Positions 1 through 64,000 of a stretch of 64,000 bases of DNA are shown here, piece by piece. The translations under genes were made by a program, and so were the position numbers. The notes beneath the pieces were generated by a model that made no database searches, was not told the DNA's origin, and saw only the letters and a program-made list of their open reading frames with translations. How positions within the stretch are numbered: position 1 is the first letter of the stretch; each line of letters starts with the position of its first letter. The DNA is taken from assembly GCF_988243305.1 (NCBI RefSeq), contig NZ_OZ547136.1. The stretch is one strand, 5' to 3'.

Positions 1-8193: not shown

Positions 8194-10344
8194 TTAGTGG
8201 TGCGAAGAGATCTTCACGCCGCCTTCCGGGATTGGAACGTACGGTGTTTCTTTGTCAGTACGTTTGTCGCTGTTACGCACCGCAAGCCAGGTTTTGAAAC
8301 CATAGAAGATGATGCTGTACACCACGATCAGGAACAGAATACTCAGACCTGCGTTGGTGTAGTTATTCACAACGATGTGGTTCATGTTGGCAATCTGCTG
8401 CGCCGTCAGGTCAGTACCGTTAGCAATCTTCTCTTTGTACTGGCTTGCCATGTAGAAGAAGCCTTCCATCTGCGGGTTGGTACTGAACAGTTTCAGGCCC
8501 AGCGCCCAGGTGGTGCAGATAAGCAGCCATACAGCCGGAACAACAGTTACCCAGATGTATTGGGTGCGCTTCATCTTAATCAGCACAACGGTACCCAGTA
8601 CCAGCGCCACGGCGGCCAGCATCTGGTTGGAGATACCGAACAGCGGCCACAGGCTCTTAACGCCGCCCAGCGGATCGACCACGCCCTGATACAGCAGGTA
8701 GCCCCACAGACCCACACAGCCCGCAGTACCGATGATACCAGCAACCAGAGAGTCGGTTTTTTTCAGGAACGGGATGAAGTTACCCAGCAGGTCTTGCAGC
8801 ATAAAGCGGCCAGAACGGGTACCCGCATCCAGCGCGGTCAGGATGAACAGGGCTTCGAACAGAATACCGAAGTGATACCAGAAGCCCATGTCAGCCATCG
8901 GCAGTACTTTGTGGAACACGTGAGCGATACCTACCGCCAGCGTTGGCGCACCACCTGCACGGTTCAGGACAGAAGGCTCACCAATGTCTTTCGCGGTTTG
9001 CAGGATCTGCTCTGGCGAAATCACGAAGCCCCAGGAGCTGACGGTCGCTGCCGCGTGTGCGGTAACGTCTTTCAGCTGCGCCATGATGATCGGCGCGTTC
9101 TCGCCACCCATTTCATGCAGGTTAGGCATGGTGATGCCAAGGCCAGCAGGCGGGGTATTCATCGCGAAGTAAAGACCCGGTTCGATGATGGACGCAGCAA
9201 CCAGCGCCATAATCGCCACGAAGGACTCCATCAGCATTGCGCCGTAGCCAATGAAACGCGCGTCGGTTTCATTAGCCAGCAGTTTCGGTGTCGTACCGGA
9301 AGAGATCAGTGCGTGGAAGCCAGATACCGCACCACAGGCGATGGTGATGAACAGGAACGGGAACAGAGCGCCTTTCCACAGCGGGCCAGTACCGTCAATG
9401 TACTGGGTCATCGCAGGCATTTTCAGTTCCGGGTTCAGCACCACGATACCCAGCGCCAGGCCGACGATAACGCCGATTTTCAGGAAGGTTGCCAGATAGT
9501 CGCGCGGTGCGAGGATCAGCCACACTGGCAGCAGTGCGGAAACAAACGCATAGCCAATCAGCGCGAAGGTAATGGTGGTGTCTTTAAAGGTCAGTGCCGG
9601 ACCCCAGTACGGATCGTGAGCAATCACGCCACCGAAGTAGATAGAGGCAACCAGCAGCACGATACCAATGACAGAGACTTCACCCACACGCCCCGGACGG
9701 ATAAAGCGCATGTAGATACCCATAAACAGCGCAATCGGTACGGTTGAGCAAACGGTGAAGACACCCCACGGACTTTCGGCCAGGGCTTTAACCACAATCA
9801 GCGCCAGGACGGCGAGGATGATGATCATGATTAAGAAACAGCCAAACAGCGCGATAGTCCCCGGTACTGGTCCCATCTCTTCTTTGATCATCTCACCGAG
9901 AGATGCGCCGTTACGGCGAGAGGAGATAAACAGCACCATAAAGTCCTGTACCGCACCGGCCAGCACGACCCCCGCCAGCAGCCACAGCGTGCCAGGCAGG
10001 TAGCCCATCTGCGCGGCGAGAACCGGACCCACCAGCGGACCAGCACCGGCGATAGCGGCGAAGTGGTGACCAAACAACACGTAACGGTTGGTCGGAACAT
10101 AGTTCAGACCGTCGTTGTTAATAACCGCAGGCGTCGCTCGCGTGGGGTCGAGTTTCATTACCTTCTGGGCGATGTACAGACTGTAGTAGCGATAAGCCAC
10201 CAGATACACCGACACAGAGGCGACCACGATCCACAGGGCACTGACGTGCTCCCCCCGACGTAATGCAACTACCGCGAGGCAGAATGCACCGATGATTCCG
10301 AGAATCACCCAGGGTATGTGCTTGAATAGTTTTTTCGTATCCAT
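8194..10344 (-). CDS. btsT: CstA-family pyruvate/H+ symporter BtsT (YjiY), 716 aa
   Basis: Multi-pass membrane protein. Sequence from MDTKKLFKHIPWVILGIIGAF matches recalled BtsT. Start trimmed to the known Met. Confidence 0.9.
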   Translation of the reverse strand: MDTKKLFKHIPWVILGIIGAFCLAVVALRRGEHVSALWIVVASVSVYLVAYRYYSLYIAQKVMKLDPTRATPAVINNDGLNYVPTNRYVLFGHHFAAIAGAGPLVGPVLAAQMGYLPGTLWLLAGVVLAGAVQDFMVLFISSRRNGASLGEMIKEEMGPVPGTIALFGCFLIMIIILAVLALIVVKALAESPWGVFTVCSTVPIALFMGIYMRFIRPGRVGEVSVIGIVLLVASIYFGGVIAHDPYWGPALTFKDTTITFALIGYAFVSALLPVWLILAPRDYLATFLKIGVIVGLALGIVVLNPELKMPAMTQYIDGTGPLWKGALFPFLFITIACGAVSGFHALISSGTTPKLLANETDARFIGYGAMLMESFVAIMALVAASIIEPGLYFAMNTPPAGLGITMPNLHEMGGENAPIIMAQLKDVTAHAAATVSSWGFVISPEQILQTAKDIGEPSVLNRAGGAPTLAVGIAHVFHKVLPMADMGFWYHFGILFEALFILTALDAGTRSGRFMLQDLLGNFIPFLKKTDSLVAGIIGTAGCVGLWGYLLYQGVVDPLGGVKSLWPLFGISNQMLAAVALVLGTVVLIKMKRTQYIWVTVVPAVWLLICTTWALGLKLFSTNPQMEGFFYMASQYKEKIANGTDLTAQQIANMNHIVVNNYTNAGLSILFLIVVYSIIFYGFKTWLAVRNSDKRTDKETPYVPIPEGGVKISSHH

Positions 10345-10691
10345 AGTAAAACCTGGCATTTTACTCGTCGTCTTTTGGCTTACAGGTGCGGCAGCTGCGT
10401 TCGTTCACCCCTGTCACTTACTGTTGTAAGCTCCCGGGGATTCACTCACTTGCTGCCTTCCTGCAAACCAAAATCCATAGAGTAATTTGTTAATCATAGG
10501 CCGAAGCCGTTCTAGGTTTGCGTTGCGTTTGAGGAGGTAAATTGACCGCTATCCTGCAGTGATGTTGCCAGAGATACGCGCGCGTAAAGTAAGGTAAATA
10601 ACTGAGTGGTTATTTTAGGGATGTAAGCGGTCAGGAATGGCGGTGAGCGGTTGGGCAAGAATTATTCATCGGGTGGATATGTGATTGAGAT

Positions 10692-10730
10692 CACAATAAA
10701 AATGCCCCTTCGACGAATGCGTGAAGGGGC
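10692..10730 (-). terminator. Rho-independent terminator downstream of hpaC
   Basis: On the minus strand, GCCCCTTC-loop-GAAGGGGC followed by ATTTTTATT, immediately 3' of the hpaC stop. Confidence 0.6.
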
Positions 10731-10736
10731 TGGAGC

Positions 10737-11249
10737 TTAAATCGCAGCTTCCATTTCCAGCATCACCGGATGGAAACGGCGTTTAAAGTAGATAAGTCCG
10801 TGACCTTCTGCACTGAGGATGATGTTTTTAATCTCCACCAGATACACCAGATGTGTGCCAATTGCCTGCACATCGCGGATCTCACCTTCAAGACTGGCCA
10901 GCGAACCTTTTAGCACCGGCTGCGCCAGCGGACCTTTTTGCCAGCATGAGAGGCTAAAACGCTCTTCCATCGCCATGCCTGTCATGCCCGCGAAGTGGCG
11001 TGCCATCAGTTCCTGCTCATGGTTGAGGACGTTGACGCACAACTTGCCGTTGCCCTGAAAAACCGGGTTCATCGCACTGTTGGCGTTAATGCACACCATC
11101 AGCGACGGTGGTGTATCCGTGACCGAGCAGACAGCCGTTGCCGTAATCCCGCATTGTCCGGCGTCGCCCTCGGTGGTGATAATATTTACCGCTGCCGACA
11201 GGCTGGCCATTGCGTCACGAAAGCGCAGGCGTTGTTCATCTAATTGCAT
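10737..11249 (-). CDS. hpaC: 4-hydroxyphenylacetate 3-monooxygenase reductase component HpaC (flavin reductase)
   Basis: 170-aa flavin-reductase-like ORF immediately downstream of hpaB; part of the colinear hpa cluster. Confidence 0.88.
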   Translation of the reverse strand: MQLDEQRLRFRDAMASLSAAVNIITTEGDAGQCGITATAVCSVTDTPPSLMVCINANSAMNPVFQGNGKLCVNVLNHEQELMARHFAGMTGMAMEERFSLSCWQKGPLAQPVLKGSLASLEGEIRDVQAIGTHLVYLVEIKNIILSAEGHGLIYFKRRFHPVMLEMEAAI

Positions 11250-11266
11250 CTTAACCTCCTGCTGCG

Positions 11267-12829
11267 TTATTTCAGCAGCTTATCCAGCATGTTGATATCG
11301 TCGTTGTTGTGCAGGTGCGGCACAGTCCAGCCGTTCTGGTCGTATTCCGACAGGCAGCGATCAACCATCGCCATCATCTTGTCCATATTGCCGGAGCTTT
11401 GTGCCTGGCGCAGACACTGCAGGCGAATCTCATCCTGGCTACCGGAGTAGTTGATTTCATACAGTTCGTGACGACCACCAAATTCGCTGCCAATAGCATC
11501 CCACATCAGTTTGAGGATCTTGATGCGCTGGACGTGATCCATACCGTTCGAACCGCGCACATACTTCGCCAGATACTGGTCGATCTGCGGATTGTTCAGG
11601 TCACGGGCACTGGAAGGGAGATAGATCAGGCCACTGGTAACGTTGCGTTCGATAATGTTTTTGATCTTCGCGTAGGCCATTGGTGCCAGTACGCGATAGG
11701 TTTGCAGTGCGGCATGATCCGGTAAATAAGCCCCGTTGACCCACGGCGTCGCTTCTGAACACATCGAGTCACTCAATGCCCAGAAGGTGTTGCGCCACGC
11801 CACCACTTCACCGAGATCGGCCTGCACACCACGGAACTCCAGGGTGCCGGTACATTCGAGTGATTTTTTCAGCAGTGCCGTAATGAAGTCGAGTTTCACT
11901 GCCAGGCGCACACAGGCTTGCAGCGGATACATACGGGCGAAACCGCCTTCCATCGTCCAGCGACGGCAGCGATCAAAATCGCGGTAGATCAGCACGTTTT
12001 CCCATGGGATCAGCACGTTATCCATCACCAGAATCGCATCGTTCTCATCGAAGCGGCTGGAGAGCGGGTAGTCGTACGGCGAGCCGGTAGCACCCGCGAC
12101 CATCTCATAAGAGGCGCGGGAGATTAATTTCACGCCATCGGCATCCATTGGCGCAACGAACATCAGTGCGAAGTCCGGGTTTTCGCCCATCACTTGTGCC
12201 GAGCCGAAGCCAATCATGTTGTAGTGAGTCAGCGCCGAGTTGGTGGCAACCACTTTCGCACCGCTGACGATAATCCCGGCGTCAATCTCTTTTTCCAGCT
12301 TGATGTAAACGTCTTTCACTTTATCGGTCGGCAAATGACGATCAATCGGTGGGTTAACAATCGCGTGGTTAAAGTAGAGGCCAGTTTCCTGAATACGGGT
12401 GTACCAGTTACGGGCGTTCTGCTCGAACTGACCGTAAAAGCCCGGATTCGCGCCCAGTGCGCAACCGAAAGCAGCCTTGTAGTCTGGGGTACGGCCCATC
12501 CAGCCATAGCTCAGGCGTGACCACTCAGCGATGGCGTCGCGTTGCTGGCGCAGGTCGTCGGCACTTTTCGCCACGCGGAAGAATTTATGGGTATAGCCGC
12601 CGCTGCCGGTGTCGGTGTTCCAACACAGAGAGTCCTGCATCTCCGGTTTGTGCAGCGCGTCGTACAGTTGGGCAACAGACGCTGCCGCATTACGAAATGC
12701 CGGATGAGTGGTGACGTCTTTCACTCGCTCGCCATAGATATAGATCTCGCGACCATCCTGCAGGCTTTTCAGATACTCTTCCCCGGTGAACGGACGTTGG
12801 GTACTGGCGCGGAAATCTTCTGGTTTCAT
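11267..12829 (-). CDS. hpaB: 4-hydroxyphenylacetate 3-monooxygenase oxygenase component HpaB (520 aa)
   Basis: 520-aa ORF MKPEDFRASTQRPFTGEEYLKSLQDGREIYIYGERV... matches recalled HpaB. Confidence 0.92.
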   Translation of the reverse strand: MKPEDFRASTQRPFTGEEYLKSLQDGREIYIYGERVKDVTTHPAFRNAAASVAQLYDALHKPEMQDSLCWNTDTGSGGYTHKFFRVAKSADDLRQQRDAIAEWSRLSYGWMGRTPDYKAAFGCALGANPGFYGQFEQNARNWYTRIQETGLYFNHAIVNPPIDRHLPTDKVKDVYIKLEKEIDAGIIVSGAKVVATNSALTHYNMIGFGSAQVMGENPDFALMFVAPMDADGVKLISRASYEMVAGATGSPYDYPLSSRFDENDAILVMDNVLIPWENVLIYRDFDRCRRWTMEGGFARMYPLQACVRLAVKLDFITALLKKSLECTGTLEFRGVQADLGEVVAWRNTFWALSDSMCSEATPWVNGAYLPDHAALQTYRVLAPMAYAKIKNIIERNVTSGLIYLPSSARDLNNPQIDQYLAKYVRGSNGMDHVQRIKILKLMWDAIGSEFGGRHELYEINYSGSQDEIRLQCLRQAQSSGNMDKMMAMVDRCLSEYDQNGWTVPHLHNNDDINMLDKLLK

Positions 12830-13055
12830 GTCGACCTCTACAGTATTAATCGGAATACGATTGTTAATTTTGTGTGTTGTTTTTGTTATTCAATTGAATC
12901 GTTGAACGCGGTTGTCGGGAAGAGACGTTTCAGGCGAACGTTGGTACTTTTCGCCAGCAAGGTGGAGTTAAATAGTAAACTGCGATCGTGATCAACTTAC
13001 AGTAAGGCAAATCATAATATTCCCCGCTAACAAGGGCTAACGGGGACGGAATTGT
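12830..13055 (-). promoter_or_regulatory. Upstream region of hpaBC (expected HpaA-activated promoter)
   Basis: 226-bp non-coding gap upstream of hpaB. Inferred from known hpa regulation; no binding site mapped. Confidence 0.35.
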
Positions 13056-13994
13056 TTATGGGGCGAATGGAATGGTAATCGTCATATTTTCATGACCAAC
13101 GACGATAGGGCCTGAATAGTTTTTCTGTGCTTCTTGCTTCCATGTTTCATCCGGAACGGTGATTGGTACCAGGTGGCTAAGGATGAGTTTTTTCACTTTT
13201 GCTTCATTGGCAATTTTGCCTACATCCTCAATAGTCGTATGGTGAGAAGCAATGGCTTTTGCCAGTGTTTTACCATTGCCAATACTGTCTGCCAGCTTAG
13301 CGACGGAGGGCTCATGTACGGCCTCATGCACAAGTATATCAGCGCCTTCTGAGAAAGTTGCCAGTGGGGGAAAGTACGAGGTATCTCCTGAGAAGACAAT
13401 TCGCTTGCCTTGTGTGTCGAAGCGATAAGCAAAAGCCTCACCGTCAGGGAAAGGAGAATGAGGAACCTTTAATGCAGTCACGGTCACGGTATCATCTTTA
13501 TAAACTACGCCTTCACCAACATCTTGAGCTGTAACGAGCTTGCGAGGATCGGGTTTTCCTTCTTCTTCCATACGCAGTGTGATGTCCCGATCGAAGACCT
13601 GCCAACTGGCAGCGGTCATGGCTCGGGTACCTGGCGGACCGAACACATGAATATTTTTGTCCTGCAGACCGCTAGCCCATGCATTCATTAAGACTGAGGG
13701 ATAGTCCAGAATATGATCACTGTGTAAATGGGTGAGTAAAATATTATCAATCTGGCGCAGTGGAATATTATTTTTTACCAGTTGTAAGCTGGCCCCGTAA
13801 CCAGCATCAATTAACCATGTTTTATTGCCAATAATAAGTGCCGTTGCCATCGGCAAACGGTCAGCTTTTAATAAAGAAGGGCCACCTTTCGTTCCAAGTA
13901 GTACAATTTTCATTTCTTGCAGTTCGGAGGCGTAGGTGAATGCCACTGGCGCAATCAGGCACGCCACAAATAGTGAGCGTAAAGATATTTTCAT
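13056..13994 (-). CDS. Secreted metallo-beta-lactamase-fold hydrolase (HLHSDH motif, signal peptide), about 312 aa
   Basis: ORF track 13056..14051. Start set at MKISLRSLFVACLIAPVAFTYA (signal-peptide-like). HxHxDH motif (LTHLHSDHILDYP). Sits between hpaA and hpaB. Confidence 0.7.
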   Translation of the reverse strand: MKISLRSLFVACLIAPVAFTYASELQEMKIVLLGTKGGPSLLKADRLPMATALIIGNKTWLIDAGYGASLQLVKNNIPLRQIDNILLTHLHSDHILDYPSVLMNAWASGLQDKNIHVFGPPGTRAMTAASWQVFDRDITLRMEEEGKPDPRKLVTAQDVGEGVVYKDDTVTVTALKVPHSPFPDGEAFAYRFDTQGKRIVFSGDTSYFPPLATFSEGADILVHEAVHEPSVAKLADSIGNGKTLAKAIASHHTTIEDVGKIANEAKVKKLILSHLVPITVPDETWKQEAQKNYSGPIVVGHENMTITIPFAP

Positions 13995-14020
13995 GTCGAG
14001 TCTCTCAGGTTGATAAATGG

Positions 14021-14914
14021 TCAGCGACCACGGAATTGTGTTGGTGAGCAACCCATCATTCGGTTGAAAAAACGGGCGAAATAGGCGGGATCTTTGTAGC
14101 CAAGATCAAGGGCAATCTGGTTGATGCTTTGCTCGCTATAGAGCAGAAGCCGTCTGGCTTCCCGGCTCATTCGTTCGAAAATCAATCTCTTCGGCGATTG
14201 ATTGGCAAAACGTCGGCATAGCTCGGTAAGCCGTGATTCACTCATACCGAGCATTGCTGCATATTCAGGGACCATTAAATGTTGGCGATAATTTTCGTCA
14301 ATCAGCCGATTAAACTTCTGGAATAAACACATCTCGCCGCGCACGCTGCATGTTGAAATATCATTTGGTGGTGCTTCACGCAGTAGGATTGTAAAAATAC
14401 TTTGCGCCAGTGATTGCAATAGAATTTCCCGTCCTGGCTTATTTTGTTGAAACTCCAGGGATATTATCGGCCAATAATGATTTAATGCCGCCAGTGTATG
14501 TTCCATTCCCTCCAGCGACAGACAGATACCTTGTAGCATTGCGGCATCTCCACTACCAGGCCAGAGCTTTTCTACCAGGGGCCAAATTAACTCCTGACGT
14601 ACGGTCAGAACATGCCCGTCGCTATCAGGCTCAGTAAAGAAAGTATGTGGCACCGATGGTGGTGTTAGTACAAAAAGCGGTGCGCGCACAGAATAGAAGT
14701 GCTCATCCAGCTGTAAAGTAATGCGTCCAGTGACCAGATAATGGAGTTGAAAATATCTATCGTGCCAGTGAGGGCGCATATCGCGTCCAAAGAAATTCGC
14801 TAACCTGGCAAATGTTTCATAATGCACATCTTCACCAGCGTAGCGGGCATCATATTCCCGGACCAAATCAATATTTTCATAACCATGTTCAAAGATAGCT
14901 TCACTGGACATCAT
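14021..14914 (-). CDS. hpaA: AraC/XylS-family activator HpaA of hpaBC
   Basis: 297-aa ORF with a C-terminal AraC-type HTH (…YKDPAYFARFFNRMMGCSPTQFR), positioned between hpaX and hpaB. Confidence 0.85.
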   Translation of the reverse strand: MMSSEAIFEHGYENIDLVREYDARYAGEDVHYETFARLANFFGRDMRPHWHDRYFQLHYLVTGRITLQLDEHFYSVRAPLFVLTPPSVPHTFFTEPDSDGHVLTVRQELIWPLVEKLWPGSGDAAMLQGICLSLEGMEHTLAALNHYWPIISLEFQQNKPGREILLQSLAQSIFTILLREAPPNDISTCSVRGEMCLFQKFNRLIDENYRQHLMVPEYAAMLGMSESRLTELCRRFANQSPKRLIFERMSREARRLLLYSEQSINQIALDLGYKDPAYFARFFNRMMGCSPTQFRGR

Positions 14915-14920
14915 GACTCC

Positions 14921-16288
14921 TTATTGCGGTTTTGGTGCGATAAGTTCAGATGAAAGAGAGTGTTCCCGACTCCCCATAGGAATTCGGGTCATGACTAACG
15001 CGCCCAGTACCAGTAATCCTGCTACAAACCACAAACCTGAGCTAAAACTGCCGGTTGCATCTTTCAAAATACCGATAAGTAATGGACTGACTGCTGAACC
15101 TACATTACCGACAGCATTGATGACAGCCATCGCAACGGCACGCGATTGCAAGCTTATTACTTGATCCGGTGTCGTCCAAAAGATAGCCATTGCGGTAAAT
15201 GATCCCATTGAGGCCATAATGATGCCGCTCAGTTGAATGAGGCTGTGATCAGTCGCAGAAGCGAGTAACCATCCGGCAGCGGCAAACAGGTAGGGAAGAA
15301 TCGTATGCTTTTTGCGTTCTTTAAGACGGTCGGAACGACGACTCCACCAGATCATGCCAAAAATTGTGCAGAATTGGGGGATGGCCGCCAGCAAACCAAT
15401 CATGATGTTGCTACTGCCAGTATTGAAACTCTGTAGGATTTGCGGCGTCCAGATATTAATCGCACTCAGAGTATTGGTCAGGCAAAAATAAGCAAGTGTA
15501 TATAGCATGATGGCTGGGGTCAGGACTTCACGTAAGGTTGAGCGTGGAACAGATGCATGGGCAAATGCACTCTCTTGTTCACGGAGAATCATCGTTTTTA
15601 AAGCCTGTTTTTCGTTTTCATCAAGCCAGGTCGCCTGGTCTGGTGTATCGTTGAGATAAAACCAGGTGACGACACCAAGAATGACCGATGGCAGACCTTC
15701 CAGCAAAAAGAGCCATTGCCAGCCTTTTAGATTCCACAGTCCATCCAAGGCCAGAATGTAGCCTGAAAGGATCGATCCCAGCATCATAGTGACTGGCATC
15801 GCTATCATAAATAAGGCATTGGCTCTGGCCCGATGATATGCCGGGAACCACCAGGTCAGATAAACCAAAATACCAGGTAAAAAACCCGCCTCAGCAATAC
15901 CAACCAGCATACGCAGTAGATAGAGTGTTTCGGGGCTTGTTGCAAACATTGTGCAGGTGGAAGCAACTCCCCAGACCACCATGATCCCAGCGATCCATCG
16001 ACGAGCGCCAATTTTCGCTAACATCATATTACTGGGGATCCCGCACATGACGTACGTGACATAAAAGAGTGTCGCGGCGAGGCCAAACATTGTGGACGTC
16101 AGGCCAAGATCCTTGCCCATTGTCAGTCCGGCAAATCCTATATTGATGCGATCAAGAAACGAAAAAACAAACAGAATAAAAAGAAAAATGATTAGGCGAC
16201 GAAATAATTTATTAATGACACGATGTTCAATTTCAACAGTTTTATTATCTTTATATTGCAGGGTAGAGGTCGTCATGATGCGCTCCAC
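14921..16288 (-). CDS. hpaX: MFS 4-hydroxyphenylacetate transporter HpaX
   Basis: 455-aa 12-TM MFS protein in the hpa cluster. Confidence 0.85.
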   Translation of the reverse strand: MERIMTTSTLQYKDNKTVEIEHRVINKLFRRLIIFLFILFVFSFLDRINIGFAGLTMGKDLGLTSTMFGLAATLFYVTYVMCGIPSNMMLAKIGARRWIAGIMVVWGVASTCTMFATSPETLYLLRMLVGIAEAGFLPGILVYLTWWFPAYHRARANALFMIAMPVTMMLGSILSGYILALDGLWNLKGWQWLFLLEGLPSVILGVVTWFYLNDTPDQATWLDENEKQALKTMILREQESAFAHASVPRSTLREVLTPAIMLYTLAYFCLTNTLSAINIWTPQILQSFNTGSSNIMIGLLAAIPQFCTIFGMIWWSRRSDRLKERKKHTILPYLFAAAGWLLASATDHSLIQLSGIIMASMGSFTAMAIFWTTPDQVISLQSRAVAMAVINAVGNVGSAVSPLLIGILKDATGSFSSGLWFVAGLLVLGALVMTRIPMGSREHSLSSELIAPKPQ

Positions 16289-16297
16289 ATCGTACGT

Positions 16298-17101
16298 TTA
16301 GTAGACAGAGTTGTTGTTTTGCTTCGCCATCGAAATAGAAGAACTATTACCAAACCGTGCTGCCAGCGCTTCGGCGGCGCGGGCGAGCAGGGTGGTGTCA
16401 ACGCCGACGGCGACAAATAGCGCGCCCAGTTCCAGGTAGTGTTTTGCCAGTTGCTCATTGGCGATCAGGATACCCGGCGCCTTACCCGCTTCGCGGATCT
16501 GCACGATCGCCTGCTCAATCGCGGCCTGCACTTCCGGGTGTTGCGGATTACCGGCATAACCCATATCGGCGCTCAGATCCGCCGGGCCGATAAACACGCC
16601 GTCGACGCCTTCCACGTCCAGAATCTGCGGTAAGTTCTTCATTGCCTCACGCGTTTCGATCTGCACCAGTACGCACATTTGATCGTTGGCTTTTTGCAGG
16701 TAATCCGGAATACGGTTCCAGCGCGAGGCGCGTGCCAGCGCACTGCCCACACCGCGAATACCGGCGGGGGGATAACGGGTGGCGCGTACCGCTTCACGGG
16801 CTTCGTCGGCGTTTTGTACCATCGGCACCAGTAAGGTTTGTGTGCCGACGTCCAGCAGTTGTTTGATTTGCACCGGATCGTTCCACGATGGGCGTATCAC
16901 CGGCTGGCTGGGGTAGGGCGCAATCGCCTGTAGCTGGGTGAGCACGGTTTGCACGTTATTCGGCGCGTGCTCACCGTCGATCAATAACCAGTCGAATCCT
17001 GCTCCGGCCAGTAACTCTGCGCTGTAGCTGCTACTCAGCCCCAGCCATAATCCGATCTGCGGGCGGCCTGCTTTCAGCGCCGCTTTAAAACTGTTTTCCA
17101 T
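16298..17101 (-). CDS. hpaI: 4-hydroxy-2-oxoheptanedioate (HpaI) aldolase
   Basis: ORF track 16298..17242. Start trimmed to [19 protein letters not shown], the HpcH/HpaI aldolase N-terminus, 10 nt downstream of the hpaH stop. Confidence 0.85.
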
Positions 17102-17111
17102 CGTTCTCTCC

Positions 17112-17915
17112 TTAAACAAAGCGGCAGCTAATGGAGCCCATGTTGCCGTAATCGACGTGGAAGGTGTCGCCCTTACGCGCCGGAACCGGGCGGGTGAACG
17201 AACCGCCGAGAATGATTTGCCCGGCTTCCAGTTGTACGTCATACGGTGCGAGTTTGTTCGCCAGCCAGGCTACGCCGTTTGCCGGATGATTCAGCACACC
17301 AGCGGCGACGCCGGTTTCTTCAATCACGCCATTGCGATACATCAGGGCGGAGATCCAGCGCAGATCCAACTCATCGGGCTTAATGGGACGACCGCCGAGG
17401 ATCACCCCGGCGTTGGCGGCGTTATCGGAAATGGTGTCGAACACTTTGCGCGGGCGCTGGGTTTCCGGATCGATGTTGTGGCAGCGAGCGTCGATCAGCT
17501 CCAGCGCCGGGATCACATAATCCGTGGCGTTGTAGACGTCGAACAGCGTGCAGTTTGGTCCACGCAGCGGTTTTGCCAGCACGAAAGCCAGCTCCACTTC
17601 AATGCGCGGCACGATAAAGCGATCGGTCGGGATATCGCTGCCATCGTGGAAGAACATGTCATCCAGCAGGGCACCGTAATCCGGTTCGCTGATTTGCGAG
17701 CTGGCCTGCATCGCTTTCGAGGTCAGGCCGATTTTGTGGCCTTTCAGCGTACGGCCTTCGGCAATTTTCAGGCGGACCCATTCGCGCTGCACCGCGTAAG
17801 CGTCTTCGATGGTGATCTCCGGGTAATCCAGCGAGATCGCGCGGATCTGTTCGCGCTGTTTTTCTGCCTGATCCAGACGCTGGGCGATCAGGGTGTGGGT
17901 GTGTTTATCGAACAT
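17112..17915 (-). CDS. hpaH: 2-oxo-hept-4-ene-1,7-dioate hydratase HpaH
   Basis: Start set at [20 protein letters not shown] (267 aa). Confidence 0.85.
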
Positions 17916-17982
17916 GGCGATATCCTGTGGCATTGCCGGATGCGGCTGCGCCTTATCATCCGGCCTGGAAGCTGGTACAAAT

Positions 17983-18363
17983 TTATTTAAACAACGCGTG
18001 TACGTTGTTCTGTTTGAAATTCAACGTCGGGTGCAGCTCTGCAATCTCAAATGAAAGCGCCAGGTAACGGCTCTCCATCAGTGAGGCGAAGTGCGTTTTA
18101 ATCAGATCAAACAGCATTTCGCCTACTTCCTGACGGCTTTCCAGACTGCGCCCGCTGCCGATTTTTAGCGTCATATGCACAAAGGCGTAATCGTGCTTGC
18201 CATCAGCCATTTGCCAGGTATCGATCCAGTGCGCCCGGCTACGTATTCCCCCAAGCGGAAAAATCCCCGTCGCCGCCAGTGCAGTGTTAACACTGGCAAA
18301 CAGCTCAGGTAAGCGGGCTTCTTGACGAATATTTTCAGTACATTCCACGATAAAGTGCGGCAT
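17983..18363 (-). CDS. hpaF: 5-carboxymethyl-2-hydroxymuconate delta-isomerase HpaF
   Basis: 126-aa [25 protein letters not shown].... Confidence 0.85.
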
Positions 18364-18372
18364 GGTGGTTCC

Positions 18373-19224
18373 TTACGCGGGAAGCGGGAAAACAGCGTTA
18401 ACCTGACCGGTGCCAGAGCTTGGGAACAGCTCGGTGATAAACTCTACCTTGCCGTCGTATTTATCCCAGCCGAGCATCCCCAGCAGCATCACCGTGTCGT
18501 GCATATTGCCTTCGCCGTAGCAGTAGTCAGCGTACTCCGGCAGCATATTGCAGAACTCTTTGAACTGGCCTTCGCGCCACAACTTCACCACGCGCTCGTC
18601 CATCTGGCGGTCGAACTCGCGGGTGTAGCTGTTCATCCCTTCTTCCGCACGCTGATCGTCAATAAAGCGGTGCGATAATGAACCGCTGGCAAGGACCGCC
18701 ACGGTGCCGTCGTACTGTTCGATCGCTTTCAGAATCGCTTCGCCCAGCTTGCGGCTGTCGGCAAAATCATGAACGGTACAGAATGCGGAGATGGAGACCA
18801 CTTTGAAGTGCTTGTCTTCATTCATGTAGCGCATTGGCACCAGCGTGCCGTATTCCAGTTTCAGGCTGGGAATGTTGTGCGCTTTTGCCCGCACGCCGAG
18901 CTTTAAGGCTTCATCGGCAATTAGCTGCCCCAACTCCGGGTTGCCCTCGTAGTTGTAGGTCATGTCACGAATAAAATGCGGCAGCTCGTTACTGGTGTAG
19001 ACGCCTTCAAAATGGTCTGCACAGTTGATGTGATAAGCACTGTTGACCAGCCAGTGAGTATCGAAAACGATAATGGTATCGACGCCCATTTCCCGGCAAC
19101 GCTTGCTGATCTCTTTATGCCCGTCGATCGCGCCCTGGCGGCAACCGTGGTTTTTCCCTGGCAGTTCAGAGAGATACATCGACGGTACGTGCGTGATCTT
19201 GGCGGCTAACGCTAACTTACCCAT
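18373..19224 (-). CDS. hpaD: 3,4-dihydroxyphenylacetate 2,3-dioxygenase HpaD
   Basis: 283-aa extradiol dioxygenase-like ORF, 1 nt downstream of hpaE. Confidence 0.88.
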   Translation of the reverse strand: MGKLALAAKITHVPSMYLSELPGKNHGCRQGAIDGHKEISKRCREMGVDTIIVFDTHWLVNSAYHINCADHFEGVYTSNELPHFIRDMTYNYEGNPELGQLIADEALKLGVRAKAHNIPSLKLEYGTLVPMRYMNEDKHFKVVSISAFCTVHDFADSRKLGEAILKAIEQYDGTVAVLASGSLSHRFIDDQRAEEGMNSYTREFDRQMDERVVKLWREGQFKEFCNMLPEYADYCYGEGNMHDTVMLLGMLGWDKYDGKVEFITELFPSSGTGQVNAVFPLPA

Positions 19225-19225
19225 A

Positions 19226-20692
19226 TCAGACTCCCCATTTCGGAATTGGATGGTCGCCCATGGAAATGCAGACGTTCTTCATTTCCGCGAACACTTCGAA
19301 GCTGTACTCACCGCCTTCACGCCCGGTGCCGGAGGCTTTTACGCCGCCAAATGGCTGGCGCAGGTCACGCACGTTCTGGGTGTTGACGAACACCATGCCA
19401 GCTTCAATGCCACGCGCCAGGCGTAACACTTTGCTGACATCCTGTGTCCAGATGTACGACGCGAGGCCGTACTCCACGTCGTTTGCCAGACGTAAGCCTT
19501 CGGCTTCGTCTTTAAACGGCAGCAGGCAGGCGACCGGCCCGAAAATCTCTTCCTGGGCGACTCGCATACGGTTATCAACGTCTGCCAGCACGGTTGGGCG
19601 CAGGAAGTTGCCGCCTTTCAGGTGCGCAGGCAGGTCGGACGGTTTATCCGGACCGCCCGCCAGCAGGGTTGCGCCTTCTTCAATGCCGAGACGAATATAG
19701 CCGGAGACTTTTTCCCAGTGTTGCTGGCTGATAAGCGCCCCAACCTGGGTATTCGGATCGTTCGGATCGCCCACGCGCAGACGGTTGGCGCGTTCGGCAA
19801 AGCGTTTAACGAATTCCGGGTAGATGCTTTGCTGAATAAAGATGCGCGAACCGGCGGTGCAGCGCTCGCCGTTGATCGAGAAGATGGTGAACAGGGCAGC
19901 GTCCAGCGCGCGTTCAATATCGGCATCTTCAAAAATCAGCACCGGCGATTTACCGCCCAGTTCCATGGAGTATTTTTTCAGCCCGGCGTTTTTCATGATG
20001 TTGCGCCCGGTGGCCGTACCGCCGGTGAACGACACGGCACGTACGTCATGATGACGAACCAGCGCATCGCCTGCGGTTGCGCCGTAGCCCTGTACCACGT
20101 TCAGCACGCCCGCCGGAATACCGGCTTCCAGCGCCAGCTCACCCAGGCGGTCAGCGGTCAGCGGGGAGAGTTCCGACATTTTCAACACCGCGGTATTGCC
20201 CAGCGCCAGACACGGCGCGACCTTCCATGTGGCGGTCATAAACGGCACGTTCCACGGCGATACCAGCGCACAAACGCCTACCGGTTGCACCAGCGTGTAG
20301 TTGAGCATCTTGTCGTCAACCGGATAGGTCTTGCCGTTCATCTGCTGGCAGACTTCCGCGAAAAATTCAAAGTTGTGAGAAGCGCGTGGGATCAATACAT
20401 TTTTGGTCTGATGGATCGGCAGGCCCGTGTCCGCGGTTTCCATCGCGGCGATCTCAGGCACGTTCTGGTCGATCAGATCGCCCAGACGGCGCATCAGGCG
20501 CGCACGCTCTTTCATCGGCAGATTGGCCCATTTCGGGAACGCCTCTTTCGCTGCCGCTACCGCCTGATTGATCTCCGCTTCACCGCCGGAGGCCACATCT
20601 GCCAGCACTTCACCCGTTGCCGGATTGGTGGTCTGGAAGTAGTCGTTACCTGCAACATTTTTGCCGTTGATCCAATGATTTACTTTTTTCAT
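19226..20692 (-). CDS. hpaE: 5-carboxymethyl-2-hydroxymuconate semialdehyde dehydrogenase HpaE
   Basis: 488-aa aldehyde dehydrogenase family ORF; overlaps the hpaG stop by 4 nt. Confidence 0.9.
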   Translation of the reverse strand: MKKVNHWINGKNVAGNDYFQTTNPATGEVLADVASGGEAEINQAVAAAKEAFPKWANLPMKERARLMRRLGDLIDQNVPEIAAMETADTGLPIHQTKNVLIPRASHNFEFFAEVCQQMNGKTYPVDDKMLNYTLVQPVGVCALVSPWNVPFMTATWKVAPCLALGNTAVLKMSELSPLTADRLGELALEAGIPAGVLNVVQGYGATAGDALVRHHDVRAVSFTGGTATGRNIMKNAGLKKYSMELGGKSPVLIFEDADIERALDAALFTIFSINGERCTAGSRIFIQQSIYPEFVKRFAERANRLRVGDPNDPNTQVGALISQQHWEKVSGYIRLGIEEGATLLAGGPDKPSDLPAHLKGGNFLRPTVLADVDNRMRVAQEEIFGPVACLLPFKDEAEGLRLANDVEYGLASYIWTQDVSKVLRLARGIEAGMVFVNTQNVRDLRQPFGGVKASGTGREGGEYSFEVFAEMKNVCISMGDHPIPKWGV

Positions 20693-21978
20693 TTCGCTGT
20701 TTCCTCACTCACAATTCGGTTCACCAGGCGGCCCACGCCTTCTACTTCCACCACTACTTCATCGCCAGGCACCACGTCAGATAAGCCTTTTGGTGTGCCG
20801 GTGGCGATCATGTCGCCCGGATTCAGGGTCATAAATTCGCTTAAGTAGGCGATCAGGAAGGGCACGCTGAAGATCAGATCGGCGGTGGTGCCTTGCTGGC
20901 GTAACTCGCCGTTGACGAAGGTGCGAAGGGTCAGATTATGCGGGGCCGGGATCGCCTCTTTCGGCACGATGGTTGAAAGCATCGGCGTCAGTCCGTCGCG
21001 GCTTTTTACCCGCAGGTTAGGGCGGTAGTAGTTTTCCAGATAGTCGCGAATGGCGTAGTCGTTACACACGGTGTAGCCCGCGACATAATCCATGGCATCG
21101 GCTTCGCTGACGTTACGCGCCTGCTTGCCAATAACTACCACCAGCTCCGCTTCGTAGTGCATGTATTCAATATTGTTCGGGCGCACGGAGGTCTGGTTAT
21201 CGCCAGTGAGGGTATTCGGCGCTTTCAGGAACACCAGCGGTTCTTCCGGTGGCTTAAATTCCAGTTCGCTGGCGTGGTCGGCGTAGTTCAGGCCGAGGGC
21301 AAACAGCGTGCCGTGCGGGTGTGGCTGCGTTGGGAAGCTCTTGCGCGTGGTCACTTCACGTTCGTCCACTACCGGATTTTCCAGTGGCGGGAAACCTTCT
21401 GCGAGAACACGCACGCGATCGCCTGGCTGTATTTCCACGCGCGCCTGTGGCGTGCCGAGCAGAATGGCATCGCCTGGATTCAGCGTGGCAAATTCGCTCA
21501 GGGCGCTCAGCAACTGTGCGGCGTTACGTTGTAAATCGGCGGTATTCCAGTGATCGGCAGGACGCCCGTTGATCTCGGTATAGATAGTCAGATTATCGAC
21601 ATTGCTGAGAGCCACGGTTTCGCCAATGGGGCAGAATCCATCACGACATTTTGCTTTGATTGCCGGGCGGTAAAAGCTCTCTTCCGGCAGGCTGACGTCG
21701 TTAGCCAGCGCATATCCGGCGATGTACTCTGCCGCATCTTCTTCACGTACTTTCGTCGCCGTTTTCCCCACCATCAACGCAACAGTCGCACCGCTCAGTA
21801 CCTTTTCACCCTGTGGAAAGGGAATCCGTTCACCGCAACCAATCACCGTATTGCGCGGTTTAATAAACCAGACCGCAGTTTTAGGCGGGGTTTTGTAGGG
21901 GGATTGCTGGAACGCTTCCTGCCATGCATCAAGCTGGCTGCGATGGTTCAACGCTACGGCGAAGATAGTGCCTTTCAT
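20689..21978 (-). CDS. hpaG: Bifunctional 5-oxopent-3-ene-1,2,5-tricarboxylate decarboxylase / isomerase HpaG
   Basis: Duplicated FAH-fold protein. Start at MKGTIFAVALNHRSQLDAWQ (429 aa). Confidence 0.9.
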   Translation of the reverse strand: MKGTIFAVALNHRSQLDAWQEAFQQSPYKTPPKTAVWFIKPRNTVIGCGERIPFPQGEKVLSGATVALMVGKTATKVREEDAAEYIAGYALANDVSLPEESFYRPAIKAKCRDGFCPIGETVALSNVDNLTIYTEINGRPADHWNTADLQRNAAQLLSALSEFATLNPGDAILLGTPQARVEIQPGDRVRVLAEGFPPLENPVVDEREVTTRKSFPTQPHPHGTLFALGLNYADHASELEFKPPEEPLVFLKAPNTLTGDNQTSVRPNNIEYMHYEAELVVVIGKQARNVSEADAMDYVAGYTVCNDYAIRDYLENYYRPNLRVKSRDGLTPMLSTIVPKEAIPAPHNLTLRTFVNGELRQQGTTADLIFSVPFLIAYLSEFMTLNPGDMIATGTPKGLSDVVPGDEVVVEVEGVGRLVNRIVSEETAK

Positions 21979-22249
21979 TACCACTCCTCGGATTCGATCA
22001 TCTTAATCATTAATATGTTAATGATTACTTTTATTCCCGATTGCGTAGTTTGGCAAAAGTAAGTGATGTAAATGTGATCTAATTAACAAACTATTTACAT
22101 TTGCAGGTAATAAAATACTAAATATCAGTAAGTTAATAAAGTATGCTCAATTTTGATAAAATGAGGAATTGCGGGGATAGCTCAGTCCCGGTAACGTGAT
22201 GATTAACTGTTTCTATATTAATGATTTTGAATTTTTCAGGGGAAAGATA
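21979..22249. promoter_or_regulatory. Divergent hpaG-operon / hpaR promoter-operator region
   Basis: 271-bp AT-rich intergenic region between divergent hpaG and hpaR. Function inferred from known hpa regulation; no sites mapped. Confidence 0.45.
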
Positions 22250-22696
22250 ATGCACGACTCACTAACCATTGCGTTGCTCCAGGCGCGAGAAGCGGCGATG
22301 AGTTATTTTCGCCCAATCGTTAAACGGCATAATTTGACTGAGCAACAGTGGCGCATCGTGCGTATTCTGGCGGAAAGCCCATCAATGGATTTTCACGATC
22401 TGGCGTATCGCGCCTGCATTTTGCGCCCAAGCCTGACCGGGATCCTCACGCGGATGGAACGCGACGGTTTAGTGTTGCGATTAAAGCCGATCAATGATCA
22501 GCGGAAGCTCTATATCTCGCTGACCAAAGAGGGGCAGGCGCTGTATAACCGCGCTCAGACACAGATTGAAGAGGCCTATCGGCAGATTGAAGCTCAGTTT
22601 ACTGCCGAGAAAATGCAACAGTTAACCCATCTGTTAGAGGAATTTATTGCTCTGGGTAATTCCCGACAAGAAGACATCCCGGGCGATAATGAATAA
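22250..22696 (+). CDS. hpaR: MarR-family repressor HpaR
   Basis: ORF track 22196..22696. Start set at the ATG at 22250 (GGGGAAAG SD upstream), MHDSLTIALLQAREAAMSYFRP..., 148 aa. Confidence 0.85.
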   Translation: MHDSLTIALLQAREAAMSYFRPIVKRHNLTEQQWRIVRILAESPSMDFHDLAYRACILRPSLTGILTRMERDGLVLRLKPINDQRKLYISLTKEGQALYNRAQTQIEEAYRQIEAQFTAEKMQQLTHLLEEFIALGNSRQEDIPGDNE

Positions 22697-22757
22697 CTTT
22701 TTAATATCTGATAACCAGCGCCTGGTTTTTCCATGGATGGCGGGTTACACCTTTTCA

Positions 22758-22784
22758 TAAAGTTTTTCCTTTCCAGGCCGAAAA
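22758..22784 (+). promoter_or_regulatory. Sigma-28 (FliA) class III promoter of tsr
   Basis: TAAAGTTT-N11-GCCGAAAA matches the FliA consensus TAAAGTTT-N11-GCCGATAA, about 30 nt upstream of the tsr start. Confidence 0.6.
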
Positions 22785-22814
22785 TCTTGCATCGGTCCAC
22801 AGGAAAGAGAAACC

Positions 22815-24479
22815 ATGTTAAAACGTATCAAAATTGTGACCAGCTTACTGCTGGTTTTGGCCGTTTTTGGCCTTTTACAACTGACATCAGGCGGTCTGTT
22901 CTTTAATGCCTTAAAGAATGACAAAGAAAATTTCACTGTTTTACAAACCATTCGCCAGCAGCAATCCACGCTGAATGGCAGCTGGGTCGCGTTGTTGCAG
23001 ACGCGTAACACCCTCAACCGCGCGGGTATCCGCTACATGATGGATCAGAATAATATTGGTAGCGGTTCAACCGTTGCTGAGCTGATGCAGAGTGCCAGTA
23101 TTTCGCTGAAACAGGCGGAAAAAAACTGGGCGGATTACGAAGCGTTGCCGCGTGACCCGCATCAGAGCACCGCCGCAGCGGCAGAGATCAAACGTAATTA
23201 CGATATTTATCACAATGCGCTGGCGGAGCTGATCCAACTGTTAGGTGCAGGCAAAATCAACGAGTTCTTTGATCAGCCAACCCAGGGATATCAGGACGGT
23301 TTCGAGAAGCAGTATGTGGCTTACATGGAGCAAAACGATCGGCTCTATGATATCGCCGTCAGCGATAATAATGCCTCCTACAGCCAGGCGATGTGGATCC
23401 TGGTGGGCGTGATGATCGTCGTACTGGCAGTCATCTTCGCCGTCTGGTTCGGTATTAAAGCCTCGTTGGTAGCGCCAATGAATCGCCTGATTGACAGCAT
23501 TCGTCATATTGCAGGCGGCGATCTGGTGAAACCGATTGAGGTGGATGGCTCTAATGAGATGGGGCAACTGGCAGAGAGTTTGCGCCATATGCAGGGAGAG
23601 CTGATGCGAACCGTCGGTGATGTGCGCAACGGGGCCAATGCCATCTATAGCGGTGCCAGCGAAATCGCCACCGGCAATAACGATCTCTCTTCGCGCACCG
23701 AGCAACAGGCCGCTTCGCTGGAAGAGACGGCAGCCAGCATGGAGCAACTGACCGCAACGGTGAAACAGAACGCCGAGAATGCGCGTCAGGCCAGCCATCT
23801 GGCGTTAAGTGCTTCTGAAACGGCGCAACGCGGCGGCAAAGTGGTGGATAACGTAGTACAGACCATGCGCGATATCTCCACCAGTTCGCAGAAAATCGCC
23901 GATATTATCAGCGTAATTGACGGCATTGCCTTCCAGACCAATATTCTGGCTTTGAACGCGGCGGTTGAGGCTGCGCGTGCGGGTGAGCAAGGGCGCGGTT
24001 TTGCGGTGGTCGCGGGAGAAGTGCGTAATCTGGCCCAGCGCAGCGCCCAGGCGGCTCGTGAAATTAAAAGCCTGATTGAAGACTCGGTGGGGAAAGTGGA
24101 TGTTGGCTCTACGCTGGTCGAAAGCGCCGGGGAAACAATGGCGGAGATTGTCAGTGCCGTGACCCGCGTGACGGACATTATGGGCGAAATTGCTTCTGCT
24201 TCTGATGAGCAGAGCCGTGGTATCGATCAGGTTGGATTAGCGGTTGCTGAGATGGACCGGGTAACTCAACAGAACGCCGCGCTGGTGGAAGAATCTGCCG
24301 CCGCCGCTGCCGCGCTGGAAGAGCAGGCCAGTCGCCTGACCGAAGCTGTGGCAGTGTTCCGGATTCAGCAACAGCAGCAACAGCAGCGTGAAACATCGGC
24401 TGTAGTAAAAACCGTGACGCCAGCTACGCCGCGTAAAATGGCCGTGGCAGATAGCGGCGAGAACTGGGAAACGTTTTAA
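22815..24479 (+). CDS. tsr: Methyl-accepting chemotaxis protein I (serine chemoreceptor) Tsr, 554 aa
   Basis: Full-length match to recalled Tsr, including the C-terminal NWETF pentapeptide. Carries a 7-Gln run ([11 protein letters not shown]) in the C-terminal linker. Confidence 0.95.
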
Positions 24480-24488
24480 TCGCCATAA

Positions 24489-24521
24489 AAATGCCCGATA
24501 AGCAAAATGTTATCGGGCATA
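24489..24521. terminator. Bidirectional stem-loop terminator between convergent tsr and lgoT
   Basis: Inverted repeat ATGCCCGATAA...TTATCGGGCAT in the 48-bp convergent gap. Confidence 0.5.
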
Positions 24522-24527
24522 GGGAGT

Positions 24528-25889
24528 TTAATCTTTACGCGGGTCGTTGATCGGCTGACGAACCAGGAAGATGTACGCCAGTGCCCCCGCTGCGGTGACG
24601 CAACCGCAGATGATTAGTGCCAGACGGAATGAGTGGGTGGTATCAACAATAAAACCAGTAATGATCGGCGCGAAAGAGGCGCAGATGAAGCTGGCAAAGT
24701 TCTGGATACTGCCCACCGACGCCGTCATGCGAGAAGCAACTGCGACGTGGATCAAGCCCCAGCAGGATGTTCCGGCAAAGTGAATACAAAACAGTGCCAT
24801 GCCAATCAGCAGAACCGCTGTCATGGATGTTGTCGCTTGCGGTACGACCAGCGTAAAGGCGGCAGAACAGAACATCCCGGCAATAATGCAGATCTTACGG
24901 CTTTTAATCGGAGCCATTCCCCCTTTGACCAGCCAGTCGGTAACGTAACCGTTGACCAGCATCCCGGCAGCCCCAAACAGGAAAGGGATAGCCGCCATCA
25001 ATCCTGTGCTTTTTAAATCCAGGTTATAGGCTGTTTGCAGGTAACCAGGAAGCCAGGCCAGATACAGCCACGCAGTGTAGTTGATGCCACTGAATCCGAG
25101 CATCATTCCCCACATTGTGCGGTTACGGAACAGGCTGCGCCATTCGGCAAAACTGAGCGGATCTCGGCGGGCATTGACGCTACCTGCATTGAGATAAGCT
25201 TGTTCAACGGCAGTCAGTTCTACGTGCTCGCGGTTGCGATAGAGCATATACCAGCCGATGGCGAGAAAAATCCCCAGTACACCAATGGTAATAAACATCC
25301 CGCGCCAGCCCATCACCAGCATCATCGCCGCCAGAATCGGTGGGCTTACGGCAACGCCAATGGTAGAAGCTGCGTTGAAGAAGCCCATCGGGCGTCCGCG
25401 CTCTTTGATGTTGAACCAGTCGTTAATGACTTTTACACCGCATGGGTTCATCGGCGCTTCACCAATCCCCATACCGATACGCACCAACACGAACTGCGTA
25501 AAGCTGTGCACCATGCCAGACATGGCCTGGAACAGTGACCAGAAGAACATCCCCAGTCCCAGCATCAGGCGTGGGCCTTTACGATCCAATAGTGGGCCGC
25601 AAGGAAGTTGCGCAATCCCGTAAGCGAGTGAAAACACGGAGAGCAAAGCGCCGATTTCGGTGGCACTTAATCCCAATTCTTCACGAATCGTTAAATTTGC
25701 TACCGACAGCGAACTGCGGTCGAGATAATTGATTACCGCCGCAAAAAATAATAACAACATGGCGGTGGTTTGAATGCGTTTAATTCGGGTACTGCGTTGA
25801 ACTAATCCATCTGGTGGCACGGGAATATCTGCCGACGAAGATGGAGTAAATGAAGAACGCGGATCGAGGGTGATATTTTCTTTTTCCAC
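24528..25889 (-). CDS. lgoT: MFS L-galactonate transporter LgoT (YjiZ)
   Basis: 453-aa MFS protein, syntenic with lgoR and lgoD. Confidence 0.88.
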   Translation of the reverse strand: MEKENITLDPRSSFTPSSSADIPVPPDGLVQRSTRIKRIQTTAMLLLFFAAVINYLDRSSLSVANLTIREELGLSATEIGALLSVFSLAYGIAQLPCGPLLDRKGPRLMLGLGMFFWSLFQAMSGMVHSFTQFVLVRIGMGIGEAPMNPCGVKVINDWFNIKERGRPMGFFNAASTIGVAVSPPILAAMMLVMGWRGMFITIGVLGIFLAIGWYMLYRNREHVELTAVEQAYLNAGSVNARRDPLSFAEWRSLFRNRTMWGMMLGFSGINYTAWLYLAWLPGYLQTAYNLDLKSTGLMAAIPFLFGAAGMLVNGYVTDWLVKGGMAPIKSRKICIIAGMFCSAAFTLVVPQATTSMTAVLLIGMALFCIHFAGTSCWGLIHVAVASRMTASVGSIQNFASFICASFAPIITGFIVDTTHSFRLALIICGCVTAAGALAYIFLVRQPINDPRKD

Positions 25890-26103
25890 GCCGGACTCCT
25901 GTATTTATAATTTTAATTGTTTACGTAATTGTGCATTACGCAAGGTTGACATTAACGGCAGGTTAAAGTTTTAGGACTTTACTACCGCTCACAAAAACAT
26001 TTTTAGTCGACTGATTGTGAGCATAGGTAAGCGGGAATTTCCCGGTATTTATCTTTTGATAAAACCGTGCACCCGCTAATAGTTTGCTGTTTTTAATCCG
26101 TAC

Positions 26104-27018
26104 TTAATGAGCATAACGCGTGTTCTCATTAATGGATCGAATCATTGATTGTTTAGCTGAATTCAAATGGTTACGGAGCGCAAGGGTGGCATCAAGGTCA
26201 CTGCGGCAAATCAGAGCGCTGAGAATGGTCATATGCTCATCGACGGCAATGATATTGCGCTGTTTAAGATCGCTTTCGTCCCATTGATAGTGAAAATGAA
26301 AGATGACTGAGATGATCTCAAGCGATTGATCAAAAAAGATATTGTCGGCAGCTGAAAGCAGTAAGGAGTGAAAATCTCTGTCAAGTTGCGAGAACATGCG
26401 AAAGCTATTGCCGATGTTGTCACGCAGTAGCCGATGACGTTCGAGCATGGTTTTCGCCTGCAGCCAGCGGGGATCATGATCAGGCAGGTTGAGAAAGTGC
26501 TGAAGTGAATGAGTTTCGAGCATTTCGCGTAGCTCAAACAGCTGCTCAGCGTAGGATTGATCGAATTGCTTCATGCTCCACTGGCCGCGCTTTTCGCTTT
26601 GAATAAGATTATAACGGCCGAATTTTAAAAGATATTCTCTTACTACAACCGGGCTGACACCCGCGGCCCGAGCCAGTTGCAGTTCAGAAAAAGTTTCCCC
26701 AGGGCGTAACTGACGCTGGTTTATCATCGTGAAAAAAGCCTGCTCAAACACTTTGTTTTGTTCACTCATTGAAGCGGTAGTACAGGCGAAACCGTCATCA
26801 TGGTCAGGTTTACGCGCAATAACATAGTCGTTTCCAACCTGCGTTAAGACGCCGCATTCGCGTAAGTGGCTGAGAATATGACGCACTGTAGTGCGGCTGA
26901 TGTTGTACATTTCCGCCAACGCACTTTGCGATGGAAGTGGGGAAGGGATATGACCCCGCGCCATATCATCAATGACCTGGTTAATCACATTGTGGCGTAA
27001 ATTTTGTGAACGACTCAT
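26104..27018 (-). CDS. lgoR: GntR-family transcriptional regulator LgoR (YjjM)
   Basis: 304-aa ORF with an N-terminal GntR HTH. Confidence 0.88.
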   Translation of the reverse strand: MSRSQNLRHNVINQVIDDMARGHIPSPLPSQSALAEMYNISRTTVRHILSHLRECGVLTQVGNDYVIARKPDHDDGFACTTASMSEQNKVFEQAFFTMINQRQLRPGETFSELQLARAAGVSPVVVREYLLKFGRYNLIQSEKRGQWSMKQFDQSYAEQLFELREMLETHSLQHFLNLPDHDPRWLQAKTMLERHRLLRDNIGNSFRMFSQLDRDFHSLLLSAADNIFFDQSLEIISVIFHFHYQWDESDLKQRNIIAVDEHMTILSALICRSDLDATLALRNHLNSAKQSMIRSINENTRYAH

Positions 27019-27156
27019 ATTTTCCTCCTTGTGAGTCCATTAAAACCCGATTTAAAACATTTTTATGCGTGTGTTTTCACAAAACAGATTTTCCGTTCCG
27101 CTGCCATTTTTCATTTTCATTGATATCTAAGGCAACAAAAAATGGAGAGCCGAATC

Positions 27157-28179
27157 ATGTCTACGATGAATGTTTTAATTTGCCAGCAGCCGAAAGAATT
27201 AGTCTGGAAACAACGCGAGATACCTATTCCGGGTGACAATGAAGCATTAATAAAAATTAAGTCTGTCGGGATTTGCGGTACCGATATTCATGCCTGGGGT
27301 GGAAATCAACCATTTTTTAGTTATCCACGGGTTTTAGGCCATGAAATATGTGGGGAGATTGTTGGGCTGGGTAAAAATATTGCAAATCTTAAAAATGGAC
27401 AGCAAGTAGCGGTGATCCCTTATGTTGCCTGTCAGCAATGCCCGGCGTGTAAAAGCGGGCGTACCAATTGCTGTGAAAAAATTTCAGTCATTGGCGTGCA
27501 TCAGGATGGCGGTTTTAGTGAGTATTTGAGCGTGCCGGTGGCGAACATTTTGCCCGCAGACGGTATTGACCCGCAGGCGGCAGCATTGATTGAACCTTTC
27601 GCTATTAGCGCTCATGCGGTGCGTCGCGCAGCCATGGCTCCCGGCGAGCAGGTGCTGGTGGTCGGGGCGGGGCCAATCGGTCTGGGCGCGGCGGCAATCG
27701 CTAAAGCCGATGGCGCACAGGTAGTGGTGGCGGATACCAGTCCGGCGCGCCGTGAACATGTGGCAACGCGTCTGGAGTTGCCCGTGCTGGACCCGTCAGC
27801 CGAAGATTTTGACGCGCAGCTGCGGGCGCAGTTTGGTGGTTCGCTGGCGCAGAAAGTGATCGACGCGACAGGTAATCAACATGCGATGAATAACACCGTG
27901 AATCTGATTCGTCACGGCGGCACGGTGGTATTTGTCGGTCTGTTTAAAGGTGAGTTGCAGTTCTCCGATCCAGAATTCCATAAAAAAGAAACGACGATGA
28001 TGGGTAGCCGCAACGCCACGCCGGAAGATTTCGCTAAAGTCGGTCGACTGATGGCGGAAGGGAAAATCACTGCCGACATGATGTTAACCCATCGCTACCC
28101 GTTCGCCACGCTGGCAGAAACCTACGAGCGTGATGTGATTAACAATCGTGAGTTGATTAAGGGTGTAATTACTTTCTGA
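27157..28179 (+). CDS. lgoD: L-galactonate 5-dehydrogenase LgoD (YjjN), Zn-dependent MDR family
   Basis: Start set at MSTMNVLICQQPKELVWKQ with GGAGAG SD (340 aa). GHE and Cys-rich Zn-ADH motifs. Confidence 0.9.
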   Translation: MSTMNVLICQQPKELVWKQREIPIPGDNEALIKIKSVGICGTDIHAWGGNQPFFSYPRVLGHEICGEIVGLGKNIANLKNGQQVAVIPYVACQQCPACKSGRTNCCEKISVIGVHQDGGFSEYLSVPVANILPADGIDPQAAALIEPFAISAHAVRRAAMAPGEQVLVVGAGPIGLGAAAIAKADGAQVVVADTSPARREHVATRLELPVLDPSAEDFDAQLRAQFGGSLAQKVIDATGNQHAMNNTVNLIRHGGTVVFVGLFKGELQFSDPEFHKKETTMMGSRNATPEDFAKVGRLMAEGKITADMMLTHRYPFATLAETYERDVINNRELIKGVITF

Positions 28180-28316
28180 TAAGGCGAGATTATTAAAGTT
28201 GCCATGCAGCGTCCGGGGAAGTGTTGGGCGCTGTTTTTTTTGTTTCTTAATAGTGTGTTGTAAGCCGGAGAAGGCGTGTAGGTCGCACCTTATGCGACCT
28301 ACACATCAGTCAGGAA

Positions 28317-40511: not shown

Positions 40512-42101
40512 ATGACGTTGTCTCCTTATTTGCAAGAGGTGGCGAAGCGCCGCACTTTTGCCATTATTTCTCACCCGGACGCCGGTAAGACTACCATCAC
40601 CGAGAAGGTGCTGCTGTTCGGACAGGCCATTCAGACCGCCGGTACAGTAAAAGGCCGTGGTTCCAACCAGCACGCTAAGTCGGACTGGATGGAGATGGAA
40701 AAGCAGCGTGGGATCTCCATTACTACTTCTGTGATGCAGTTTCCGTATCACGATTGCCTGGTTAACCTGCTCGACACCCCGGGGCACGAAGACTTCTCGG
40801 AAGATACCTATCGTACCCTGACGGCGGTGGACTGCTGCCTGATGGTTATCGACGCTGCAAAAGGTGTTGAAGATCGTACCCGTAAGCTGATGGAAGTTAC
40901 CCGTCTGCGCGACACGCCGATCCTTACCTTTATGAACAAACTTGACCGTGATATCCGCGACCCGATGGAGCTGCTCGATGAAGTTGAGAACGAGCTGAAA
41001 ATCGGCTGCGCACCGATCACCTGGCCGATTGGCTGCGGCAAGCTGTTTAAAGGCGTTTACCACCTTTATAAAGATGAAACCTATCTCTATCAGAGCGGTA
41101 AAGGCCACACGATTCAGGAAGTCCGCATTGTTAAAGGGCTGAATAACCCGGATCTCGACGCTGCGGTTGGTGAAGATCTGGCACAGCAGCTACGTGACGA
41201 ACTGGAACTGGTGAAAGGCGCGTCTAACGAGTTCGACAAAGAGCTGTTCCTTGCGGGCGAAATCACTCCGGTATTCTTCGGTACTGCGCTGGGTAACTTC
41301 GGCGTTGATCATATGCTGGATGGCCTGGTGGAGTGGGCCCCTGCGCCGATGCCGCGTCAGACTGATACCCGTACCGTAGAGGCGAGCGAAGACAAATTTA
41401 CAGGCTTCGTATTTAAAATTCAGGCCAACATGGACCCGAAACACCGCGACCGCGTGGCGTTTATGCGTGTGGTGTCCGGTAAATATGAAAAAGGCATGAA
41501 GCTGCGCCAGGTGCGTACTGCGAAAGATGTGGTGATCTCCGACGCGCTGACCTTTATGGCGGGTGACCGTTCGCACGTTGAAGAAGCGTATCCTGGCGAT
41601 ATCCTTGGTCTGCACAACCACGGCACCATTCAGATCGGCGACACCTTTACCCAGGGTGAGATGATGAAGTTCACCGGTATTCCGAACTTCGCACCAGAAC
41701 TGTTCCGTCGTATCCGCCTGAAAGATCCGCTGAAGCAAAAACAGCTGCTTAAAGGGCTGGTACAGCTTTCCGAAGAGGGCGCAGTGCAGGTGTTCCGTCC
41801 GATCTCCAACAACGATCTGATCGTTGGTGCGGTTGGTGTGCTGCAGTTTGATGTGGTGGTAGCGCGTCTGAAGAGCGAATACAACGTTGAAGCAGTGTAT
41901 GAGTCAGTCAACGTTGCCACTGCCCGCTGGGTAGAATGTGCGGACGCGAAGAAATTCGAAGAGTTCAAGCGTAAGAACGAAAGCCAACTGGCGCTTGATG
42001 GCGGCGATAACCTCGCTTACATCGCTACCAGCATGGTCAACCTGCGCCTGGCGCAGGAACGTTATCCGGACGTTCAGTTCCACCAGACCCGCGAGCATTA
42101 A
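40512..42101 (+). CDS. prfC: Peptide chain release factor 3 (RF3) PrfC
   Basis: Start at [28 protein letters not shown] (529 aa), a GTPase. Confidence 0.95.
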
Positions 42102-42493
42102 TTCTTGCCTCCAGGGCGCGGTAGCCGCTGCGCCCTGTCAATTTCCCTTCCTTATTAGCCGCTTACGGAATGTTCTTAAAACATTCACTTTTGCTTATGT
42201 TTTCGCTGATCTCCCGAGCGGTTTCAAAATTGTGATCTATATTTAACAAAGTAATGACATTTCTGGCGGCGTTAAATACCGTTCAATGCGTAGATATCAG
42301 TATCTAAAGCCGTCGATTGTCATTCTACCGATATTAATAACTGATTCAGAGGCTGTAATGGTCGTTATTCATCACCCATCGCTTTTGTGATGGCGACCAT
42401 TGACTTCTGTAGAGGGTGAAGTCTCTCCCTATTCAGCAATGCAACCTCGTGTTGCCAGGCTCAAATTACGAGCAAACATACAGGAATAAATCG

Positions 42494-43099
42494 ATGACTA
42501 TGACAAGACTGAAGATTTCGAAAACTCTGCTGGCTGTAATGTTGACCTCTGCCGTCGCGACCGGCTCTGCCTACGCAGAAAACAACGCGCAGACTACCAA
42601 TGAAAGCGCAGGGCAAAAAGTCGATAGCTCTATGAATAAAGTCGGTAATTTCATGGATGACAGCGCCATCACCGCGAAAGTGAAGGCGGCGCTGGTGGAT
42701 CATGACAACATTAAGAGCACCGATATCTCTGTCAAAACCGATCAAAAAGTCGTGACCCTGAGCGGTTTCGTTGAAAGCCAGGCTCAGGCCGAAGAGGCAG
42801 TGAAAGTGGCGAAAGGCGTTGAAGGGGTGACCTCTGTCAGCGACAAACTGCACGTTCGCGACGCTAAAGAAGGCTCGGTGAAGGGCTACGCGGGTGACAC
42901 CGCCACCACCAGTGAAATCAAAGCCAAACTGCTGGCGGACGATATCGTCCCTTCCCGTCATGTGAAAGTTGAAACCACCGACGGCGTGGTTCAGCTCTCC
43001 GGTACCGTCGATTCCCAGGCACAGAGCGACCGTGCTGAAAGTATCGCCAAAGCGGTAGATGGTGTGAAAAGCGTTAAAAATGATCTGAAAACTAAGTAA
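42494..43099 (+). CDS. osmY: Osmotically inducible periplasmic protein OsmY (two BON domains)
   Basis: Start at [28 protein letters not shown] (201 aa), with AGGA SD upstream. Confidence 0.95.
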
Positions 43100-43225
43100 T
43101 TCGTCGTAATTCGTCCTCCCGAACTTTGTCGGGAGGCGCGATGTGCACCACACTAAAAATATCGCATTGTGTGATTTTCACGCTCATATCAAGCGGTGAC
43201 ATTAACTATGGTAAAGGAGACGCTT

Positions 43226-43387
43226 ATGTTTCGTTGGGGCATCATATTTCTGGTTATCGCGTTAATCGCCGCCGCACTTGGGTTTGGTGGTCTGGCCGGT
43301 ACCGCTGCAGGCGCAGCTAAAATTGTCTTTGTCGTCGGGATTATTCTGTTCCTGGTGAGTTTGTTCATGGGCCGAAAACGACCCTAG
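43226..43387 (+). CDS. ytjA: DUF1328 small membrane protein YtjA (53 aa)
   Basis: [53 protein letters not shown]. Confidence 0.85.
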
Positions 43388-43508
43388 ATTTCAGACCATT
43401 AAGAAAATTTTATCCAAAGCCAGTCCAGCGGACTGGCTTTTGCGGTTTTAGCGAATAATAAATTGCGTTACTTTGTCATTCTTTCACAACAAAAACAGGA
43501 AGGCAGAG

Positions 43509-44582
43509 GTGGGGCAGCGAATACCTGTAACGCTTGGTAATATTGCGCCGTTGTCGCTAAGGCCGTTCCAGCCTGGACGAATAGCTCTGGTGTGCGAAGG
43601 CGGCGGACAGCGTGGAATTTTCACGGCTGGCGTGCTGGATGAGTTTATGCGCGCGCAGTTTAATCCTTTCGATCTTTATCTCGGCACATCTGCCGGGGCG
43701 CAGAACCTCTCGGCGTATATCTGCAATCAGCCCGGTTACGCGCGCAAAGTCATCATGCGCTATACCACAAAACGCGAATTTTTCGATCCATTGCGCTTTG
43801 TCCGTGGAGGAAATCTTATCGATCTCGACTGGCTGGTGGAGGCCACCGCAAGCCAGATGCCGTTGCAAATGGATACCGCCGCGCGGTTGTTTGACAGCGG
43901 CAAATCGTTTTATATGTGCGCCTGTCGTCAGGATGACTATGCGCCGAATTACTTTTTACCAACCAAACAAAACTGGCTGGATGTGATTCGCGCCTCCAGT
44001 GCGATCCCTGGCTTTTATCGTAGCGGAGTGTCGCTGGAAGGCATTAACTACCTGGATGGCGGGATCAGTGATGCGATTCCGGTTAAAGAGGCGGCAAGGC
44101 AGGGAGCAAAAACCTTGGTCGTCATCCGCACCGTGCCGTCGCAAATGTACTACACGCCGCAGTGGTTCAAACGCATGGAACGCTGGCTGGGTGACAGTAG
44201 CCTGCAGCCGCTGGTCAATCTGGTGCAGCATCATGAAACCAGCTATCGTGACATTCAGCAATTTATTGAGAAACCACCGGGCAAGCTGCGGATATTCGAA
44301 ATTTATCCGCCGAAGCCATTACATAGTATCGCGCTTGGCAGTCGGATTCCGGCGCTGCGTGAAGACTATAAACTTGGGCGTTTATGCGGTCGTTATTTCC
44401 TCGCCACGGTCGGTAAATTATTGACTGAAAAAGCGCCGCTTACCCGCCATCTGGTGCCAGTGGTGACGCCGGAATCGATCGTTATTCCGCCTGCGCCAGT
44501 CGCCAACGATACGCTGGTTGCCGAAGTGAGCGATGCTCCGCAGGCGAACGACCCGACATTTAACAATGAGGATCTGGCTTGA
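43509..44582 (+). CDS. yjjU: Patatin-like phospholipase family protein YjjU
   Basis: GTG start giving MGQRIPVTLGNIAPLS... (357 aa). GGGQRG and GTSAG patatin motifs. Confidence 0.85.
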   Translation: MGQRIPVTLGNIAPLSLRPFQPGRIALVCEGGGQRGIFTAGVLDEFMRAQFNPFDLYLGTSAGAQNLSAYICNQPGYARKVIMRYTTKREFFDPLRFVRGGNLIDLDWLVEATASQMPLQMDTAARLFDSGKSFYMCACRQDDYAPNYFLPTKQNWLDVIRASSAIPGFYRSGVSLEGINYLDGGISDAIPVKEAARQGAKTLVVIRTVPSQMYYTPQWFKRMERWLGDSSLQPLVNLVQHHETSYRDIQQFIEKPPGKLRIFEIYPPKPLHSIALGSRIPALREDYKLGRLCGRYFLATVGKLLTEKAPLTRHLVPVVTPESIVIPPAPVANDTLVAEVSDAPQANDPTFNNEDLA

Positions 44583-45358
44583 TTTGCCGTTTTATCGACA
44601 CCCACTGCCATTTTGATTTCCCGCCGTTTAGTGGCGATGAAGAGTCCAGCCTGCAACGCGCGGCACAAGCGGGCGTAGGCAAGATCATTGTTCCGTCAAC
44701 CGAGGCGGAAAATTTTGCCCGCGTGCAGGCGTTAGCGGAAAAATATCAACCGCTGTATGCCGCATTGGGCTTGCATCCTGGTATGTTGGAAAAACATAGC
44801 GATGTGTCTCTTGATCAGCTACAGCAGGCGCTGGAAAGGCATCCGGCGAAGGTGGTAGCGGTGGGGGAGATCGGCCTGGATCTCTTTGGCGACGATCCGC
44901 AATTTGAGAGGCAGCAGTGGTTACTCGACGAACAACTGAAACTGGCGAAACGCTACGATCTGCCGGTGATCCTGCATTCACGGCGCACACACGACAAACT
45001 GGCGATGCATCTTAAACTCCACGATTTGCCGCGCTCTGGCGTGGTTCATGGTTTTTCCGGCAGCCTGCAACAGGCCGAACGGTTTGTACAGCTGGGCTAC
45101 AAAATCGGCGTAGGCGGTACTATCACCTATCCACGCGCCAGTAAAACCCGCGATGTCATCGCAAAATTACCGCTGGCATCGTTGTTGCTGGAAACCGACG
45201 CGCCGGATATGCCGCTCAACGGTTTTCAGGGGCAGCCTAACCGCCCGGAACAGGCCGCGCGGGTGTTTGACGTGCTTTGCGAGTTGCGTCCGGAACCAGC
45301 GGATGAGATTGCGCAAGCGTTGCTAAATAATACGTATACGTTGTTTAACGTGCCGTAG
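44579..45358 (+). CDS. yjjV: TatD-family metal-dependent deoxyribonuclease YjjV
   Basis: 259-aa ORF with the HCHFD motif; overlaps the yjjU stop by 4 nt. Confidence 0.9.
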   Translation: MICRFIDTHCHFDFPPFSGDEESSLQRAAQAGVGKIIVPSTEAENFARVQALAEKYQPLYAALGLHPGMLEKHSDVSLDQLQQALERHPAKVVAVGEIGLDLFGDDPQFERQQWLLDEQLKLAKRYDLPVILHSRRTHDKLAMHLKLHDLPRSGVVHGFSGSLQQAERFVQLGYKIGVGGTITYPRASKTRDVIAKLPLASLLLETDAPDMPLNGFQGQPNRPEQAARVFDVLCELRPEPADEIAQALLNNTYTLFNVP

Positions 45359-45360
45359 GC

Positions 45361-45445
45361 CGGACAAGGCGTTCACGCCGCATCCGGCAGTTGGCGCACA
45401 ATGTCTGATGCGACGCTTGACGCGTCTTATCAGACCTACAAGTCT
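45361..45445. repeat. REP (repetitive extragenic palindromic) element(s)
   Basis: CGGACAAGGCGTTCACGCCGCATCCGGCA ... GCCGTATCCGGCATG are canonical REP-type palindromes between convergent yjjV and yjjW. Confidence 0.55.
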
Positions 45446-45474
45446 GTGCCGAACCATAGGCCGTATCCGGCATG

Positions 45475-46338
45475 TTACAAATACAGCGCCGGGAATATTA
45501 AGCGGCTCACCCCGCGCTCCCGTAACGCATCAGCCAACGGCTCAACGTCTTCCGGCGTGGCGCTCGCCCAGCTTTGCGCCTCGCCATACACGCCGTGGGC
45601 ATGAAACGCGTTCAGGCGTACCGGAACATCGCCGACTCCCTTGATAAACGCCGCCAGTTCTTCGATGTGTTGCAAATAATCCACCTGGCCAGGGATTACC
45701 AGCAAACGCAGTTCCGCCAGCTTACCGCGCTCTGCCAGCAAACAGATGCTGCGCTTAATCTGCTGATTATCGCGTCCGGTTAATTGCTGATGACATTCGC
45801 TCCCCCACGCTTTGAGATCGAGCATTGCGCCGTCGCACACCGGGAGCAATTTTTCCCAGCCGGTTTCGCTCAACATACCGTTACTGTCCACCAGACAGGT
45901 GAGATGGCACAATTGCGGATCGTTTTTGATGGCAGTAAACAGCGCCATCACAAACGGCAGCTGGGTCGTGGCTTCGCCGCCGCTTACCGTTATCCCTTCG
46001 ATAAACAGCACTGCTTTGCGGATATGACGAAGCACTTCGTCCACGCTCATCAATTGCGCCATCGGCGTGGCGTGTTGTGGACACATCTTCAGGCAGGTAT
46101 CGCACTGCTCGCAGACTACAGCGTTCCACGCCACTTTGCCGTCAACAATCTGCAACGCCTGATGCGGACACTGTGGCACGCACTCCCCGCAATCATTGCA
46201 ACGTCCCATCGTCCACGGATTGTGACAGTTTTTGCAGCGCAGATTGCAGCCCTGCAAAAACAGAGCCAGACGACTGCCTGGCCCGTCAACGCAGGAGAAG
46301 GGGATAATCTTACTGACTAAAGCGCATCTGCTGTTCAT
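45475..46338 (-). CDS. yjjW: Glycyl-radical-enzyme activating enzyme-like radical SAM protein YjjW
   Basis: 287-aa ORF with the CxxxCxxC radical-SAM motif plus ferredoxin-like Cys clusters. Confidence 0.9.
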
Positions 46339-47860
46339 GGCTTATCACGCGCGGCTGGCGTTCCAGAATACGAGTGTTGCGTGCGGCCTCTTCGCCCAGC
46401 CAGGTGGTGTTGGTGCGTGAACCTTCGGCGCGATATTTTTCTAAATCCGACAAACGCACCATATAACCGGTAACGCGAACCAGATCGTTACCGCTGACAT
46501 TGGCGGTAAATTCACGCATTCCGGCTTTAAAGGCACCGAGGCAAAGCTGTACCAGCGCCTGCGGGTTACGTTTGATGGTTTCGTCGAGCGTCAGAATGTC
46601 GCTGATGCCGGAATAATAATAAGCATGATGCGGGGCGACAGTTTGCAGATGGGTGATCGGATCTGGCTCATCGCCATACGGCAAACGCGCGCCCGGCGTG
46701 GTGCCGATATCGGAACTGATCCCCGACTGTGCGTGTAACATGGCGCGTTTTTGCCAGCCATATTTCACGGGGGTATTGGCGACAAACTCCGCCAGTTGCG
46801 CGCTGATGCGATAACCCACTTCATTTGCGGCGGCTTCTTTACCGTAGCGCGCGGCAATCCCTTCTTTCTCACACAGTAAGTTAACTGCTTCCGCCAGCCC
46901 ATACATGCCAAACATTGGCACAAAACGTTCAGGGTTAATCAGCCCTTCTTTCACCAGGAAGCTATTCTCAAAGAAGTGTGATTGTTGATAGAGGAATTCA
47001 CACCGCGCATCGATGATGGCGATCTGCTGCTGGCAGTAGTGCGGTAGAGTGCGCGTAAAGAAGTCATCCAGCGATTCGCTGCGCTCGGCAATGGCTTTCA
47101 GGTTAAGGCGTACCAGCGTGCTGCCACCACCCGCCAGCGGCAGTGAGTTGTAACAGCTCACAATCCCGTAGCCCCCTTTTGTGAAAATTTTATCATGCAC
47201 CGGACCGTTGGCGATGTGCGGTTTGCTACATTCACAGATGTTCTTCGCCACTTCCAGCAGCAGGTCATCAGGGGTGATTTCAGGATCGTAGATAAAGGTC
47301 AGGTTCGGTGAAACCTGCTTCAGCTCTGCATCTGCACGTAAGATTGCACGGGTGATGGGCGAATCAGACGGGCCGATATTGGCGTGCATAAAGGCGTCTG
47401 GCAGGGTTCTGTCGAGGTAACGCCAGAAACGTTTTATTCGAATATCGATCTCGTCTTGTGTTAGAATTCTAACATACGGTTGCAACAACGCATCCAGTTG
47501 CCCCAGGTAGACCGGCATCGATGTGACCGACGGTACGTGGTGGTAAAGAATGGTCAGCAGAGAGAGTGCATCATCAAGATCTTTCGCGCCTTCCAGCTCC
47601 AGCCATTCGGAACCGTTCGCCAGAAAACGGGCGTAATCGGGTAAGACATAGCGCGGTTTGTACGGCGCATGACCTTCAAACATATCGCAGATTACACCCT
47701 CATCCAGCGCGCGGCGGGCTTCGGCAGGAAGCTGCGGATAAGGCAGATTGTTTTCTGCTTCCAGTGCCAGAAAATGGCGCTTCTGCTCCGGGCTAAGCAC
47801 TGGGCTGGTGACAATTTGCAGGCAACGTTGTTGCAGTGCATTTTCATGAGAAGTGGGCAT
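46310..47860 (-). CDS. yjjI: DUF3029 glycine-radical-enzyme-like protein YjjI
   Basis: 516-aa ORF matches recalled YjjI; overlaps yjjW by 29 nt. Confidence 0.9.
47458..47473. promoter_or_regulatory. DeoR operator-like perfect palindrome TGTTAGAATTCTAACA (candidate deo O1 / P1 region)
   Basis: Perfect 16-bp palindrome matching the DeoR operator consensus, exactly 600 bp upstream of a second copy. Lies inside the yjjI coding region. Confidence 0.55.
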
Positions 47861-48057
47861 CTTCTTTTCCTTTTATGCCGAAGGTGATGCGCCATTGTAA
47901 GAAGTTTCGTGATGTTCACTTTGATCCTGATGCGTTTGCCACCACTGACGCATTCATTTGAAAGTGAATTATTTGAACCAGATCTCATTACAGTGATGCA
48001 AACTTGTAAGTAGATTTCCTTAATTGTGATGTATATCGAAGTGTGTTGCGGAGTAGA

Positions 48058-48073
48058 TGTTAGAATACTAACA
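48058..48073. promoter_or_regulatory. DeoR operator-like palindrome TGTTAGAATACTAACA (candidate deo O2 / P2 region)
   Basis: 15 of 16 positions match the DeoR palindrome; about 45 nt upstream of the deoC start. Confidence 0.55.
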
Positions 48074-48117
48074 AACTCGCAAGGTGAATTTTATTGGCGA
48101 CAAGCCAGGAGAATGAA

Positions 48118-48897
48118 ATGACTGATCTGAAAGCAAGCAGCCTGCGTGCACTGAAATTGATGGACCTGACCACCCTGAATGACGACGACACCGACGAGAA
48201 AGTGATCGCCCTGTGTCATCAGGCCAAAACTCCGGTCGGCAATACCGCCGCTATCTGTATCTATCCTCGCTTTATCCCAATTGCTCGCAAAACGCTGAAA
48301 GAGCAGGGCACCCCGGAAATCCGTATCGCTACGGTAACTAACTTCCCACACGGTAACGATGACATCGACATCGCGCTGGCAGAAACCCGTGCGGCAATCG
48401 CCTACGGTGCCGATGAAGTTGACGTAGTGTTCCCGTACCGTGCGCTGATGGCGGGTAACGAGCAGGTTGGTTTTGACCTAGTGAAAGCCTGTAAAGAGGC
48501 TTGCGCTGCGGCTAACGTACTGCTGAAAGTGATCATCGAAACCGGAGAACTGAAAGACGAAGCGCTGATCCGTAAAGCGTCTGAAATCTCCATCAAAGCG
48601 GGTGCTGACTTCATCAAAACCTCTACCGGTAAAGTGGCAGTGAACGCGACGCCGGAAAGCGCGCGCATCATGATGGAAGTGATCCGTGATATGGGCGTAG
48701 AAAAAACCGTTGGTTTCAAACCGGCGGGCGGCGTGCGTACTGCGGAAGATGCGCAGAAATATCTCGCCATCGCCGATGAACTGTTCGGCGCTGACTGGGC
48801 CGATGCGCGTCACTACCGCTTTGGCGCTTCCAGCCTGCTGGCAAGCCTGCTGAAGGCTCTGGGCCACGGCGACGGTAAGAGCGCCAGCAGCTACTAA
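48118..48897 (+). CDS. deoC: Deoxyribose-phosphate aldolase DeoC
   Basis: Start at [24 protein letters not shown] (259 aa). Confidence 0.95.
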
Positions 48898-48974
48898 GGC
48901 TTGATTTGCCGGATGACGCAGCGATGCTCATCCGGTTCCCCGATTACCTCGTCTCTTTTCCACGGGAGGTTACC

Positions 48975-50297
48975 TTGTTTCTCGCACAAGAAATTATTCG
49001 TAAAAAACGTGATGGTCATGCGCTGAGCGATGAAGAAATTCGTTTCTTTATCAACGGCATTCGCGACAACACTATCTCCGAAGGGCAGATTGCCGCCCTC
49101 GCGATGACCATTTTCTTCCACGATATGACAATGCCTGAGCGTGTCTCGCTGACGATGGCGATGCGAGATTCAGGAACCGTTCTCGACTGGAAAAGCCTGC
49201 ATCTGAATGGCCCGATTGTTGATAAACATTCCACCGGCGGCGTCGGCGATGTCACTTCGCTGATGTTGGGGCCGATGGTTGCAGCCTGCGGCGGCTATAT
49301 TCCGATGATCTCCGGTCGCGGCCTCGGTCATACTGGCGGTACGCTCGACAAACTGGAATCCATCCCTGGCTTCGACATTTTCCCGGATGACAACCGTTTC
49401 CGCGAAATTATTAAAGACGTCGGCGTGGCGATTATCGGCCAGACCAGCTCACTGGCTCCGGCGGATAAACGTTTCTACGCGACCCGTGATATTACCGCAA
49501 CCGTGGACTCCATCCCGCTGATCACTGCCTCGATCCTGGCGAAGAAACTGGCGGAAGGTCTGGATGCGCTGGTGATGGACGTGAAAGTGGGTAGTGGTGC
49601 ATTTATGCCGACCTACGAACTCTCTGAAGCCCTTGCCGAAGCGATTGTTGGCGTAGCTAACGGCGCGGGCGTGCGCACCACCGCGCTGCTCACCGATATG
49701 AATCAGGTACTGGCCTCCAGTGCAGGTAACGCGGTTGAGGTTCGTGAAGCAGTGCAGTTCCTGACGGGAGAATATCGTAACCCGCGTCTGTTTGATGTCA
49801 CGATGGCGCTGTGCGTGGAGATGCTGATCTCCGGCAAACTGGCGAAAGATGACGCCGAAGCGCGCGCGAAATTGCAGGCGGTGCTGGACAACGGTAAAGC
49901 GGCAGAAGTCTTTGGTCGTATGGTAGCGGCACAAAAAGGCCCGACTGACTTCGTTGAGAACTACGCGAAGTATCTGCCGACAGCGATGCTGACGAAAGCA
50001 GTCTATGCTGATACCGAAGGTTTTGTCAGTGAAATGGATACCCGTGCGTTGGGGATGGCAGTGGTTGCAATGGGCGGCGGACGCCGTCAGGCATCTGACA
50101 CCATCGATTACAGCGTCGGCTTTACTGATATGGCGCGTCTGGGCGACCAGGTAGACGGTCAGCGTCCGCTGGCGGTTATCCACGCGAAAGACGAAAACAG
50201 CTGGCAGGAAGCGGCGAAAGCGGTGAAAGCGGCAATTAAACTTGCCGATAAAGCACCGGAAAGCACACCAACTGTCTATCGTCGTATCAGTGAATAA
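48975..50297 (+). CDS. deoA: Thymidine phosphorylase DeoA
   Basis: TTG start giving [17 protein letters not shown] (440 aa), with GGGAGG SD upstream. Confidence 0.92.
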
Positions 50298-50327
50298 CGG
50301 TATACTGATCTGATCATTTAAATTTGA

Positions 50328-51572
<1,245 letters not shown>

Positions 51573-51628
51573 TGGATTTGGGCGGAGCGTTGACTCCGCC
51601 TTTGTTATGTCACAAAAAGGATAAAACA

Positions 51629-52348
51629 ATGGCTACTCCACACATTAATGCAGAAATGGGCGATTTCGCTGACGTAGTTTTGATGCCAGGCGACCCGCTG
51701 CGTGCGAAGTATATTGCTGAAACTTTCCTTGAAGATGCCCGTGAAGTGAACAACGTTCGCGGTATGCTGGGCTTCACCGGTACTTACAAAGGCCGCAAAA
51801 TTTCCGTAATGGGTCACGGTATGGGTATCCCGTCCTGCTCCATCTACACCAAAGAACTGATCACCGATTTCGGCGTGAAGAAAATTATCCGCGTAGGCTC
51901 CTGTGGCGCTGTTCTGCCACACGTAAAACTGCGCGACGTCGTTATCGGTATGGGTGCCTGCACCGATTCCAAAGTTAACCGCATCCGTTTTAAAGACCAT
52001 GACTTTGCCGCTATCGCTGACTTTGACATGGTGCGTAACGCAGTAGATGCAGCTAAAGCACTGGGCATTGATGCTCGCGTTGGTAACCTGTTCTCCGCTG
52101 ACCTGTTCTACTCTCCGGACGGCGAAATGTTCGACGTGATGGAAAAATACGGCATCCTCGGCGTGGAAATGGAAGCGGCTGGTATCTACGGCGTCGCTGC
52201 AGAATTTGGCGCGAAAGCCCTGACCATCTGCACCGTGTCTGACCACATCCGTACTCACGAGCAGACCACTGCCGCTGAGCGTCAGACCACCTTCAACGAC
52301 ATGATCAAAATCGCACTGGAATCCGTTCTGCTGGGCGATAAAGAGTAA
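51629..52348 (+). CDS. deoD: Purine nucleoside phosphorylase DeoD
   Basis: Start at [34 protein letters not shown] (239 aa). Confidence 0.95.
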
Positions 52349-52380
52349 TTGTGTTTCGCTGAAAGGCGAACGTCGTGTTA

Positions 52381-52413
52381 AGCCGGAGTGGGAGACCGCT
52401 CCGGCTTTTTATT
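52381..52413 (+). terminator. Rho-independent terminator of the deo operon
   Basis: AGCCGGAG-loop-CTCCGGCT followed by TTTTTATT, about 30 nt after the deoD stop. Confidence 0.65.
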
Positions 52414-52514
52414 ATCTATTCATTTCTCTCTCCAGCTTGAATATTTTCGCTATACTTTTCAGTGAAATGTGTTAATAAATCTATTCAAGTATCTATTCAC
52501 GAATCTATTCATTA
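52414..52514 (+). promoter_or_regulatory. Array of ATCTATTCA direct repeats (4 copies; the last 3 tandem at 12-bp spacing) abutting the yjjJ start codon
   Basis: Copies at about 52414, 52479, 52491 and 52503. No recognisable Shine-Dalgarno lies between the last repeat and the ATG. Confidence 0.35.
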
Positions 52515-53846
52515 ATGAGCGAACTGACCGATCTTTTATTGCAAGGGCCGCGTTCTGCCCCGGAATTGCGCCAGCGTCTGGCAATCAGTCAGGCGACGTT
52601 CTCACGCCTTGTTGCCAGAGAAGATCGGGTGATTCGCTTTGGTAAAGCACGGGCAACGCGATATGCACTGCTGCGTCCTTATCGCGGAATTGAGCGTATT
52701 CCCGTATGGCGAGTGGACGATGCCGGAAAGGCGCATAAATTCGCCGACATCCGGTTGTGCTGGCCGCAGGGAAGTTGTCTGGTAACAGGCGCAGATGGCG
52801 ACGAACAGTGGTTTGATGGTTTGCCCTGGTATTTGACCGATCTGCGACCGCAGGGGTTTTTGGGGCGCGCGTGGGGCAGGAAGTTAGCCGCGCAACTGAA
52901 TCTTACTGAAGATATCCGTCTCTGGCAGGAAGAAGATGTGCTCTACGCCCTGACCGTATTTAGCGGTGAATACACCGGCGGCTGGCTGGTCGGGGAGGGG
53001 AATTATCAGCGATGGATTACTGCACAACGCCCTGCGGCAATTCATCTGGATCAAAAACTCACCCGTTATGAACAACTGGCGCATGATGCACTGGCAGGAG
53101 AAATTGTGGGTTCTTCTGCGGGCGGCGAGCAGCCAAAATTTACCTGCTATGCACAAACGCCGTCAGGCAATAAACATGTGCTGGTTAAATTCACCGTGCC
53201 ACAGCAAACCGCGGTCAGCCAACGTTGGGGCGACTTGCTTATTGCGGAATCTATTGCCGCGCAAATCCTGCGCGACGGTGGGATCCACGCCATCGAGTCA
53301 ACGGTGCTTGTAACAAGTAACAGGCAGGTATTCCTTGAAGCGGAACGATTTGACTGCAAAGGTAACGATGGTCGCTTGCCCATTGTGTCGCTGGAGGCGG
53401 TGCAGAGTGAGTTTATCTCTTCTCCGGGATCGTGGCCGGAGGCTATGCGCCGTTTGTGTGAGCAACAACTTGTCACTCACCAGAGCGTGGCGCAAACAGA
53501 AGTGATCTGGGCGTTTGGGCGACTTATCGCCAACAGCGATATGCACGCAGGCAATTTATCATTTTATTTATCTGAACCACCATTTGCGCTGACGCCCGTC
53601 TACGACATGCTGCCGATGGCCTATGCACCAAACAGCGCCGGAATGTTGCGTGATGCTGCCATTGAGGTGAGGTTTGATCTTAACGTCAGTAAAAGTGCAT
53701 GGTTAACGGCGATCCCGCTGGCGCAGCAGTTCTGGCAAACGGTCGCCGGAGATCCGCGTATCAGCGAGGCATTTCGCCACATTGCACAAGAAATGCCGGA
53801 AAAAATCCGGCAAATCGAAGGGAAAGTTGCCCGCATGGGCGGGTAA
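52515..53846 (+). CDS. yjjJ: HipA-family Ser/Thr kinase toxin homologue with N-terminal HTH, YjjJ
   Basis: 443-aa ORF with an N-terminal HTH (…ISQATFSRLVAREDRVIRFGKARATRYAL…) and a C-terminal HipA-like kinase core (…DMHAGNLSF…). Confidence 0.88.
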   Translation: MSELTDLLLQGPRSAPELRQRLAISQATFSRLVAREDRVIRFGKARATRYALLRPYRGIERIPVWRVDDAGKAHKFADIRLCWPQGSCLVTGADGDEQWFDGLPWYLTDLRPQGFLGRAWGRKLAAQLNLTEDIRLWQEEDVLYALTVFSGEYTGGWLVGEGNYQRWITAQRPAAIHLDQKLTRYEQLAHDALAGEIVGSSAGGEQPKFTCYAQTPSGNKHVLVKFTVPQQTAVSQRWGDLLIAESIAAQILRDGGIHAIESTVLVTSNRQVFLEAERFDCKGNDGRLPIVSLEAVQSEFISSPGSWPEAMRRLCEQQLVTHQSVAQTEVIWAFGRLIANSDMHAGNLSFYLSEPPFALTPVYDMLPMAYAPNSAGMLRDAAIEVRFDLNVSKSAWLTAIPLAQQFWQTVAGDPRISEAFRHIAQEMPEKIRQIEGKVARMGG

Positions 53847-54863
53847 CTACCGCACTGCCCCCGCTATCCATGCCGACAACTCCCGTAGCTCTTTTTCCTG
53901 TTCCGGGAAGTCAACCAACAGCGCTTCGCACTCCTGTTGCAGCATATCTGCGCGGTACAGGCAGCCTTGCAGTCGCCCGGCGAGGGCTTCCAGCGGCGCG
54001 GGGTTGAGGCTGTCGGTAAACACCTGGGCGCGGGTGATATGGCCTTTTTCAACGTCGAAATGCAGTTCCACGCCGCCCCAGGTAAAGCGTTCATCCAGCA
54101 GATGCGAGAATGCCGGAGCCTGACCGAAGTTCCATTCCCAGCTACTCTGACGGGCAAAGGTTTCGGCGAAGTTTGGCAAGTCTGGCGTTTTGTCCGGGGA
54201 GATGATTTCCGCTTCCACGCGCTCGCCATAATGGGCGAAAAAGGCCTCGGTTATGGCCTCGCAAACCTGCTCATGGGTGATCCCCGGCAGCAATTCGGTC
54301 AGATTGGTCACGCGGGAACGTACCGAGGTAATGCCTTTCGCCGCCAGTTTCTTTTTATCCGGGTTGAGATAGTTTGCCAGGCGGCTAAGGTCGGCATTAA
54401 GTAGCAAGGTGCCGTGATGGAAGCCACGATCTTTGGTTTCGCGATAGGCTGAGCCTGAGACTTTGCGGTCGCCTTCGGCGGTTTTCACCACCAGATCGTT
54501 ACGGCCGGACGCTTCGGCGCTGACGCCGAGCGCGTTCAGCGCATTAAGCACAATCGACGTGGAGATAGTTTTATCGTACTCCGGCTTGCCAGCCATAAAG
54601 GTAAAGCAGGTATTACCGAGATCGTGGAACACCGCGCCGCCACCGCTACTGCGCCGCGCCAGGCGGACGTTATCTTCTTCCATCCGCCGGGTATTACACT
54701 CTTTCCACGGGTTCTGCGCGCGACCAATCACTACCGTGTCGGCATTGCGCCAGAGAAACAGAACGCGCTGCGTGGCGGGCATCTGGCGAAAAATACACTC
54801 CTCCACCGCCAGGTTAAACCACGGGTCGTAAGAGTCAGAGATGAGCAGGCGTAATGTGGACAT
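53847..54863 (-). CDS. lplA: Lipoate-protein ligase A LplA
   Basis: 338-aa [32 protein letters not shown].... Confidence 0.95.
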
Positions 54864-54890
54864 AACGATTTCCTTTCTTGTAGTAATGGG

Positions 54891-55535
54891 TCACTCTTTT
54901 TTCTCGCTTTCTTCCTCTTCCGGCACCGGTTTGCTGGCGGTTAACAGGAAGGGCGATTGCTGCCAGCGGGTGCGTTTACCCTGTAGCAGCGTGCGGGTCA
55001 GCACTACGCCGATTGCCAGTGAGAGCAGCAACATCAGGCGTAAAATGTTAGTGGTGTTATCCACCTGTTGGGCTTCGGTGGCGAGCGTATGGGTGTCGAG
55101 CGTCAGGCGCAGATAGCCGAGCGGTCCGTTTTTCCCGGCAATTGGTTCGACAATCTGCTGGTTAAAATAGCCGCCCGCTTTTTTGCCGTCGAGCGCCAAC
55201 CGGTCGCGCACTTCGACGCTTTCGCCAGAACGGGCGATAAGATCGCCTTGTTCGTCATACACGCCCGCGTCGAGGATGCGGCTTTCATCCGTTAACTGAT
55301 CGAGGATCGCCTGAATGCGTTTGTCATCCGGTGAGTCGGTACGCATCAGCGGTGCAACGTTCAGCGTCACCTGACGCGCCAGGGTGCGGGCCAGTTCTTC
55401 CAGCTGTGGATTACGCTGTCGCTGGTGGTTTTGACTAAACCATGACGCTCCCTGCATCAGCGCCACTAACAAGGCAAGACAGAACAGGACAATCACTGCC
55501 CGATGCAGCCGGAATTTCAGTTTTGTGCGAGCCAT
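54891..55535 (-). CDS. ytjB: Inner-membrane protein YtjB (Smp)
   Basis: 214-aa ORF with an N-terminal TM segment; divergent from serB. Confidence 0.88.
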   Translation of the reverse strand: MARTKLKFRLHRAVIVLFCLALLVALMQGASWFSQNHQRQRNPQLEELARTLARQVTLNVAPLMRTDSPDDKRIQAILDQLTDESRILDAGVYDEQGDLIARSGESVEVRDRLALDGKKAGGYFNQQIVEPIAGKNGPLGYLRLTLDTHTLATEAQQVDNTTNILRLMLLLSLAIGVVLTRTLLQGKRTRWQQSPFLLTASKPVPEEEESEKKE

Positions 55536-55640
55536 CTTCCACCCTTTGAAAATTTGAGACTTAATGTTGCCAGAAGCAATGGATACAAGGTAGCCTCATG
55601 CGTTATTTTCCCTGCTTCGAACGATTTTACAGGAGCCTTA

Positions 55641-56609
55641 ATGCCTAACATTACCTGGTGCGACCTGCCTGAAGATGTCTCTTTATGGCCGGGTCTGCCT
55701 CTTTCATTAAGTGGTGATGAAGTGATGCCACTGGATTACCACGCAGGTCGTAGCGGCTGGCTGCTGTATGGTCGTGGGCTGGATAAACAACGTCTGACCC
55801 AATACCAGAGCAAACTGGGCGCGGCGATGGTGATTGTTGCCGCCTGGTGCGTGGAAGATTATCAGGTGATTCGTCTGGCAGGTTCACTCACCGCGCGGGC
55901 TACGCGCCTGGCCCATGAAGTGCAACTGGATGTCGCGCCGCTGGGGAAAATCCCGCACCTGCGCACGCCGGGTTTGCTGGTGATGGACATGGACTCCACC
56001 GCCATCCAGATTGAATGTATTGATGAAATTGCCAAACTGGCCGGAACGGGCGAGATGGTGGCGGAAGTAACCGAACGGGCGATGCGCGGCGAACTCGATT
56101 TTACCGCCAGCCTGCGCAGCCGCGTGGCGACGCTGAAAGGCGCTGACGCCAATATTCTGCAACAGGTGCGTGAAAATCTGCCGCTGATGCCAGGCTTAAC
56201 GCAGCTGGTACTCAAGCTGGAAACGCTGGGCTGGAAAGTGGCGATTGCCTCCGGTGGCTTTACTTTCTTTGCTGAATACCTGCGCGACAAGCTGCGCCTG
56301 ACAGCCGTGGTAGCCAATGAACTGGAGATCATGGACGGTAAATTTACCGGCAATGTGATCGGCGACATCGTTGACGCGCAATATAAAGCGAAAACCCTGA
56401 CCCGCCTCGCGCAGGAGTATGAAATCCCGCTGGCGCAGACCGTGGCGATTGGCGATGGAGCCAATGACCTGCCGATGATCAAAGCGGCAGGGCTGGGGAT
56501 TGCCTACCATGCCAAGCCAAAAGTGAATGAAAAGACGGAAGTCACCATCCGTCACGCTGACCTGATGGGGGTATTCTGCATCCTCTCCGGCAGCCTGAAT
56601 CAGAAGTAA
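55641..56609 (+). CDS. serB: Phosphoserine phosphatase SerB
   Basis: Start at MPNITWCDLPEDVSLWPGLPLSL (322 aa); HAD motif DMDSTAI. Confidence 0.93.
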   Translation: MPNITWCDLPEDVSLWPGLPLSLSGDEVMPLDYHAGRSGWLLYGRGLDKQRLTQYQSKLGAAMVIVAAWCVEDYQVIRLAGSLTARATRLAHEVQLDVAPLGKIPHLRTPGLLVMDMDSTAIQIECIDEIAKLAGTGEMVAEVTERAMRGELDFTASLRSRVATLKGADANILQQVRENLPLMPGLTQLVLKLETLGWKVAIASGGFTFFAEYLRDKLRLTAVVANELEIMDGKFTGNVIGDIVDAQYKAKTLTRLAQEYEIPLAQTVAIGDGANDLPMIKAAGLGIAYHAKPKVNEKTEVTIRHADLMGVFCILSGSLNQK

Positions 56610-56657
56610 TTGCCCGCCCGTCATCCTGCGGGCGGCACAGCATTAACGAGGTACATC

Positions 56658-58040
56658 GTGGCAAAAGCTCCAAAACGCGCCTTTGTTTGTAATGAATGCG
56701 GGGCCGATTATCCGCGCTGGCAGGGGCAGTGCAGTGCCTGTCATGCCTGGAACACCATCACCGAGGTGCGTCTTGCAGCGTCGCCAACGGTGGCGCGTAA
56801 CGAGCGTCTCAGCGGCTATGCCGGTAGCGCCGGGGTGGCAAAAGTCCAGAAACTTTCCGACATCAGCCTTGAAGAGCTGCCGCGTTTTTCCACCGGATTT
56901 AAAGAGTTCGACCGCGTATTAGGCGGCGGCGTGGTGCCGGGAAGTGCCATTCTGATTGGCGGTAACCCTGGTGCGGGGAAATCCACGTTGCTACTGCAAA
57001 CGCTGTGCAAACTGGCGCAGCAGATGAAAACGCTGTATGTCACCGGCGAAGAGTCGCTGCAACAGGTGGCAATGCGCGCTCATCGCCTTGGCCTGCCGAC
57101 TGACAATCTTAATATGCTGTCGGAAACCAGCATCGAGCAGATCTGCCTGATTGCCGAAGAAGAGCAACCGAAGCTGATGGTAATTGACTCGATCCAGGTG
57201 ATGCATATGGCGGATGTACAATCATCGCCTGGTAGCGTGGCGCAGGTGCGTGAAACGGCGGCTTATCTGACGCGCTTCGCCAAAACGCGCGGCGTGGCGA
57301 TTGTCATGGTCGGGCACGTAACCAAAGATGGCTCGCTGGCTGGCCCTAAAGTGCTGGAACACTGTATCGACTGTTCGGTGCTTTTGGATGGCGATGCCGA
57401 CTCCCGTTTTCGCACCTTGCGCAGCCATAAAAACCGCTTCGGCGCGGTGAATGAGCTGGGCGTCTTCGCGATGACCGAACAGGGGCTGCGTGAAGTTAGC
57501 AACCCTTCCGCCATCTTTTTAAGCCGCGGTGATGAAGTGACCTCCGGTAGCTCAGTGATGGTGGTATGGGAAGGAACGCGTCCACTGCTGGTGGAGATCC
57601 AGGCGCTGGTCGATCACTCGATGATGGCGAATCCACGCCGCGTCGCAGTAGGGCTGGAGCAAAACCGTCTGGCAATCCTGCTGGCTGTCTTGCACCGTCA
57701 CGGTGGTCTGCAAATGGCCGATCAGGATGTGTTTGTGAACGTGGTCGGCGGCGTGAAGGTAACCGAAACCAGCGCCGACTTAGCGTTACTGCTGGCGATG
57801 GTTTCCAGCCTGCGTGACAGACCGCTGCCACAGGATCTGGTGGTGTTTGGTGAAGTCGGGCTGGCAGGGGAGATCCGCCCGGTGCCCAGCGGTCAGGAAC
57901 GAATCTCTGAAGCGGCGAAACACGGTTTTCGCCGGGCGATTGTTCCTGCGGCTAACGTACCGAAAAAAGCGCCGGAAGGGATGCAGATTTTTGGCGTTAA
58001 AAAACTCTCCGACGCGCTTAGCGTGTTCGACGACTTATAA
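56658..58040 (+). CDS. radA: DNA repair protein RadA (Sms)
   Basis: GTG start giving MAKAPKRAFVCNECGADYPRWQGQCSAC (460 aa). Zn finger, RecA-like Walker A GNPGAGKST and Lon-like C-terminus. Confidence 0.93.
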   Translation: MAKAPKRAFVCNECGADYPRWQGQCSACHAWNTITEVRLAASPTVARNERLSGYAGSAGVAKVQKLSDISLEELPRFSTGFKEFDRVLGGGVVPGSAILIGGNPGAGKSTLLLQTLCKLAQQMKTLYVTGEESLQQVAMRAHRLGLPTDNLNMLSETSIEQICLIAEEEQPKLMVIDSIQVMHMADVQSSPGSVAQVRETAAYLTRFAKTRGVAIVMVGHVTKDGSLAGPKVLEHCIDCSVLLDGDADSRFRTLRSHKNRFGAVNELGVFAMTEQGLREVSNPSAIFLSRGDEVTSGSSVMVVWEGTRPLLVEIQALVDHSMMANPRRVAVGLEQNRLAILLAVLHRHGGLQMADQDVFVNVVGGVKVTETSADLALLLAMVSSLRDRPLPQDLVVFGEVGLAGEIRPVPSGQERISEAAKHGFRRAIVPAANVPKKAPEGMQIFGVKKLSDALSVFDDL

Positions 58041-58060
58041 TGAGAAATACGGAGGGAGAT

Positions 58061-59293
58061 ATGTCGTCATTTGATTACCTGAAAACTGCCATCAAGCAAC
58101 AGGGCTGCACGCTACAGCAGGTAGCTGATGCCAGCGGTATGACCAAAGGGTATTTAAGCCAGTTACTGAATGCCAAAATCAAAAGCCCCAGCGCGCAAAA
58201 GCTGGAGGCGTTGCACCGTTTTTTGGGGCTTGAGTTTCCCCGACAGAAGAAAACCATTGGTGTCGTATTCGGTAAGTTCTACCCGCTGCATACCGGACAT
58301 ATCTACCTTATCCAGCGCGCCTGTAGCCAGGTTGACGAGCTGCATATCATTATGGGTTTTGACGATACCCGCGACCGCGCGTTGTTTGAAGACAGCGCCA
58401 TGTCGCAGCAGCCCACCGTGCCGGATCGTCTGCGCTGGTTATTGCAAACCTTTAAATATCAGAAAAATATCCGTATTCATGCTTTCAACGAAGAGGGTAT
58501 GGAGCCGTATCCGCACGGCTGGGATGTGTGGAGCTACGGCATCAAAAAGTTTATGGCTGAAAAGGGGATCCAGCCGGACCTGATCTACACCTCGGAAGAA
58601 GCCGATGCGCCACAGTATATGGAACATCTGGGGATCGAAACGGTGCTGGTCGATCCGAAACGCACCTTTATGAGTATCAGCGGTGCGCAGATCCGCGAAA
58701 ACCCGTTCCGCTACTGGGAATATATTCCCACCGAAGTGAAGCCGTTCTTTGTGCGTACCGTGGCGATCCTTGGCGGCGAGTCGAGCGGTAAATCCACCCT
58801 GGTAAACAAACTTGCTAATATCTTCAACACTACCAGTGCATGGGAATATGGTCGCGATTATGTCTTTTCACACCTTGGCGGTGATGAGATCGCATTGCAG
58901 TATTCCGACTACGATAAAATCGCGCTGGGACACGCTCAATACATTGATTTTGCAGTGAAATATGCCAATAAAGTGGCGTTTATCGACACTGATTTTGTCA
59001 CTACCCAGGCGTTCTGCAAAAAGTACGAAGGGCGGGAGCATCCGTTCGTGCAGGCGCTGATCGATGAATACCGTTTTGATCTGGTTATCTTGCTGGAGAA
59101 CAACACCCCGTGGGTGGCGGATGGTTTACGCAGCCTCGGCAGTTCGGTGGATCGCAAAGAGTTCCAGAACTTGCTGGTGGAGATGCTGGAAGAGAACAAT
59201 ATCGAATTTGTGCGGGTTGAAGAGGACGATTACGACAGCCGTTTCCTGCGCTGTGTGGAGCTGGTGCGGGAGATGATGGGCGAGCAGAGATAA
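58061..59293 (+). CDS. nadR: Trifunctional NAD biosynthesis / regulator protein NadR
   Basis: Start at MSSFDYLKTAIKQQGCTLQQVADASGMTKGYLSQLL (410 aa). Confidence 0.93.
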   Translation: MSSFDYLKTAIKQQGCTLQQVADASGMTKGYLSQLLNAKIKSPSAQKLEALHRFLGLEFPRQKKTIGVVFGKFYPLHTGHIYLIQRACSQVDELHIIMGFDDTRDRALFEDSAMSQQPTVPDRLRWLLQTFKYQKNIRIHAFNEEGMEPYPHGWDVWSYGIKKFMAEKGIQPDLIYTSEEADAPQYMEHLGIETVLVDPKRTFMSISGAQIRENPFRYWEYIPTEVKPFFVRTVAILGGESSGKSTLVNKLANIFNTTSAWEYGRDYVFSHLGGDEIALQYSDYDKIALGHAQYIDFAVKYANKVAFIDTDFVTTQAFCKKYEGREHPFVQALIDEYRFDLVILLENNTPWVADGLRSLGSSVDRKEFQNLLVEMLEENNIEFVRVEEDDYDSRFLRCVELVREMMGEQR

Positions 59294-59326
59294 CCGTGAC
59301 GAAACGGCTCAAAGGCGAGGTATAAA

Positions 59327-59480
59327 ATGAGTTTTTTTGATGAGTTGAAAACCTCTCTGGAAGAGGCTGTTGAGATTAGAAAGAACCTGCACGGGTGACC
59401 CACTACGAAATTGCGGATGCTAAGGCTATTCGTGAGCAACTTCATACTCCAACTGACCGGTTGCGTAGCCAGAATGCAAT
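59327..59480 (+). pseudogene. Frameshifted remnant of a small ORF (23-aa MSFFDELKTSLEEAVEIRKNLHG continuing out of frame as THYEIADAKAIREQLH...); possible decayed small HTH/antitoxin-like gene
   Basis: Good RBS and ATG at 59327, then a stop after 23 codons. A protein-like continuation lies in another frame. Family assignment is tentative; 3' extent is approximate. Confidence 0.3.
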
Positions 59481-59519
59481 CAAATCTGACAGTCTGCTTC
59501 GGCGCGCGCTTTGGTGTAT

Positions 59520-59711
59520 TTACCGGAGTAAATCAGCGTGCCGTGGAAAATTATGCGCAGCGCTTCTGCTGATTTGCGTACCTTCGCTGATGATAAGTCC
59601 TGCACTAGCGCGCTGCGCGTAATAGTCCGCCATCATGTCAATCGCAACGTCACCCGCACCGGCGCGGGAACGCGTCATCGGTGGCAGTACAAAACGGTTT
59701 ATTAATGGCAA
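59520..59711 (-). pseudogene. N-terminal fragment of an Old Yellow Enzyme / NemA-like NADH:flavin oxidoreductase gene (truncated)
   Basis: Translation ...NRFVLPPMTRSRAGAGDVAIDMMADYYAQRASAGLIISEGTQIS matches the conserved OYE N-terminus (…APLTR…YYRQRASAGLIISEATQIS…), then diverges to a stop after about 63 codons. Confidence 0.5.
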
Positions 59712-59759
59712 CGCATTCAGCGCATATTTAGCAAATTACGTAATGGGTCCCTTGCGCGG

Positions 59760-59972
59760 TTATTTGTACAGTTCGGCACTCATGGTGACGGTATTGCCCA
59801 TGCGAGCGCTGGTGATTTTGTATTCAGAGGCGTTCATCTCTTTCGCTTTCTGCGCAATAACTGCTTCCGCAGAATCCAGTGTTGTACCGGTTGCTGTCAC
59901 GCTTTGCGCCGATGCGTTAAACGCCGCGACAGAGAAAAGAGAAGCTGTAAAAATTGCGATGATCGTTTTCAT
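59760..59972 (-). CDS. DUF1471 (YdgH/BhsA/McbA-family) small periplasmic protein, about 70 aa
   Basis: ORF track 59760..60140. Start set at MKTIIAIFTASLFSVAAFNASA (signal peptide). C-terminal ...TVTMSAELYK is typical of the family. Confidence 0.75.
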   Translation of the reverse strand: MKTIIAIFTASLFSVAAFNASAQSVTATGTTLDSAEAVIAQKAKEMNASEYKITSARMGNTVTMSAELYK

Positions 59973-60129
59973 GTTTATATTCCAGAGTGTCTTAATTGTT
60001 TGGCGTTTATTAACGCGATGGGGAGAGAATACGCCTGCTGCCTGATAACATAAATGATACAAATGACAATAGACTATTCTGCTTTTGTTAATAATCAGAC
60101 GCCGGACGTTCCGACGCCTGTCGATTGCA

Positions 60130-60546
60130 TCAGGCAACAAAGTTGTCCTTCAGCGCCTTGAGACCATCCCGATAGATGCCGGTAAACAGCGCTTCGGCCT
60201 CTTCGTTCGTCACATTCACCGGGGTGAATTCACCGAACCATTCCACACGGGAAACCTGGCTGTCGGCGGTTTCATGAACGGTAATGGTGGAGAGGTAATC
60301 CACCACCGGGAACGGTGCCTGAATAATGGAATAGGTATAACTGCGTTGACGGTTATCAAACGCTTCCAGACGTTCAACCACAGTGCCGCCGTCAGAGGTT
60401 GTCAGCGAACGAACGCGACCGCCTTCTGTCACTACGCTTTTCGGGATGAACGGCAGCCAGTCTGGCAGCGCATCAAAGCCGCCCATCAATTGCCATACGG
60501 TGTCGGCAGAAGCCGGAATTTCGATCGATACAGTTGTTTTAGCCAT
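60130..60546 (-). CDS. SRPBCC (Bet v1-like / polyketide-cyclase-like) family protein, 138 aa
   Basis: MAKTTVSIEIPASADTVWQLMGGFDALPDWLP... has the N-terminal pattern typical of SRPBCC ligand-binding proteins. Confidence 0.65.
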   Translation of the reverse strand: MAKTTVSIEIPASADTVWQLMGGFDALPDWLPFIPKSVVTEGGRVRSLTTSDGGTVVERLEAFDNRQRSYTYSIIQAPFPVVDYLSTITVHETADSQVSRVEWFGEFTPVNVTNEEAEALFTGIYRDGLKALKDNFVA

Positions 60547-60571
60547 GATAATTTTCTCTTAATTTATAGGG

Positions 60572-61369
60572 TTACATTGTCAGGGTGTCGACGACGCCGC
60601 CATCGACGCGCAGGGCTGCCCCTGTGGTTGCCGAGGAAAGCGGTGACGCGAGATAAACCGCCAGATTCGCCACTTCTTCCACATCTGCCGCACGCTGGAT
60701 GATGGAGCTCGGACGTGAGGTTTTAACAAACTCATCGGCCTGTTCACGCGCACTGCGTCCCGATTGTGCAGCGGCATCCGCCAGCATCTCTTTCAGGCCA
60801 TCGGTAAAGGTTGGCCCTGGCAGAATGGCGTTGACGGTCACACCGGTCCCCGCCAGTCGTTTCGCCAGACCATGAGAGACCGCCAGATTCGCAGCTTTGG
60901 TGACGCCGTAGTTGATCATGTCGCCAGGAATTGCCACGCCGGATTCGGACGAGACAAAGATAATCCGCCCCCAGCCCTGTTCCGTCATGCCTGGCGCATA
61001 GTGACGCGCCAGACGAACGCCGGAGAGGACGTTGACGTTATAGAAGTGCATCCACTCATCATCCGGAACGCTAAAGAAATCTTTATCGTTAAAAATGCCC
61101 AGATTATTGACCAGCACATCAGCCGTTGGGACTGCAGCGATCAGCGCAGCCACGCCGTCTTCGGTGCTGAGATCGGCCACCACGCCACGCAGTGACGCCG
61201 TGGGAGTTTGTGCCGCAATCGCAGCCATGGCATCATCAACGCCGCGCTGTTTACGGCCGACGACAACCACCGTTGCGCCTGCTTTTGCCAGTCCGGCGGC
61301 GATACCCTGCCTAATGCCGGAGGTTGAGCCGCTGACCACCGCGACTTTACCTGTCAGATCCAGTTTCAT
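60572..61369 (-). CDS. Short-chain dehydrogenase/reductase (SDR), about 265 aa
   Basis: Start set at MKLDLTGKVAVVSGSTSGIRQGIA (Rossmann TGxxxGxG-type motif), 20 nt downstream of the AKR gene stop. Confidence 0.82.
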   Translation of the reverse strand: MKLDLTGKVAVVSGSTSGIRQGIAAGLAKAGATVVVVGRKQRGVDDAMAAIAAQTPTASLRGVVADLSTEDGVAALIAAVPTADVLVNNLGIFNDKDFFSVPDDEWMHFYNVNVLSGVRLARHYAPGMTEQGWGRIIFVSSESGVAIPGDMINYGVTKAANLAVSHGLAKRLAGTGVTVNAILPGPTFTDGLKEMLADAAAQSGRSAREQADEFVKTSRPSSIIQRAADVEEVANLAVYLASPLSSATTGAALRVDGGVVDTLTM

Positions 61370-61388
61370 CGTTTTCTCACCAGGTTGA

Positions 61389-62399
61389 TTAACGGGTCGG
61401 CAGCGGAGCGTTTTCCGCAACCAGATTTTGACGGCGCATTTCTGCCCAGAATTCAGCCGGAACAGGCGCATTCAGTGCAGCCAGATCTTCTGCCATACGG
61501 CCAGGACGGCTGGAGCCAGGAATAACCGCTGCAACGGCCGGGTTTGCCAGCGCGAACTGCAGCGCAGCTGCTTTAACGTTCACATTGAAACGTGTGGCAA
61601 TGGCGTTAATTTGCGCCACTTTCTGCTGGATGGCCGCAGAAGCTTTCTGATATTCAAAGTGCTCGCCGCCTGCCAGTACGCCAGAGCTGTACGGACCGCC
61701 CACAACAATATCCACGTTCTGTTCCAGTGCTTCTGGCATCAGGCGTTGCAGCGCACGTTCGTGATCCAGCAGGGAATAACGCCCCGCCAGCAGGAACGCA
61801 TCCGGCTTCGGTTCGTCCAGCGCCAGCGTCAGTTCGCAAGGTTCGACGCGATTCACACCCAGTCCCCAGGCTTTAATCACACCTTCGTCACGCAAACGCG
61901 TCAGCGCACGAAACGCACCGGTACGGGCTATGTTGAACTGTTCCAGCCAGCTGTCACCGTAGAAGTCCTGCGCCGGGTCGTGGATCCAGACAATATCCAG
62001 ACGATCTGTTTTCAGGCGTTTCAGGCTGTCTTCAATCGAGCGCAGCGTGGCGTCAGCAGAGTAGTCATTCAGAATTTTGTTTTTCAGGCCGTGTTCGAAC
62101 AGGCCACCTTTTTCACCGAAATCACGTTTTGCCGGATCTTCCATTTCGTCCAGCATGATGCGGCCGACTTTGCTGCTCAGAACGTATTCATCACGTGGAT
62201 ACTGAGACAGCGCTTCACCCATGCGGATTTCAGAAAGGCCAGAGCCGTACAGCGGCGCGGTATCAAAGTAACGCACGCCCAGGTTCCAGGCTTCGCTCAC
62301 GGTGGCGTGGGCCTCTTCTTCCGGAATGGCACGGAACATGTTGCCGAGTGGTGCGCCGCCTAAGCCAATTTTGCCGGGAAGTAAATTTTTGATGCTCAT
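61389..62399 (-). CDS. Aldo/keto reductase family oxidoreductase, 336 aa
   Basis: MSIKNLLPGKIGLGGAPLGNMF...YFDTAPLYGSGLSE...IHDP... are AKR signature segments. Confidence 0.85.
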   Translation of the reverse strand: MSIKNLLPGKIGLGGAPLGNMFRAIPEEEAHATVSEAWNLGVRYFDTAPLYGSGLSEIRMGEALSQYPRDEYVLSSKVGRIMLDEMEDPAKRDFGEKGGLFEHGLKNKILNDYSADATLRSIEDSLKRLKTDRLDIVWIHDPAQDFYGDSWLEQFNIARTGAFRALTRLRDEGVIKAWGLGVNRVEPCELTLALDEPKPDAFLLAGRYSLLDHERALQRLMPEALEQNVDIVVGGPYSSGVLAGGEHFEYQKASAAIQQKVAQINAIATRFNVNVKAAALQFALANPAVAAVIPGSSRPGRMAEDLAALNAPVPAEFWAEMRRQNLVAENAPLPTR

Positions 62400-62532
62400 A
62401 AGATGTCCTCAATTATTCGGTTTGGGTTAGGGCGTTTTTTTGCTATCGCCCTGTGACGTGGATCACAATACCTTGCGAGGTTGTGACTTGATAGGACATA
62501 ATTCGTCTGACTTAAGTCCTTTGAGGTCTAAC

Positions 62533-63420
62533 ATGATTGATTTACGCCAACTGAAGTACTTCGTGGTGGTCGCAGAAGAAGAGCACGTGGGACGCGCAGC
62601 CGAGCGATTACATATCTCGCAATCACCGCTGAGCCGCCAGATTGCACAACTGGAAGAACGACTGGGGCTGACGCTGTTTGAGCGTAATCAGCAGCGCATT
62701 CGCCTGACCGCTGATGGACAGACATTCCTTGCCGAAACACGTTCGTTGCTGACACACGCCAACCGCCTGGAGTCGTTAGGCAAACGCCTGGGACGGGGGG
62801 AAGATGGGGGCTTGTGTATTGGCTATATCGAAAACGCCATGCATTCCGGTGTACTTTCTACGGCGCTACGTACGTTACGTGTATCGCGTCCGAATGTGCA
62901 TATCGCTCTTTACAGCCAACCACCGGCTACCCAGATTGAAGGCCTGCGCCAGCGCAGTCTCGATTTTTCTCTGGTCGATACGCCGCCCACCGACAGCGAG
63001 CAGGATCTTGAATATATTCAGGTTCTGGATGATCGAATGTTGTTGGCCTTACCGCAAAATCATCCTCTGGCGCAGGAGGAAAACCTTGTCGCGTCACAAC
63101 TTGGCGATGAGCAGTGGATTGCGGTGATTCATAACGACGATGCGCATTTTCGCGATCATTTTGTCGCCGCCTGTGTTAACGCCGGGTTTAATCCTGATAT
63201 TCGCCTGGAAGCGGGTGAACCCCTCACGGCATTAGGTTTGGTCGCTGCGGGATTAGGTCTGGCCTTAATTCAACATAGTCTGCGTCATAATGCGCCGGAA
63301 GGGGTGGTATTACGTGAATTGCCGTGGATGAATTATTCAACGCAATTATGGGCAGCCTGGCATAAAGCCAACCAACGTCCGCTGGTTTCCCATTTCCGCC
63401 AGATTTTGCGCGGTGAATAA
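62533..63420 (+). CDS. LysR-family transcriptional regulator (divergent from the AKR-SDR genes), about 295 aa
   Basis: Start set at MIDLRQLKYFVVVAEEEHVGRAAERLHISQSPLSRQI (LysR HTH); ORF track extends to 62440. Confidence 0.85.
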   Translation: MIDLRQLKYFVVVAEEEHVGRAAERLHISQSPLSRQIAQLEERLGLTLFERNQQRIRLTADGQTFLAETRSLLTHANRLESLGKRLGRGEDGGLCIGYIENAMHSGVLSTALRTLRVSRPNVHIALYSQPPATQIEGLRQRSLDFSLVDTPPTDSEQDLEYIQVLDDRMLLALPQNHPLAQEENLVASQLGDEQWIAVIHNDDAHFRDHFVAACVNAGFNPDIRLEAGEPLTALGLVAAGLGLALIQHSLRHNAPEGVVLRELPWMNYSTQLWAAWHKANQRPLVSHFRQILRGE

Positions 63421-63479
63421 AACGTTAAGCGGGAACCATGAGTTCCCGCTTGATTTGAGATGTCAGTCCGCATCTGAGC

Positions 63480-63570
63480 TAATACGCTTAAAGAAAATTC
63501 TGGCTTTTCCGGGGACTAATCATTTAACTAATACCGGATGCGATGCTGGCGCGCCGCACCCGGCATTTTA
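63480..63570. repeat. REP-like palindromic sequence downstream of the LysR gene
   Basis: TACCGGATGCGATGCTGGCGCGCCGCACCCGGCAT resembles REP units; sits between convergent genes. Confidence 0.35.
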
Positions 63571-63574
63571 CGCA

Positions 63575-64000
63575 TTACTTCGCAATACGCTTGTACTTGA
63601 TACGCTTCGGCTCCAGCGCGTCTGCGCCCAGCGTGCGTTTTTTGTACTCTTCGTACTCGGTAAAGTTACCTTCGAAGAACTCAACTTTACCTTCATCCTG
63701 GTAGTCCAGGATGTGCGTGGCGATACGGTCGAGGAACCAACGGTCGTGCGAGATAACCATCGCACAGCCCGGGAACTCCAGCAGGGCGTTTTCCAGCGCG
63801 CGCAGGGTTTCGATATCCAGGTCGTTGGTTGGTTCGTCGAGCAGCAACATGTTGCCGCCAACTTGCAGCAGCTTCGCCAGATGCAGACGACCGCGCTCAC
63901 CGCCGGAAAGTTCGCCAACGCGTTTACCCTGATCAACCCCTTTAAAGTTAAAGCGGCCAACGTAGGCGCGGCTTGGCATCTCGGTGTTGCCGATCTTCAT
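63575..64000 (-). CDS. ettA: Energy-dependent translational throttle ABC-F ATPase EttA (YjjK), C-terminal part; 5' end outside window
   Basis: Translation ...VGELSGGERGRLHLAKLLQVGGNMLLLDEPTNDLDIETLRALENALLEFPGCAMVISHDRWFLDRIATHILDYQDEGKVEFFEGNFTEYEEYKKRTLGADALEPKRIKYKRIAK matches the recalled EttA C-terminus. Confidence 0.9.
   Translation of the reverse strand: MKIGNTEMPSRAYVGRFNFKGVDQGKRVGELSGGERGRLHLAKLLQVGGNMLLLDEPTNDLDIETLRALENALLEFPGCAMVISHDRWFLDRIATHILDYQDEGKVEFFEGNFTEYEEYKKRTLGADALEPKRIKYKRIAK

Follow-up and report, generated by a model that had tools for sequence, protein, structure and literature searches.

A rare mosaic allele of the hpa cluster between btsT and tsr with a divergent hpaX-hpaA segment and a gene for a putative secreted metallo-hydrolase

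Results and Discussion

Gene content and boundaries of the locus

The 12.1-kb block between btsT and tsr in the analysed stretch of 64,000 nucleotides (contig NZ_OZ547136.1; hereafter the window) is very probably a 4-hydroxyphenylacetate (hpa) cluster of the E. coli W/B/C type, present as a mosaic allele with an imported segment and the gene of a hydrolase that would feed the pathway. This copy represents a rare allele (~1% of complete genomes), and its mosaic form is the sole aspect of the locus that is not textbook knowledge. The hpa island is present in E. coli W, B and C and missing from K-12; the cluster of eleven genes was reportedly treated by Prieto and co-workers in 1996 and by Diaz and co-workers in 2001. 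Descriptions of the W/B/C cluster are given in PMC3032704 and PMC7201708. The window shares with it the same eleven genes, their order and orientation and the btsT (yjiY)-tsr site, but differs in a divergent hpaX-hpaA allele (58-70% amino acid identity), an MBL gene between hpaA and hpaB, a chimeric hpaI C-terminus and the length of the region (11,960 bp versus 11,127 bp in E. coli B).

Twelve open reading frames, eleven hpa genes and one gene of an MBL-fold protein, were located at positions 10737-22696, with coordinates matching those that RefSeq gives for a genome of 99.5% identity (Table 1). In the profile search every hpa protein matched its own NCBIfam equivalog model over the full length and above the curated cut-off, which agrees with an earlier note on this DNA that had called the cluster complete; the cluster is also undisrupted. 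The cluster consists of hpaBC, the meta-cleavage operon hpaGEDFHI, hpaX, hpaA and hpaR and would convert 3- and 4-hydroxyphenylacetate, with homoprotocatechuate as an intermediate, into pyruvate and succinic semialdehyde; as it is intact, it is predicted to be functional. HpaB contains Arg379, the residue required for the use of 3-HPA (PMC7201708).

Table 1. Features of the btsT-tsr interval in the window.
Feature	Position	Strand	Basis or remark
btsT (yjiY), pyruvate/H+ symporter, conserved left flank	8194..10344	-	RefSeq annotation of 99.5%-identical genome; CstA-family match
Imperfect palindromic repeat in btsT upstream region, outside island	10360..10489		absent from K-12, BH100N, ST2747
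Conserved btsT upstream region	10490..10713		common to K-12 up to 10650, to D-amino-acid-island genomes up to 10713
hpaC intrinsic terminator, left junction of variable DNA	10700..10730	-	hairpin GCCCCUUCACG...CGAAGGGGC + UUUUUAUU
hpaC, flavin reductase of 4-HPA 3-monooxygenase	10737-11249	-	NF012030 equivalog, 385.6 bits vs cut-off 315, matched 1-170/170
hpaB, oxygenase component	11267-12829	-	TIGR02310, 1108.6 bits vs cut-off 885
hpaB (PBC) promoter region	12830..13055	-	side-by-side sequences vs standard allele
Variant cassette, 3.4 kb	12953..16348	-	hpaI 3' end, hpaX, hpaA, MBL gene, distal PBC region
MBL-fold metallo-hydrolase, 312 aa	13056-13994	-	Pfam Lactamase_B_2
hpaA, AraC-type activator, divergent allele	14021-14911	-	TIGR02297, 490.6 bits vs cut-off 274.65
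hpaX, MFS 4-HPA permease, divergent allele	14921-16276	-	TIGR02332, 861.5 bits vs cut-off 615.4
hpaI aldolase, chimeric	16298-17101	-	TIGR02311; C-terminal comparison
hpaH hydratase	17112-17915	-	TIGR02312, 464.6 bits vs cut-off 351.5
hpaF, 5-carboxymethyl-2-hydroxymuconate isomerase	17983-18363	-	NF011605, 263.5 bits vs cut-off 215
hpaD, homoprotocatechuate 2,3-dioxygenase	18373-19224	-	TIGR02298, 549.9 bits vs cut-off 315.95
hpaE, semialdehyde dehydrogenase	19226-20692	-	TIGR02299, 739.3 bits vs cut-off 638.35
hpaG, bifunctional isomerase/decarboxylase	20689-21978	-	NF011750, 969.7 bits vs cut-off 811
hpaR, MarR-type repressor, divergent from hpaG	22250-22696	+	TIGR02337, 200.5 bits vs cut-off 121.2; RefSeq start
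Right junction	22751..22754		~60 nt upstream of tsr start codon
tsr, serine chemoreceptor, conserved right flank	22815..24479	+	NF011615, 1222.9 bits vs cut-off 947

In K-12 MG1655, btsT and tsr are divergent neighbours separated by 377 bp. The direct alignment to this genome, by which the earlier note had proposed to define the junctions, confirmed the location of the cluster between the two genes and detected homology at positions 6974-10359, 10490-10650 and 22754-24158; the strain-specific block therefore comprises 10651-22753 (12,103 bp; junctions at 10650/10651 and 22753/22754) and stands where K-12 has a filler of 133 bp. The limits 10737 and 22696 given by the earlier note correspond to the outermost gene ends and fall short of these junctions by 86 bp and 57 bp, respectively. 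Both flanking genes are conserved (btsT 98.1%, tsr 98.7% identical to K-12), and on the right side empty-site homology restarts at 22752 in one genome (L003) and at 22754 in K-12. On the left side, the coincidence of the boundary with the hpaC terminator was borne out by the terminator hairpin (with U-tract −18.9 kcal/mol, z = −3.1) and the junction comparison; its btsT-proximal arm and U-tract are also present in the D-amino-acid-island state. Consensus-based promoter and terminator scans gave nothing above shuffled sequence. A CRP-like site (TGTGA-N6-TCACA, 10681-10696) keeps its spacing to btsT in K-12-like genomes. The palindromic repeat upstream of btsT, with 26-nt inverted arms at its termini, is presumably ERIC/IRU-like, as judged from the ERIC consensus core; one stray match to it was seen on a plasmid.

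Population distribution of the interval

The strain variability of the locus was confirmed by a census of complete E. coli genomes (n = 5,426): the standard hpa allele was present in 2,022 and the variant cassette in 48, all copies of the latter being at least 99% identical, while a D-amino-acid island occupied the interval in 194 and an O157-type content in 363 genomes; genomes with neither hpa allele carried other contents or a short filler between btsT and tsr. The interval is a multi-allelic hotspot in which no fewer than five alternative contents have common boundaries. The variant cassette was found in several backgrounds, in assemblies with an HpaA that carries the label E. fergusonii, and, in a decaying state, in Shigella flexneri. 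In strain Z1323HEC0462 the island is 99.98-100% identical to the window, whereas its flanks are merely 98.0-98.9% identical, and the DNA beyond yjiA varies between cassette carriers. Both observations point to spread by recombination, in which homologous crossovers in the conserved flanks would swap the btsT-tsr contents between strains.

The presence/absence polymorphism and the sharp junctions could be read as signs of a classical mobile genomic island that an integrase or transposase has recently placed in an empty site like that of K-12. Such an origin is very improbable: in line with the earlier note, integrase, transposase and flanking direct repeats are missing from the locus (10737-22696), where no tRNA was found either; the largest unassigned gap (392 bp) leaves no space for a mobility gene, repeats longer than 7 nt are not shared by the two island ends, and no plasmid copy of the island was detected. 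Moreover, the K-12 site is not cleanly empty and holds 133 bp of unrelated filler, the alternative contents share identical boundaries, and the GC content of the island is host-like outside the cassette. The word "inserted" in the earlier note implies gain, which as the direction of the change is not established by the data, the interval being multi-allelic, and for the K-12 state published opinion favors loss (PMC7201708).

Mosaic structure of the cluster

Where alignable, the cassette shares about 59-73% DNA identity with the standard E. coli allele, in contrast to 97-99% for the remainder of the island. The composition also differs: the GC content is 46.2% in the cassette, 54.8% in the rest of the island and 53.7% in the standard cassette, and GC3 amounts to 0.41-0.47 in the cassette versus 0.57-0.72 in the rest of the island. 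The right crossover (16348/16349 by BLAST) lies within the 3' end of hpaI, of whose product about 12 C-terminal residues are cassette-derived; the left one (~12905-12952; BLAST breakpoint 12952) falls into the hpaB promoter region, which equals the standard allele exactly over its proximal ~75 nt and is homologous yet diverged in its distal part. The hpaI stop and the hpaX start are only 21 nt apart (174 nt with a REP-like repeat in the standard allele) and the hpaA stop and the MBL start only 26 nt; co-transcription is presumed. The "extra MBL gene" of the earlier note is indeed present and is missing from the standard allele; it is, however, not a simple addition and belongs to a 3.4-kb segment in which hpaX-hpaA has been replaced by xenologous DNA.

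The variant HpaX is 70% identical to that of standard E. coli and 71% identical to that of Salmonella, whereas the latter two share 87% identity; the variant is equidistant from both and therefore represents an outgroup allele. It is 91% identical to HpaX of Enterobacter cloacae, and the variant HpaA, with 58% identity to the standard E. coli protein, reaches 84% with another enterobacterium and 80% with Pluralibacter gergoviae. Accordant hpaI-hpaX-hpaA modules of Enterobacter/Pluralibacter type (L054, L058, L072) have the tight hpaI-hpaX junction of the window, a 451-452-aa HpaX (91% identical) and a 296-302-aa HpaA (80-84% identical), and the L072 lineage also has the order hpaA-MBL-hpaB; Pluralibacter, in contrast, is devoid of the MBL gene and hpaBC and has a glyoxalase-type dioxygenase instead. 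These modules have 55-57% GC and only 72-77% DNA identity to the cassette. The hpc cluster of Salmonella enterica arizonae/diarizonae (L006, L010, L011) shares hpaE-D-F-H-I-hpaX-hpaA-MBL, with the MBL gene right behind hpaA and its protein 76% identical to that of the window, but is situated at another site, beside cbpM/cbpA/scs, and has 52-53% GC; hpaBC was not found within 7 kb of it. With only 67-72% DNA identity and 58-60% identity in HpaA, it is not the donor of the cassette. A donor species was not found; the relatives closest to the cassette share only 72-77% DNA identity with it and have about 56% GC.

Synonymous divergence between the cassette carriers reaches 0.05, so the cassette is old in Escherichia. 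As this diversity equals that of the neighboring genes, and as the cassette occurs in several backgrounds, in S. flexneri and in assemblies with E. fergusonii-labelled HpaA, and hpaX-hpaA-MBL also in Salmonella arizonae, the AT-rich cassette might be the older Escherichia allele and the standard hpaX-hpaA segment the later import. We regard this polarity as distinctly unlikely, since the GC content of the standard cassette fits the rest of the island, the standard HpaX resembles that of Salmonella as closely as vertical descent would predict, the variant has an aberrant composition and forms an outgroup to both alleles, and the standard allele outnumbers it by 2,022 to 48 genomes. In the favored reading, the central 3.4-kb segment would have been replaced by a divergent, AT-richer homologue of an enterobacterial lineage.

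The MBL-fold protein

The N-terminus of the MBL protein resembles a Sec signal peptide with a predicted cleavage after TYA22 (judged by eye); it has low confidence in the AF2 model, whose pLDDT is 91.6. Eight metal-site and catalytic residues are invariant across 53 homologues (H89, H91, H94, H179, D204, E224, H252, H274), and the motif set for a binuclear metal site is complete. The best PDB match by both sequence and fold was the arylsulfatase 8GYG (E = 1e-25; TM 0.84-0.85), which outranked RNase Z and PNGM-1 and is the only characterised arylsulfatase structure, at 24% identity. The protein is a putative secreted binuclear-metal hydrolase of the RNase Z/AtsA branch, with a probable periplasmic location.

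With the S4 arylsulfatases of SulfAtlas (AtsA of Pseudoalteromonas carrageenovora; 8GYG of P. atlantica) it shares the MBL fold, the HxHxDH motif and a length of ~300 aa, at only 24% identity to 8GYG. AtsA of P. carrageenovora has a signal peptide. AtsA belongs to an ElaC-related branch, and the natural substrate of the S4 enzymes is unknown (PMC5066984). The RNase Z/ElaC/ZiPD phosphodiesterases have the same fold branch and metal ligands, and their HEAx/HxT-type motifs are retained in the MBL protein. RNase Z also ranked with the best matches in both NCBIfam and the PDB, and the catalytic motifs are conserved; nevertheless, a cytoplasmic tRNA 3'-processing enzyme of RNase Z/ElaC type is scarcely conceivable, since all RNase Z models scored far below cut-off (≤127 versus ≥252 bits), the signal-peptide-like N-terminus recurs in all close homologues, the flexible tRNA-binding arm of B. 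subtilis RNase Z (residues ~150-200) remained unaligned, and E. coli already encodes rbn/elaC.

MBL orthologues with 46-76% identity lie in or next to hpa/hpc genes in several genera: after hpaX-hpaA in S. enterica arizonae and diarizonae, as the final gene of hpaG1G2EDF-X-HI in P. putida, between hpaI and SSADH in Alcanivorax and Alloalcanivorax, directly upstream of the non-homologous C2/C1 4-HPA hydroxylase in S. stutzeri (Stutzerimonas), and also linked to such genes in Salinisphaera. Homologues with 46-55% identity from two Pseudomonas species, Castellaniella and Photobacterium had no hpa genes within 7-8 kb on each side; over the same distance, the sole hpa-type neighbor of the Acinetobacter homologue was an hpaR-like gene, and paa genes lay close to it.

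The unlinked homologues would fit a passenger gene that has no role in hydroxyphenylacetate use and encodes, for example, a generic periplasmic phosphodiesterase/nuclease or a weak PNGM-1-like beta-lactamase. In Pfam the protein passed the gathering scores of none but generic MBL families, and it reached the curated cut-off of no NCBIfam model, PNGM-1 and the phosphodiesterases YhfI and ZiPD were also strong structural matches, and the common E. coli hpa island functions without the MBL gene (PMC7201708, PMC3032704). A passenger is nonetheless rather unlikely: its synteny with hpa/hpc genes extends over at least five genera whose operon layouts differ, persists in S. stutzeri despite the non-homologous hydroxylase, and in Alcanivorax places the gene between two pathway genes; none of the NCBIfam beta-lactamase models matched, and a pN/pS of ~0.1 among carriers indicates purifying selection on the MBL gene.

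Functional implications

A functional analogue of the proposed feeder enzyme is the penicillin G acylase (pac) of E. coli W, a periplasmic enzyme that releases an aromatic acid from conjugates and is reported to have a scavenging role according to Diaz and co-workers in 2001. It has an unrelated Ntn hydrolase fold, cuts amide/ester bonds at the carboxyl side rather than at the phenolic oxygen, and is absent from the window; in one genome (L061) a pac-like gene adjoins yjiA. In strain W, pac is located past yjiA, within a few kb of the hpa cluster (PMC3032704).

The replacement would supply a different HpaX permease, a different HpaA activator with its cognate distal promoter DNA and, immediately behind hpaA, the MBL gene. 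As a guess, aryl esters (sulfate or phosphate) of hydroxyphenylacetates may be the substrates of its product: in the periplasm it would hydrolyse them, likeliest O-sulfates and possibly phosphates, and the freed phenol, which HpaBC and HpaD would need, would be imported by HpaX.

Gene content and integrity of the hpa island

The hpa island of the window is a rare mosaic allele, present in 0.9% of complete E. coli genomes, in which the sensor/transporter module has been exchanged; the hpa island itself is already known as a classic strain-variable aromatic catabolic cluster of E. coli. According to ORF listing and NCBIfam scans, it comprises 12 genes, i.e. 11 hpa genes and one gene for an MBL-fold protein (see table; gene starts as annotated by RefSeq in a genome with 99.5% identity). 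Every hpa product matched its own equivalog model over the full length and above the curated cut-off, which bears out the complete colinear set plus MBL gene described in the earlier note. Both components of the two-component 4-hydroxyphenylacetate (4-HPA) 3-monooxygenase, HpaB and HpaC, are present at full length, and the meta-cleavage operon hpaG-E-D-F-H-I is complete, colinear, in canonical order and encoded on one strand (6/6 products above equivalog cut-offs). In its enzymes, regulators, permease and btsT (yjiY)-tsr site, the island corresponds to the E. coli-type hpa cluster: 3-/4-HPA is imported by HpaX, hpaBC is activated by HpaA, and HpaBC produces homoprotocatechuate (HPC), which releases HpaR and is converted to pyruvate and succinic semialdehyde by HpaGEDFHI (PMC7201708). 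With every ORF intact and Arg379 present in HpaB, the island is predicted to support growth on 3-/4-hydroxyphenylacetate as the only source of carbon. The same scheme of import, regulation and HPC breakdown was reportedly given by Diaz et al. in 2001.

Features of the hpa island and its left flank (window coordinates)
Feature	Position	Strand	Remarks
Variant immigration-control region	992-6499		left of yjiA; replaces K-12 hsdR/mrr region
Imperfect palindrome	10360-10489		130 bp
Strain-specific block	10651-22753		12,103 bp
CRP-like site	10681-10696		TGTGA-N6-TCACA
hpaC terminator hairpin	~10700-10730		-18.9 kcal/mol, z = -3.1 (folding)
hpaC	10737-11249	-	NF012030, 385.6 bits (cut-off 315), full length
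hpaB	11267-12829	-	TIGR02310, 1108.6 bits (cut-off 885.2), full length
Cassette	12953-16348		hpaI 3' end, hpaX, hpaA, MBL gene, distal hpaB promoter
MBL-fold gene	13056-13994	-	
hpaA	14021-14911	-	AraC regulator; TIGR02297, above cut-off; divergent allele
hpaX	14921-16276	-	permease; TIGR02332, 861.5 bits (cut-off 615.4); divergent allele
hpaI	16298-17101	-	own equivalog model, above cut-off
hpaH	17112-17915	-	own equivalog model, above cut-off
hpaF	17983-18363	-	own equivalog model, above cut-off
hpaD	18373-19224	-	own equivalog model, above cut-off
hpaE	19226-20692	-	own equivalog model, above cut-off
hpaG	20689-21978	-	969.7 bits (cut-off 811)
hpaR	22250-22696	+	MarR regulator, divergent from hpaG; TIGR02337, above cut-off

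Mosaic structure of the island

Compared with a genome carrying the standard allele (the common E. coli W/B/C-type island), the island is 97-99% identical everywhere but in the cassette, where the identity amounts to ~59-73% as far as the sequences are alignable and the MBL gene is without counterpart. The base composition of the cassette (46.2% GC, GC3 0.41-0.47) differs from that of the remaining island (54.8% GC, GC3 0.57-0.72) and of the standard cassette (53.7% GC); with the window at 51.9% GC, only this 3.4-kb segment is aberrant. The variant HpaX shares 70% of its amino acids with the standard E. coli protein and 71% with that of Salmonella, and it is regarded as an outgroup allele because the latter two are 87% alike; HpaA of the variant and the standard allele are 58% identical. 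The right crossover is located in the last 50 nt of hpaI and results in a chimeric HpaI C-terminus; the hpaI-hpaX spacer measures 21 nt in the variant versus 174 nt in the standard allele, where it contains a REP-like repeat. The latter (~7145-7225 in the standard-allele locus L002) matches, in the median, 23 places per genome and is missing in the variant. The left crossover is situated in the hpaB promoter region: Over the proximal ~75 nt, this region matches the standard allele exactly, and the next ~50 nt are colinear and diverged with the blocks GAAAAGTACCA and TCTCTTCCCG conserved, which argues that the donor also had hpaB downstream. As the simplest explanation, we infer that the cassette was swapped when hpa clusters from different lineages underwent homologous recombination.

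A classical mobile genomic island was considered and rejected on account of the lack of a mobility gene, of a tRNA and repeats, and of an atypical composition of the island as a whole. Indeed, neither an integrase nor a transposase gene is present (all ORFs of at least 80 aa, hpa-gene shadows aside, are accounted for; largest unassigned gap 392 bp), no tRNA was detected in window 6000-27000 and no Rfam match in window 8000-25000, and the two island ends have no direct or inverted repeat of more than 7 nt in common (end-to-end k-mer comparison), in agreement with what had been noted on integrases, transposases and flanking direct repeats.

Junctions and flanking DNA

In K-12 MG1655, btsT and tsr are divergent neighbours with 377 bp between them. 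The K-12 alignment called for in the earlier note was run with BLAST for the window and revealed homology blocks at 6974-10359 (98.1%), 10490-10650 (93.2%) and 22754-24158 (98.7%); together with NCBIfam scans of the flanks, it places the island between these two genes as proposed. The strain-specific block is therefore delimited by junctions at 10650/10651 and 22753/22754, and its K-12 counterpart is 133 bp of unrelated filler. The left flank held in common with genomes that contain a different island at the same site extends to 10713, i.e. into the hpaC terminator hairpin, so that the coincidence of the left junction with this terminator also stands. In consensus promoter and terminator scans of the region, counts stayed below those expected from shuffled sequence; the hpaC terminator, whose loop is too long for the scan, was confirmed by folding.

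The left edge of the variable DNA thus lies inside the terminator hairpin (2270-2310 in L004, the locus with a D-amino-acid island from E. coli R32_14_1F): The hpa and D-amino-acid states share the U-tract and the arm nearest btsT (GCCCCTTCG, + strand), and the complementary distal arm is supplied separately by each island. The CRP-like site (2258-2273 in L003, a K-12-like empty site) is positioned ~215 nt upstream of btsT, the ERIC element not counted, in hpa-bearing and K-12-like genomes alike; the 26 nt preceding it are unrelated between the two states. The gap between the first two homology blocks corresponds to a separate imperfect palindrome, which lies between the start of btsT and the region upstream of it. 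The palindrome is lacking in K-12, in BH100N and in some carriers of the variant allele, ST2747 among them; the standard-allele strain 2014C-3599 has it. By its consensus, we take its core to be ERIC/IRU-like. To the left of btsT follow yjiX, yjiA and the variant immigration-control region, which encodes a 784-aa HsdM-like methylase, a 699-aa GmrSD-type restriction enzyme and a 244-aa ORF product without Pfam match.

Alternative contents of the btsT-tsr interval

Over 5,426 complete E. coli genomes, the interval contained the standard hpa allele in 2,022 and the allele of the window in 48 cases; other contents were a five-gene D-amino-acid island (194 genomes), a single hypothetical ORF in O157:H7 and relatives (363 genomes) and, by subtraction, a remainder of ~2,800 genomes that was K-12-like in a spread sample. 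These counts substantiate the earlier description of the island as strain-variable. In all states the interval is bounded at the same places, on one side ~180-250 nt ahead of btsT and on the other ~60 nt before the tsr ATG. The D-amino-acid island (L004 2313-8020) encodes an amino acid deaminase, an N-acyl-D-amino-acid deacylase, RidA, a Na+/solute symporter and a MurR/RpiR regulator; the hypothetical ORF (L005 2338-2880), found mainly in O157:H7, has 180 aa.

A sixth arrangement was encountered in three public assemblies (L060-L062, 1-14175), in which the D-amino-acid island and the variant hpa island stand in tandem (gene order deacylase, deaminase, hpaR ... hpaC, btsT); this junction occurred in no complete E. 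coli genome. The three contigs are 96-98% identical to the window, with HpaA 99% identical, and may belong to E. fergusonii, going by the NCBI label on HpaA. Without its hpa block, the tandem state would be the same as the D-amino-acid-only state, save 15 nt at the joint: L004 1-262 and 278-655 map to opposite sides of the hpa block in L060, and the 15 nt are unique and recreate a hairpin. In both states, the terminator is built on one and the same U-tract and hairpin arm, namely the arm proximal to btsT. For the absence of hpa in K-12, loss has been favoured (PMC7201708); a literature search yielded nothing relevant on a btsT-tsr hotspot.

Origin, spread and decay of the cassette

The closest HpaX was found in the Enterobacter cloacae complex (91% aa identity), the closest HpaA in an enterobacterium (84%) followed by Pluralibacter gergoviae (80%), and the closest MBL protein (85%) on a 1.2-kb contig with the same hpaA-MBL-hpaB order. 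With ~56% GC and a DNA identity of only 72-77%, these nearest sources were rejected as donors. In an MBL-alignment scan with one genome per species, Salmonella arizonae/diarizonae came closest (76% aa, 67-72% DNA), and the PLSDB plasmids contained no cassette copy, their hpaX-hpaA being only 67-73% identical and without the MBL part. The hpc cluster of Pluralibacter gergoviae (L058) deviates in that a 357-aa glyoxalase-type dioxygenase (4450-5523) replaces the LigB-type HpaD and in the lack of hpaBC and the MBL gene; multiple SymE-toxin-like ORFs follow.

DNA differences between carriers reach 1.3% and pS 0.05, and the cassette is not new within Escherichia. In the carrier Z1323HEC0462 (compared over window 8300-24800), the island is 99.98-100% identical and the btsT/tsr flanks only 98.0-98.9%, a pattern that indicates recent whole-island transfer between backgrounds by flank recombination. 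The DNA past yjiA also varies between carriers; since the backgrounds differ in these respects, island and cassette are considered to have spread by recombination in the flanks. In contrast to the intact copy of the window, some carriers show decay (hpaI frameshifted in A30, hpaA with an internal stop in GDSC2227PM). The cassette is also present in Shigella flexneri 2a (2457T, L064), with the MBL protein cut to 255 aa and hpaB split or uncalled. Among standard-allele strains, hpaA of 2014C-3599 is frameshifted; independent decay of hpa genes was seen in several genomes (L064, L068, L069, L002).

Sequence and fold of the MBL protein

The MBL gene product has 312 aa and begins with MKISLRSLFVACLIAPVAFTYA/SELQ, of which MKISLRSLFVACLIAPVAFTYA/SE displays, as judged by eye, the n-, h- and c-regions of a Sec signal peptide; this N-terminus is of low confidence in the AF2 model (overall pLDDT 91.6) and has equivalent hydrophobic N-termini in all close homologues. 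The motif residues HLHSDH (89-94), H179, D204, E224, H252 and H274 are invariant in 53 homologues (40-83% identity) with the exception of S92 and D93 (each at least 90% conserved). Among carriers, pN/pS of the gene is ~0.1. Only generic MBL families exceed the Pfam gathering scores, and no NCBIfam model reaches its cut-off for the protein. Its best solved relative is the MBL-fold arylsulfatase of Pseudoalteromonas atlantica (8GYG), top-ranked by phmmer (1.1e-25) and Foldseek (7.8e-28, TM 0.84/0.85) and followed by RNase Z, PNGM-1 and YhfI. 8GYG belongs to SulfAtlas family S4 (AtsA), which shares the MBL fold, the HxHxDH motif and other metal ligands with the protein of the window, yet the identity is only 24%. 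In SulfAtlas, S4 adjoins ElaC and has one characterised member, the natural substrate of which is not known (PMC5066984).

An RNase Z/ElaC function was rejected, as the best model scores 127 bits versus a cut-off of 252 and the region ~150-200 of the B. subtilis RNase Z, its tRNA-binding flexible arm, is left unaligned. A class B beta-lactamase was likewise dismissed: No beta-lactamase family is among the NCBIfam matches, and only the atypical, RNase Z-like PNGM-1 matches (22% identity). The anti-Pycsar protein Apyc1 (Pfam 19 bits, cut-off 50) was discarded as well.

Association of the MBL gene with hpa/hpc clusters

MBL orthologues with 46-76% identity are located in hpa/hpc clusters of several genera. 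In Salmonella (S. enterica arizonae, diarizonae and others), the gene lies directly behind hpaX-hpaA, with no hpaBC found within 7 kb; in Pseudomonas putida it is the last gene of hpaG1-G2-E-D-F-hpaX-H-I; in Alcanivorax and Alloalcanivorax it is flanked by hpaI and a succinate-semialdehyde dehydrogenase gene, followed by hpaR. Stutzerimonas stutzeri exhibits the order hpaR-hpaA-TRAP-MFS-MBL and then directly a non-homologous C2/C1 4-HPA 3-hydroxylase, both components of which exceed the equivalog cut-offs; a further orthologue resides in an hpa/hpc cluster of Salinisphaera. Acinetobacter homologues have an hpaR-like gene near, with paa genes also nearby in L020, the only locus annotated. Within the 7-8 kb fetched per side, the hpa link is missing in two Pseudomonas species, Castellaniella and Photobacterium, as it is for all homologues below ~35% identity. 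The Photobacterium homologue (49%; L066 2085-11923) is flanked by two genes of the PLP-dependent decarboxylase family and a chemoreceptor gene, which hints at another aromatic-amine-related setting. Because the gene recurs in operons of differing layout and together with either of two unrelated hydroxylases, it is probably tied functionally to the hpa pathway. A literature search gave nothing relevant on an MBL hydrolase in hpa clusters; the association with hpa/hpc appears to be undescribed.

Proposed role and implications

Judging from the spacing in this allele, transcription of the meta operon probably continues through hpaX, hpaA and the MBL gene. By its location, fold, chemistry and synteny, the MBL enzyme would be a periplasmic hydrolase of aryl esters in which the phenolic oxygen of a hydroxyphenylacetate is the leaving group; HpaB and HpaD both require this oxygen in free form. 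An O-sulfate would be the leading candidate substrate and a phosphate the alternative. That the protein is specifically an aryl-sulfate esterase is considered less likely than not. A scavenging role is ascribed to penicillin G acylase, whose E. coli W form provides a precedent for a periplasmic feeder hydrolase beside an hpa cluster. Its gene adjoins the cluster in this strain (PMC3032704), and a pac-like gene adjoins yjiA in one of the tandem contigs (L061). It is conceivable, if rather unlikely, that the MBL gene encodes an undescribed periplasmic first step of hydroxyphenylacetate/HPC catabolism that removes O-sulfate (or O-phosphate) from phenolic acids (such as host-conjugated 4-HPA or DOPAC, or marine sulfated phenolics) and represents a secreted RNase Z/AtsA-like clade conserved in the hpa/hpc clusters of Escherichia, Salmonella, Pseudomonas, Stutzerimonas, Alcanivorax and Salinisphaera. 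If true, this would be the first physiological substrate for S4-like MBL sulfatases, and the rare E. coli allele would be a niche-expanding variant.

The btsT-tsr interval accommodates at least five alternative contents with identical boundaries and free of mobility genes, one boundary lying in a shared terminator hairpin, and the locus offers a clean case for the study of a xenologue swap, probably by homologous recombination, of a sub-segment inside a catabolic island. As the HpaA sensor, the HpaX transporter and promoter DNA were swapped together, carriers may respond to a different substrate spectrum, a shift relevant to HpaA-based biosensors and HpaBC strain engineering. The conserved link of a putatively secreted MBL protein with hpa/hpc clusters across gammaproteobacterial genera is a lead to an undescribed peripheral reaction, by which gut bacteria might exploit conjugated phenolic acids.

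Follow-up and report, generated by a model that had tools for sequence, protein, structure and literature searches.

The hpa pathway of Escherichia coli W is a textbook system of aromatic catabolism, and HpaBC is widely used as a biocatalysis toolbox. In a 64,000-nucleotide stretch of E. coli DNA (assembly GCF_988243305.1, contig NZ_OZ547136.1; referred to here as the window), a gene encoding a metallo-beta-lactamase (MBL)-fold hydrolase lies inside the hpa cluster, between the activator gene hpaA and hpaBC. The locus, which is 100% identical to that of strain C4 and many other E. coli strains, raises the question of how this gene reached its position and whether its product serves the degradation of 4-hydroxyphenylacetate (4-HPA). 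No description of an extra enzyme travelling with hpa in Salmonella, a minority of E. coli, Alcanivorax and Pseudomonas was found in the literature searched.

The hydrolase gene and its product

The gene, its orientation, the HLHSDH motif and export signal of its product, and the 226-bp gap to hpaB had been described in an initial annotation made from the letters alone; the ORF, its codons, the N-terminus and the coordinates agreed with that description, and 26 bp separated the gene from hpaA (Table 1). The ORF was intact, and the signal peptide, HLHSDH and all of the MBL ligand positions were present, with D63, H179, D204, H252 and H274 as further ligand positions that were invariant in an alignment of 17 homologues. 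The RefSeq entry for the identical gene in strain C4 is WP_001305623.1, 'MBL fold metallo-hydrolase'. Read directly from the sequence, the N-terminus (MKISLRSLFVACLIAPVAFTYA, followed by SE) combined a pair of basic residues with a hydrophobic core of 13 residues and a T-x-A motif for cleavage, and the protein would be expected to reside in the periplasm of E. coli. A leader, whether N-terminal hydrophobic/Sec or Tat-type, was present in most of the homologues; it was absent from the forms encoded in hmgA operons and from one group of hpa-linked homologues. A change from D to N in the motif of a Salmonella cluster representative was considered as a sign of inactivation and dropped, as HLHSDH was kept in other Salmonella sequences.

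Table 1. Positions of the features of the hpa locus in the window
Feature	Coordinates	Strand	Details
hpaG	20689-21984	minus	
hpaE	19226-20692	minus	
hpaD	18373-19224	minus	
hpaF	17983-18363	minus	
hpaH	17112-17915	minus	
hpaI	16298-17101	minus	
Recombined xenologous block	12899-16349	minus	upstream half of the hpaBC promoter region (PBC), MBL gene, hpaA, hpaX and last ~17 hpaI codons
Variant hpaX, MFS 4-HPA permease	14921-16288	minus	71% aa identity to W HpaX
Variant hpaA, AraC-type activator	14021-14914	minus	59% aa identity to W and to Salmonella HpaA
hpaA-MBL spacer	13995-14020	minus	26 nt; Shine-Dalgarno-like GAGAG 7 nt ahead of ATG
MBL-fold metallo-hydrolase CDS (ElaC/AtsA branch), predicted export	13056-13994	minus	312 aa, ATG start
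Predicted Sec-type signal peptide MKISLRSLFVACLIAPVAFTYA, codons 1-22	13929-13994	minus	predicted cleavage after A22
HLHSDH metal-binding motif, residues 89-94	13713-13730	minus	codons CAT TTA CAC AGT GAT CAT
Hairpin, 11-bp stem, 4-nt loop, then A/U-rich AAUAUUAUGAUUUG	13021-13046	minus	10 nt past MBL stop
Conserved boxes upstream of hpaB	12919-12952	minus	GAAAAGTACC at 12943-12952; GTCTCTTC at 12919-12926
Core hpaBC promoter and 5' leader	12830-12898	minus	69 bp upstream of hpaB ATG; 100% identical to E. coli W
hpaB	11267-12829	minus	canonical E. coli allele, 4-HPA 3-monooxygenase
hpaC	10737-11249	minus	canonical E. coli allele, 4-HPA 3-monooxygenase

The protein scored 73 bits against Pfam PF12706 Lactamase_B_2 (cut-off 27, E=3e-20) and 46.4 against PF00753 Lactamase_B (cut-off 22.7). 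Together with these profile scores, the HxHxDH motif with downstream His, Asp and His ligands and an alpha-beta/beta-alpha sandwich fold placed it in the MBL superfamily, and its AF2 model had a pLDDT of 89.9 and a pTM of 0.87. Judged by profiles and model, the product is a predicted binuclear-metal hydrolase of the ElaC/AtsA branch of that superfamily. Three methods gave the same top match, 8GYG, an MBL-type arylsulfatase from Pseudoalteromonas atlantica (phmmer E=1e-25; Foldseek TM 0.81-0.83). This protein is a solved homologue of the SulfAtlas S4 family, the prototype of which is AtsA of Pseudoalteromonas carrageenovora. The S4 enzymes are marine; to our knowledge, artificial aryl sulfates and agar are their only known substrates, with no described link to aromatic-acid catabolism.

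To belong to S4, a protein needs HxHxDH and an identity of 30% or more to AtsA P28607, and the 'arylsulfatases' of the family were defined on artificial substrates (PMC5066984). The motif was present in the window protein, and its identity, as measured against the solved homologue 8GYG, was 24-29%; 120 family relatives were 26-33% identical to 8GYG. On account of these low identities the family is regarded as a sister group of S4 rather than as a demonstrated member. In addition, K36 (GTKGGP), which is invariant in the subfamily, is M in 8GYG.

Scores against the equivalogs of other branches fell below their cut-offs. For tRNase Z/ElaC they were 125.7 against 292.95 (TIGR02651) and 49.7 against 563.7 (TIGR02649), and the flexible-arm exosite of RNase Z was missing, the alignment to 1y44 skipping chain residues ~151-200. 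Enzymes of the tRNase Z/ElaC/RNase BN type are cytoplasmic and RNase Z/ElaC has the arm, whereas the window protein has a predicted N-terminal signal peptide, no arm, scores of less than half of the equivalog cut-offs and a catabolic gene context. The profiles for Apyc1 and cyclic-nucleotide phosphodiesterases (PF23023, 19.2 bits against 50; NF041851, 84.1 against 400) and for GntH of guanitoxin biosynthesis (NF041257, 128.9 against 333) were not reached either.

Replacement of the hpaX-hpaA cassette

The E. coli W cluster (hpaR, hpaGEDFHI, hpaX, hpaA and hpaBC) occupies the same site as the cluster in the window (tsr ... btsT), and the meta-operon genes, hpaBC and the core PBC are common to both, with 97-100% identity. 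The window differs from W in the addition of the MBL gene, in its xenologous hpaX and hpaA and in a different HpaI tail. HpaA and HpaB of the window both scored above the cut-offs of their own NCBIfam equivalogs. The statement in the initial annotation that hpaA is followed directly by hpaBC in the described E. coli cluster proved correct for E. coli W, which lacks the MBL gene: in KO11FL hpaA is followed, after 250 bp, by hpaB; strain M37H likewise had hpaA and then hpaB, 250 bp apart, and no MBL gene.

The segment that stands in place of the canonical W hpaX-hpaA is 3.4 kb in size. Within it (~12953-16348), hpaX and hpaA had 66-69% nucleotide identity to W and M37H by blastn, compared to 97-98% for the flanks, and its GC content was 46%, that of the neighbouring hpa genes being 54-58%. 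The left junction was located at ~12898, inside PBC, where the identity to W ends at the palindrome TTCAATTGAA. The right junction was located at ~16349, about 50 nt ahead of the hpaI stop codon, as a result of which the C-terminal tail of HpaI is altered and the REP-containing 175-bp hpaI-hpaX spacer of W is lost; in the window, hpaX starts about 9-21 nt past hpaI.

The contrast in identity between block and flanks, the junctions and the intact core PBC argue for a cassette swap and against a promoter-displacing insertion. The suggestion that an insertion had relocated the hpaBC promoter was therefore abandoned: the hpaX-hpaA-MBL block and the upstream half of PBC had been swapped in, and a core PBC that is 100% W still abuts hpaB. 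On these comparisons the event is a homologous cassette replacement, one crossover being placed within PBC and the other in the 3'-terminal part of hpaI, and high confidence attaches to this account of the anatomy and evolution of the locus. It represents a clean case of a within-operon cassette swap by homologous recombination in which one crossover fell inside a promoter. Loss of the MBL gene in place from W found no support, as the W hpaA-hpaB spacer contained no remnant and gave chance-level matches only (tblastn and blastn). Plasmid origin was also rejected; nothing above 60% identity was detected by tblastn among 72,556 plasmids.

The two boxes upstream of hpaB did not vary between the window, W and S. 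arizonae and are candidate HpaA operator elements. Beyond both boxes, the imported upstream half of PBC had additional similarity to the Salmonella hpaB promoter region. Because this half keeps the invariant boxes and the Salmonella-like upstream similarity, the MBL gene of the donor would likewise have been followed by PBC-hpaB. The HpaA proteins of W and Salmonella share 87% identity and are of one type; that of the window is 59% identical to either, so that the window allele represents a third lineage. The closest relatives of the MBL protein (85%) and of HpaA (84%) were both on short Logan contigs. The closest named HpaA was that of Pluralibacter gergoviae (80%), in whose cluster the MBL gene was absent after hpaA, and among the GTDB species representatives no relative of the MBL protein was closer than that of Salmonella (77%). 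The cassette, consisting of hpaX-hpaA-MBL and the upstream half of PBC, would have passed from an enterobacterium into a minority E. coli lineage.

Among 5426 complete E. coli genomes the MBL gene was present in 48 (0.9%) and hpaB in 2071. In all 48 carriers the gene was chromosomal, single-copy, intact and 99.0-100% identical. The carrier lineages were scattered, and they came from humans, birds and livestock.

No sigma-70-like or promoter-like site was found between hpaA and the MBL gene in a promoter scan of the coding strand, and the spacers from hpaG through the MBL gene ranged from -4 to 67 nt. The hairpin that follows the MBL stop codon was not called as a terminator in a consensus terminator scan; the folding z-score of its region was -2.3 for a 116-nt stretch, and it is likely to mark the end of a transcription unit. 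Given the tight spacing, the lack of an internal promoter and the post-stop hairpin, the simplest reading is a transcript with the MBL gene as its 3'-terminal cistron, covering either hpaX-hpaA-MBL or the longer hpaGEDFHI-X-A-MBL. It is thus probably co-transcribed with hpaX-hpaA as the final gene of the packed hpaGEDFHI-hpaX-hpaA-MBL array, and PBC-hpaBC would form a separate transcription unit.

Gene neighbourhoods of the homologues

The initial annotation had raised the possibility that the same gene might be found at this position in reference hpa clusters. This held for Salmonella enterica, where the gene lies directly after hpaA, and did not hold for E. coli W. An orthologue with 76-77% identity was located directly 3' of hpaA (hpaG..I-X-A-MBL) in S. 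enterica, S. arizonae and S. diarizonae, in a cluster of 1719 sequences, which makes the hpaA-MBL order a standard one in other Enterobacteriaceae. From its place on the LT2 map, we take this orthologue to be STM1109. In Salmonella, STM1109 is labelled as a 'putative periplasmic protein' (PMC5797601). The STM1109-type protein resembles that of the window in length, signal peptide and position after hpaA, with 76% amino acid identity. The Salmonella cluster differs in having hpaBC at its opposite end, the MBL gene being followed by unrelated genes (pmrD-like, cbpM and cbpA).

Linkage to hpa genes was observed in unrelated lineages, namely Escherichia, Salmonella, Alcanivorax, Alloalcanivorax, P. 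putida, Salinisphaera, Cobetia and one more. The homologue lay directly after hpaI in Alcanivorax and Alloalcanivorax (57-58% identity) and in one strain of P. putida (53%), ~3 kb from hpa-like genes in a Salinisphaera MAG (50%) and, in the one further lineage (53%), 1.2 kb from hpaA in convergent orientation. In Cobetia crustatorum (47%) it was accompanied by genes for a CHMI isomerase, a phenol hydroxylase, a TRAP transporter, a porin, an aldehyde dehydrogenase and AraC regulators. A compost pseudomonad (53%) had an HpaA-like AraC regulator, OprD, TRAP and MFS genes around its homologue, and in Acinetobacter (46%) the neighbours were a GMC oxidoreductase, an aldehyde dehydrogenase, a LuxR gene and a copper amine oxidase. 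The name hpaY, used in P. putida U, was considered for the MBL gene and rejected, as hpaY is a second HpaR repressor (PMC7180172).

For the distant members (42-47% identity, mostly from alphaproteobacteria), the nearest-neighbour ORFs were counted in bulk by Pfam family, giving 109 ORFs from 55 loci. Homogentisate 1,2-dioxygenases lay immediately upstream in 11 cases and FAD aromatic hydroxylases immediately downstream, also in 11, which points to a tight, same-strand hmgA-MBL-hydroxylase operon. Flavin amine oxidases accounted for 20 of the neighbours, and TauE/TSUP anion transporters, immediately upstream in Bradyrhizobium, for 13. Linkage was not universal: no aromatic-catabolism genes were found beside several close homologues, among them those of Pseudomonas sp. 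OF001 and Photobacterium.

Judged by gene neighbourhoods, the MBL family recurs as an accessory gene in clusters for the catabolism of hydroxyphenylacetate, tyramine and dihydroxyphenylacetate. It follows hydroxyphenylacetate and tyramine catabolism whatever the route of ring cleavage, an observation in favour of a function where substrates enter the pathway.

Proposed role and alternative explanations

Since the gene is linked to hydroxyphenylacetate-degradation genes in many other bacteria, it probably encodes an accessory helper enzyme of the pathway and is probably not a random insertion. No functional study of the MBL gene, STM1109, WP_001305623 or a hydroxyphenylacetate-linked arylsulfatase was found in the literature searched. 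A functional tie to hydroxyphenylacetate catabolism is considered likely. Evenly balanced between right and wrong, in our estimate, is the fuller reading that the product, exported in E. coli, acts as an accessory hydrolase of sulfate esters (or phosphate esters) and makes hydroxyphenyl-acetates or -amines available from their conjugates to HpaX, HpaBC and the meta pathway.

In this mechanism the enzyme would hydrolyse a hydroxyphenyl-acetate or -ethylamine compound that is esterified with sulfate or, less probably, with phosphate; 4-sulfooxyphenylacetate, DOPAC sulfate and the O-sulfates of tyramine or dopamine are candidate substrates. The freed phenolic acid or amine would then be taken up by HpaX and degraded by HpaBC and HpaGEDFHI. 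Sulfatase activity specifically is put forward only tentatively; weak support comes from the TauE/TSUP neighbour in Bradyrhizobium, which would suit an organosulfur anion. Rather unlikely, as we judge it, is the broader proposal that the subfamily is a dedicated desulfating enzyme of the hydroxyphenylacetate/tyramine catabolon, which in gut enterobacteria would act in the periplasm and remove sulfate from host-conjugated phenolics (4-HPA sulfate, DOPAC sulfate and tyramine or dopamine O-sulfates, for instance) for use by HpaX and HpaBC. Unmasking in the periplasm cannot hold for the family as a whole, because some of the hpa- and hmgA-linked homologues are leaderless.

If sulfated or esterified hydroxyphenyl compounds are unmasked, the pathway would gain host-conjugated gut metabolites as additional substrates. 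Unmasking would also explain the 99-100% identity of the allele across the scattered E. coli carriers described above. Were the desulfating interpretation true, the S4-like branch of MBL-type sulfatases, which is poorly understood, would have its first physiological substrate, and some E. coli and most Salmonella would have a formylglycine-independent way of using sulfated aromatic metabolites.

Phosphodiesterases and phosphatases also have strong structural resemblance to the window protein, with RNase Z, ELAC1, BA1088, YhfI, a PhnP-family diphosphatase, PDE1 and Apyc1 among the neighbours, and the top NCBIfam matches were to GntH, RNase Z and a cyclic-nucleotide phosphodiesterase model, all of them below the cut-offs given above. 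A periplasmic enzyme that resembles ElaC, YhfI or PhnP and has nucleotides or phosphodiesters as its substrates, tied to hydroxyphenylacetate through a phosphate ester or not at all, is regarded as unlikely.

The ester or lactone substrate that the initial annotation had listed corresponds to a carboxyl-esterase or lactonase that acts on aromatic esters or lactones (homogentisate gamma-lactone, for example) to free hydroxyphenylacetate. We consider this quite unlikely; MBL-fold lactonases and esterases do exist, and a homogentisate-lactone hydrolase would suit the hmgA-MBL-hydroxylase operons.

A third explanation, which denies the gene any pathway role, is that it is a passenger, unrelated in function, carried along with the hpaX-hpaA alleles when they were imported. 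Its presence in only 0.9% of complete E. coli genomes and its absence from Pluralibacter gergoviae, the nearest named HpaA lineage (80%), would be consistent with such an origin, as would the ability of E. coli W to degrade 4-HPA without the gene, which is thus dispensable for the core pathway. However, linkage to hpa, hmgA or tyramine-oxidation genes recurs independently across several orders and in differing gene orders. The ORF is also intact and at least 99% conserved in 48 of 48 genomes, and relative to Salmonella the MBL protein is 76% identical but the neighbouring HpaA only 59%. The passenger explanation is very unlikely in the light of these results.

Finally, a PNGM-1-like periplasmic beta-lactamase is extremely improbable. 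PNGM-1 was among the top sequence and structure matches, HxHxDH is present and the protein is predicted to be exported; comparison with class B (B3/PNGM-1-like) enzymes revealed no close kinship to a proven lactamase.

Ends of the recombined block

Comparison with the canonical hpa cluster of E. coli W showed that the recombination junction at the 3' end of hpaI altered the C-terminal tail of the encoded protein. In strain W HpaI ends in ...ARFGAQATAVKPGVY, whereas the window HpaI terminates in a different sequence. The 175-bp spacer that keeps hpaI and hpaX apart in E. coli W, and that carries two REP-like elements, was removed in the window; as a result, hpaX abuts the meta operon.

Upstream of the two conserved boxes of the hpaBC promoter region, the window carries the donor-type sequence TGATCACGATCGCAGTTTACTATT, which was compared with homologue locus L010. 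This stretch resembles the region upstream of hpaB in Salmonella, in contrast to the corresponding region of E. coli W, and it may represent an extra regulatory site that is specific to the window and Salmonella lineages.

Coordinates of the features discussed, with gene content where assigned
Feature	Sequence	Coordinates	Genes
Recombination junction, 3' end of hpaI	Window	16298-16349	
Donor-type sequence upstream of hpaB	Window	12953-12996	
Stretch compared with it	L010	~1125-1168	
Defence island	Window	~1-7000	Type I R-M S and M subunits, GmrSD-domain endonuclease, Fic protein, BrnA antitoxin
End of collinearity with strain C4, near yjjG	Window	~40576 onward	
MBL gene encoding P0007	L004 (Salmonella enterica)	7216-8154	
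Mu-like transposable prophage	L007 (Logan SRR10037879)	1-7700	MuA, MuB, Gam, Kil, repressor
MBL gene of the HLHNDH subgroup	L099	10001-10948	

Variant forms of the MBL-fold protein

The S. enterica protein P0007, which represents a large Salmonella cluster (n = 1719 sequences), has HLHSNH in place of HLHSDH, a change at the metal-ligand Asp; this residue was retained in four other Salmonella proteins, P0005, P0006, P0008 and P0052. On the Salmonella-like contig L007 a Mu-like prophage lies directly upstream of the MBL gene and occupies the place of the hpaA and hpaX genes of other Salmonella, which suggests that Mu inserted at or near the hpaA-MBL boundary.

A subgroup that comprises the L099 protein, P0014-P0016 and P0023 was 53-56% identical to the window protein and had the motif HLHNDH rather than HLHSDH. 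Its members have no signal peptide, with a stop codon seven codons upstream of the start, and still adjoin an hpa cluster; from these two features the subgroup is predicted to be a form of this accessory enzyme that stays in the cytoplasm. The Logan protein P0004 (419 aa) joins the N-terminal part of an aldehyde dehydrogenase to an MBL protein with 76% identity; the fusion probably stems from a frameshift or faulty assembly, or else from rearrangement of an hpa cluster.

Window regions outside the hpa cluster

Upstream of yjiA, beyond yjiA, yjiX and btsT, the window carries a variable defence island, the genes of which were assigned by their 99% identity to strain C4. This site is occupied by penicillin G acylase, yjiR and yjiS in E. 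coli W and by hsdRMS and mrr in M37H. Collinearity between the window and C4 stops near yjjG; C4 carries a tyrosine integrase and prophage genes there, and the content of the window therefore differs at this tRNA-Leu-proximal site.

Follow-up and report, generated by a model that had tools for sequence, protein, structure and literature searches.

The seven-glutamine tract of Escherichia coli Tsr, very probably a two-copy allele of an in-frame 9-bp tandem repeat at the start of the receptor tether

The C-terminal pentapeptide NWETF of chemoreceptors is held by an unstructured tether of ~30-35 residues, which raises the local concentration of CheR and phospho-CheB around the methylation sites. 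Linkers found in nature are 29 to 91 residues long, and those of 29-39 residues occur together in one organism. When the tether of Tar was set to 22, 29 or 46 residues, the fitted CheR position moved by 0.128 ± 0.048 nm per residue (PMC10561060). The Tsr tether is quoted in the same work as 30 residues, counted from I517, and this figure was found to be that of the K-12 allele.

The Tsr described here is encoded in a window of 64,000 nucleotides (the whole stretch of DNA that was analysed; contig NZ_OZ547136.1 of RefSeq assembly GCF_988243305.1). Its translation carries the Pfam domains TarH (residues 1-176, E 7.6e-55), HAMP (217-263) and MCPsignal (327-484, E 2.3e-62), all three exceeding the curated cut-offs and standing in the order of a Tsr-type MCP. 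Strain M7424 was found to be collinear with the window at 99.4% identity across the first 31 kb, and its RefSeq annotation places tsr at identical coordinates, flanked by hpaR and lgoT, the two tsr genes differing at one base. Domains and annotation bear out the name tsr given in the preliminary description of this DNA. The window protein equals WP_000919571.1, the RefSeq Tsr shared by M7424 and O157:H7 strains, save for R116H; that protein likewise has seven Gln and 554 aa, with Arg116 where the window has His116. Differing from it by one residue and lying in the conserved position between hpaR and lgoT, the gene is orthologous to E. coli tsr.

K-12 Tsr (551 aa; WP_000919536.1; the sequence of PDB 6S1K) is like the window Tsr in gene, in the 3' neighbour lgoT, in domain order and in NWETF. 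It differs in having one repeat unit (four Gln, 30-residue tether) rather than two (seven Gln, 33 residues) and by five substitutions, given from K-12 to the window in K-12 numbering (E92Q, R116H, H178Y, A535T and E545G); bar the tract, the proteins are otherwise identical. K-12 is without the hpa cluster, which in the window lies upstream of tsr. The seven-Gln tail is also found in PDB 3ZX6, where residues 83-341 of chain A match the C-terminal 259 residues of the window Tsr exactly. Unlike the window Tsr, 3ZX6 is an engineered HAMP-Tsr chimera, of which the Tsr part has seven Gln.

The following features were located in the window:

22815..24479, plus strand: tsr coding sequence, stop included, for the serine chemoreceptor of 554 aa (from the open reading frame, Pfam and the M7424 annotation)
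24363..24461, plus strand: variable C-terminal tether, I517-E549, 33 residues (from conservation, AF2 pLDDT, structures and PMC10561060)
24366..24386, plus strand: Gln7 tract, residues 518-524, two complete copies of CAGCAACAG and then CAG (from the sequence and Tandem Repeats Finder)
24366..24374, plus strand: repeat unit 1, CAGCAACAG, Gln-Gln-Gln (from the sequence and Tandem Repeats Finder)
24375..24383, plus strand: repeat unit 2, CAGCAACAG, matching unit 1 even at the synonymous CAA
24462..24476, plus strand: codons of the NWETF pentapeptide, docking site of CheR and CheB-P (from translation and conservation, the function from the literature)
24491..24520, no strand assigned: terminator-like inverted repeat with an 11-bp stem between the convergent tsr and lgoT, with the T-run on the minus strand (from a consensus scan only)

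Positions 24366-24386 read cag caa cag cag caa cag cag, exactly as described before, in frame with the open reading frame at 22815..24479 (+), and encode Gln518-Gln524 of the 554-aa Tsr. Tandem Repeats Finder revealed a best period of 9 with the unit CAGCAACAG, present head to tail in 2.4 copies with a 100% match over 24366-24387, and a period-3 reading of the tract matched at just 78%. In alignments, unit 1 is the block missing from K-12-type alleles, the choice of which unit takes the gap being arbitrary. No other perfect short tandem duplication, defined as 12 or more matching bases at an offset of 4-30, occurs in the 64-kb window, and 30 shuffles gave none. Gln7 was also the longest single-amino-acid run among all long open frames of the window, and when the residues of Tsr were shuffled 20,000 times, runs of at least seven identical residues arose in 13 cases; the tract is no chance feature. 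On the minus strand over the tract, a search for overlapping open reading frames of at least 100 aa yielded none.

The position of the tract in the protein was derived from an alignment of 81 orthologues, whose columns are fully or almost fully conserved as far as F515, R516 and I517, lose conservation until R540 and K541, and regain it there and in NWETF, where W551, E552 and F554 are invariant and N550 and T553 nearly so. The pentapeptide thus stands at the extreme C terminus (residues 550-554) behind a non-conserved linker, the disorder of which is taken from the Tar literature. The tract opens at the first variable position, directly after I517 (...AVFRI517), and 25 residues separate it from NWETF. 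Its placement 'just before' the pentapeptide in the preliminary description therefore had to be corrected, since it sits at the helix/tether junction, at the N-terminal start of the tether. This is also about where solved or modelled structure ends: the Tsr chain in the 8C5V entry has 516 residues, and the alignment of 1QU7 to the window protein reaches residue 520. A monomer prediction by AF2, of moderate confidence (mean pLDDT 66.7), continues the final helix to residue 528, the Gln run included, while the pLDDT over residues 501-540 drops through 76, 68, 52 and 35 and lies below 50 from residue 528. As modelled, the Gln residues may form a frayed helical extension.

Allele frequencies were counted in 5,426 complete RefSeq E. 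coli genomes, 5,382 of which match the annotated tsr 3' end. Counting was by allele-specific BLAST queries rather than by full alignment, with E-value limits set to keep other alleles out. Seven Gln (Tsr of 554 aa) were found in 4,055-4,056 of the 5,382 genomes (75%) and four Gln (K-12 type, 551 aa) in 1,209-1,211 (22.5%), these being database frequencies, not population frequencies, in a collection skewed to clinical isolates, K-12 laboratory strains and O157. Ten Gln (557 aa) occurred in 72/5,382 genomes and thirteen (560 aa) in 3/5,382, giving 75 for the two longer alleles together. An allele-specific search for the zero-unit form (one Gln, 548 aa) gave 0/5,382. A recount of the four- and seven-Gln alleles with longer flanks, made against the loss of BLAST seeds through SNPs, added only two genomes and one genome, respectively. 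At the tract, 40 of the 5,382 genomes (0.7%) were unclassified; these may perhaps carry alleles of normal length with several SNPs. A 56-nt query comprising the tract and its flanks was identical in 3,348 genomes.

Alignment at the codon level revealed that the four tracts form a series of whole units, each followed by one CAG: one unit for four Gln (K-12), two for seven (the window, O157 and ST131), three for ten (LF82 and CFE299) and four for thirteen (A13 and Z1323HEC0355). One, two, three and four units were present in 1,211, 4,056, 72 and 3 genomes, respectively, so that strains differ by whole-unit copies. Alleles off by one or two codons were not detected, the identity bands for three, five, six and eight Gln being empty, and the ten-Gln matches listed all span 97 nt. 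Carriers of seven Gln include O157, O103, O111, O104:H4, ST131 and ATCC 8739, among others; carriers of four Gln include every listed K-12 derivative and one BL21 derivative. The window carries the majority E. coli allele, and K-12 has the shorter minority form.

These counts bear on several points of the preliminary description. Its comparison of 554 with 551 aa was accurate, as K-12 MG1655 and DH1 both have 551 aa and read RIQQQQRE, the difference mapping exactly to the Gln tract. The tabulation of Gln-tract length across E. coli proposed there did reveal variation (4, 7, 10 and 13 Gln in 5,382 genomes), and the case envisaged there against an expansion, of seven Gln in all references, does not apply, K-12 and ~22% of the genomes having four. 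That slippage varies the tract holds as far as repeat-mediated gain and loss among E. coli are concerned, but the trinucleotide step does not, the unit being 9 bp. The proposed change in length of the tether bearing NWETF was confirmed, with tethers of 30 (four Gln, K-12), 33 (seven), 36 (ten) and 39 (thirteen) residues, each 9-bp unit adding three. The 'expanded' state did not stand up, since seven Gln are the majority state (4,056/5,382), give the modal length of the family and are also the tail present in PDB 3ZX6. Taken as a whole, the expansion interpretation is partly supported.

For the history of the repeat, full-length tsr genes of 19 E. coli strains were compared with the tract excised (1,656 columns), rare alleles being deliberately included. 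Four Gln occur on four separate tsr haplotypes, namely K-12, strain 3036, ST3 and PMV-1/BEN2908. PMV-1 (four Gln) and WP7-S18 (seven Gln) are alike at all but 2 of 1,656 sites and have in common a SNP (GAA-GCA) 6 nt from the tract; the four-Gln allele of PMV-1 is therefore separate in origin from that of K-12. A single clade with a TRAP-transporter gene downstream holds 13, 10, 7 and 4 Gln, and ten Gln were seen in B2 strains, HS and O104:H21. The tsr gene tree required no fewer than 9 unit steps (8-10 in bootstraps), which points to recurrent independent changes, the number of events being approximate because intragenic recombination may distort the tree and rare alleles were chosen. Within clones, the repeat allele is stable at the assembly level: the listed K-12 derivatives (MG1655, BW25113, DH1, DH5alpha, JM109, TG1, C600 and MC1061) all have four Gln, and HS, LF82 and 8178 have ten in every repeated assembly.

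We conclude that the tract is very probably the two-copy allele of an in-frame 9-bp tandem repeat, the copy number of which shifts recurrently and probably with little functional effect. The unit CAGCAACAG encodes Gln-Gln-Gln and is followed by one extra CAG, with one to four units making up the E. coli series. With its seven residues, the tract opens the variable segment that leads from the cytoplasmic helical bundle to NWETF, a tether that published work on Tar and Tsr regards as largely disordered. Copy number would be altered when 9-bp units misalign in replication or repair, as a shift by 9 bp should leave a perfectly paired intermediate, whereas one by 3 or 6 bp should produce a mismatch at the CAA codons; the exclusive occurrence of three-codon steps fits such perfect pairing. 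Unit changes have arisen repeatedly on different tsr backgrounds, each unit lengthening the tether for CheR and phospho-CheB by three residues.

The direction of change was approached with outgroups. Queried with the ligand-binding half of Tsr, species-representative genomes revealed 80 orthologous loci from Enterobacteriaceae; the scan yielded no E. fergusonii, E. albertii, E. marmotae, E. ruysiae or E. coli representative, and the nearest outgroups are thus two non-coli Escherichia species and the allele of strain UPEC132. The 80 orthologues are 551-557 aa long with a mode of 554 aa, equal to the window protein. At the tract site, they read QQEQQRAR in Citrobacter and Salmonella, QQEQMKAR in Enterobacter, and QQTQQRQH and QQAQQRQH in the two non-coli Escherichia species. 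The QQQQQQQR of the window aligns to these motifs free of gaps, and the longest Gln run that any of the 80 orthologues has here is three. Three E. coli genomes (UPEC132, GN02350 and N50) carry a divergent tsr of 553 aa reading QQEQQRQRE, which, taken in blocks of 150 nt over its entire length, is 80-92% identical to the common tsr; this gene is effectively a third outgroup at the level of Escherichia. Searches with the tails of two cryptic Escherichia species gave either no match or ordinary E. coli at ≤84% identity, and the second of them exposed the divergent UPEC132 allele by chance. Because the outgroup motifs are interrupted and hold at most three Gln in a row, pure poly-Gln is peculiar to mainstream E. 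coli tsr, its relatives having an interrupted Gln-rich motif of equal length. The seven-Gln allele has the length usual in the family, the 551 aa of K-12 being a length outlier.

It is possible, if not the reading we would favour, that the ancestral E. coli tsr had one unit (four Gln), that seven Gln arose by an early duplication and that some four-Gln alleles are relics rather than secondary deletions; in this case, the preliminary description would have had the direction of change right. The two units being identical even at the synonymous CAA fits an earlier duplication. From a UPEC132-like ancestor (CAG CAA GAG CAA CAA CGT CAG CGC GAA), seven Gln can be reached by four directed substitutions alone, or by one substitution, one 9-bp loss and one duplication; the intermediate of the second route is the K-12 tract, bar one synonymous change in the following Arg codon. 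By parsimony, the gene tree favours neither one nor two units at the E. coli root, and the four-Gln ST3 haplotype branches first. A preference for one unit at the root in bootstraps was a mere tie-breaking artefact. Against a one-unit ancestor, all outgroups, the three Escherichia-level lineages included, have the 553-554-aa length, seven Gln are present in every major background sampled, and the four Gln of PMV-1/BEN2908 are clearly a secondary loss from a seven-Gln haplotype; the rooting is also weak, with outgroups ~11% divergent. Whatever the root, the window allele is neither a recent nor an unusual expansion.

As to function, extrapolation from Tar suggests that one unit should move the point where tethered CheR is most likely to be found by ~0.4 nm, an estimate that takes Gln as a flexible chain where AF2 draws a helix instead. 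This is about a third of the methylation-site spacing of 1.05 nm, and extending the calculation to the full natural range of 30-39 residues would give ~1.2 nm. By this analysis, the functional effect of allele length is probably small or near-neutral. That the alleles differ in function and are maintained or selected again and again, tether length tuning how fast or how precisely cells adapt to serine (and AI-2) in different niches, appears unlikely. Such a role would accord with the measurable change in adaptation behaviour caused by engineered Tar tether length, with the repeated changes in copy number, with the presence of long alleles in several unrelated backgrounds, and with a total length kept at 551-557 aa across the family. 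However, a single unit should move CheR only slightly, one organism has natural linkers ranging from 29 to 39 residues, and recurrence is what mutation-prone repeats would give without selection. The more specific idea of the 9-bp unit as a natural, recurrently reset 'length dial', whose alleles of 30, 33, 36 and 39 residues would differ measurably in how fast or how precise adaptation is and be favoured by lineage or habitat, seems rather improbable; if it were true, conclusions on tether geometry derived from K-12 Tsr would describe a minority phenotype. Long alleles were noted in several B2 and commensal backgrounds.

A private, recent expansion in this strain or lineage through slippage of single CAG triplets is highly improbable. 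It would explain why the window Tsr is three codons longer than that of K-12, the extra codons being Gln, but seven Gln in 4,056/5,382 genomes, spread from O157, O103, O111 and O104:H4 to ST131 and ATCC 8739, refute it, and 554 aa is the length of the family at large. Nor is the tract one of CAG triplet expansion, because its changes come in 9-bp steps: the match at period 3 is 78% against 100% at period 9, the bands for 3, 5, 6 and 8 Gln are empty and the ten-Gln span is 97 nt. A phase-variable contingency locus, or a sequencing or assembly artefact of a low-complexity stretch, is barely conceivable even for a simple-sequence repeat within the gene of a surface-signalling protein, since a unit that is a multiple of three never shifts the frame, only 1-4 copies occur, the inspected alleles keep both frame and NWETF, alleles are constant over independent assemblies of the same strain and over K-12 sublines, and the 56-nt query is matched perfectly by 3,348 genomes.

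With the preferred reading of a recurrently shifting 9-bp repeat, the tract is a tandem-repeat polymorphism of an ordinary kind, in frame and low in copy number. The gene and its protein were already known, as were the exact seven-Gln tail and the pentapeptide-tether mechanism; in the literature searched, which covered few subscription papers, no earlier account of the tsr allele series was found. For the biology of this genome, the allele is of little consequence, being the standard non-K-12 form of a very well studied receptor, with the same tail present in thousands of annotated genomes and one PDB entry. Its interest lies in the laboratory reference: K-12 is a minority length variant of 551 aa with a 30-residue tether, while in three of every four sequenced E. 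coli the tether has 33 residues, near the 34 of Tar, and natural alleles reach up to 39. Because K-12 carries a minority allele, models that use a 30-residue Tsr tether and relate the tether difference between Tsr and Tar to methylation-site geometry (PMC10561060) rest on a strain-specific value.

Among known repeat systems, eukaryotic CAG/CAA poly-Gln tracts likewise consist of a mixed CAG/CAA Gln run adjoining a coiled-coil helix. The tsr tract differs from them in comprising only 4-13 residues, in a strict CAG-CAA-CAG order that sets a 9-bp register, and in giving no sign of triplet-by-triplet instability or aggregation biology. Bacterial coding VNTRs of the MLVA type and contingency loci share with it short perfect units and recurrent copy changes between strains; in contrast to these, the tsr repeat has 1-4 copies, stays always in frame without on/off switching and appears stable within clones across the assemblies compared. 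To our knowledge, no MLVA scheme uses the tsr repeat, and a literature search found none either. The engineered Tar tethers (22, 29, 34 and 46 residues; PMC10561060) likewise vary only the number of residues between receptor body and NWETF, and they provide the only quantitative relation of length to function available. They are artificial, vary in larger steps and are altered at the pentapeptide end, whereas the natural Tsr alleles vary at the body-proximal end in steps of three Gln and offer a ready-made set for testing tether models.

Among the E. coli strains compared, the tsr gene of UPEC132, GN02350 and N50 stood apart from the usual E. coli gene, to which it was only 80-92% identical in 150-nt blocks over its whole length. 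This divergence is approximately that of the tsr genes of other Escherichia species, and the encoded Tsr comprises 553 aa, with the tail RIQQEQQRQREALAVNSVAPVAPRKIAVADSGDNWETF. The UPEC132-type tsr is probably a whole-gene import from a divergent lineage, or the relic of one. A different type of change was revealed in strain 500111, where tsr has lost 33 bp in frame, flanked by two copies of GCCGCGCTGG. This deletion takes out 11 residues, including the methyl-accepting glutamate E493 (K-12 numbering), and the annotated length of Tsr in this strain is 543 aa. The positions of these two features are as follows.

L106:100-1761, divergent tsr of UPEC132
approximately window 24282-24314 (corresponding position), tsr deletion of 500111

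Point variants in Tsr were found both at the Gln7 tract and distant from it. In strain 14EC001, the tract reads QQQQQHQ, the change of CAG to CAT disrupting the second 9-bp unit, and in strain WP7-S18, FLI replaces FRI directly before the tract, with loss of the nearly invariant R516. Codon 116 of the window tsr (window 23161) encodes His, where WP_000919571.1 (O157:H7, M7424) and K-12 have Arg; R116H results from one G-to-A change and is located in the periplasmic ligand-binding domain.

Downstream of tsr, the gap separating it from the convergently oriented lgoT measures 48 bp and contains an inverted repeat, flanked on both sides by A/T runs, that looks like a putative two-way terminator common to both genes.

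window 24491-24520, inverted repeat with a perfect 11-bp stem, ATGCCCGATAA...TTATCGGGCAT, in the tsr-lgoT gap

Comparison of the window with the collinear strain M7424 revealed that 59 of the first 60 mismatches are concentrated in window 2477-4620. According to annotation transferred from M7424, the start of the window (1-7000) lies within a defence-gene cluster encoding the S and M subunits of a type I restriction-modification system, an endonuclease with a GmrSD domain, a Fic protein and the antitoxin BrnA. In the DUF2501 gene, 63 bp of the window, located between two copies of CGCTGGCGGC, are missing from M7424; they are located within the 5' part of the gene, the part that specifies the N-terminal portion of the protein. 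This deletion belongs to M7424 and not to the window. Two intergenic length differences, of ~180 bp and ~400 bp, were also detected, and a tandem tRNA-Leu triplet was present as expected for the locus.

window 31254-31308, minus strand, DUF2501 gene site of the 63-bp difference
window 37244-37568, tandem array of three tRNA-Leu genes (2.7 copies at a period of 121 bp)
about window 37745-37762 and 45353-45463, intergenic length differences from M7424

The genes around tsr are mosaic across strains, as evident from comparing window 10737-22696 and 24528-25889 with three loci from other strains (L087, L090 and L096). Upstream of the window tsr lies the hpa (4-hydroxyphenylacetate) cluster, which K-12 is without and whose position is occupied in strain ST3 by a MurR/RpiR regulator gene. 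Downstream, LF82, PMV-1, O103 and others carry TRAP-transporter permease genes; in the window, as in K-12, tsr is followed by lgoT.

Follow-up and report, generated by a model that had tools for sequence, protein, structure and literature searches.

What does the gene pair yjjI-yjjW do, and does its position beside the nucleoside-catabolic deo operon bear on the answer? The pair lies within the 64,000-nucleotide stretch of DNA analysed here (the window; contig NZ_OZ547136.1 of RefSeq assembly GCF_988243305.1) and is a previously known, annotated E. coli gene pair, named in RefSeq 'YjjI family glycine radical enzyme' and 'YjjW family glycine radical enzyme activase'. Of the 5426 complete E. coli genomes searched, 5422 contain a match to at least 80% of a 3.4-kb query that spans both genes. 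Literature searches for yjjI, yjjW and their families returned no functional study, no assigned function and no report of an experiment on YjjI or YjjW or of a glycyl radical on YjjI, consistent with an earlier note on this DNA that had called the substrate undefined. Nor was a functional study linking glycyl radical enzymes with nucleosides or deoxyribose found in the literature searched. Surveys based on the PFL-like domain family IPR004184 use the class III ribonucleotide reductase NrdD as outgroup, and YjjI is not mentioned in the survey consulted (PMC11528403). YjjI falls outside the PFL-like domain family behind most surveys and has thus been overlooked.

The two genes are strongly supported as co-transcribed and tightly linked, and their features are collected in the table. 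In the first genome scan, which comprised the best 80 matches, all from Gammaproteobacteria, the activase gene adjoins yjjI in 80 of 80 loci. The overlap of 29 nt claimed by the earlier note was confirmed from the ORF coordinates and by a check of the start codon. Specifically, the yjjW ATG at 46338 is the earliest start codon after an in-frame TGA TAA and the sole one between these stops and the conserved IPFSxVDGPG motif of YjjW, and the overlap is therefore independent of the choice of annotation. All members of Enterobacterales and Gilliamella compared, as well as lineage L014, have an overlap of 29 or 26 nt, and distant relatives mostly show an overlap of 1-8 nt or a small gap. A good Shine-Dalgarno sequence was looked for upstream of the yjjW ATG and none was found; taken together with the kept overlap, this makes it reasonable to suppose that yjjW is probably translated by coupling to yjjI. 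The next gene in RefSeq is deoC on the opposite strand, with its ATG at 48118, so that the adjacency to the deo operon is borne out by a divergent arrangement across a 257-bp intergenic region.

Table. Positions of the yjjI-yjjW features and of the regulatory DNA within the window.
Feature	Position	Strand	Basis
yjjW coding sequence, radical-SAM activase	45475..46338	minus	287 aa; ORF, translation, TIGR04041
YjjW C47-C86, two CX2CX2CX3C ferredoxin-like motifs (auxiliary clusters)	46081..46200	minus	translation; Fer4 matches
YjjW C31-x3-C35-x2-C38, radical-SAM cluster motif codons	46225..46248	minus	translation; Radical_SAM and Fer4_12 matches
yjjI coding sequence	46310..47860	minus	516 aa; ORF, translation, PF11230 and TIGR04040, RefSeq
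Overlap of yjjI 3' end and yjjW 5' end, 29 nt	46310..46338	minus	ORF coordinates and sequence
YjjI R462-V-T-G465-Y466, glycyl-radical motif codons	46463..46477	minus	alignments A1 and A2; PFL alignment
YjjI S235-C236-Y237-N238, cysteine-loop codons (agc tgt tac aac)	47147..47158	minus	alignments A1 and A2
Candidate third DeoR operator OE, tgtgaaaattttatca	47181..47196		sequence; within yjjI, 279 bp from O1
DeoR operator O1, overlaps deoP1 -10, TGTTAGAATTCTAACA	47459..47474		exact palindrome; within yjjI
Candidate -10 hexamer TACAAT of yjjI promoter	47894..47899	minus	alignment A4 and sequence
Candidate FNR site of yjjI promoter, cgcatcaggATCAA	47921..47934	minus	footprint alignment A4
CRP site of deoP2, TGTGATGTATATCGAA	48025..48040		sequence; conserved in A4; common intergenic region
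DeoR operator O2, overlaps deoP2 -10, TGTTAGAATACTAACA	48058..48073		exact pattern match; conserved in A4

E. coli YjjI scores 732.6 bits against PF11230 (cutoff 23), its sole Pfam family, and 787.8 bits against TIGR04040 (cutoff 498.3). E. coli YjjI and YjjW are the namesakes of families PF11230/TIGR04040 and TIGR04041. The RVxG[FWY] glycine-loop motif of glycyl radical enzymes is present in YjjI as RVTG465Y, with R462 and G465 nearly invariant in family alignment A1 and invariant in A2, and in a profile alignment it falls on the PFL sequence 'IRVSGYAVR', G465 being placed on G734. C236 is the sole invariant cysteine of the family in both alignments and aligns with C419 of PFL in the profile alignment and with C384 of E. 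coli NrdD in an hhalign comparison (alignment probability 57%). Besides C236, residues G83, G120, D123, H159, E305 and G418 are invariant in the family alignments, and S235 and N238 are nearly so, as are R462 and G465. A search of solved structures with the single YjjI sequence gave chance matches only (E about 1), and the family profile reached PFL at E 6e-4. An AlphaFold model of YjjI (mean pLDDT 91.5) strongly supports a predicted compact ten-stranded alpha/beta barrel as in glycyl radical enzymes. Foldseek placed NrdD first (E 4e-18, TM 0.75), followed by PFL-type enzymes; the predicted structure is thus closest to class III ribonucleotide reductase, with PFL-type enzymes nearly as close.

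YjjW scores 396.1 bits against TIGR04041 (cutoff 250.2) and also matches Radical_SAM, Fer4_12 and ferredoxin-type domains, with Fer4_9, Fer4_7 and Fer4 covering residues 44-90. Judged from its translation, YjjW is strongly supported as a putative radical-SAM activase that combines one SAM cluster with two auxiliary clusters of the ferredoxin type. It is most similar to the hydroxyproline dehydratase activase and to the PFLE_PFLC subfamily, both at E around 1e-40. The identification of the pair as a glycyl-radical-type enzyme and its activase, already made in the earlier note, stands on the curated families, on the RVTGY sequence, cysteine alignment and predicted fold of YjjI, and on the presence of CX3CX2C in YjjW; motif, cysteine, predicted fold and activase lend strong support to YjjI as a putative glycyl radical enzyme.

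To which glycyl radical enzymes is YjjI most akin? Like NrdD, it carries a glycyl radical loop near the C-terminus, a cysteine aligned with the thiyl cysteine C384 and a dedicated radical-SAM activase, and the action of NrdD on the ribose ring fits the nucleoside context of YjjI. In contrast to the 712-residue E. coli NrdD, YjjI is about 200 residues shorter and lacks the ATP cone and the C-terminal four-cysteine zinc site, its C-terminal third holding C439 only; its neighbours are catabolic genes, and its activase has two additional ferredoxin-type clusters that are absent from the 154-aa NrdG. The second NrdD cysteine, C175, is needed for the reduction half-reaction. When its counterpart was sought in YjjI, N174-C175 fell into a two-residue gap after R70-Y71 (hhalign, probability 57%). 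PFL-type enzymes (PflB, PflD, YbiW, CutC, IslA, HypD and the glycerol and propanediol dehydratases) share aligned cysteine and glycine loops with YjjI, are anaerobic and catabolic and have the activases closest to YjjW. YjjI is, however, 250-350 residues shorter, no PF02901 match was found in the E. coli protein, and the PFL pair Cys418-Cys419 is replaced by Ser235-Cys236. It is a rule for glycyl radical 1,2-eliminases that the cysteine loop reads Cys-x-Glu, with the general base two residues after the cysteine; the eliminases (dehydratases, CutC, IslA, HypD) follow it, whereas YjjI has Cys236-Tyr237-Asn238.

On older annotations, YjjI would be either a class III ribonucleotide reductase that has diverged or a keto-acid formate-lyase of the PFL type. 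Structure predictions of earlier date pointed to the NrdD subunit, and HI0521 has been labelled a pflB homologue (PMC3228777). Faint Pfam NRDD and PFL-like matches are obtained with distant members of the family, and the leading structural matches include both NrdD and PFL. Such an assignment is highly improbable in our view: E. coli YjjI matches no NrdD or PFL family model at E<0.01, C175, zinc site and ATP cone of NrdD are missing, Ser-Cys stands in place of the PFL cysteine pair, and E. coli already has nrdDG.

The regulatory DNA bears on when the pair is used. There is strong support for a conserved FNR-type promoter that belongs to yjjI itself and lies in the 257-bp region shared with deoP2. 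The pattern conserved upstream of yjjI in alignment A4 consists of GGATCAAA, 21 nt and TACAAT. Conservation of the FNR site is restricted to this promoter-proximal half (47921-47928; 13-14 genera), and the -10 hexamer, TACAAT or TACACT, is nearly invariant. A scan of the intergenic region for the full FNR consensus TTGAT-N4-ATCAA with at most 2 mismatches returned the CRP site of deoP2 as its sole match, and the FNR assignment therefore rests on the half-site, the spacing and published ChIP data. Matches in a generic sigma-70 and terminator scan were no more numerous than in shuffled sequence. An FNR ChIP peak was reported at yjjI, which was placed among the operons directly activated by FNR (PMC3688515), and both genes are listed as FNR-activated elsewhere (PMC2634741). 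In Yersinia intermedia, anaerobiosis raised yjjI 4.3-fold and yjjW 2.1-fold (PMC3792023).

That the pair shares regulatory DNA with deo, as had been remarked before, is true but understated: O2 is intergenic, and O1 lies within the yjjI coding sequence, where it doubles as codons V129-T133. The location of deoP1 and of the DeoR operators O1 and OE (the latter a candidate) within yjjI is strongly supported, that of deoP1 following from those of O1 and OE. In every genus compared whose neighbouring deoCABD is divergent, O1 is retained at +380/+386 of yjjI; genera without an adjacent deo lack it there. For OE, a counterpart with 3 mismatches is found in Superficieibacter at the same +665 position of yjjI; Dandanell et al. 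reportedly gave an OE spacing of 279 bp in 1987. To our knowledge, the E. coli deo control region is usually described with no mention of yjjI; in contrast to such descriptions, O1 and OE are here placed in the yjjI reading frame. The locus otherwise resembles that control region (deoP1, deoP2, DeoR looping between O1, O2 and OE, CRP, CytR), with the same distance of 599 bp between O1 and O2 that has been published for DeoR (PMC3334521). The CRP sites found here agree with ChIP-seq motifs, one of which is listed for yjjI/deoC (PMC4287617). The promoter and two repressor operators of one operon thus lie within the reading frame of its oppositely oriented neighbour, a case of dual-use DNA. In E. 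coli, transcripts that start at deoP1 cross the first ~400 nt of yjjI in antisense orientation; such antisense transcription could cause the deo and yjjI units to be expressed antagonistically rather than together.

Does the association with nucleoside genes extend beyond this locus? Among the loci scanned, deoCABD is the divergent neighbour of yjjI in all Enterobacteriaceae, Hafnia and Edwardsiella. In Gilliamella, genes for adenosine deaminase, cytidine deaminase and pyrimidine nucleoside phosphorylase are found upstream of yjjI-yjjW on the same strand; some loci add a 5'-nucleotidase, and deoB-deoD lie farther upstream. A second scan, carried out with an alignment of distant members, led to other clades, the distant YjjI relatives being about 36-45% identical. 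Neighbours were clustered in an unbiased way for 90 metagenomic loci from 38 lineages. These lineages, defined at 70% YjjI identity, are not fully independent; some of the linkage may be due to common descent. The activase ranks first among the neighbours (31 of the 38 lineages), followed by an ABC ATPase (14), BPD_transp_2 permeases (10), a Bmp/PnrA-like binding protein (9), IU_nuc_hydro (6), PfkB (5) and PNP_UDP_1 (4). The pair is often embedded in a transporter operon, for example in the order phosphorylase-Bmp-YjjI-activase-ATPase-permease-permease. Specifically, many distant lineages carry it within Bmp/PnrA-type nucleoside ABC transporter operons with hydrolase, ribokinase and phosphorylase; in E. 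coli, unlike these lineages, no such transporter lies beside yjjI. The L175 operon additionally encodes a DeoC aldolase, adenosine deaminase and a phosphopentomutase-type protein (deoB), and its phosphorylase exceeds the uridine phosphorylase cutoff. In L131, a ribokinase lies above its own cutoff. Of the substrate-specific families, Bmp occurs most often in a set of 110 predicted operon partners, and one or more nucleoside genes lie near yjjI in 12 of the 28 lineages whose flanks measure at least 5 kb (raw tally). We know of no prior description of Bmp/PnrA-type nucleoside operons with a radical enzyme, and the neighbourhood evidence in distant relatives is new here.

It should be noted that no nucleoside gene was found near yjjI in 16 of the 28 lineages with adequate flanks, nor in Morganellaceae, Vibrionaceae, Shewanella or an Ilumatobacteraceae/Actinomycetota lineage, groups that have LysR regulators, LysE, a chemoreceptor and an IdnR/GntR-like regulator among the genes beside yjjI-yjjW. 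The closest NCBIfam model to the Bmp neighbour is a putative vitamin B6 binding protein, at a score far below its cutoff, and some Bmp-family binding proteins take ligands other than nucleosides. Two further candidate links were discarded: a LacI-type regulator beside yjjW in Aliivibrio, considered as CytR, proved closest to IdnR/GntR, and a queuosine link, raised by the proximity of tgt, queA and QueT to yjjI in some few lineages, was set aside because these genes co-occur with ruvAB in a common housekeeping cluster.

YjjI and YjjW might instead be a genuine glycyl radical enzyme and activase unrelated to nucleosides, serving some other anaerobic pathway, for example a nitrogen- or nitrate-linked one of the kind put forward on co-expression grounds, and adjoining nucleoside genes by shared ancestry or chance. 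The many lineages with no nucleoside genes nearby agree with this, as does Proteus, where yjjI-yjjW lies beside smp-serB without deo and the E. coli adjacency could therefore stem from rearrangement. In expression data, one biclustering analysis put yjjI together with nitrate genes, narG among them, and with motifs resembling those of FNR and NarL (PMC3228777), and a transcriptome study placed it among respiration genes (PMC6643234). The nar co-expression is, however, explained by shared FNR control, and nucleoside genes recur in at least four gene orders and in distant clades, often in one same-strand run. Furthermore, Bmp operons are few per genome, which makes chance co-location in 9 of 28 lineages very unlikely against a roughly estimated background. 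On balance, this alternative seems possible but not probable.

We hypothesize, with a probability of roughly 55%, that YjjI-YjjW is an anaerobic two-gene glycyl-radical system of nucleoside catabolism, whose substrate would be a nucleoside or a pentose (phosphate) derived from one. The adjacency to deo had been taken as a hint by the earlier reader; on the comparative gene-order data, the nucleoside link is now the leading hypothesis. By analogy with all glycyl radical enzymes, YjjW would cleave S-adenosylmethionine and take a hydrogen from G465, the glycyl radical would be passed to C236, and the resulting thiyl radical would take a hydrogen from the substrate. The substrate suggested by gene neighbourhoods in several lineages is a ribonucleoside, or a pentose or pentose phosphate released from one, and the enzyme may act in anaerobic nucleoside catabolism beside the deo pathway.

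As YjjI lacks the reducing cysteine of the reductase and is otherwise reductase-like, we propose a redox-neutral reaction, in which a hydrogen would be abstracted beside a ribose hydroxyl and the hydroxyl next to it then lost, with a keto-deoxy pentose as the product. This use of the first half of the reductase mechanism, drawn by analogy, is the most speculative step of the proposal and itself doubtful. It is similarly unlikely that YjjI founds a third glycyl radical enzyme branch beside NrdD and the PFL-type enzymes, one devoted to hitherto undescribed radical chemistry, a dehydration or elimination, on the ribose of ribonucleosides or of ribose phosphates. The grounds for the proposed chemistry are just two, the missing second cysteine and the fold similarity, and the likeness to PFL-type enzymes is almost equal to that to NrdD.

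YjjI could also act in nucleoside catabolism through other chemistry, namely glycosidic C-N cleavage, formate-dependent 2-deoxy reduction or a reaction on the base. The C-N cleavage option is an analogy with choline trimethylamine-lyase; in the reduction option, a ribonucleoside or ribose phosphate would be converted to its 2-deoxy form, which DeoC could split. The same neighbourhood evidence applies here as to the hypothesis above, the predicted fold is closest to ribonucleotide reductase, and DeoC is encoded in the L175 operon and by the divergent neighbour in E. coli. The conserved polar residues D123, H159, N238, E305, H376 and Q378 could serve any of these chemistries, as could the nearly invariant R70, R251 and R392. 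Net reduction of the NrdD type, however, requires a second cysteine and YjjI conserves C236 only; PFL-branch eliminases acting on C-N and C-O bonds rely on Cys-x-Glu where YjjI has Cys-Tyr-Asn; and glycosidic-bond hydrolases and phosphorylases are already encoded in the same operons. We consider these chemistries quite improbable.

Glycyl radical enzymes have repeatedly been found behind reactions of importance in anaerobic life and in the gut, among them the breakdown of choline, hydroxyproline and isethionate, and YjjI of E. coli K-12 is a core, FNR-activated radical enzyme still without an assigned reaction in the literature located. The nucleoside link narrows the substrate candidates to a handful of commercially available compounds, and the function thereby becomes testable. 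If the proposal is true, YjjI-YjjW would provide anaerobes, including E. coli, with a route by which RNA-derived ribose carbon would enter the deo pathway with no need of the pentose phosphate pathway.

At the level of sequence, the yjjI-yjjW pair shows all the hallmarks of a glycyl radical enzyme with its activase. YjjI matches Pfam PF11230 with 732.6 bits and NCBIfam TIGR04040 with 787.8 bits (cutoff 498.3) while YjjW matches TIGR04041 with 396.1 bits (cutoff 250.2), its next-best family matches being activases of other glycyl radical enzymes. E. coli YjjI and YjjW are the namesakes of their families, and the pair, the family models and control by FNR were all previously known. The YjjI family is small: among 1.84 billion cluster representatives, searched exhaustively, 540 proteins reached E<=0.001. 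Many of these are fragments, and the full-length members form about 25 clusters at the 50% identity level. G83, G120, D123, H159, C236, E305 and G418 are invariant in an alignment spanning 27-90% identity, with R462 and G465 (in the RVTGY motif), S235, Y237 and N238 nearly so; restricting the alignment to distant members leaves this pattern of conservation unchanged. In the family profile, C236 falls on C419 of pyruvate formate-lyase (PFL; YGIVSCYN aligned with YAIACCVS) and G465 on PFL G734 (VRVTGYLVK aligned with IRVSGYAVR). A profile alignment with the class III ribonucleotide reductase NrdD of E. coli (probability 57%, supportive rather than conclusive) places C236 on the thiyl cysteine C384 and the second NrdD cysteine, C175, in a two-residue gap beside R70-Y71 of YjjI. 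The proposal of a glycyl-radical-type enzyme with a dedicated activase is thus borne out by family models above cutoff, RVTGY, the aligned cysteine and the neighboring activase gene.

Features of the yjjI-yjjW region and of its products
Feature	Position	Strand	Description	Basis
yjjW	45475..46338	minus	287 aa; RefSeq 'YjjW family glycine radical enzyme activase'	ORF list
yjjI	46310..47860	minus	516 aa; RefSeq 'YjjI family glycine radical enzyme'	ORF list
Candidate third DeoR operator	47181-47196		tgtgaaaattttatca; 279 bp beyond O1 within yjjI	sequence
O1 (DeoR operator)	47459-47474		overlaps deoP1; 386 nt into yjjI reading frame	perfect consensus match
O2 (DeoR operator)	48058-48073		overlaps deoP2; intergenic	perfect consensus match
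YjjW radical-SAM motif	C31-x3-C35-x2-C38			translation and domain matches
YjjW first ferredoxin-type motif	C47/C50/C53/C57			translation and domain matches
YjjW second ferredoxin-type motif	C76/C79/C82/C86			translation and domain matches

The gene coordinates and the 29-nt overlap claimed in the earlier note are identical to those in the ORF list, and the pair lies, as the note also claimed, immediately upstream of the divergent deoC-deoA-deoB-deoD operon, with the deoC ATG at 48118 and 257 bp between the yjjI and deoC start codons. Because the yjjW ATG (46338) directly follows in-frame TGA TAA stops and no further start codon was seen on sequence inspection 5' of the N-terminal IPFSxVDGPG motif, the overlap is independent of annotation choice. 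Overlaps of 29 or 26 nt are found in all Enterobacteriaceae, Hafnia, Edwardsiella, Proteus, Providencia, Gilliamella and one further relative; the junction is a 3-45-nt gap in most Vibrionaceae and a 1-, 4- or 8-nt overlap with the activase gene in most distant lineages. Inspection revealed no good Shine-Dalgarno sequence before the yjjW ATG. It is safe to assume that the two genes are co-transcribed, and translational coupling is a reasonable reading of the junction. A terminator-like hairpin with T-run (GGGCCAGGCAGTCGTCTGGCTC TGTTTTTGCA; 46263-46284, minus strand) lies just inside yjjW after the overlap and spans the codons of a conserved 10-residue stretch of YjjW; it is probably due to chance, given that the terminator scan found no excess of such sites (4 versus 3.3 in shuffled sequence).

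The activase gene is the commonest yjjI neighbor in every clade examined, adjoining it in 80 of the 80 best-matching loci from Gammaproteobacteria and in 31 of the 38 lineages from metagenomes. At three metagenome loci (L115, L117 and L140) representing two lineages, yjjI has no adjoining activase gene and sits inside a Bmp transporter operon (Bmp-YjjI-ATPase-permease-permease); its activase may be encoded elsewhere or shared. The window is from Escherichia coli: a 3.4-kb query around the pair matched 5425 of 5426 complete E. coli genomes. The best identity was 98.8% (45000-48400), so the lineage of the window is not represented in the collection. Downstream, a REP-type palindromic element (…tgtaggtctgataagacgcgtcaagcgtcgcatcagaca…; 45380-45470) occupies the gap between yjjW and the convergent yjjV, which measures 116 bp here versus 419 bp in K-12 MG1655, and probably accounts for the query's median of 6 match places per genome.

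The YjjI structure was predicted with AlphaFold from a 26-sequence alignment (mean pLDDT 91.5, pTM 0.91). Foldseek comparison of this model with the PDB returned class III ribonucleotide reductases first, led by that of Prevotella copri (8p2s_B, E 4e-18, TM 0.75) and including those of phage T4 and S. thermophilus, followed by PFL-type enzymes. Based on this ranking, the modeled YjjI is a glycyl-radical barrel of minimal size that stands about equally far from the NrdD and PFL branches, though slightly nearer NrdD. Unlike NrdD, YjjI lacks the ATP cone, the C-terminal four-cysteine zinc site and the second cysteine, while Ser-Cys takes the position of the PFL Cys-Cys. Glycyl radical 1,2-eliminases carry Cys-x-Glu on the cysteine loop, a position at which YjjI has Cys-Tyr-Asn. 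Lacking the defining features of all three groups, YjjI is, as judged from sequence and model, a separate minimal branch of the superfamily.

Alignment of the yjjI-deoC intergenic region from 14 genera revealed conserved blocks in the following order from deoC: O2, a CRP site (TGTGATGTATATCGAA) for which ChIP-seq evidence has been published (PMC4287617), the CytR region and a second CRP-like block. Beyond a variable stretch follow a conserved GGATCAAA (47921-47928) and, 21 nt later, TACAAT or TACACT (47894-47899). This arrangement has class II FNR promoter geometry, with the promoter-proximal half-site only, and represents a candidate yjjI promoter. The FNR reading agrees with published data: yjjI has an FNR ChIP peak and is among the operons directly activated by FNR (PMC3688515), the peak lying about 93 bp upstream of its start codon by our own conversion of genome versions; both genes of the pair appear in a table of FNR-activated genes (PMC2634741); and their Yersinia intermedia orthologues are induced 4.3-fold and 2.1-fold, respectively, without oxygen (PMC3792023). 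Common FNR control also explains the co-expression with nar genes from which the sole functional proposal in the literature searched, a role in 'nitrogen metabolism', was derived (PMC3228777).

That yjjI and deo have regulatory DNA in common proved correct and understated. Searching the 64-kb window for the DeoR operator consensus yielded exactly two perfect matches, O1 and O2, whose spacing of 599 bp is the published deoP1-deoP2 distance (PMC3334521). O1 lies within the yjjI coding sequence, where it encodes V129-R-I-L-T133, a variable loop of YjjI. The spacing of the candidate third operator would fit that of the OE operator, reportedly described by Dandanell et al. (1987). The O1 palindrome is present at yjjI +380/+386 in 17 of 17 examined genera in which deoCABD is divergent, a range that includes E. 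coli, Hafnia and Edwardsiella, and was not found in yjjI of Proteus, Providencia, Gilliamella, Aliivibrio, Vibrio, Shewanella or 'Xenophilus', where deo is not the divergent neighbor; it is thus conserved only with divergent deo. Since deoP1 is located within yjjI, it follows that its transcripts would run antisense to yjjI over the first ~400 nt of the gene and pass across the yjjI promoter. Some 50 bp downstream of deoP1/O1, yjjI contains a CRP-type site (tgtgaccgacggtacg; 47522-47537) that fits the published motif of an ETEC CRP ChIP-seq peak 'within yjjI' (PMC4287617); the site could act on deoP1 or on yjjI. Elsewhere, the DeoR operator pattern weakly matched a fragment of three tandem tRNA-Leu(CAG) genes (37245-37567, minus strand), a trio that fits the E. 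coli leuV-leuP-leuQ cluster.

The earlier note called the substrate undefined and, indeed, the literature searched assigns no function to YjjI or YjjW; gene neighborhoods were therefore examined. Among the best 80 gammaproteobacterial matches (species-level loci), deoCABD is divergent from yjjI throughout Enterobacteriaceae, Hafnia and Edwardsiella. In Gilliamella, genes for adenosine deaminase, cytidine deaminase and pyrimidine nucleoside phosphorylase precede yjjI-yjjW on a single strand, with deoB-deoD further upstream and, at some loci, a 5'-nucleotidase gene before the pair. No nucleoside genes were found near yjjI at the loci examined in Proteus, Providencia, Vibrionaceae, Shewanella and 'Xenophilus'. 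The Proteus mirabilis locus (L059, 5945-10366) has the order serB(-) smp(+) yjjI(+) yjjW(+). In E. coli K-12, smp and serB are presumably found a few genes past deoD; in that case, deoCABD-yjjJ-lplA was inserted between smp and yjjI in enterobacteria, or lost or moved in Morganellaceae.

Distant relatives were collected by scanning metagenome contigs with an alignment of distant YjjI members, and their neighboring ORFs were clustered without prior labels before Pfam assignment. Across the 38 lineages, defined at 70% YjjI identity and not fully independent, the neighbor families besides the activase were a two-domain ABC ATPase (14 lineages), BPD_transp_2 permeases (10), a Bmp/PnrA-like substrate-binding protein (9), IU_nuc_hydro nucleoside hydrolase (6), PfkB kinase (5), PNP_UDP_1 phosphorylase (4) and a LacI-type regulator (3). 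In 26 lineages, 110 genes were predicted to be operon partners on the yjjI strand, and their Pfam tally is headed by ABC_tran (9), Bmp (8) and BPD_transp_2 (6). Of the 28 lineages whose flanks reach at least 5 kb, 12 contain at least one nucleoside-specific gene. The yjjI-activase pair lies before, after or within the transporter operon, for example phosphorylase-Bmp-YjjI-activase-ATPase-permease-permease. In one lineage (L175), the operon goes on to encode a DeoC aldolase, adenosine deaminase and phosphopentomutase-type protein, and its phosphorylase scores above the curated uridine phosphorylase cutoff; one kinase neighboring yjjI exceeds the ribokinase cutoff. Single look-ups of two distant members showed flanking nucleoside hydrolase, ADP-ribosylglycohydrolase-like, PfkB, phosphorylase and Bmp genes. 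Because a genome has few Bmp operons, yjjI should lie beside one by chance at a rate in the low percent range, a rough estimate rather than a matched-control figure. The variety of gene orders argues that linkage of yjjI to nucleoside genes was retained repeatedly. At two loci (L012, 3806-5341, and L013), yjjI is directly preceded, in the same orientation, by a sulfatase/phosphodiesterase-family gene (alkaline-phosphatase superfamily), which itself follows genes for nucleoside hydrolase, an ADP-ribosylglycohydrolase-like protein, PfkB kinase and phosphorylase. At another (L096, GCA_024449855.1), the homologue gene directly follows a BPD_transp_2 permease gene; read with code 11, it does not yield its protein (P0146), a hint that an alternative genetic code like that of Mollicutes is in use.

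From these neighborhoods we infer that the substrate is an imported ribonucleoside, or a pentose or pentose phosphate derived from it; the many conserved Arg, Lys, His, Asp, Glu, Asn and Gln residues of YjjI would be compatible with a sugar or sugar phosphate. By analogy with characterized families, YjjW would reductively cleave SAM, the 5'-deoxyadenosyl radical would take hydrogen from G465, and the radical would then move to C236, which would attack the substrate. As the fold is closest to ribonucleotide reductase but the reducing cysteine is missing, we speculatively prefer a redox-neutral elimination on the ribose ring to net reduction. Other reactions would also suit a nucleoside context: the glycosidic bond may be cleaved by a radical route, the base itself may be the target, or a formate-dependent reduction may yield a 2-deoxy sugar for DeoC. 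We put the chance of a new radical reaction on ribose feeding the deo pathway at roughly one in five.

The earlier description of yjjI-yjjW was accurate. Our analysis adds the location of deo operators and deoP1 inside the yjjI coding sequence, where conservation depends on lineage; a candidate promoter for yjjI that is conserved across genera; the probable position of YjjI as a separate minimal branch outside NrdD, PFL and eliminases; and evidence from several lineages tying the family to nucleoside uptake and catabolism. YjjI, already annotated, is a core E. coli radical enzyme. The nucleoside link narrows its probable substrate class to nucleosides and pentoses and makes this orphan enzyme a testable problem.

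Follow-up and report, generated by a model that had tools for sequence, protein, structure and literature searches.

The DeoR operators of deoCABD and their overlap with the divergently oriented yjjI gene

Two palindromes resembling the operator of DeoR are located approximately 600 bp apart upstream of deoC, and the more distant one falls into the open reading frame of yjjI on the opposite strand. This arrangement raises the question whether the palindromes represent O1 and O2, the operators known from deoCABD, whether the yjjI coding sequence and the deo regulatory DNA indeed overlap, and what such an overlap would entail for either transcription unit. Here, these questions are addressed by analysis of the entire 64-kb stretch of DNA harboring the locus, referred to as the window; all coordinates are positions therein.

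Identity and arrangement of the DeoR operators

Of 5426 complete E. coli genomes, 5423 contain a match to the region from position 46300 to 48900, with an identity of 95-99% and with yjjW, yjjI and deoC as the annotated genes, and the window is collinear with the yjjW-yjjI/deoCABD region of E. coli K-12 (Table 1). Alignment with yjjI/deoC of K-12 strain MG1655 is gap-free with 99% identity, and both palindromes are unchanged. Twelve single-base differences were found within 1031 bp; none affects O1, O2 or the site O_E described below, and one is present in each of the two CRP sites (GATCTC versus GATCGC and TGTATA versus TGTGTA, respectively). Operator sequences, the O1-O2 spacing of 599 bp, the distance of 279 bp to O_E, CRP/CytR sites and neighboring genes are all shared, and the deo regulatory region does not differ substantively from that of E. 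coli K-12. Outside this region, the deoC-deoA spacer (48898-48974) is about 49 bp shorter than in MG1655 and comprises one REP-like hairpin as compared to two in K-12. Moreover, the yjjV-yjjW spacer contains a match to the Rfam family naRNA4, a REP-derived nucleoid-associated RNA (75.7 bits, 45358-45436).

Table 1. Genes, operators and regulatory elements of the yjjW-yjjI/deoC locus (positions in the window)
Feature	Position	Strand	Basis or remark
yjjW, glycyl radical enzyme activase	45475..46338	-	overlaps the yjjI 3′-end by 29 nt
yjjI, YjjI-family glycyl radical enzyme, 516 aa	46310..47860	-	ORF and family models
O_E, candidate third DeoR operator, TGTGAAAATTTTATCA	47180..47195	.	12/16 match; position; synonymous conservation
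Putative deoP1 upstream region (-35 and A/T-rich stretch)	47423..47449	+	low third-position entropy; role assigned from distance to -10
O1, DeoR operator, perfect 16-bp palindrome TGTTAGAATTCTAACA	47459..47474	.	identical to published DeoR palindrome (PMC5326754)
Putative deoP1 -10 hexamer TAGAAT, preceded by TG at 47459-47460 (extended -10)	47462..47467	+	analogy with P2
Predicted yjjI promoter	47894..47934	-	phylogenetic footprint, 19 genera; tentative assignment
deoP2 distal CRP site TTTGAACCAGATCTCA	47972..47987	.	conserved block in spacer alignment of 19 genera
deoP2 promoter-proximal CRP site TGTGATGTATATCGAA	48025..48040	.	ETEC CRP ChIP-seq motif; conserved in 19 genera
O2, DeoR operator, TGTTAGAATACTAACA	48058..48073	.	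identical to published palindrome (PMC5326754)
deoP2 -10 TAGAAT within O2	48061..48066	+	read from sequence
deoC, deoxyribose-phosphate aldolase, first gene of deoCABD	48118..48897	+	followed by deoA, deoB, deoD

When compared to the 16-bp palindrome TGTTAGAA.TTCTAACA, O1 shows no mismatch and O2 a single one, and the flanking bases G47458 and T47475 do not lengthen the O1 palindrome. Both sites are letter-for-letter identical to the two DeoR-binding palindromes quoted as "TGTTAGAA-TACTAACA or TGTTAGAA-TTCTAACA" (PMC5326754), which substantiates the match to the DeoR operator claimed in the preliminary description of this DNA. Of the two positions given there, 48058 is exact, whereas 47458 is one base too low, as O1 starts at 47459. 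The start-to-start distance thus amounts to 599 bp (48058 - 47459), the very spacing published for O1 and O2 (PMC3334521) and in line with the roughly 600 bp that had been noted before and with the layout of the tandem deo promoters (PMC8053113); deoC starts 45 nucleotides past O2. With at most one mismatch to TGTTAGAAWWCTAACA, O1 and O2 are the sole matches in the 64 kb. Since none of 100 dinucleotide-preserving shuffles yielded any match at this threshold, the two sites are not expected by chance.

Allowing up to four mismatches to the perfect palindrome revealed exactly three sites in the window, namely O1, O2 and a third one at 47180, which had escaped the preliminary description. The distance of the third site is 279 bp to O1 and 878 bp to O2. 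Its 12/16 match is not significant alone, as about 1.8 sites with four or fewer mismatches are expected per window. Distances of 279 and 878 bp were reportedly given for the operator O_E by Dandanell et al. in 1987. OE is placed about 300 bp further upstream than O1 (PMC8053113). Based on its position, on this secondary citation and on the conservation described below, we consider the site a candidate for O_E. It corresponds to yjjI codons 222-227, CAT GAT AAA ATT TTC ACA (HDKIFT), and shares its codon phase with O1 inside yjjI (279 bp equal 93 codons). An internal duplication of YjjI as the cause of this common phase was rejected, as no similarity was found outside the sites. Taken together, we are highly confident that these elements are the deoCABD operators O1 and O2 of E. 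coli, joined by a weaker third operator O_E 279 bp upstream of O1.

Promoters and the mechanism of repression

O1 and O2 both begin with TGTTAGAAT, an extended -10 element, and the hexamer TAGAAT is present within either site. At deoP2, this -10 hexamer would place the transcription start at approximately position 48073, relative to which the promoter-proximal and the distal CRP sites are centered at -40.5 and -93.5, respectively, in agreement with the published CRP positions of deoP2. Because the same 9-mer at P2 gives a start that fits the CRP positions, the -10 element of deoP1 was assigned by analogy, with a putative start around 47474. The deoP1 upstream region sits in yjjI codons 138-146 and includes the rare codons CGA141 and ATA142. 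A scan with the sigma-70 consensus called neither P1 nor P2 because of their weak -35 elements; its only match, the minus-strand sequence TGATAAAAT inside O_E, was not read as a promoter. A search of Rfam revealed no match to an RNA family, neither for the P1 leader nor for the intergenic region.

For yjjI/deoC of ETEC, the motif reported from CRP ChIP-seq is the sequence TGTGATGTATATCGAA (PMC4287617). In the alignment of 19 genera the distal CRP site is followed by a conserved ATGCAAA-type CytR region, and the CytR/CRP architecture of deoP2 has been described (PMC3454398). A further sequence in the yjjI reading frame, TGTGACCGACGGTACG at 47523-47538, is identical to the motif reported for a CRP ChIP-seq peak within yjjI of ETEC H10407. 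We rejected this site as a part of the conserved system, as codons 110-113 show a third-position entropy of 1.6-1.8 bit and hence free synonymous variation; the motif is probably fortuitous or lineage-specific.

Operators identical to those found here are bound by DeoR in K-12, looped, and released by deoxyribose-5-phosphate (PMC8053113, PMC5326754). Looping by DeoR at deoP1/O1, deoP2/O2 and O_E goes back to Dandanell & Hammer 1985, Valentin-Hansen et al. 1986, Dandanell et al. 1987 and Amouyal et al. 1989, as they are cited in PMC8053113 and PMC5326754. [quoted passage not shown] The tandem promoters deoP1 and deoP2 have their -10 elements (TAGAAT) within O1 and O2, respectively. According to this literature, multimeric DeoR binds the distant operators O1, O2 and O_E simultaneously, loops the intervening DNA and thereby shuts both P1 and P2. 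Deoxyribose-5-phosphate frees DeoR and leads to induction, and CRP and CytR add a further layer of control at deoP2.

Overlap of O1 and O_E with the yjjI coding sequence

O1 spans nucleotides 386-401 of yjjI and coincides with codons 129-134, TAT GTT AGA ATT CTA ACA (YVRILT). Its nearer edge thus lies 386 nucleotides inside the gene, in good agreement with the approximately 390 bp originally estimated. On both strands, the two alternative frames of the perfect palindrome are interrupted by TAG and TAA, and it can therefore be coding only in the frame observed. The family models TIGR04040 (residues 11-504, 787.8 bits as compared to a cut-off of 498.3) and Pfam PF11230 (residues 22-504, 732.6 bits) cover YjjI over its full length, above the curated cut-off, including the region carrying O1 and O_E. 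Moreover, orthologues with an identity as low as 65% show conservation of residues 1-134. In view of the family models and of this N-terminal conservation, the start of yjjI is not located downstream of O1, and the overlap of O1 with the yjjI coding sequence is real, as the preliminary description had maintained.

A mis-annotated start, with the true gene beginning past O1 and hence no overlap, is most improbable. No positive support for it was found, although the first eight residues vary between genera. Against it, the two models align from residues 11 and 22, the invariant blocks KPRYVLPDY and HHVPSVT precede codon 129, the alignment of the intergenic region shows a conserved ATG preceded by a conserved GGAA Shine-Dalgarno sequence, and the next in-frame methionine is residue 158.

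A promoter of deoCABD has been described as lying "in an upstream gene, yjjI" (PMC6389913, 2019), which the preliminary description had not taken into account. The overlap of O1 with yjjI is therefore already in print and the operators are textbook knowledge; as such, the finding is correct, known and ordinary. Among the papers searched, none analyses what the overlap means for yjjI.

The footprint of the operators in yjjI was followed by comparison of orthologues. To this end, one genome per species was scanned for YjjI loci, which returned 80 loci, and the third-codon-position entropy was determined in six-codon windows for 79 distinct sequences from species with yjjI next to deoC. Codons 129-134 display the lowest synonymous variation in yjjI, ranking first among 511 windows with 0.045 bit as compared to a whole-gene mean of 1.15 bit, where the aligned species are related and conservation counts are not independent, and the freely varying flanking codons serve as the control. 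In the same comparison, codons 222-227 of the O_E candidate rank third of 511, and the entropy is likewise low in codons 138-146, which carry the -35 and upstream region of P1. At loci adjoining deoC, the nucleotides of O1 are identical or show 1-2 differences at YjjI identities down to 74%. Rare codons cluster in O1/P1 (AGA131, CTA133, CGA141 and ATA142); within yjjI, just 2 of the 33 arginines are encoded by AGA and 2 of the 57 leucines by CTA. Low third-position entropy was also observed at the 3′-end of yjjI, where the gene overlaps yjjW by 29 nucleotides (46310-46338) and synonymous variation is strongly reduced in the last nine codons, consistent with the overlapping start of yjjW.

The gene yjjI is oriented divergently from deoC-deoA at every locus that reaches far enough upstream, from Escherichia to Hafnia/Edwardsiella, with the exception of Proteus; in Providencia, yjjIW is likewise located away from deoC. 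Sites equivalent to O1 and O_E are absent from both Proteus and Providencia, where the codons equivalent to O1 read TATGTGGGTGAGCTCACC and TACGTTGCAAATTATACT (YVGELT, YVANYT). Since the codons are frozen next to deoC and the sites are absent from these two genera, the constraint acts on the DNA and is tied to deo adjacency rather than to the protein.

Alternatively, the intragenic palindrome could be a by-product of yjjI coding, with its conservation reflecting needs of the protein or the mRNA instead of DeoR and deoP1. Y129, V130 and T134 are indeed conserved residues of the family, so that some of the conservation resides at the protein level. However, the rare codons GTT, AGA, ATT, CTA and ACA are frozen while neighboring codons vary freely, the orthologues away from deoC differ in amino acids as well as in codons, and O1 equals an experimentally defined, published operator (PMC5326754). 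We thus assign next to no probability to a coding origin of the palindrome. The codons of yjjI that coincide with the deo operators are under a dual constraint, and with deoP1, O1 and O_E embedded in the divergent gene they carry two kinds of information.

O2 is conserved upstream of deoC in other genera as well, partly in a degenerated form. In Kluyvera, Yokenella, Pseudocitrobacter and Pluralibacter it has deteriorated to four mismatches (TGTTACAATAGTCACA or TGTTAAAATAGTCACA; loci L050, L054-L056, L060, L061, L063-L066, L068, L072 and L080), and the coding-embedded O1 is perfect or nearly so in the species with a degenerate O2. In Hafnia and Edwardsiella, no site resembling O2 could be found in the vicinity of deoC. 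The distance between O1 and O2 forms classes of 567-568 (7 species), 589-592 (6 species), 596-604 (61 species) and 612 bp (1 species; loci L002-L080). The classes differ by about one or three turns of the helix, suggestive of a preserved helical phase, with few independent indels underlying the comparison.

Auxiliary operators within coding sequences are known from lac O2 in lacZ and gal OI in galE. Like these, deo O1 is a site for a looping repressor inside an open reading frame with doubly constrained codons. The lac and gal operators, however, reside past the promoter within a gene of the very operon that they control, whereas in deo a complete promoter-operator pair, P1/O1, and O_E are located in a divergent, functionally unrelated gene, with P1 firing antisense to it.

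A predicted yjjI promoter and possible consequences for yjjIW

Across 19 genera, the conserved blocks of the yjjI-deoC spacer comprise O2, both CRP sites, the CytR region, the heptamer TTGATCC and a TGTA core. The latter two delimit a predicted yjjI promoter. Its putative -10 element TACAAT reads from 47899 to 47894 (TGTA core at 47896-47899), and the FNR-like site TTGATCCTGATGCG at 47921-47934, of which the part TTGATCC (47921-47927) is invariant, matches 7 of 10 positions of the FNR site TTGAT-N4-ATCAA, which class II promoters carry centered near -41.5. The TTGATCC half-site and the TACAAT element are 21 nucleotides apart and both conserved in the 19 genera; judged by their sequence, they resemble a class II FNR promoter that would start around 47887. 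For yjjI, expression dependent on FNR and an FNR ChIP peak, located about 25 bp away, have been reported in a study that lists no mapped start site for the gene (PMC3688515). The predicted promoter falls within the O1-O2 interval, head-on to deoP1. The preliminary description, which was right about the overlap, had missed this predicted promoter within the loop.

This arrangement permits an extension of the looping model in which yjjIW, too, would be regulated by the deo elements within yjjI. When bound to O1 and O_E, DeoR could block elongating polymerase in yjjI, the O1-O2 loop would enclose the predicted yjjI promoter, and transcription from deoP1 would run antisense across the first 386 nucleotides of yjjI and across its promoter, which could cause transcriptional interference. 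The geometry, with a predicted FNR-dependent promoter (start around 47887) facing deoP1 between O1 and O2, speaks for such a regulation, as does the divergent yjjI-deoC arrangement kept, except in Proteus, in every locus long enough to show the upstream gene. On the other hand, the sole co-regulation reported for yjjI is that with FNR and anaerobic genes, and the overlap itself may force the conserved synteny. We therefore regard a regulation of yjjIW by the deo elements as possible but doubtful. Somewhat less probable still is a joint reading, in which DeoR and deoP1 serve a double duty, deoxynucleosides gate yjjIW, the overlap locks yjjIW to deo, and the substrate of YjjI is nucleoside-related.

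The deo operators are among the systems in which repression over a long distance by DNA looping was first established, and finding them again adds nothing new. The modest gain is a comparative one: P1/O1 and O_E constitute the clearest nucleotide-level footprint across yjjI, and the rare codons frozen in 79 species, together with the absence of the sites away from deoC, represent a clean natural case of regulatory information overprinted on coding sequence. In addition, the analysis flags yjjIW as a candidate for cross-regulation by DeoR/deoP1. If this were true, the overlap may have fixed yjjIW beside deo across the Enterobacteriaceae and Hafniaceae, the availability of deoxynucleosides could gate the uncharacterised glycyl radical enzyme YjjI, and the arrangement may hint at a nucleoside-related substrate of this enzyme.

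Follow-up and report, generated by a model that had tools for sequence, protein, structure and literature searches.

Among the Hip kinases of Escherichia coli K-12, HipH (YjjJ) is the least understood. The gene comes without an antitoxin gene, the literature on the protein says that its helix-turn-helix (HTH) 'may bind DNA', and how HipH is controlled has been named an open question (Gerdes et al. 2021). The locus analysed here, a stretch of 64,000 nucleotides that we call the window, raises the question of what the short direct repeats just upstream of hipH are for, and whether HipH itself could be the protein that reads them. In the literature mentioning yjjJ or HipH we found no description of these repeats or of a HipH operator.

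A direct-repeat array in front of hipH

The hipH coding sequence occupies positions 52515-53846 of the window (+ strand, 443 aa), and its product matches the NCBIfam YjjJ equivalog with 676 bits against a cut-off of 401, so the gene is E. coli yjjJ/hipH, and a first-pass annotation of this DNA was right to name it yjjJ. Upstream, the hipH control region is limited by the intrinsic terminator of deoD (52380-52412, + strand), detected in a terminator scan with a 12-bp stem and a T-tract; the deoD stop codon is at 52346-52348. All the exact matches to ATCTATTCA in the window lie between this terminator and the hipH start. There are exactly four of them, starting at 52414, 52479, 52491 and 52503, all on the + strand, compared with 0.31 expected by shuffling, and none of 100 shuffles of the window contained four or more. 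When one mismatch was allowed, the remainder of the window stayed at background level.

We refer to these putative operator copies as O_D (distal, 52414-52422) and as O1 (52479-52487), O2 (52491-52499) and O3 (52503-52511), the proximal set. The first-pass annotation had reported four copies upstream of yjjJ, the last three in 12-bp register, and both points hold: Tandem Repeats Finder returned a tract at 52478-52511 with a period of 12 and 2.8 copies. The repeats are direct and have a single orientation. O_D lies 65 bp upstream of O1 (start to start) and precedes the -35 element described below by about 29 bp, O1 overlaps the end of the -10 element and the predicted transcription start, O2 falls in the transcribed leader, and O3 occupies the place of a Shine-Dalgarno (SD) sequence. 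The array had also been described as ending directly at the ATG, which needs a small correction: it does end next to the start codon, but three nucleotides (TTA) separate the end of O3 at 52511 from the hipH ATG at 52515. Since an in-frame TAA stands at 52476-52478, hipH has no upstream in-frame ATG, GTG or TTG start. Separately, CTTGAATA at 52436-52443 matches TATTCAAG of repeat 1 perfectly in inverted orientation, and could therefore be an opposite-strand half-site inside the spacer; this inverted match is not kept in E. albertii or in other genera.

In HipH, a winged helix at the N-terminus is followed by a beta subdomain and then by the HipA-like kinase domain, which Pfam HipA_C matches over residues 200-428 (E = 1.5e-20); the HTH is contained in an N-terminal extension of about 100 aa. 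That YjjJ has an N-terminal HTH, as first proposed from the sequence, is borne out by a structure model in which residues 1-55 (encoded at 52515-52679, + strand) adopt, with a confident fold, an ArsR/MarR-type winged helix made of a three-helix bundle and a beta-hairpin wing. The recognition helix, SQATFSRLVAR (residues 25-35; 52587-52619, + strand), lies within this part and is among the best-conserved stretches of the family, with the consensus ISQPTLSR and with S25, Q26, S30 and R31 conserved at 90% or more. A sequence search of the PDB with HipH gave no match.

The gene is monocistronic, lying between the deoD terminator and the convergent lplA with no adjacent antitoxin gene, and most related hipH loci likewise have no conserved partner gene. 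One exception is a metagenomic contig (L032, 1-2856) in which a complete hipB-hipA pair is immediately followed by the hipH homologue; this homologue carries the variant helix SQASVSI, and the words upstream of it are ATCTATTAAT and CTATTTA. The stop codons of hipH (+) and lplA (-) are adjacent at 53846/53847 with zero intergenic bases, so these two convergent mRNAs must overlap; yjjJ is mentioned in a publication on such overlapping transcription ('excludons', PMC12288877). As to classification, the kinase domain, the HTH extension and the monocistronic gene are all features of clade X that were found in HipH (Gerdes et al. 2021).

Conservation of the array and covariation with the recognition helix

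In complete E. coli genomes the three proximal copies form one ungapped block in 5,249 of 5,426 cases, so the repeat number, whose conservation across strains had been left to be checked, is stable, and at BLAST sensitivity each genome holds only one array. For a wider comparison, a protein-based scan taking one genome per species gave 20 orthologous loci, from Escherichia albertii, Pseudocitrobacter, Leclercia, Buttiauxella, Dryocola, Cedecea, Erwinia and Yersinia as well as from a Burkholderiales MAG and a Gallionellaceae MAG, both at 37-42% protein identity. All 20 have copies of (A/T)TCTATTCA with a 12-bp period that stop a few nucleotides before the start codon, the word in the Betaproteobacteria being ATCCATTCA. 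Three proximal copies are found in most orthologues, four in Yersinia and two in the Betaproteobacteria; O1 is kept, and every one of the 19 Enterobacterales orthologues has a distal copy about 65 bp upstream. Next to hipH, the two Betaproteobacteria have a metalloprotease, or PsiE and MinC, and not deoD; the array thus goes with hipH and not with the deoD neighbourhood. In the Gallionellaceae homologue (L024, 3336-4588) the match spans 414 residues but the ORF stops after 341 codons, which probably reflects a frameshift in this MAG or a pseudogene; both of its repeats are intact.

A search of 1.84 billion representative proteins returned 651 HipH family representatives at E < 1e-30, most of them full-length. 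Eleven further distant members (34-44% identity) were picked blind to the motif, and all 11 show the same array layout in unrelated gene contexts, while a metagenome scan with an alignment of full-length proteins added 80 loci. The statistics that follow cover the 107 HipH loci whose upstream DNA extends for 220 nt or more (35-97% identity), with far-upstream control DNA available for 96 of them.

On the gene strand the core [CT][ACT]ATTCA occurs 263 times upstream of hipH, 8 times within the gene and 8 times in the far-upstream control, compared with 10, 11 and 4 times on the opposite strand, where the core is not enriched upstream of hipH. ArsR/MarR-type winged helices normally bind palindromes as dimers, which makes a head-to-tail arrangement at 12 bp unusual, and the strand bias (263 versus 10) sets the HipH sites apart from the inverted repeats that such regulators recognise. 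A motif-blind search for periodic 8-mer pairs was positive upstream of hipH in 96 of 107 loci, within the gene in 32 of 107 and in the far-upstream control in 41 of 96. The pairs were spaced by 12 bp (610 pairs) far more often than by 11 bp (148), 10 bp (32) or 13 bp (9), and ATTCA was common to both members of the pair in 70 loci.

Geometry was measured in the 80 loci that carry two or more canonical cores. Of the 132 repeat intervals, 122 measure 12 bp and 10 measure 11 bp. In most loci the proximal set comprises two to four copies, the last core ends within 9 nt of the next in-frame start in 64 of the 80, and a distal set is present in 50. The distances between the distal and proximal sets cluster at 54-56, 63-66, 76-78 and 88-90 bp, that is, in steps of about 11 bp or roughly one helical turn. 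Such quantised spacing is a property of double-stranded DNA and not of RNA. The cores are kept while spacers and flanks diverge, down to 35% protein identity. The largest array seen belongs to a homologue with the helix SQPAISR (L111), which has seven tandem copies of GTTTTCTATTC with an 11-bp period in the interval between about 110 and 35 nt before the match start (1284).

The repeat word also changes with the protein. Seventeen loci lack the canonical core, and they are almost exactly the loci whose recognition helix departs from S-Q-x-T-x-S-R; these variant-helix loci have tandem repeats of their own in the same place and orientation. Thus ATCGTTTCA is found with the helix SR[AP]T[LM]MR (L070, L106 and L107, in three clusters) and with S[PA]ATLSR (L109, L114), TCGTTAC with SRPTLAR (L048, L057), (T)GTTGCA with NRSTL[MS]R (L097, L100), TTATTGATGCA with DRSTVTR (L047), AAATCAA with PPATLMR (L062), a TATCATAA-like word with SV[AP]T[LV]HR (L073, L104) and TAATTCATTATA with SQPALSL (L034). 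An exact 7-mer periodic word finder misses several of these variant arrays, which contain one mismatch, and marking at 7 of 8 positions makes them visible. In L047, TTATTGATGCA forms a distal set of 2.5 copies and recurs as two further copies in the first codons (..SVIDAIID..; match start 1501), and here the proximal putative operator therefore appears to reach into the coding sequence.

At least two canonical cores are present in 79 loci with the canonical helix and absent from 8, while among loci with a variant helix the counts are 1 and 19 (Fisher p = 7.5e-14, all loci). After dereplication to 57 clusters at 60% N-terminal identity the corresponding counts are 38, 4, 1 and 14 (p = 5.4e-9). 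The eight canonical-helix exceptions are degenerate arrays with the same layout, and within the canonical class 42 clusters share one word despite their diverged surroundings. The helix classes probably correspond to clades, which puts the count of independent covarying changes at roughly 6-8 and not 20. A pattern of this kind would be expected of a protein encoded next to its own sites, and would not be expected from an unlinked host factor, the ribosome or RNA polymerase.

Promoter, published mapping and a proposed mechanism

A consensus promoter scan found no strong sigma-70 promoter in the hipH upstream region, and the probable promoter, placed from the orthologues and from Reg-Seq data, is for that reason called weak. 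Its probable sigma-70 -35 element is TATACT (52451-52456, + strand), which aligns with CTTTAC(C/A)TTTCA in the orthologues, the -35 in other genera being TTTAC(C/A); its probable extended -10 is TGtTAATAA (52470-52478, + strand), which adjoins repeat 1. In the orthologous spacers CTTTAC(C/A)TTTCA is followed, after 17 nt, by TATAAA immediately 5' of the first proximal core, and across the HipH family -10-like hexamers lie 0-8 nt before that core. The deoD-hipH spacer also contains a SELEX peak reported for the RpoD holoenzyme (Shimada et al. 2014).

Reg-Seq (Ireland et al. 2020, PMC7567609) covered the identical DNA. The yjjJ start used there, MG1655 4,621,716, is a computational prediction, and so probably stands in databases too; it lies 53 nt upstream of the hipH ATG (4,621,769), which places it at 52462 in the window. 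Converted in this way, the Reg-Seq -35 call (-18 to -6) corresponds to 52444-52456 and contains TATACT, the -10 call (+9 to +22) corresponds to 52471-52484 and contains TGtTAATAA and the start of O1, and the merged RNA polymerase footprints (-24 to +19; 52438-52481) mark the promoter. Two repressor sites were also called, one assigned to MarA that overlaps the promoter (-24 to +18; 52438-52480) and one with no factor named (+30 to +45; 52492-52507) that covers O2 and the first half of O3. The latter was called only in the heat-shock data set and is clipped at the edge of the mutagenised library (+45 = 52507), inside O3; no signal was reported at O_D (PMC7567609). The repeat structure went unnoticed in that study (PMC7567609). 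The conserved, HipH-linked repeats explain this orphan repressor site.

The RNA polymerase index for yjjJ in the same work is 126, compared with 103-104 for correctly placed genes, so the real promoter should lie about 22-23 bp downstream of the start assumed at 52462 (PMC7567609). With the -10 at 52473-52478, transcription would start near 52485, at about 4,621,739 in MG1655. Relative to this position O1 spans about -6 to +3, O2 +7 to +15 and O3 +19 to +27, with the ATG at +31 and O_D at about -71 to -63, a geometry that fits repression.

The anatomy of the sequence, the conservation of the array as it follows hipH into unrelated contexts, its strand specificity and phasing, its covariation with the recognition helix and the published promoter and repressor-site mapping at O2-O3 all point in one direction. 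We therefore consider it probable that the repeats are HipH's own operator, as the first-pass annotation had suggested, with HipH as the binder, and that HipH bound to them head-to-tail represses its own promoter. In such a mechanism the ArsR/MarR-type winged helix of HipH would read the 8-bp core TCTATTCA, and HipH molecules would occupy the three proximal copies head-to-tail at 12-bp spacing, covering the -10 and the transcription start through to the start codon. The phased distal copy, 65 bp upstream and beyond the -35, would bracket the promoter, probably through cooperativity or a DNA loop. Occupancy would block RNA polymerase, and the resulting negative autoregulation would keep the toxin kinase low. 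A second brake may act at translation: because the putative operator fills the leader, the mRNA has no SD sequence and is probably translated poorly.

Several observations count against this reading, namely that the Reg-Seq signal at O2-O3 came from one condition, that O_D was silent, that MarA was assigned at the promoter, that ArsR/MarR folds as a rule dimerise on palindromes, that strains without hipH keep the array (see below), and that a ChIP-exo experiment with chromosomally myc-tagged YjjJ in K-12 gave no binding peaks (Gao et al. 2021). This last result was obtained at the native, very low level of YjjJ expression by authors who assumed that the protein has no HTH, and we take it as real but weak negative evidence (Gao et al. 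2021).

Among the closest known systems is hipBA of E. coli K-12, in which the promoter of a Hip kinase is likewise overlapped by several short operator copies read by an HTH from the same module (PMC8262856). At hipH, Reg-Seq mapping and the family's -10-like hexamers place O1 next to the -10 and O2 and O3 in the leader. The logic proposed here is the negative autoregulation typical of type II toxin-antitoxin systems (PMC8262856). The components differ, however. HipB is a separate Cro/Xre-type dimer on palindromes (TATCC-N8-GGATA), whereas HipH has an HTH of the ArsR/MarR winged-helix type that is fused in cis to its kinase, and the sites are one-orientation direct repeats with a 12-bp period, accompanied by a phased distal site. 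HipB-type operators were considered and rejected: with two mismatches allowed, TATCC-N8-GGATA occurs 20 times in the window against 17.6 expected and never in 52349-52514, in keeping with the earlier remark that the direct repeats are unlike palindromic HipB operators.

Head-to-tail binding by winged helices has a precedent in the OmpR/PhoB-type response regulators, which occupy tandem direct repeats about one helical turn apart, at 10-11 bp, in the way that HipH may do by analogy. Cooperative head-to-tail binding of HTH-type proteins on direct-repeat arrays has also been described for BldC (PMC5859096) and for the Apl excisionase of phage 186 (10.1101/784983), which, going by those descriptions, belong to other folds and families and have no attached enzyme.

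Alternative readings and implications

HipH could bind the repeats to other ends, either activating its own promoter or being docked on the array so that its kinase activity (or its reported DNase activity) is controlled, by analogy with HipA, which the HipA2-HipB2 complex on operator DNA keeps inactive. What is known of c-di-GMP would suit such a role, since it binds HipH and induces hipH transcription only when the native promoter is present, as would the requirement of the HipH HTH for toxicity and nucleoid localisation (eLife 2024) and the appearance of the O2-O3 repressor signal in a single Reg-Seq condition. Sites over the -10, the start and the leader are, however, typical of repression and awkward for activation, the Reg-Seq signal was repressor-like where it was detected, and one operator per genome cannot sequester many molecules, so we consider both variants unlikely.

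Another host factor, such as MarA, H-NS or an unidentified regulator, might read the repeats while the HipH HTH has its targets elsewhere. In favour of this are the Reg-Seq assignment of MarA to the overlapping site, the flagging of H-NS in the deoD-hipH spacer (Shimada et al. 2014), the negative ChIP-exo result and the array's retention in E. coli strains without hipH. The gene is present in about a quarter of complete E. coli genomes (1,314-1,365 of 5,426). In about 72% of them (some 3,900, including E. coli B and O157:H7) the hipH coding sequence, from the ATG to the end of the gene, is replaced by a segment carrying an 87-aa Xre-type HTH gene on the opposite strand, downstream of lplA, whose TGA stop lies inside repeat 3 (in E. 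coli B, L002 2670-2933; the replaced allele is also that of L003 and L004). Comparison of the two alleles shows 9 of 9 positions identical in the distal copy and 36 of 38 in the array, but 22 of 54 in the intervening spacer (window 52423-52476 versus L002 2584-2637), with flanks 95-100% identical. The hipH-less allele therefore seems to have come, by recombination, from a much more divergent hipH locus; it has TTTCA at an unchanged distance from the array.

Because deoD-hipH synteny spans the Enterobacterales, the hipH-less allele is derived and its putative operator orphaned; on this comparison, most E. coli strains appear to have lost hipH and yet kept its putative operator. The 87-aa Xre protein showed no similarity to HipH or to HipB, and is therefore no obvious substitute binder. 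Another factor could use the retained array, and recent gene loss explains its retention equally well. Three further points weigh against another factor: the array follows hipH into Betaproteobacteria and many metagenomic lineages, where the neighbours are unrelated and no second gene is inherited along with it, the repeat word shifts with the HipH recognition helix, and the Reg-Seq MarA site covers the promoter and not repeats 2-3. We regard a reader other than HipH as quite improbable.

A third possibility, raised in the first-pass annotation as a translational control element, is that the SD-less leader of UCUAUUCA repeats acts mainly at the RNA level, controlling translation initiation or binding an RNA-binding factor. 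The missing SD noticed there is real, as the anti-SD duplex energy over the 18 nt before the hipH ATG is +0.1 kcal/mol, compared with -5.4 for deoD and -5.6 for lplA, and it is a conserved feature of the HipH family: an SD-like 4-mer precedes 3 of 62 hipH genes but 99 of the 237 ORFs taken from these loci as controls, and the mean duplex energies are +0.76 and -3.59 kcal/mol (p = 1e-23). The position of the array so close to the start codon in most loci, and a leader that is unusually unstructured (z = +1.88), could be read in the same sense. The distal copies, however, lie upstream of the promoter and hence outside the hipH mRNA, so the absence of an SD is no evidence for a separate RNA element; since the putative operator fills the leader, that absence is more simply read as a consequence, possibly a useful one. 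The helical phasing of the distal-to-proximal spacing and the covariation of the word with a DNA-binding helix are, moreover, properties of DNA. A structural RNA element was rejected, the leader having no stable structure and being less folded than shuffles, and an Rfam scan of 52300-52700 returned nothing relevant beyond a sub-threshold match to the deoD terminator, with no conserved structure. Control at the RNA level is accordingly very improbable.

Finally, the array might be a tandem duplication that is neutral, a repeat of variable number, or the scar that recombination left where a replaceable gene cassette begins, as could be suggested by homology between the two E. coli alleles ending exactly at the 3' edge of the array. 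This is hardly credible given the invariant copy number in 5,249 E. coli genomes and the conservation of the cores between diverging spacers and flanks, which contradicts neutrality.

Returning to HipH as the repressor of its own promoter, the putative operator offers a simple mechanism for the reported induction of hipH by c-di-GMP. A ligand-released autorepressor would jointly explain the binding of c-di-GMP by HipH and the dependence of induction on the native promoter. More speculatively, c-di-GMP would be an inducer, freeing HipH from the TCTATTCA array, the head-to-tail assembly of HipH on the 12-bp repeats would gate the kinase, and the DNA would play the part of HipB; we put this forward tentatively, as a possibility that is more doubtful than not.

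Toxin genes under autoregulation by their own HTH are a known kind. What is new here is the kinase-fused winged helix with a putative operator of 12-bp head-to-tail direct repeats and a phased distal site, and the covariation of the two across the family; relative to Reg-Seq, family-wide conservation and the link to the HipH recognition helix are added. The modelled winged helix corrects the assumption of the ChIP-exo screen that YjjJ has no HTH. For the least understood Hip kinase of K-12, the result gives a testable answer to the question of transcriptional control, in the form of a four-site direct-repeat putative operator with base-pair coordinates, and the protein-DNA covariation supplies natural specificity-swap experiments. 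If HipH is indeed a repressor-kinase released by c-di-GMP, the correspondences between helix and repeat would amount to a recognition code, and the HipH loci would define a new class of winged-helix, direct-repeat operators.

Follow-up and report, generated by a model that had tools for sequence, protein, structure and literature searches.

In the Escherichia coli DNA studied here, yjjJ (hipH) and lplA converge with no nucleotide between them, and the junction reads ggcgggTAACTAccgcac in both the open reading frame list and the raw sequence. With stop codons that touch, there is no intergenic DNA in which either transcript could stop. Where, then, does each transcript end, and does the resulting arrangement matter to either gene? 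These questions were addressed in a 64-kb window (the whole stretch of DNA analyzed, 64,000 nucleotides) by comparing the locus with related genomes and with published K-12 data.

The first-pass annotation placed the last base of the yjjJ stop codon at 53846 and the first base of the lplA stop codon at 53847, in a convergent arrangement with zero spacing. The open reading frame list and the raw sequence agree with those positions, and the layout matches the RefSeq coordinates of K-12 (MG1655 hipH, 4621769-4623100; lplA, 4623101-4624117; Table 1). The two genes likewise abut in the RefSeq annotation of XL1-Blue, a K-12 strain. Over 52300-54900 the window aligned with MG1655 without gaps (offset 4569254), and identity in this region was 99.7% to one E. 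coli clinical strain and 96.5 to 96.7% to K-12. A locus comparison found the same six letters at the junction in K-12 and E. albertii. The lengths of the YjjJ and LplA C termini are constant in orthologues of many genera, indicating that the positions of the two stop codons are not annotation artifacts.

Table 1. Coordinates of features at and around the yjjJ-lplA junction (window positions)
Feature	Position	Strand	Basis or remark
yjjJ/hipH CDS, 443 aa, HipA-family Ser/Thr kinase	52515..53846	+	ORF list, Pfam, RefSeq K-12
Rho termination region, equivalent of MG1655 4622772	53518	-	329 nt past lplA stop; coarse
Moderately C-rich lplA-sense RNA, 120-220 nt past lplA stop	53627..53726	-	C/G ~1.6
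Terminator-like element, yjjJ codons 427-433 (M-P-E-K-I-R-Q)	53784..53812	- (lplA-sense)	Consensus scan, fold
Short G+C hairpin CCCGC-ATGG-GCGGG, last yjjJ codons, 6 nt from lplA stop	53830..53843	.	Sequence, fold
yjjJ stop codon TAA	53844-53846	+	ORF list, raw sequence
Junction TAACTA, back-to-back stop codons, 0-nt spacer	53844..53849	.	Raw sequence
lplA stop codon TAG (= CTA)	53847-53849	-	ORF list, raw sequence
C-rich, G-poor 80 nt after yjjJ stop, candidate rut-like Rho loading	53847..53926	+	32 C, 14 G, C/G 2.29
lplA CDS, 338 aa, lipoate-protein ligase A	53847..54863	-	ORF list, Pfam, RefSeq
Rho termination region, equivalent of MG1655 4623524	54270	+	424 nt past yjjJ stop; coarse

Pfam supported the identities proposed for both genes, a HipA-like kinase and a lipoate ligase. 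YjjJ matched HipA_C (PF07804; E value, 1.5e-20; residues 200 to 428), and LplA matched LplA-B_cat (PF21948; 9.8e-62) and Lip_prot_lig_C (PF10437; 2.9e-19). The YjjJ protein of the window shares about 97% identity with the E. coli YjjJ cluster and with the K-12 allele. Experiments have shown that YjjJ/HipH has Ser/Thr kinase activity, that its overproduction is toxic, and that it carries an N-terminal helix-turn-helix (HTH) domain (PMC8262856). The HTH is put at residues 15 to 34 in that work; a Pfam search of YjjJ at an E value of ≤0.01 gave no HTH match. HipH is described as a solitary, monocistronic toxin with no linked antitoxin gene (PMC8262856), and neither the open reading frame list nor the MG1655 annotation has an antitoxin gene in the deoD-lplA interval. 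In published data, the hipH promoter region is H-NS associated and responsive to c-di-GMP. Upstream of hipH we also observed a conserved element of four TCTATTCA boxes (at 52415-52422 and 52480-52511); a literature search for this motif returned unrelated primer matches only. One part of the initial description did not hold. lplA had been called an essential lipoylation gene, but LplA is a lipoate-scavenging ligase that acts in salvage and is redundant with lipB (Morris et al. 1995, via PMC4398509; PMC9307952).

Abutting convergent genes proved to be a routine layout in E. coli. Across 150 kb of MG1655 annotation (three 50-kb stretches, a small sample), 6 of 28 convergent pairs had gaps no larger than 2 nt: hipH-lplA and cueR-ybbJ (0 nt), ytjC-rob and yfeH-ypeB (-4 nt), chiX-ybaP (-2 nt), and ypdC-fryA (2 nt). 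Given this proportion, zero spacing is ordinary for convergent E. coli genes, and the yjjJ-lplA abutment is not beyond chance.

Published K-12 data bear directly on where the two transcripts end. ExcludonFinder, which takes transcript ends from RNA-seq coverage and requires overlap in at least 50% of 58 MG1655 transcriptomes, lists yjjJ-lplA among 165 convergent excludons (PMC12288877, NAR 2025, Table 1 of that paper). Adams et al. 2021 (PMC7815308) compared reads per 800-nt window between cells treated with bicyclomycin, a Rho inhibitor, and untreated cells, and their Supplementary file 2 contains a Rho termination region on each strand of this locus. On the plus strand, antisense to lplA, upstream and downstream reads at 4623524 changed from 106 and 32 without treatment to 132 and 142 with bicyclomycin (Rho score, 3.56; p = 1.8e-8). 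On the minus strand, antisense to yjjJ, the corresponding reads at 4622772 changed from 77 and 44 to 67 and 102 (Rho score, 2.66; p = 7.9e-5, near the authors' cutoff of 1e-4). Both positions were carried to the window with the offset given above; they were calculated as ratios between 800-nt windows in a single bicyclomycin experiment, with a precision of a few hundred nucleotides. All of these expression data are K-12 data; identity between K-12 and the window is 96.5% over 52300-54900. Location antisense to an annotated gene is the largest class of Rho termination regions in that study (51.5%).

In K-12, therefore, the two transcription units overlap and bicyclomycin-sensitive regions lie in both partner genes. 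The read-through and antisense overlap claimed in the first-pass annotation are borne out by these data, and the RNA-seq or 3′-end check that it proposed is largely answered by them; transcription on each strand runs into the partner gene and overlaps. There is indeed zero intergenic DNA, but the argument that no room is left for a terminator takes it for granted that terminators are intergenic and is misleading: the published Rho termination regions fall within the coding sequence of the partner, and yjjJ codons contain a terminator-like hairpin with a T-rich tail, oriented for lplA. The spacing, the transcript overlap, and the two-strand Rho dependence of yjjJ-lplA are already known from the reference annotation and published datasets.

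Sequence composition next to the junction is consistent with Rho-dependent termination. Untranslated RNA rich in C and poor in G ahead of the termination zone, a trait of Rho terminators, is present on both strands and is weaker on the minus strand. The C/G ratio of the 80 nt following the yjjJ stop ranks at the 99th percentile when every 80-nt window of the 64 kb is considered (95th percentile, 1.71; 99th percentile, 2.25). The best stretch after the lplA stop falls between the 90th and 95th percentiles of the window background. A terminator scan of the plus strand past 53846 found no intrinsic-terminator-like element 3′ of the yjjJ stop, and the plus-strand fold of 53830-54000 was no better than those of shuffled sequences (z = +0.3). 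An Rfam search of 51500-56000 matched no RNA family. An internal antisense promoter, rather than yjjJ read-through, might in principle account for the plus-strand signal within lplA; promoter prediction inside lplA found no such promoter on the plus strand.

These observations point to an ordinary compact junction of long standing, at which two convergent genes with weak expression meet and their overlapping read-through is terminated by Rho; we consider this explanation probable. RNA polymerase would continue from each gene into the coding sequence of its partner, where the read-through RNA would be untranslated and Rho would terminate transcription a few hundred nucleotides in. The yjjJ and lplA transcription units would consequently overlap as sense and antisense RNA across the junction. 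Rho would be expected to load on the C-rich, G-poor 80 nt right after the yjjJ stop and, on the other strand, on the weaker C-rich stretch 120 to 220 nt after the lplA stop. The hairpin in yjjJ codons 427 to 433 may halt or pause part of lplA transcription only, and no regulatory purpose would be required.

A greater role for that hairpin is conceivable. An intrinsic terminator for lplA within the yjjJ coding sequence could end most transcripts about 55 to 63 nt past the stop, producing a short overlap with Rho as a backup. The element is well placed for this role. It begins 35 nt past the lplA stop and has a 7-bp stem with 5 G-C pairs (TGCCGGA/TCCGGCA at 53794-53812), a 5-nt loop (TTTTT), and the tail TTTCTTGTGC at 53793..53784; the 80 nt after the lplA stop fold with an energy of -28.5 kcal/mol (z = -3.4). 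Elements of its quality are rare, with 17 per 128 kb of strand in the window (about 1 per 7.5 kb), several of which are true terminators, and yjjJ contains no other Watson-Crick hairpin of at least 7 bp with at least 5 G-C pairs. It is unchanged in the window, K-12, and E. albertii, though neighboring codons vary. Kosakonia pseudosacchari has a hairpin in this codon register (TGGGCGA/TCGCCCA) in which three pairs differ by compensatory changes, but its tail has only three U residues.

Other results make it unlikely that this hairpin ends most lplA transcripts. The curated Term-seq list of Adams et al. (PMC7815308) has no 3′ end in 46227xx-46232xx, yet the nearby deoD terminator is present in it at 4621665, which corresponds to window position 52411, at the T-run of a hairpin at 52380-52407. 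lplA is weakly expressed, so the absent Term-seq end is no proof against termination at the hairpin; the SMRT-Cappable-seq supplements hold no entry for yjjJ or lplA. The bicyclomycin-sensitive region lies 276 nt beyond the hairpin, which argues for substantial read-through. Moreover, the hairpin is absent in eight other lineages whose gaps do not exceed 7 nt (Salmonella, two Citrobacter lineages, a Klebsiella sp., Pluralibacter, Cedecea, Dryocola, and Scandinavium). A conserved embedded terminator with covariation was rejected as a general feature because the register is found in two lineages only and other tight-gap lineages lack it. The element is best treated as an unconfirmed candidate, possibly a leaky intrinsic terminator or a pause site for lplA, and Rho may not be the sole mechanism that ends lplA transcripts.

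A second hairpin, with a 5-bp all-G/C stem, sits exactly at the gene boundary. Such a structure might place head-on collisions of converging RNA polymerases, as proposed for bidirectional terminators; the collision model needs a stem-loop between convergent genes (bioRxiv 10.1101/2022.10.23.513370). No T-run borders this hairpin on either side, and it is without the A- and T-runs that flank bidirectional terminators. Expression of both genes is weak, at about 100 reads per 800 nt (PMC7815308), so collisions are expected to be rare, and transcription runs several hundred nucleotides beyond the junction on both strands (PMC7815308). Termination by collision at the boundary is accordingly extremely improbable.

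To place the junction in an evolutionary context, LplA relatives were scanned with one genome per species, giving 80 Enterobacteriaceae loci. At most of the 80 loci, deoD and lplA are directly convergent, with a spacer of 49 to 95 nt that contains hairpins or REP-like repeats. Many genera carry a yjjJ homologue (49 to 71% amino acid identity) at the corresponding position and in the same orientation, and in 15 of 18 nonredundant Enterobacterales lineages the gap between yjjJ and its convergent partner, lplA or ytjB, is -17 to +25 nt. The gaps are -17 nt in Pantoea (partner, ytjB); -4 nt in Pluralibacter, Cedecea, and Dryocola; 0 nt in E. coli, E. albertii, and Scandinavium; 2 nt in Klebsiella sp. 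RIT-PI-d; 4 nt in Salmonella; 6 nt in Citrobacter freundii; 7 nt in Citrobacter sp. Cu233; 9 nt in Erwinia (partner, ytjB); 15 nt in K. pseudosacchari; 20 nt in a relative with 71% identity; and 25 nt in Silvania. Larger gaps were found in Kosakonia cowanii (55 nt), Leclercia (70 nt), and Pseudocitrobacter (118 nt), where hairpins or REP-like repeats fill the spacer. Fragments of yjjJ persist in Phytobacter and Kosakonia sp. S29. The shared slot, the tight gaps across genera, and the yjjJ fragments together show that the tight junction is old and that yjjJ has been lost repeatedly. The zero gap is one value within a narrow, drifting range. Compaction specific to Escherichia, following insertion of yjjJ into an ancestral deoD-lplA spacer, was also considered and was rejected on wider sampling: equally tight or overlapping yjjJ junctions occur in Salmonella, Citrobacter, Cedecea, Dryocola, Pluralibacter, Scandinavium, Erwinia, and Pantoea.

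Within E. coli, the junction is a minority arrangement. Among 5,426 complete genomes, at least 80% of 52400-54950 was covered in 1,344 and the junction was in one piece in 1,297. In 4,063 of the 5,426 (about 75%), yjjJ is replaced by a gene for an 87-amino-acid HTH_3/Xre-type protein that lies on the lplA strand, codirectional with lplA and 31 nt downstream of it. We asked whether the HTH gene could be a derivative of yjjJ; this was rejected, as no DNA or protein similarity was found on either strand. The dimorphism of yjjJ and the HTH gene at the deoD-lplA slot is old. The absence of yjjJ beside lplA in about 75% of E. coli genomes argues against a need of lplA for the overlap, and judging from these genomes the yjjJ-lplA junction is dispensable. 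The spacing of the two genes as first noted matters little; the TCTATTCA element and the yjjJ/HTH gene dimorphism may be worth more.

The wider distribution also bears on whether the overlap is regulatory. In a functional excludon, hipH and the ytjB-lplA operon would antagonize each other through transcriptional interference or RNase III cleavage, with read-through from the operon yielding RNA antisense to the 3′ portion of hipH and read-through from hipH doing the converse. The published listing of the pair (PMC12288877) and the status of hipH as a solitary toxin (PMC8262856) fit such a role, as does the retention of a tight junction with the ytjB-lplA operon across Enterobacterales, even where ytjB is the partner and lplA is missing. 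At a 0-nt gap, however, any 3′ untranslated region counts as overlap, so the listing is nearly automatic, and tight convergent junctions are common in MG1655. We found no report of reciprocal expression or RNase III processing of yjjJ-lplA in the excludon and HipH literature. In addition, most E. coli genomes and most genera have lost yjjJ or carry a replacement while lplA is unchanged, and several lineages have spacers of 55 to 118 nt made up of hairpins or REP-like repeats. We regard mutual antagonism as highly unlikely.

A one-sided version, in which selection keeps the junction tight because read-through from ytjB-lplA, as antisense RNA or polymerase traffic, restrains HipH in place of the missing antitoxin, would be a long shot. 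Conservation of the junction is the only observation in its favor, and neutral compaction accounts for this conservation just as well. If true, antisense restraint would provide a concrete control mechanism for an orphan toxin kinase; control of HipH kinase activity was described as unknown in 2021 (PMC8262856). The compact junction with Rho-terminated overlap requires neither form of regulation.

Among known systems, the kinase gene belongs with HipH (YjjJ) of clade X of the HipA-homologous kinases (Gerdes et al. 2021), with which it shares the HipA_C domain, the length of 443 amino acids, and monocistronic organization; relative to K-12 HipH, the locus is the same, an adjacent antitoxin gene is likewise absent, and no difference was found. 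Bidirectional intrinsic terminators described in SEnd-seq studies share with this locus a convergent gene pair and hairpins near the boundary. Unlike them, the yjjJ-lplA junction has no intergenic hairpin with A- and T-runs, and its sole terminator-like element is one-directional and lies in the yjjJ coding sequence. With other E. coli convergent excludons from ExcludonFinder (cueR-ybbJ, ytjC-rob, and yfeH-ypeB), the pair shares overlapping units defined by RNA-seq. cueR-ybbJ also has a 0-nt gap and the other two pairs overlap by 4 nt, so yjjJ-lplA is not distinguished among them; the shared trait is the overlap of units, whereas the functional hallmark of an excludon is mutually exclusive expression. 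The resemblance to Rho-dependent termination (Peters 2012; Adams 2021) includes a C-rich, G-poor stretch after the stop, with positions here coarse to a few hundred nucleotides, and read-through on both strands that responds to bicyclomycin and lies antisense to an annotated gene. Convergent genes that abut or overlap, such as these, do not lack terminators; termination, mostly Rho dependent, sits in the coding sequence of the neighbor.

The place between deoD and lplA, filled in the window by yjjJ (hipH, a HipA-family kinase), is dimorphic in E. coli. Among complete E. coli genomes, about 25% carry yjjJ here and about 75% carry an 87-amino-acid HTH_3/Xre gene that is unrelated to yjjJ, has a G+C content of 41%, and lies on the lplA strand. 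Homology between the two alleles breaks directly after the yjjJ ATG and inside the lplA stop codon, which reads TAG next to yjjJ and TAA next to the HTH gene. Homologues of the HTH gene (51 to 54% identity) also occupy this slot in Superficieibacter (L019) and in an Enterobacteriaceae metagenome-assembled genome (L023), and both cargo types are therefore old.

Upstream of yjjJ lies a repeated box, TCTATTCA, which occurs four times in the whole 64-kb window, each time at this site. The three proximal copies are in tandem with a period of 12 nt, and the last stops 3 nt short of the yjjJ ATG. We compared 19 upstream regions, two of them from E. coli and others including Erwinia and Pantoea, where protein identity is about 50%. 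The distal box was present in all 19, at approximately -100 (-112 in Pantoea); at least one proximal box (with no more than one mismatch) was likewise found in 19/19, and most had all three. The boxes are also present in the E. coli HTH allele and, as judged by eye, at HTH-carrying loci of two further genera. We found no earlier report of the box element in the literature, and there is no obvious Shine-Dalgarno sequence ahead of yjjJ. The four-box element is a candidate operator, possibly bound by the N-terminal HTH of HipH.

Coordinates of features at the deoD-lplA slot, in compared loci (L numbers, own coordinates), and of other convergent pairs in MG1655
Feature	Position	Strand	Remark
deoD terminator	52380-52411	+	12-bp stem, then TTTATTAT
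Distal box	52415-52422	+	-100 from yjjJ ATG, directly 3′ of deoD terminator
Proximal boxes	52480-52487, 52492-52499, 52504-52511	+	-35, -23, -11
Slot, yjjJ allele	52515-53846		
Slot, HTH allele	L002 2540-2831; L004 3205-3468		
Empty slot, Escherichia whittamii	L006 ~5015-5096		
yjjJ-ytjB junction, Erwinia	L095 3832/3842		gap 9 nt
yjjJ-ytjB junction, Pantoea	L096 3810-3826		17-nt coding overlap
cueR-ybbJ	MG1655 514400/514401		gap 0; on excludon list
ytjC-rob	MG1655 4634441-4634444		gap -4; on excludon list
yfeH-ypeB	MG1655 2527941-2527944		gap -4; on excludon list
ypdC-fryA	MG1655 2501987/2501990		gap 2

The deoD terminator matches a 3′ end that a published Term-seq study placed at MG1655 position 4621665 (PMC7815308) and classed as "orphan", its distance from the deoD stop being greater than 50 nt. 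The deoD-yjjJ spacer (52408-52514) has a G+C content of only 26%, and a genomic SELEX study (PMC3946193) flags it as an H-NS site that also contains a site for RpoD. These properties would fit with yjjJ, the toxin gene, being silenced.

In Escherichia whittamii the slot is empty: after the hairpin of the deoD terminator the sequence runs ...tttttaattcatcaatTAACTAccg. The locus still has part of a box and the hexamer TAA-CTA that marks the yjjJ/lplA junction elsewhere, and it looks like a clean yjjJ deletion. In Erwiniaceae, lplA is missing from the locus and yjjJ is directly convergent with ytjB; the gene ahead of yjjJ in Pantoea is a yjjG-like HAD hydrolase, not deoD. In E. coli strain 6EVA, ytjB (L002 3876-4520) is annotated as a pseudogene with an internal stop.

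Other tight convergent pairs, drawn from a sample of the MG1655 annotation, are included in the table with their gaps and any place on the published excludon list (ExcludonFinder; PMC12288877).
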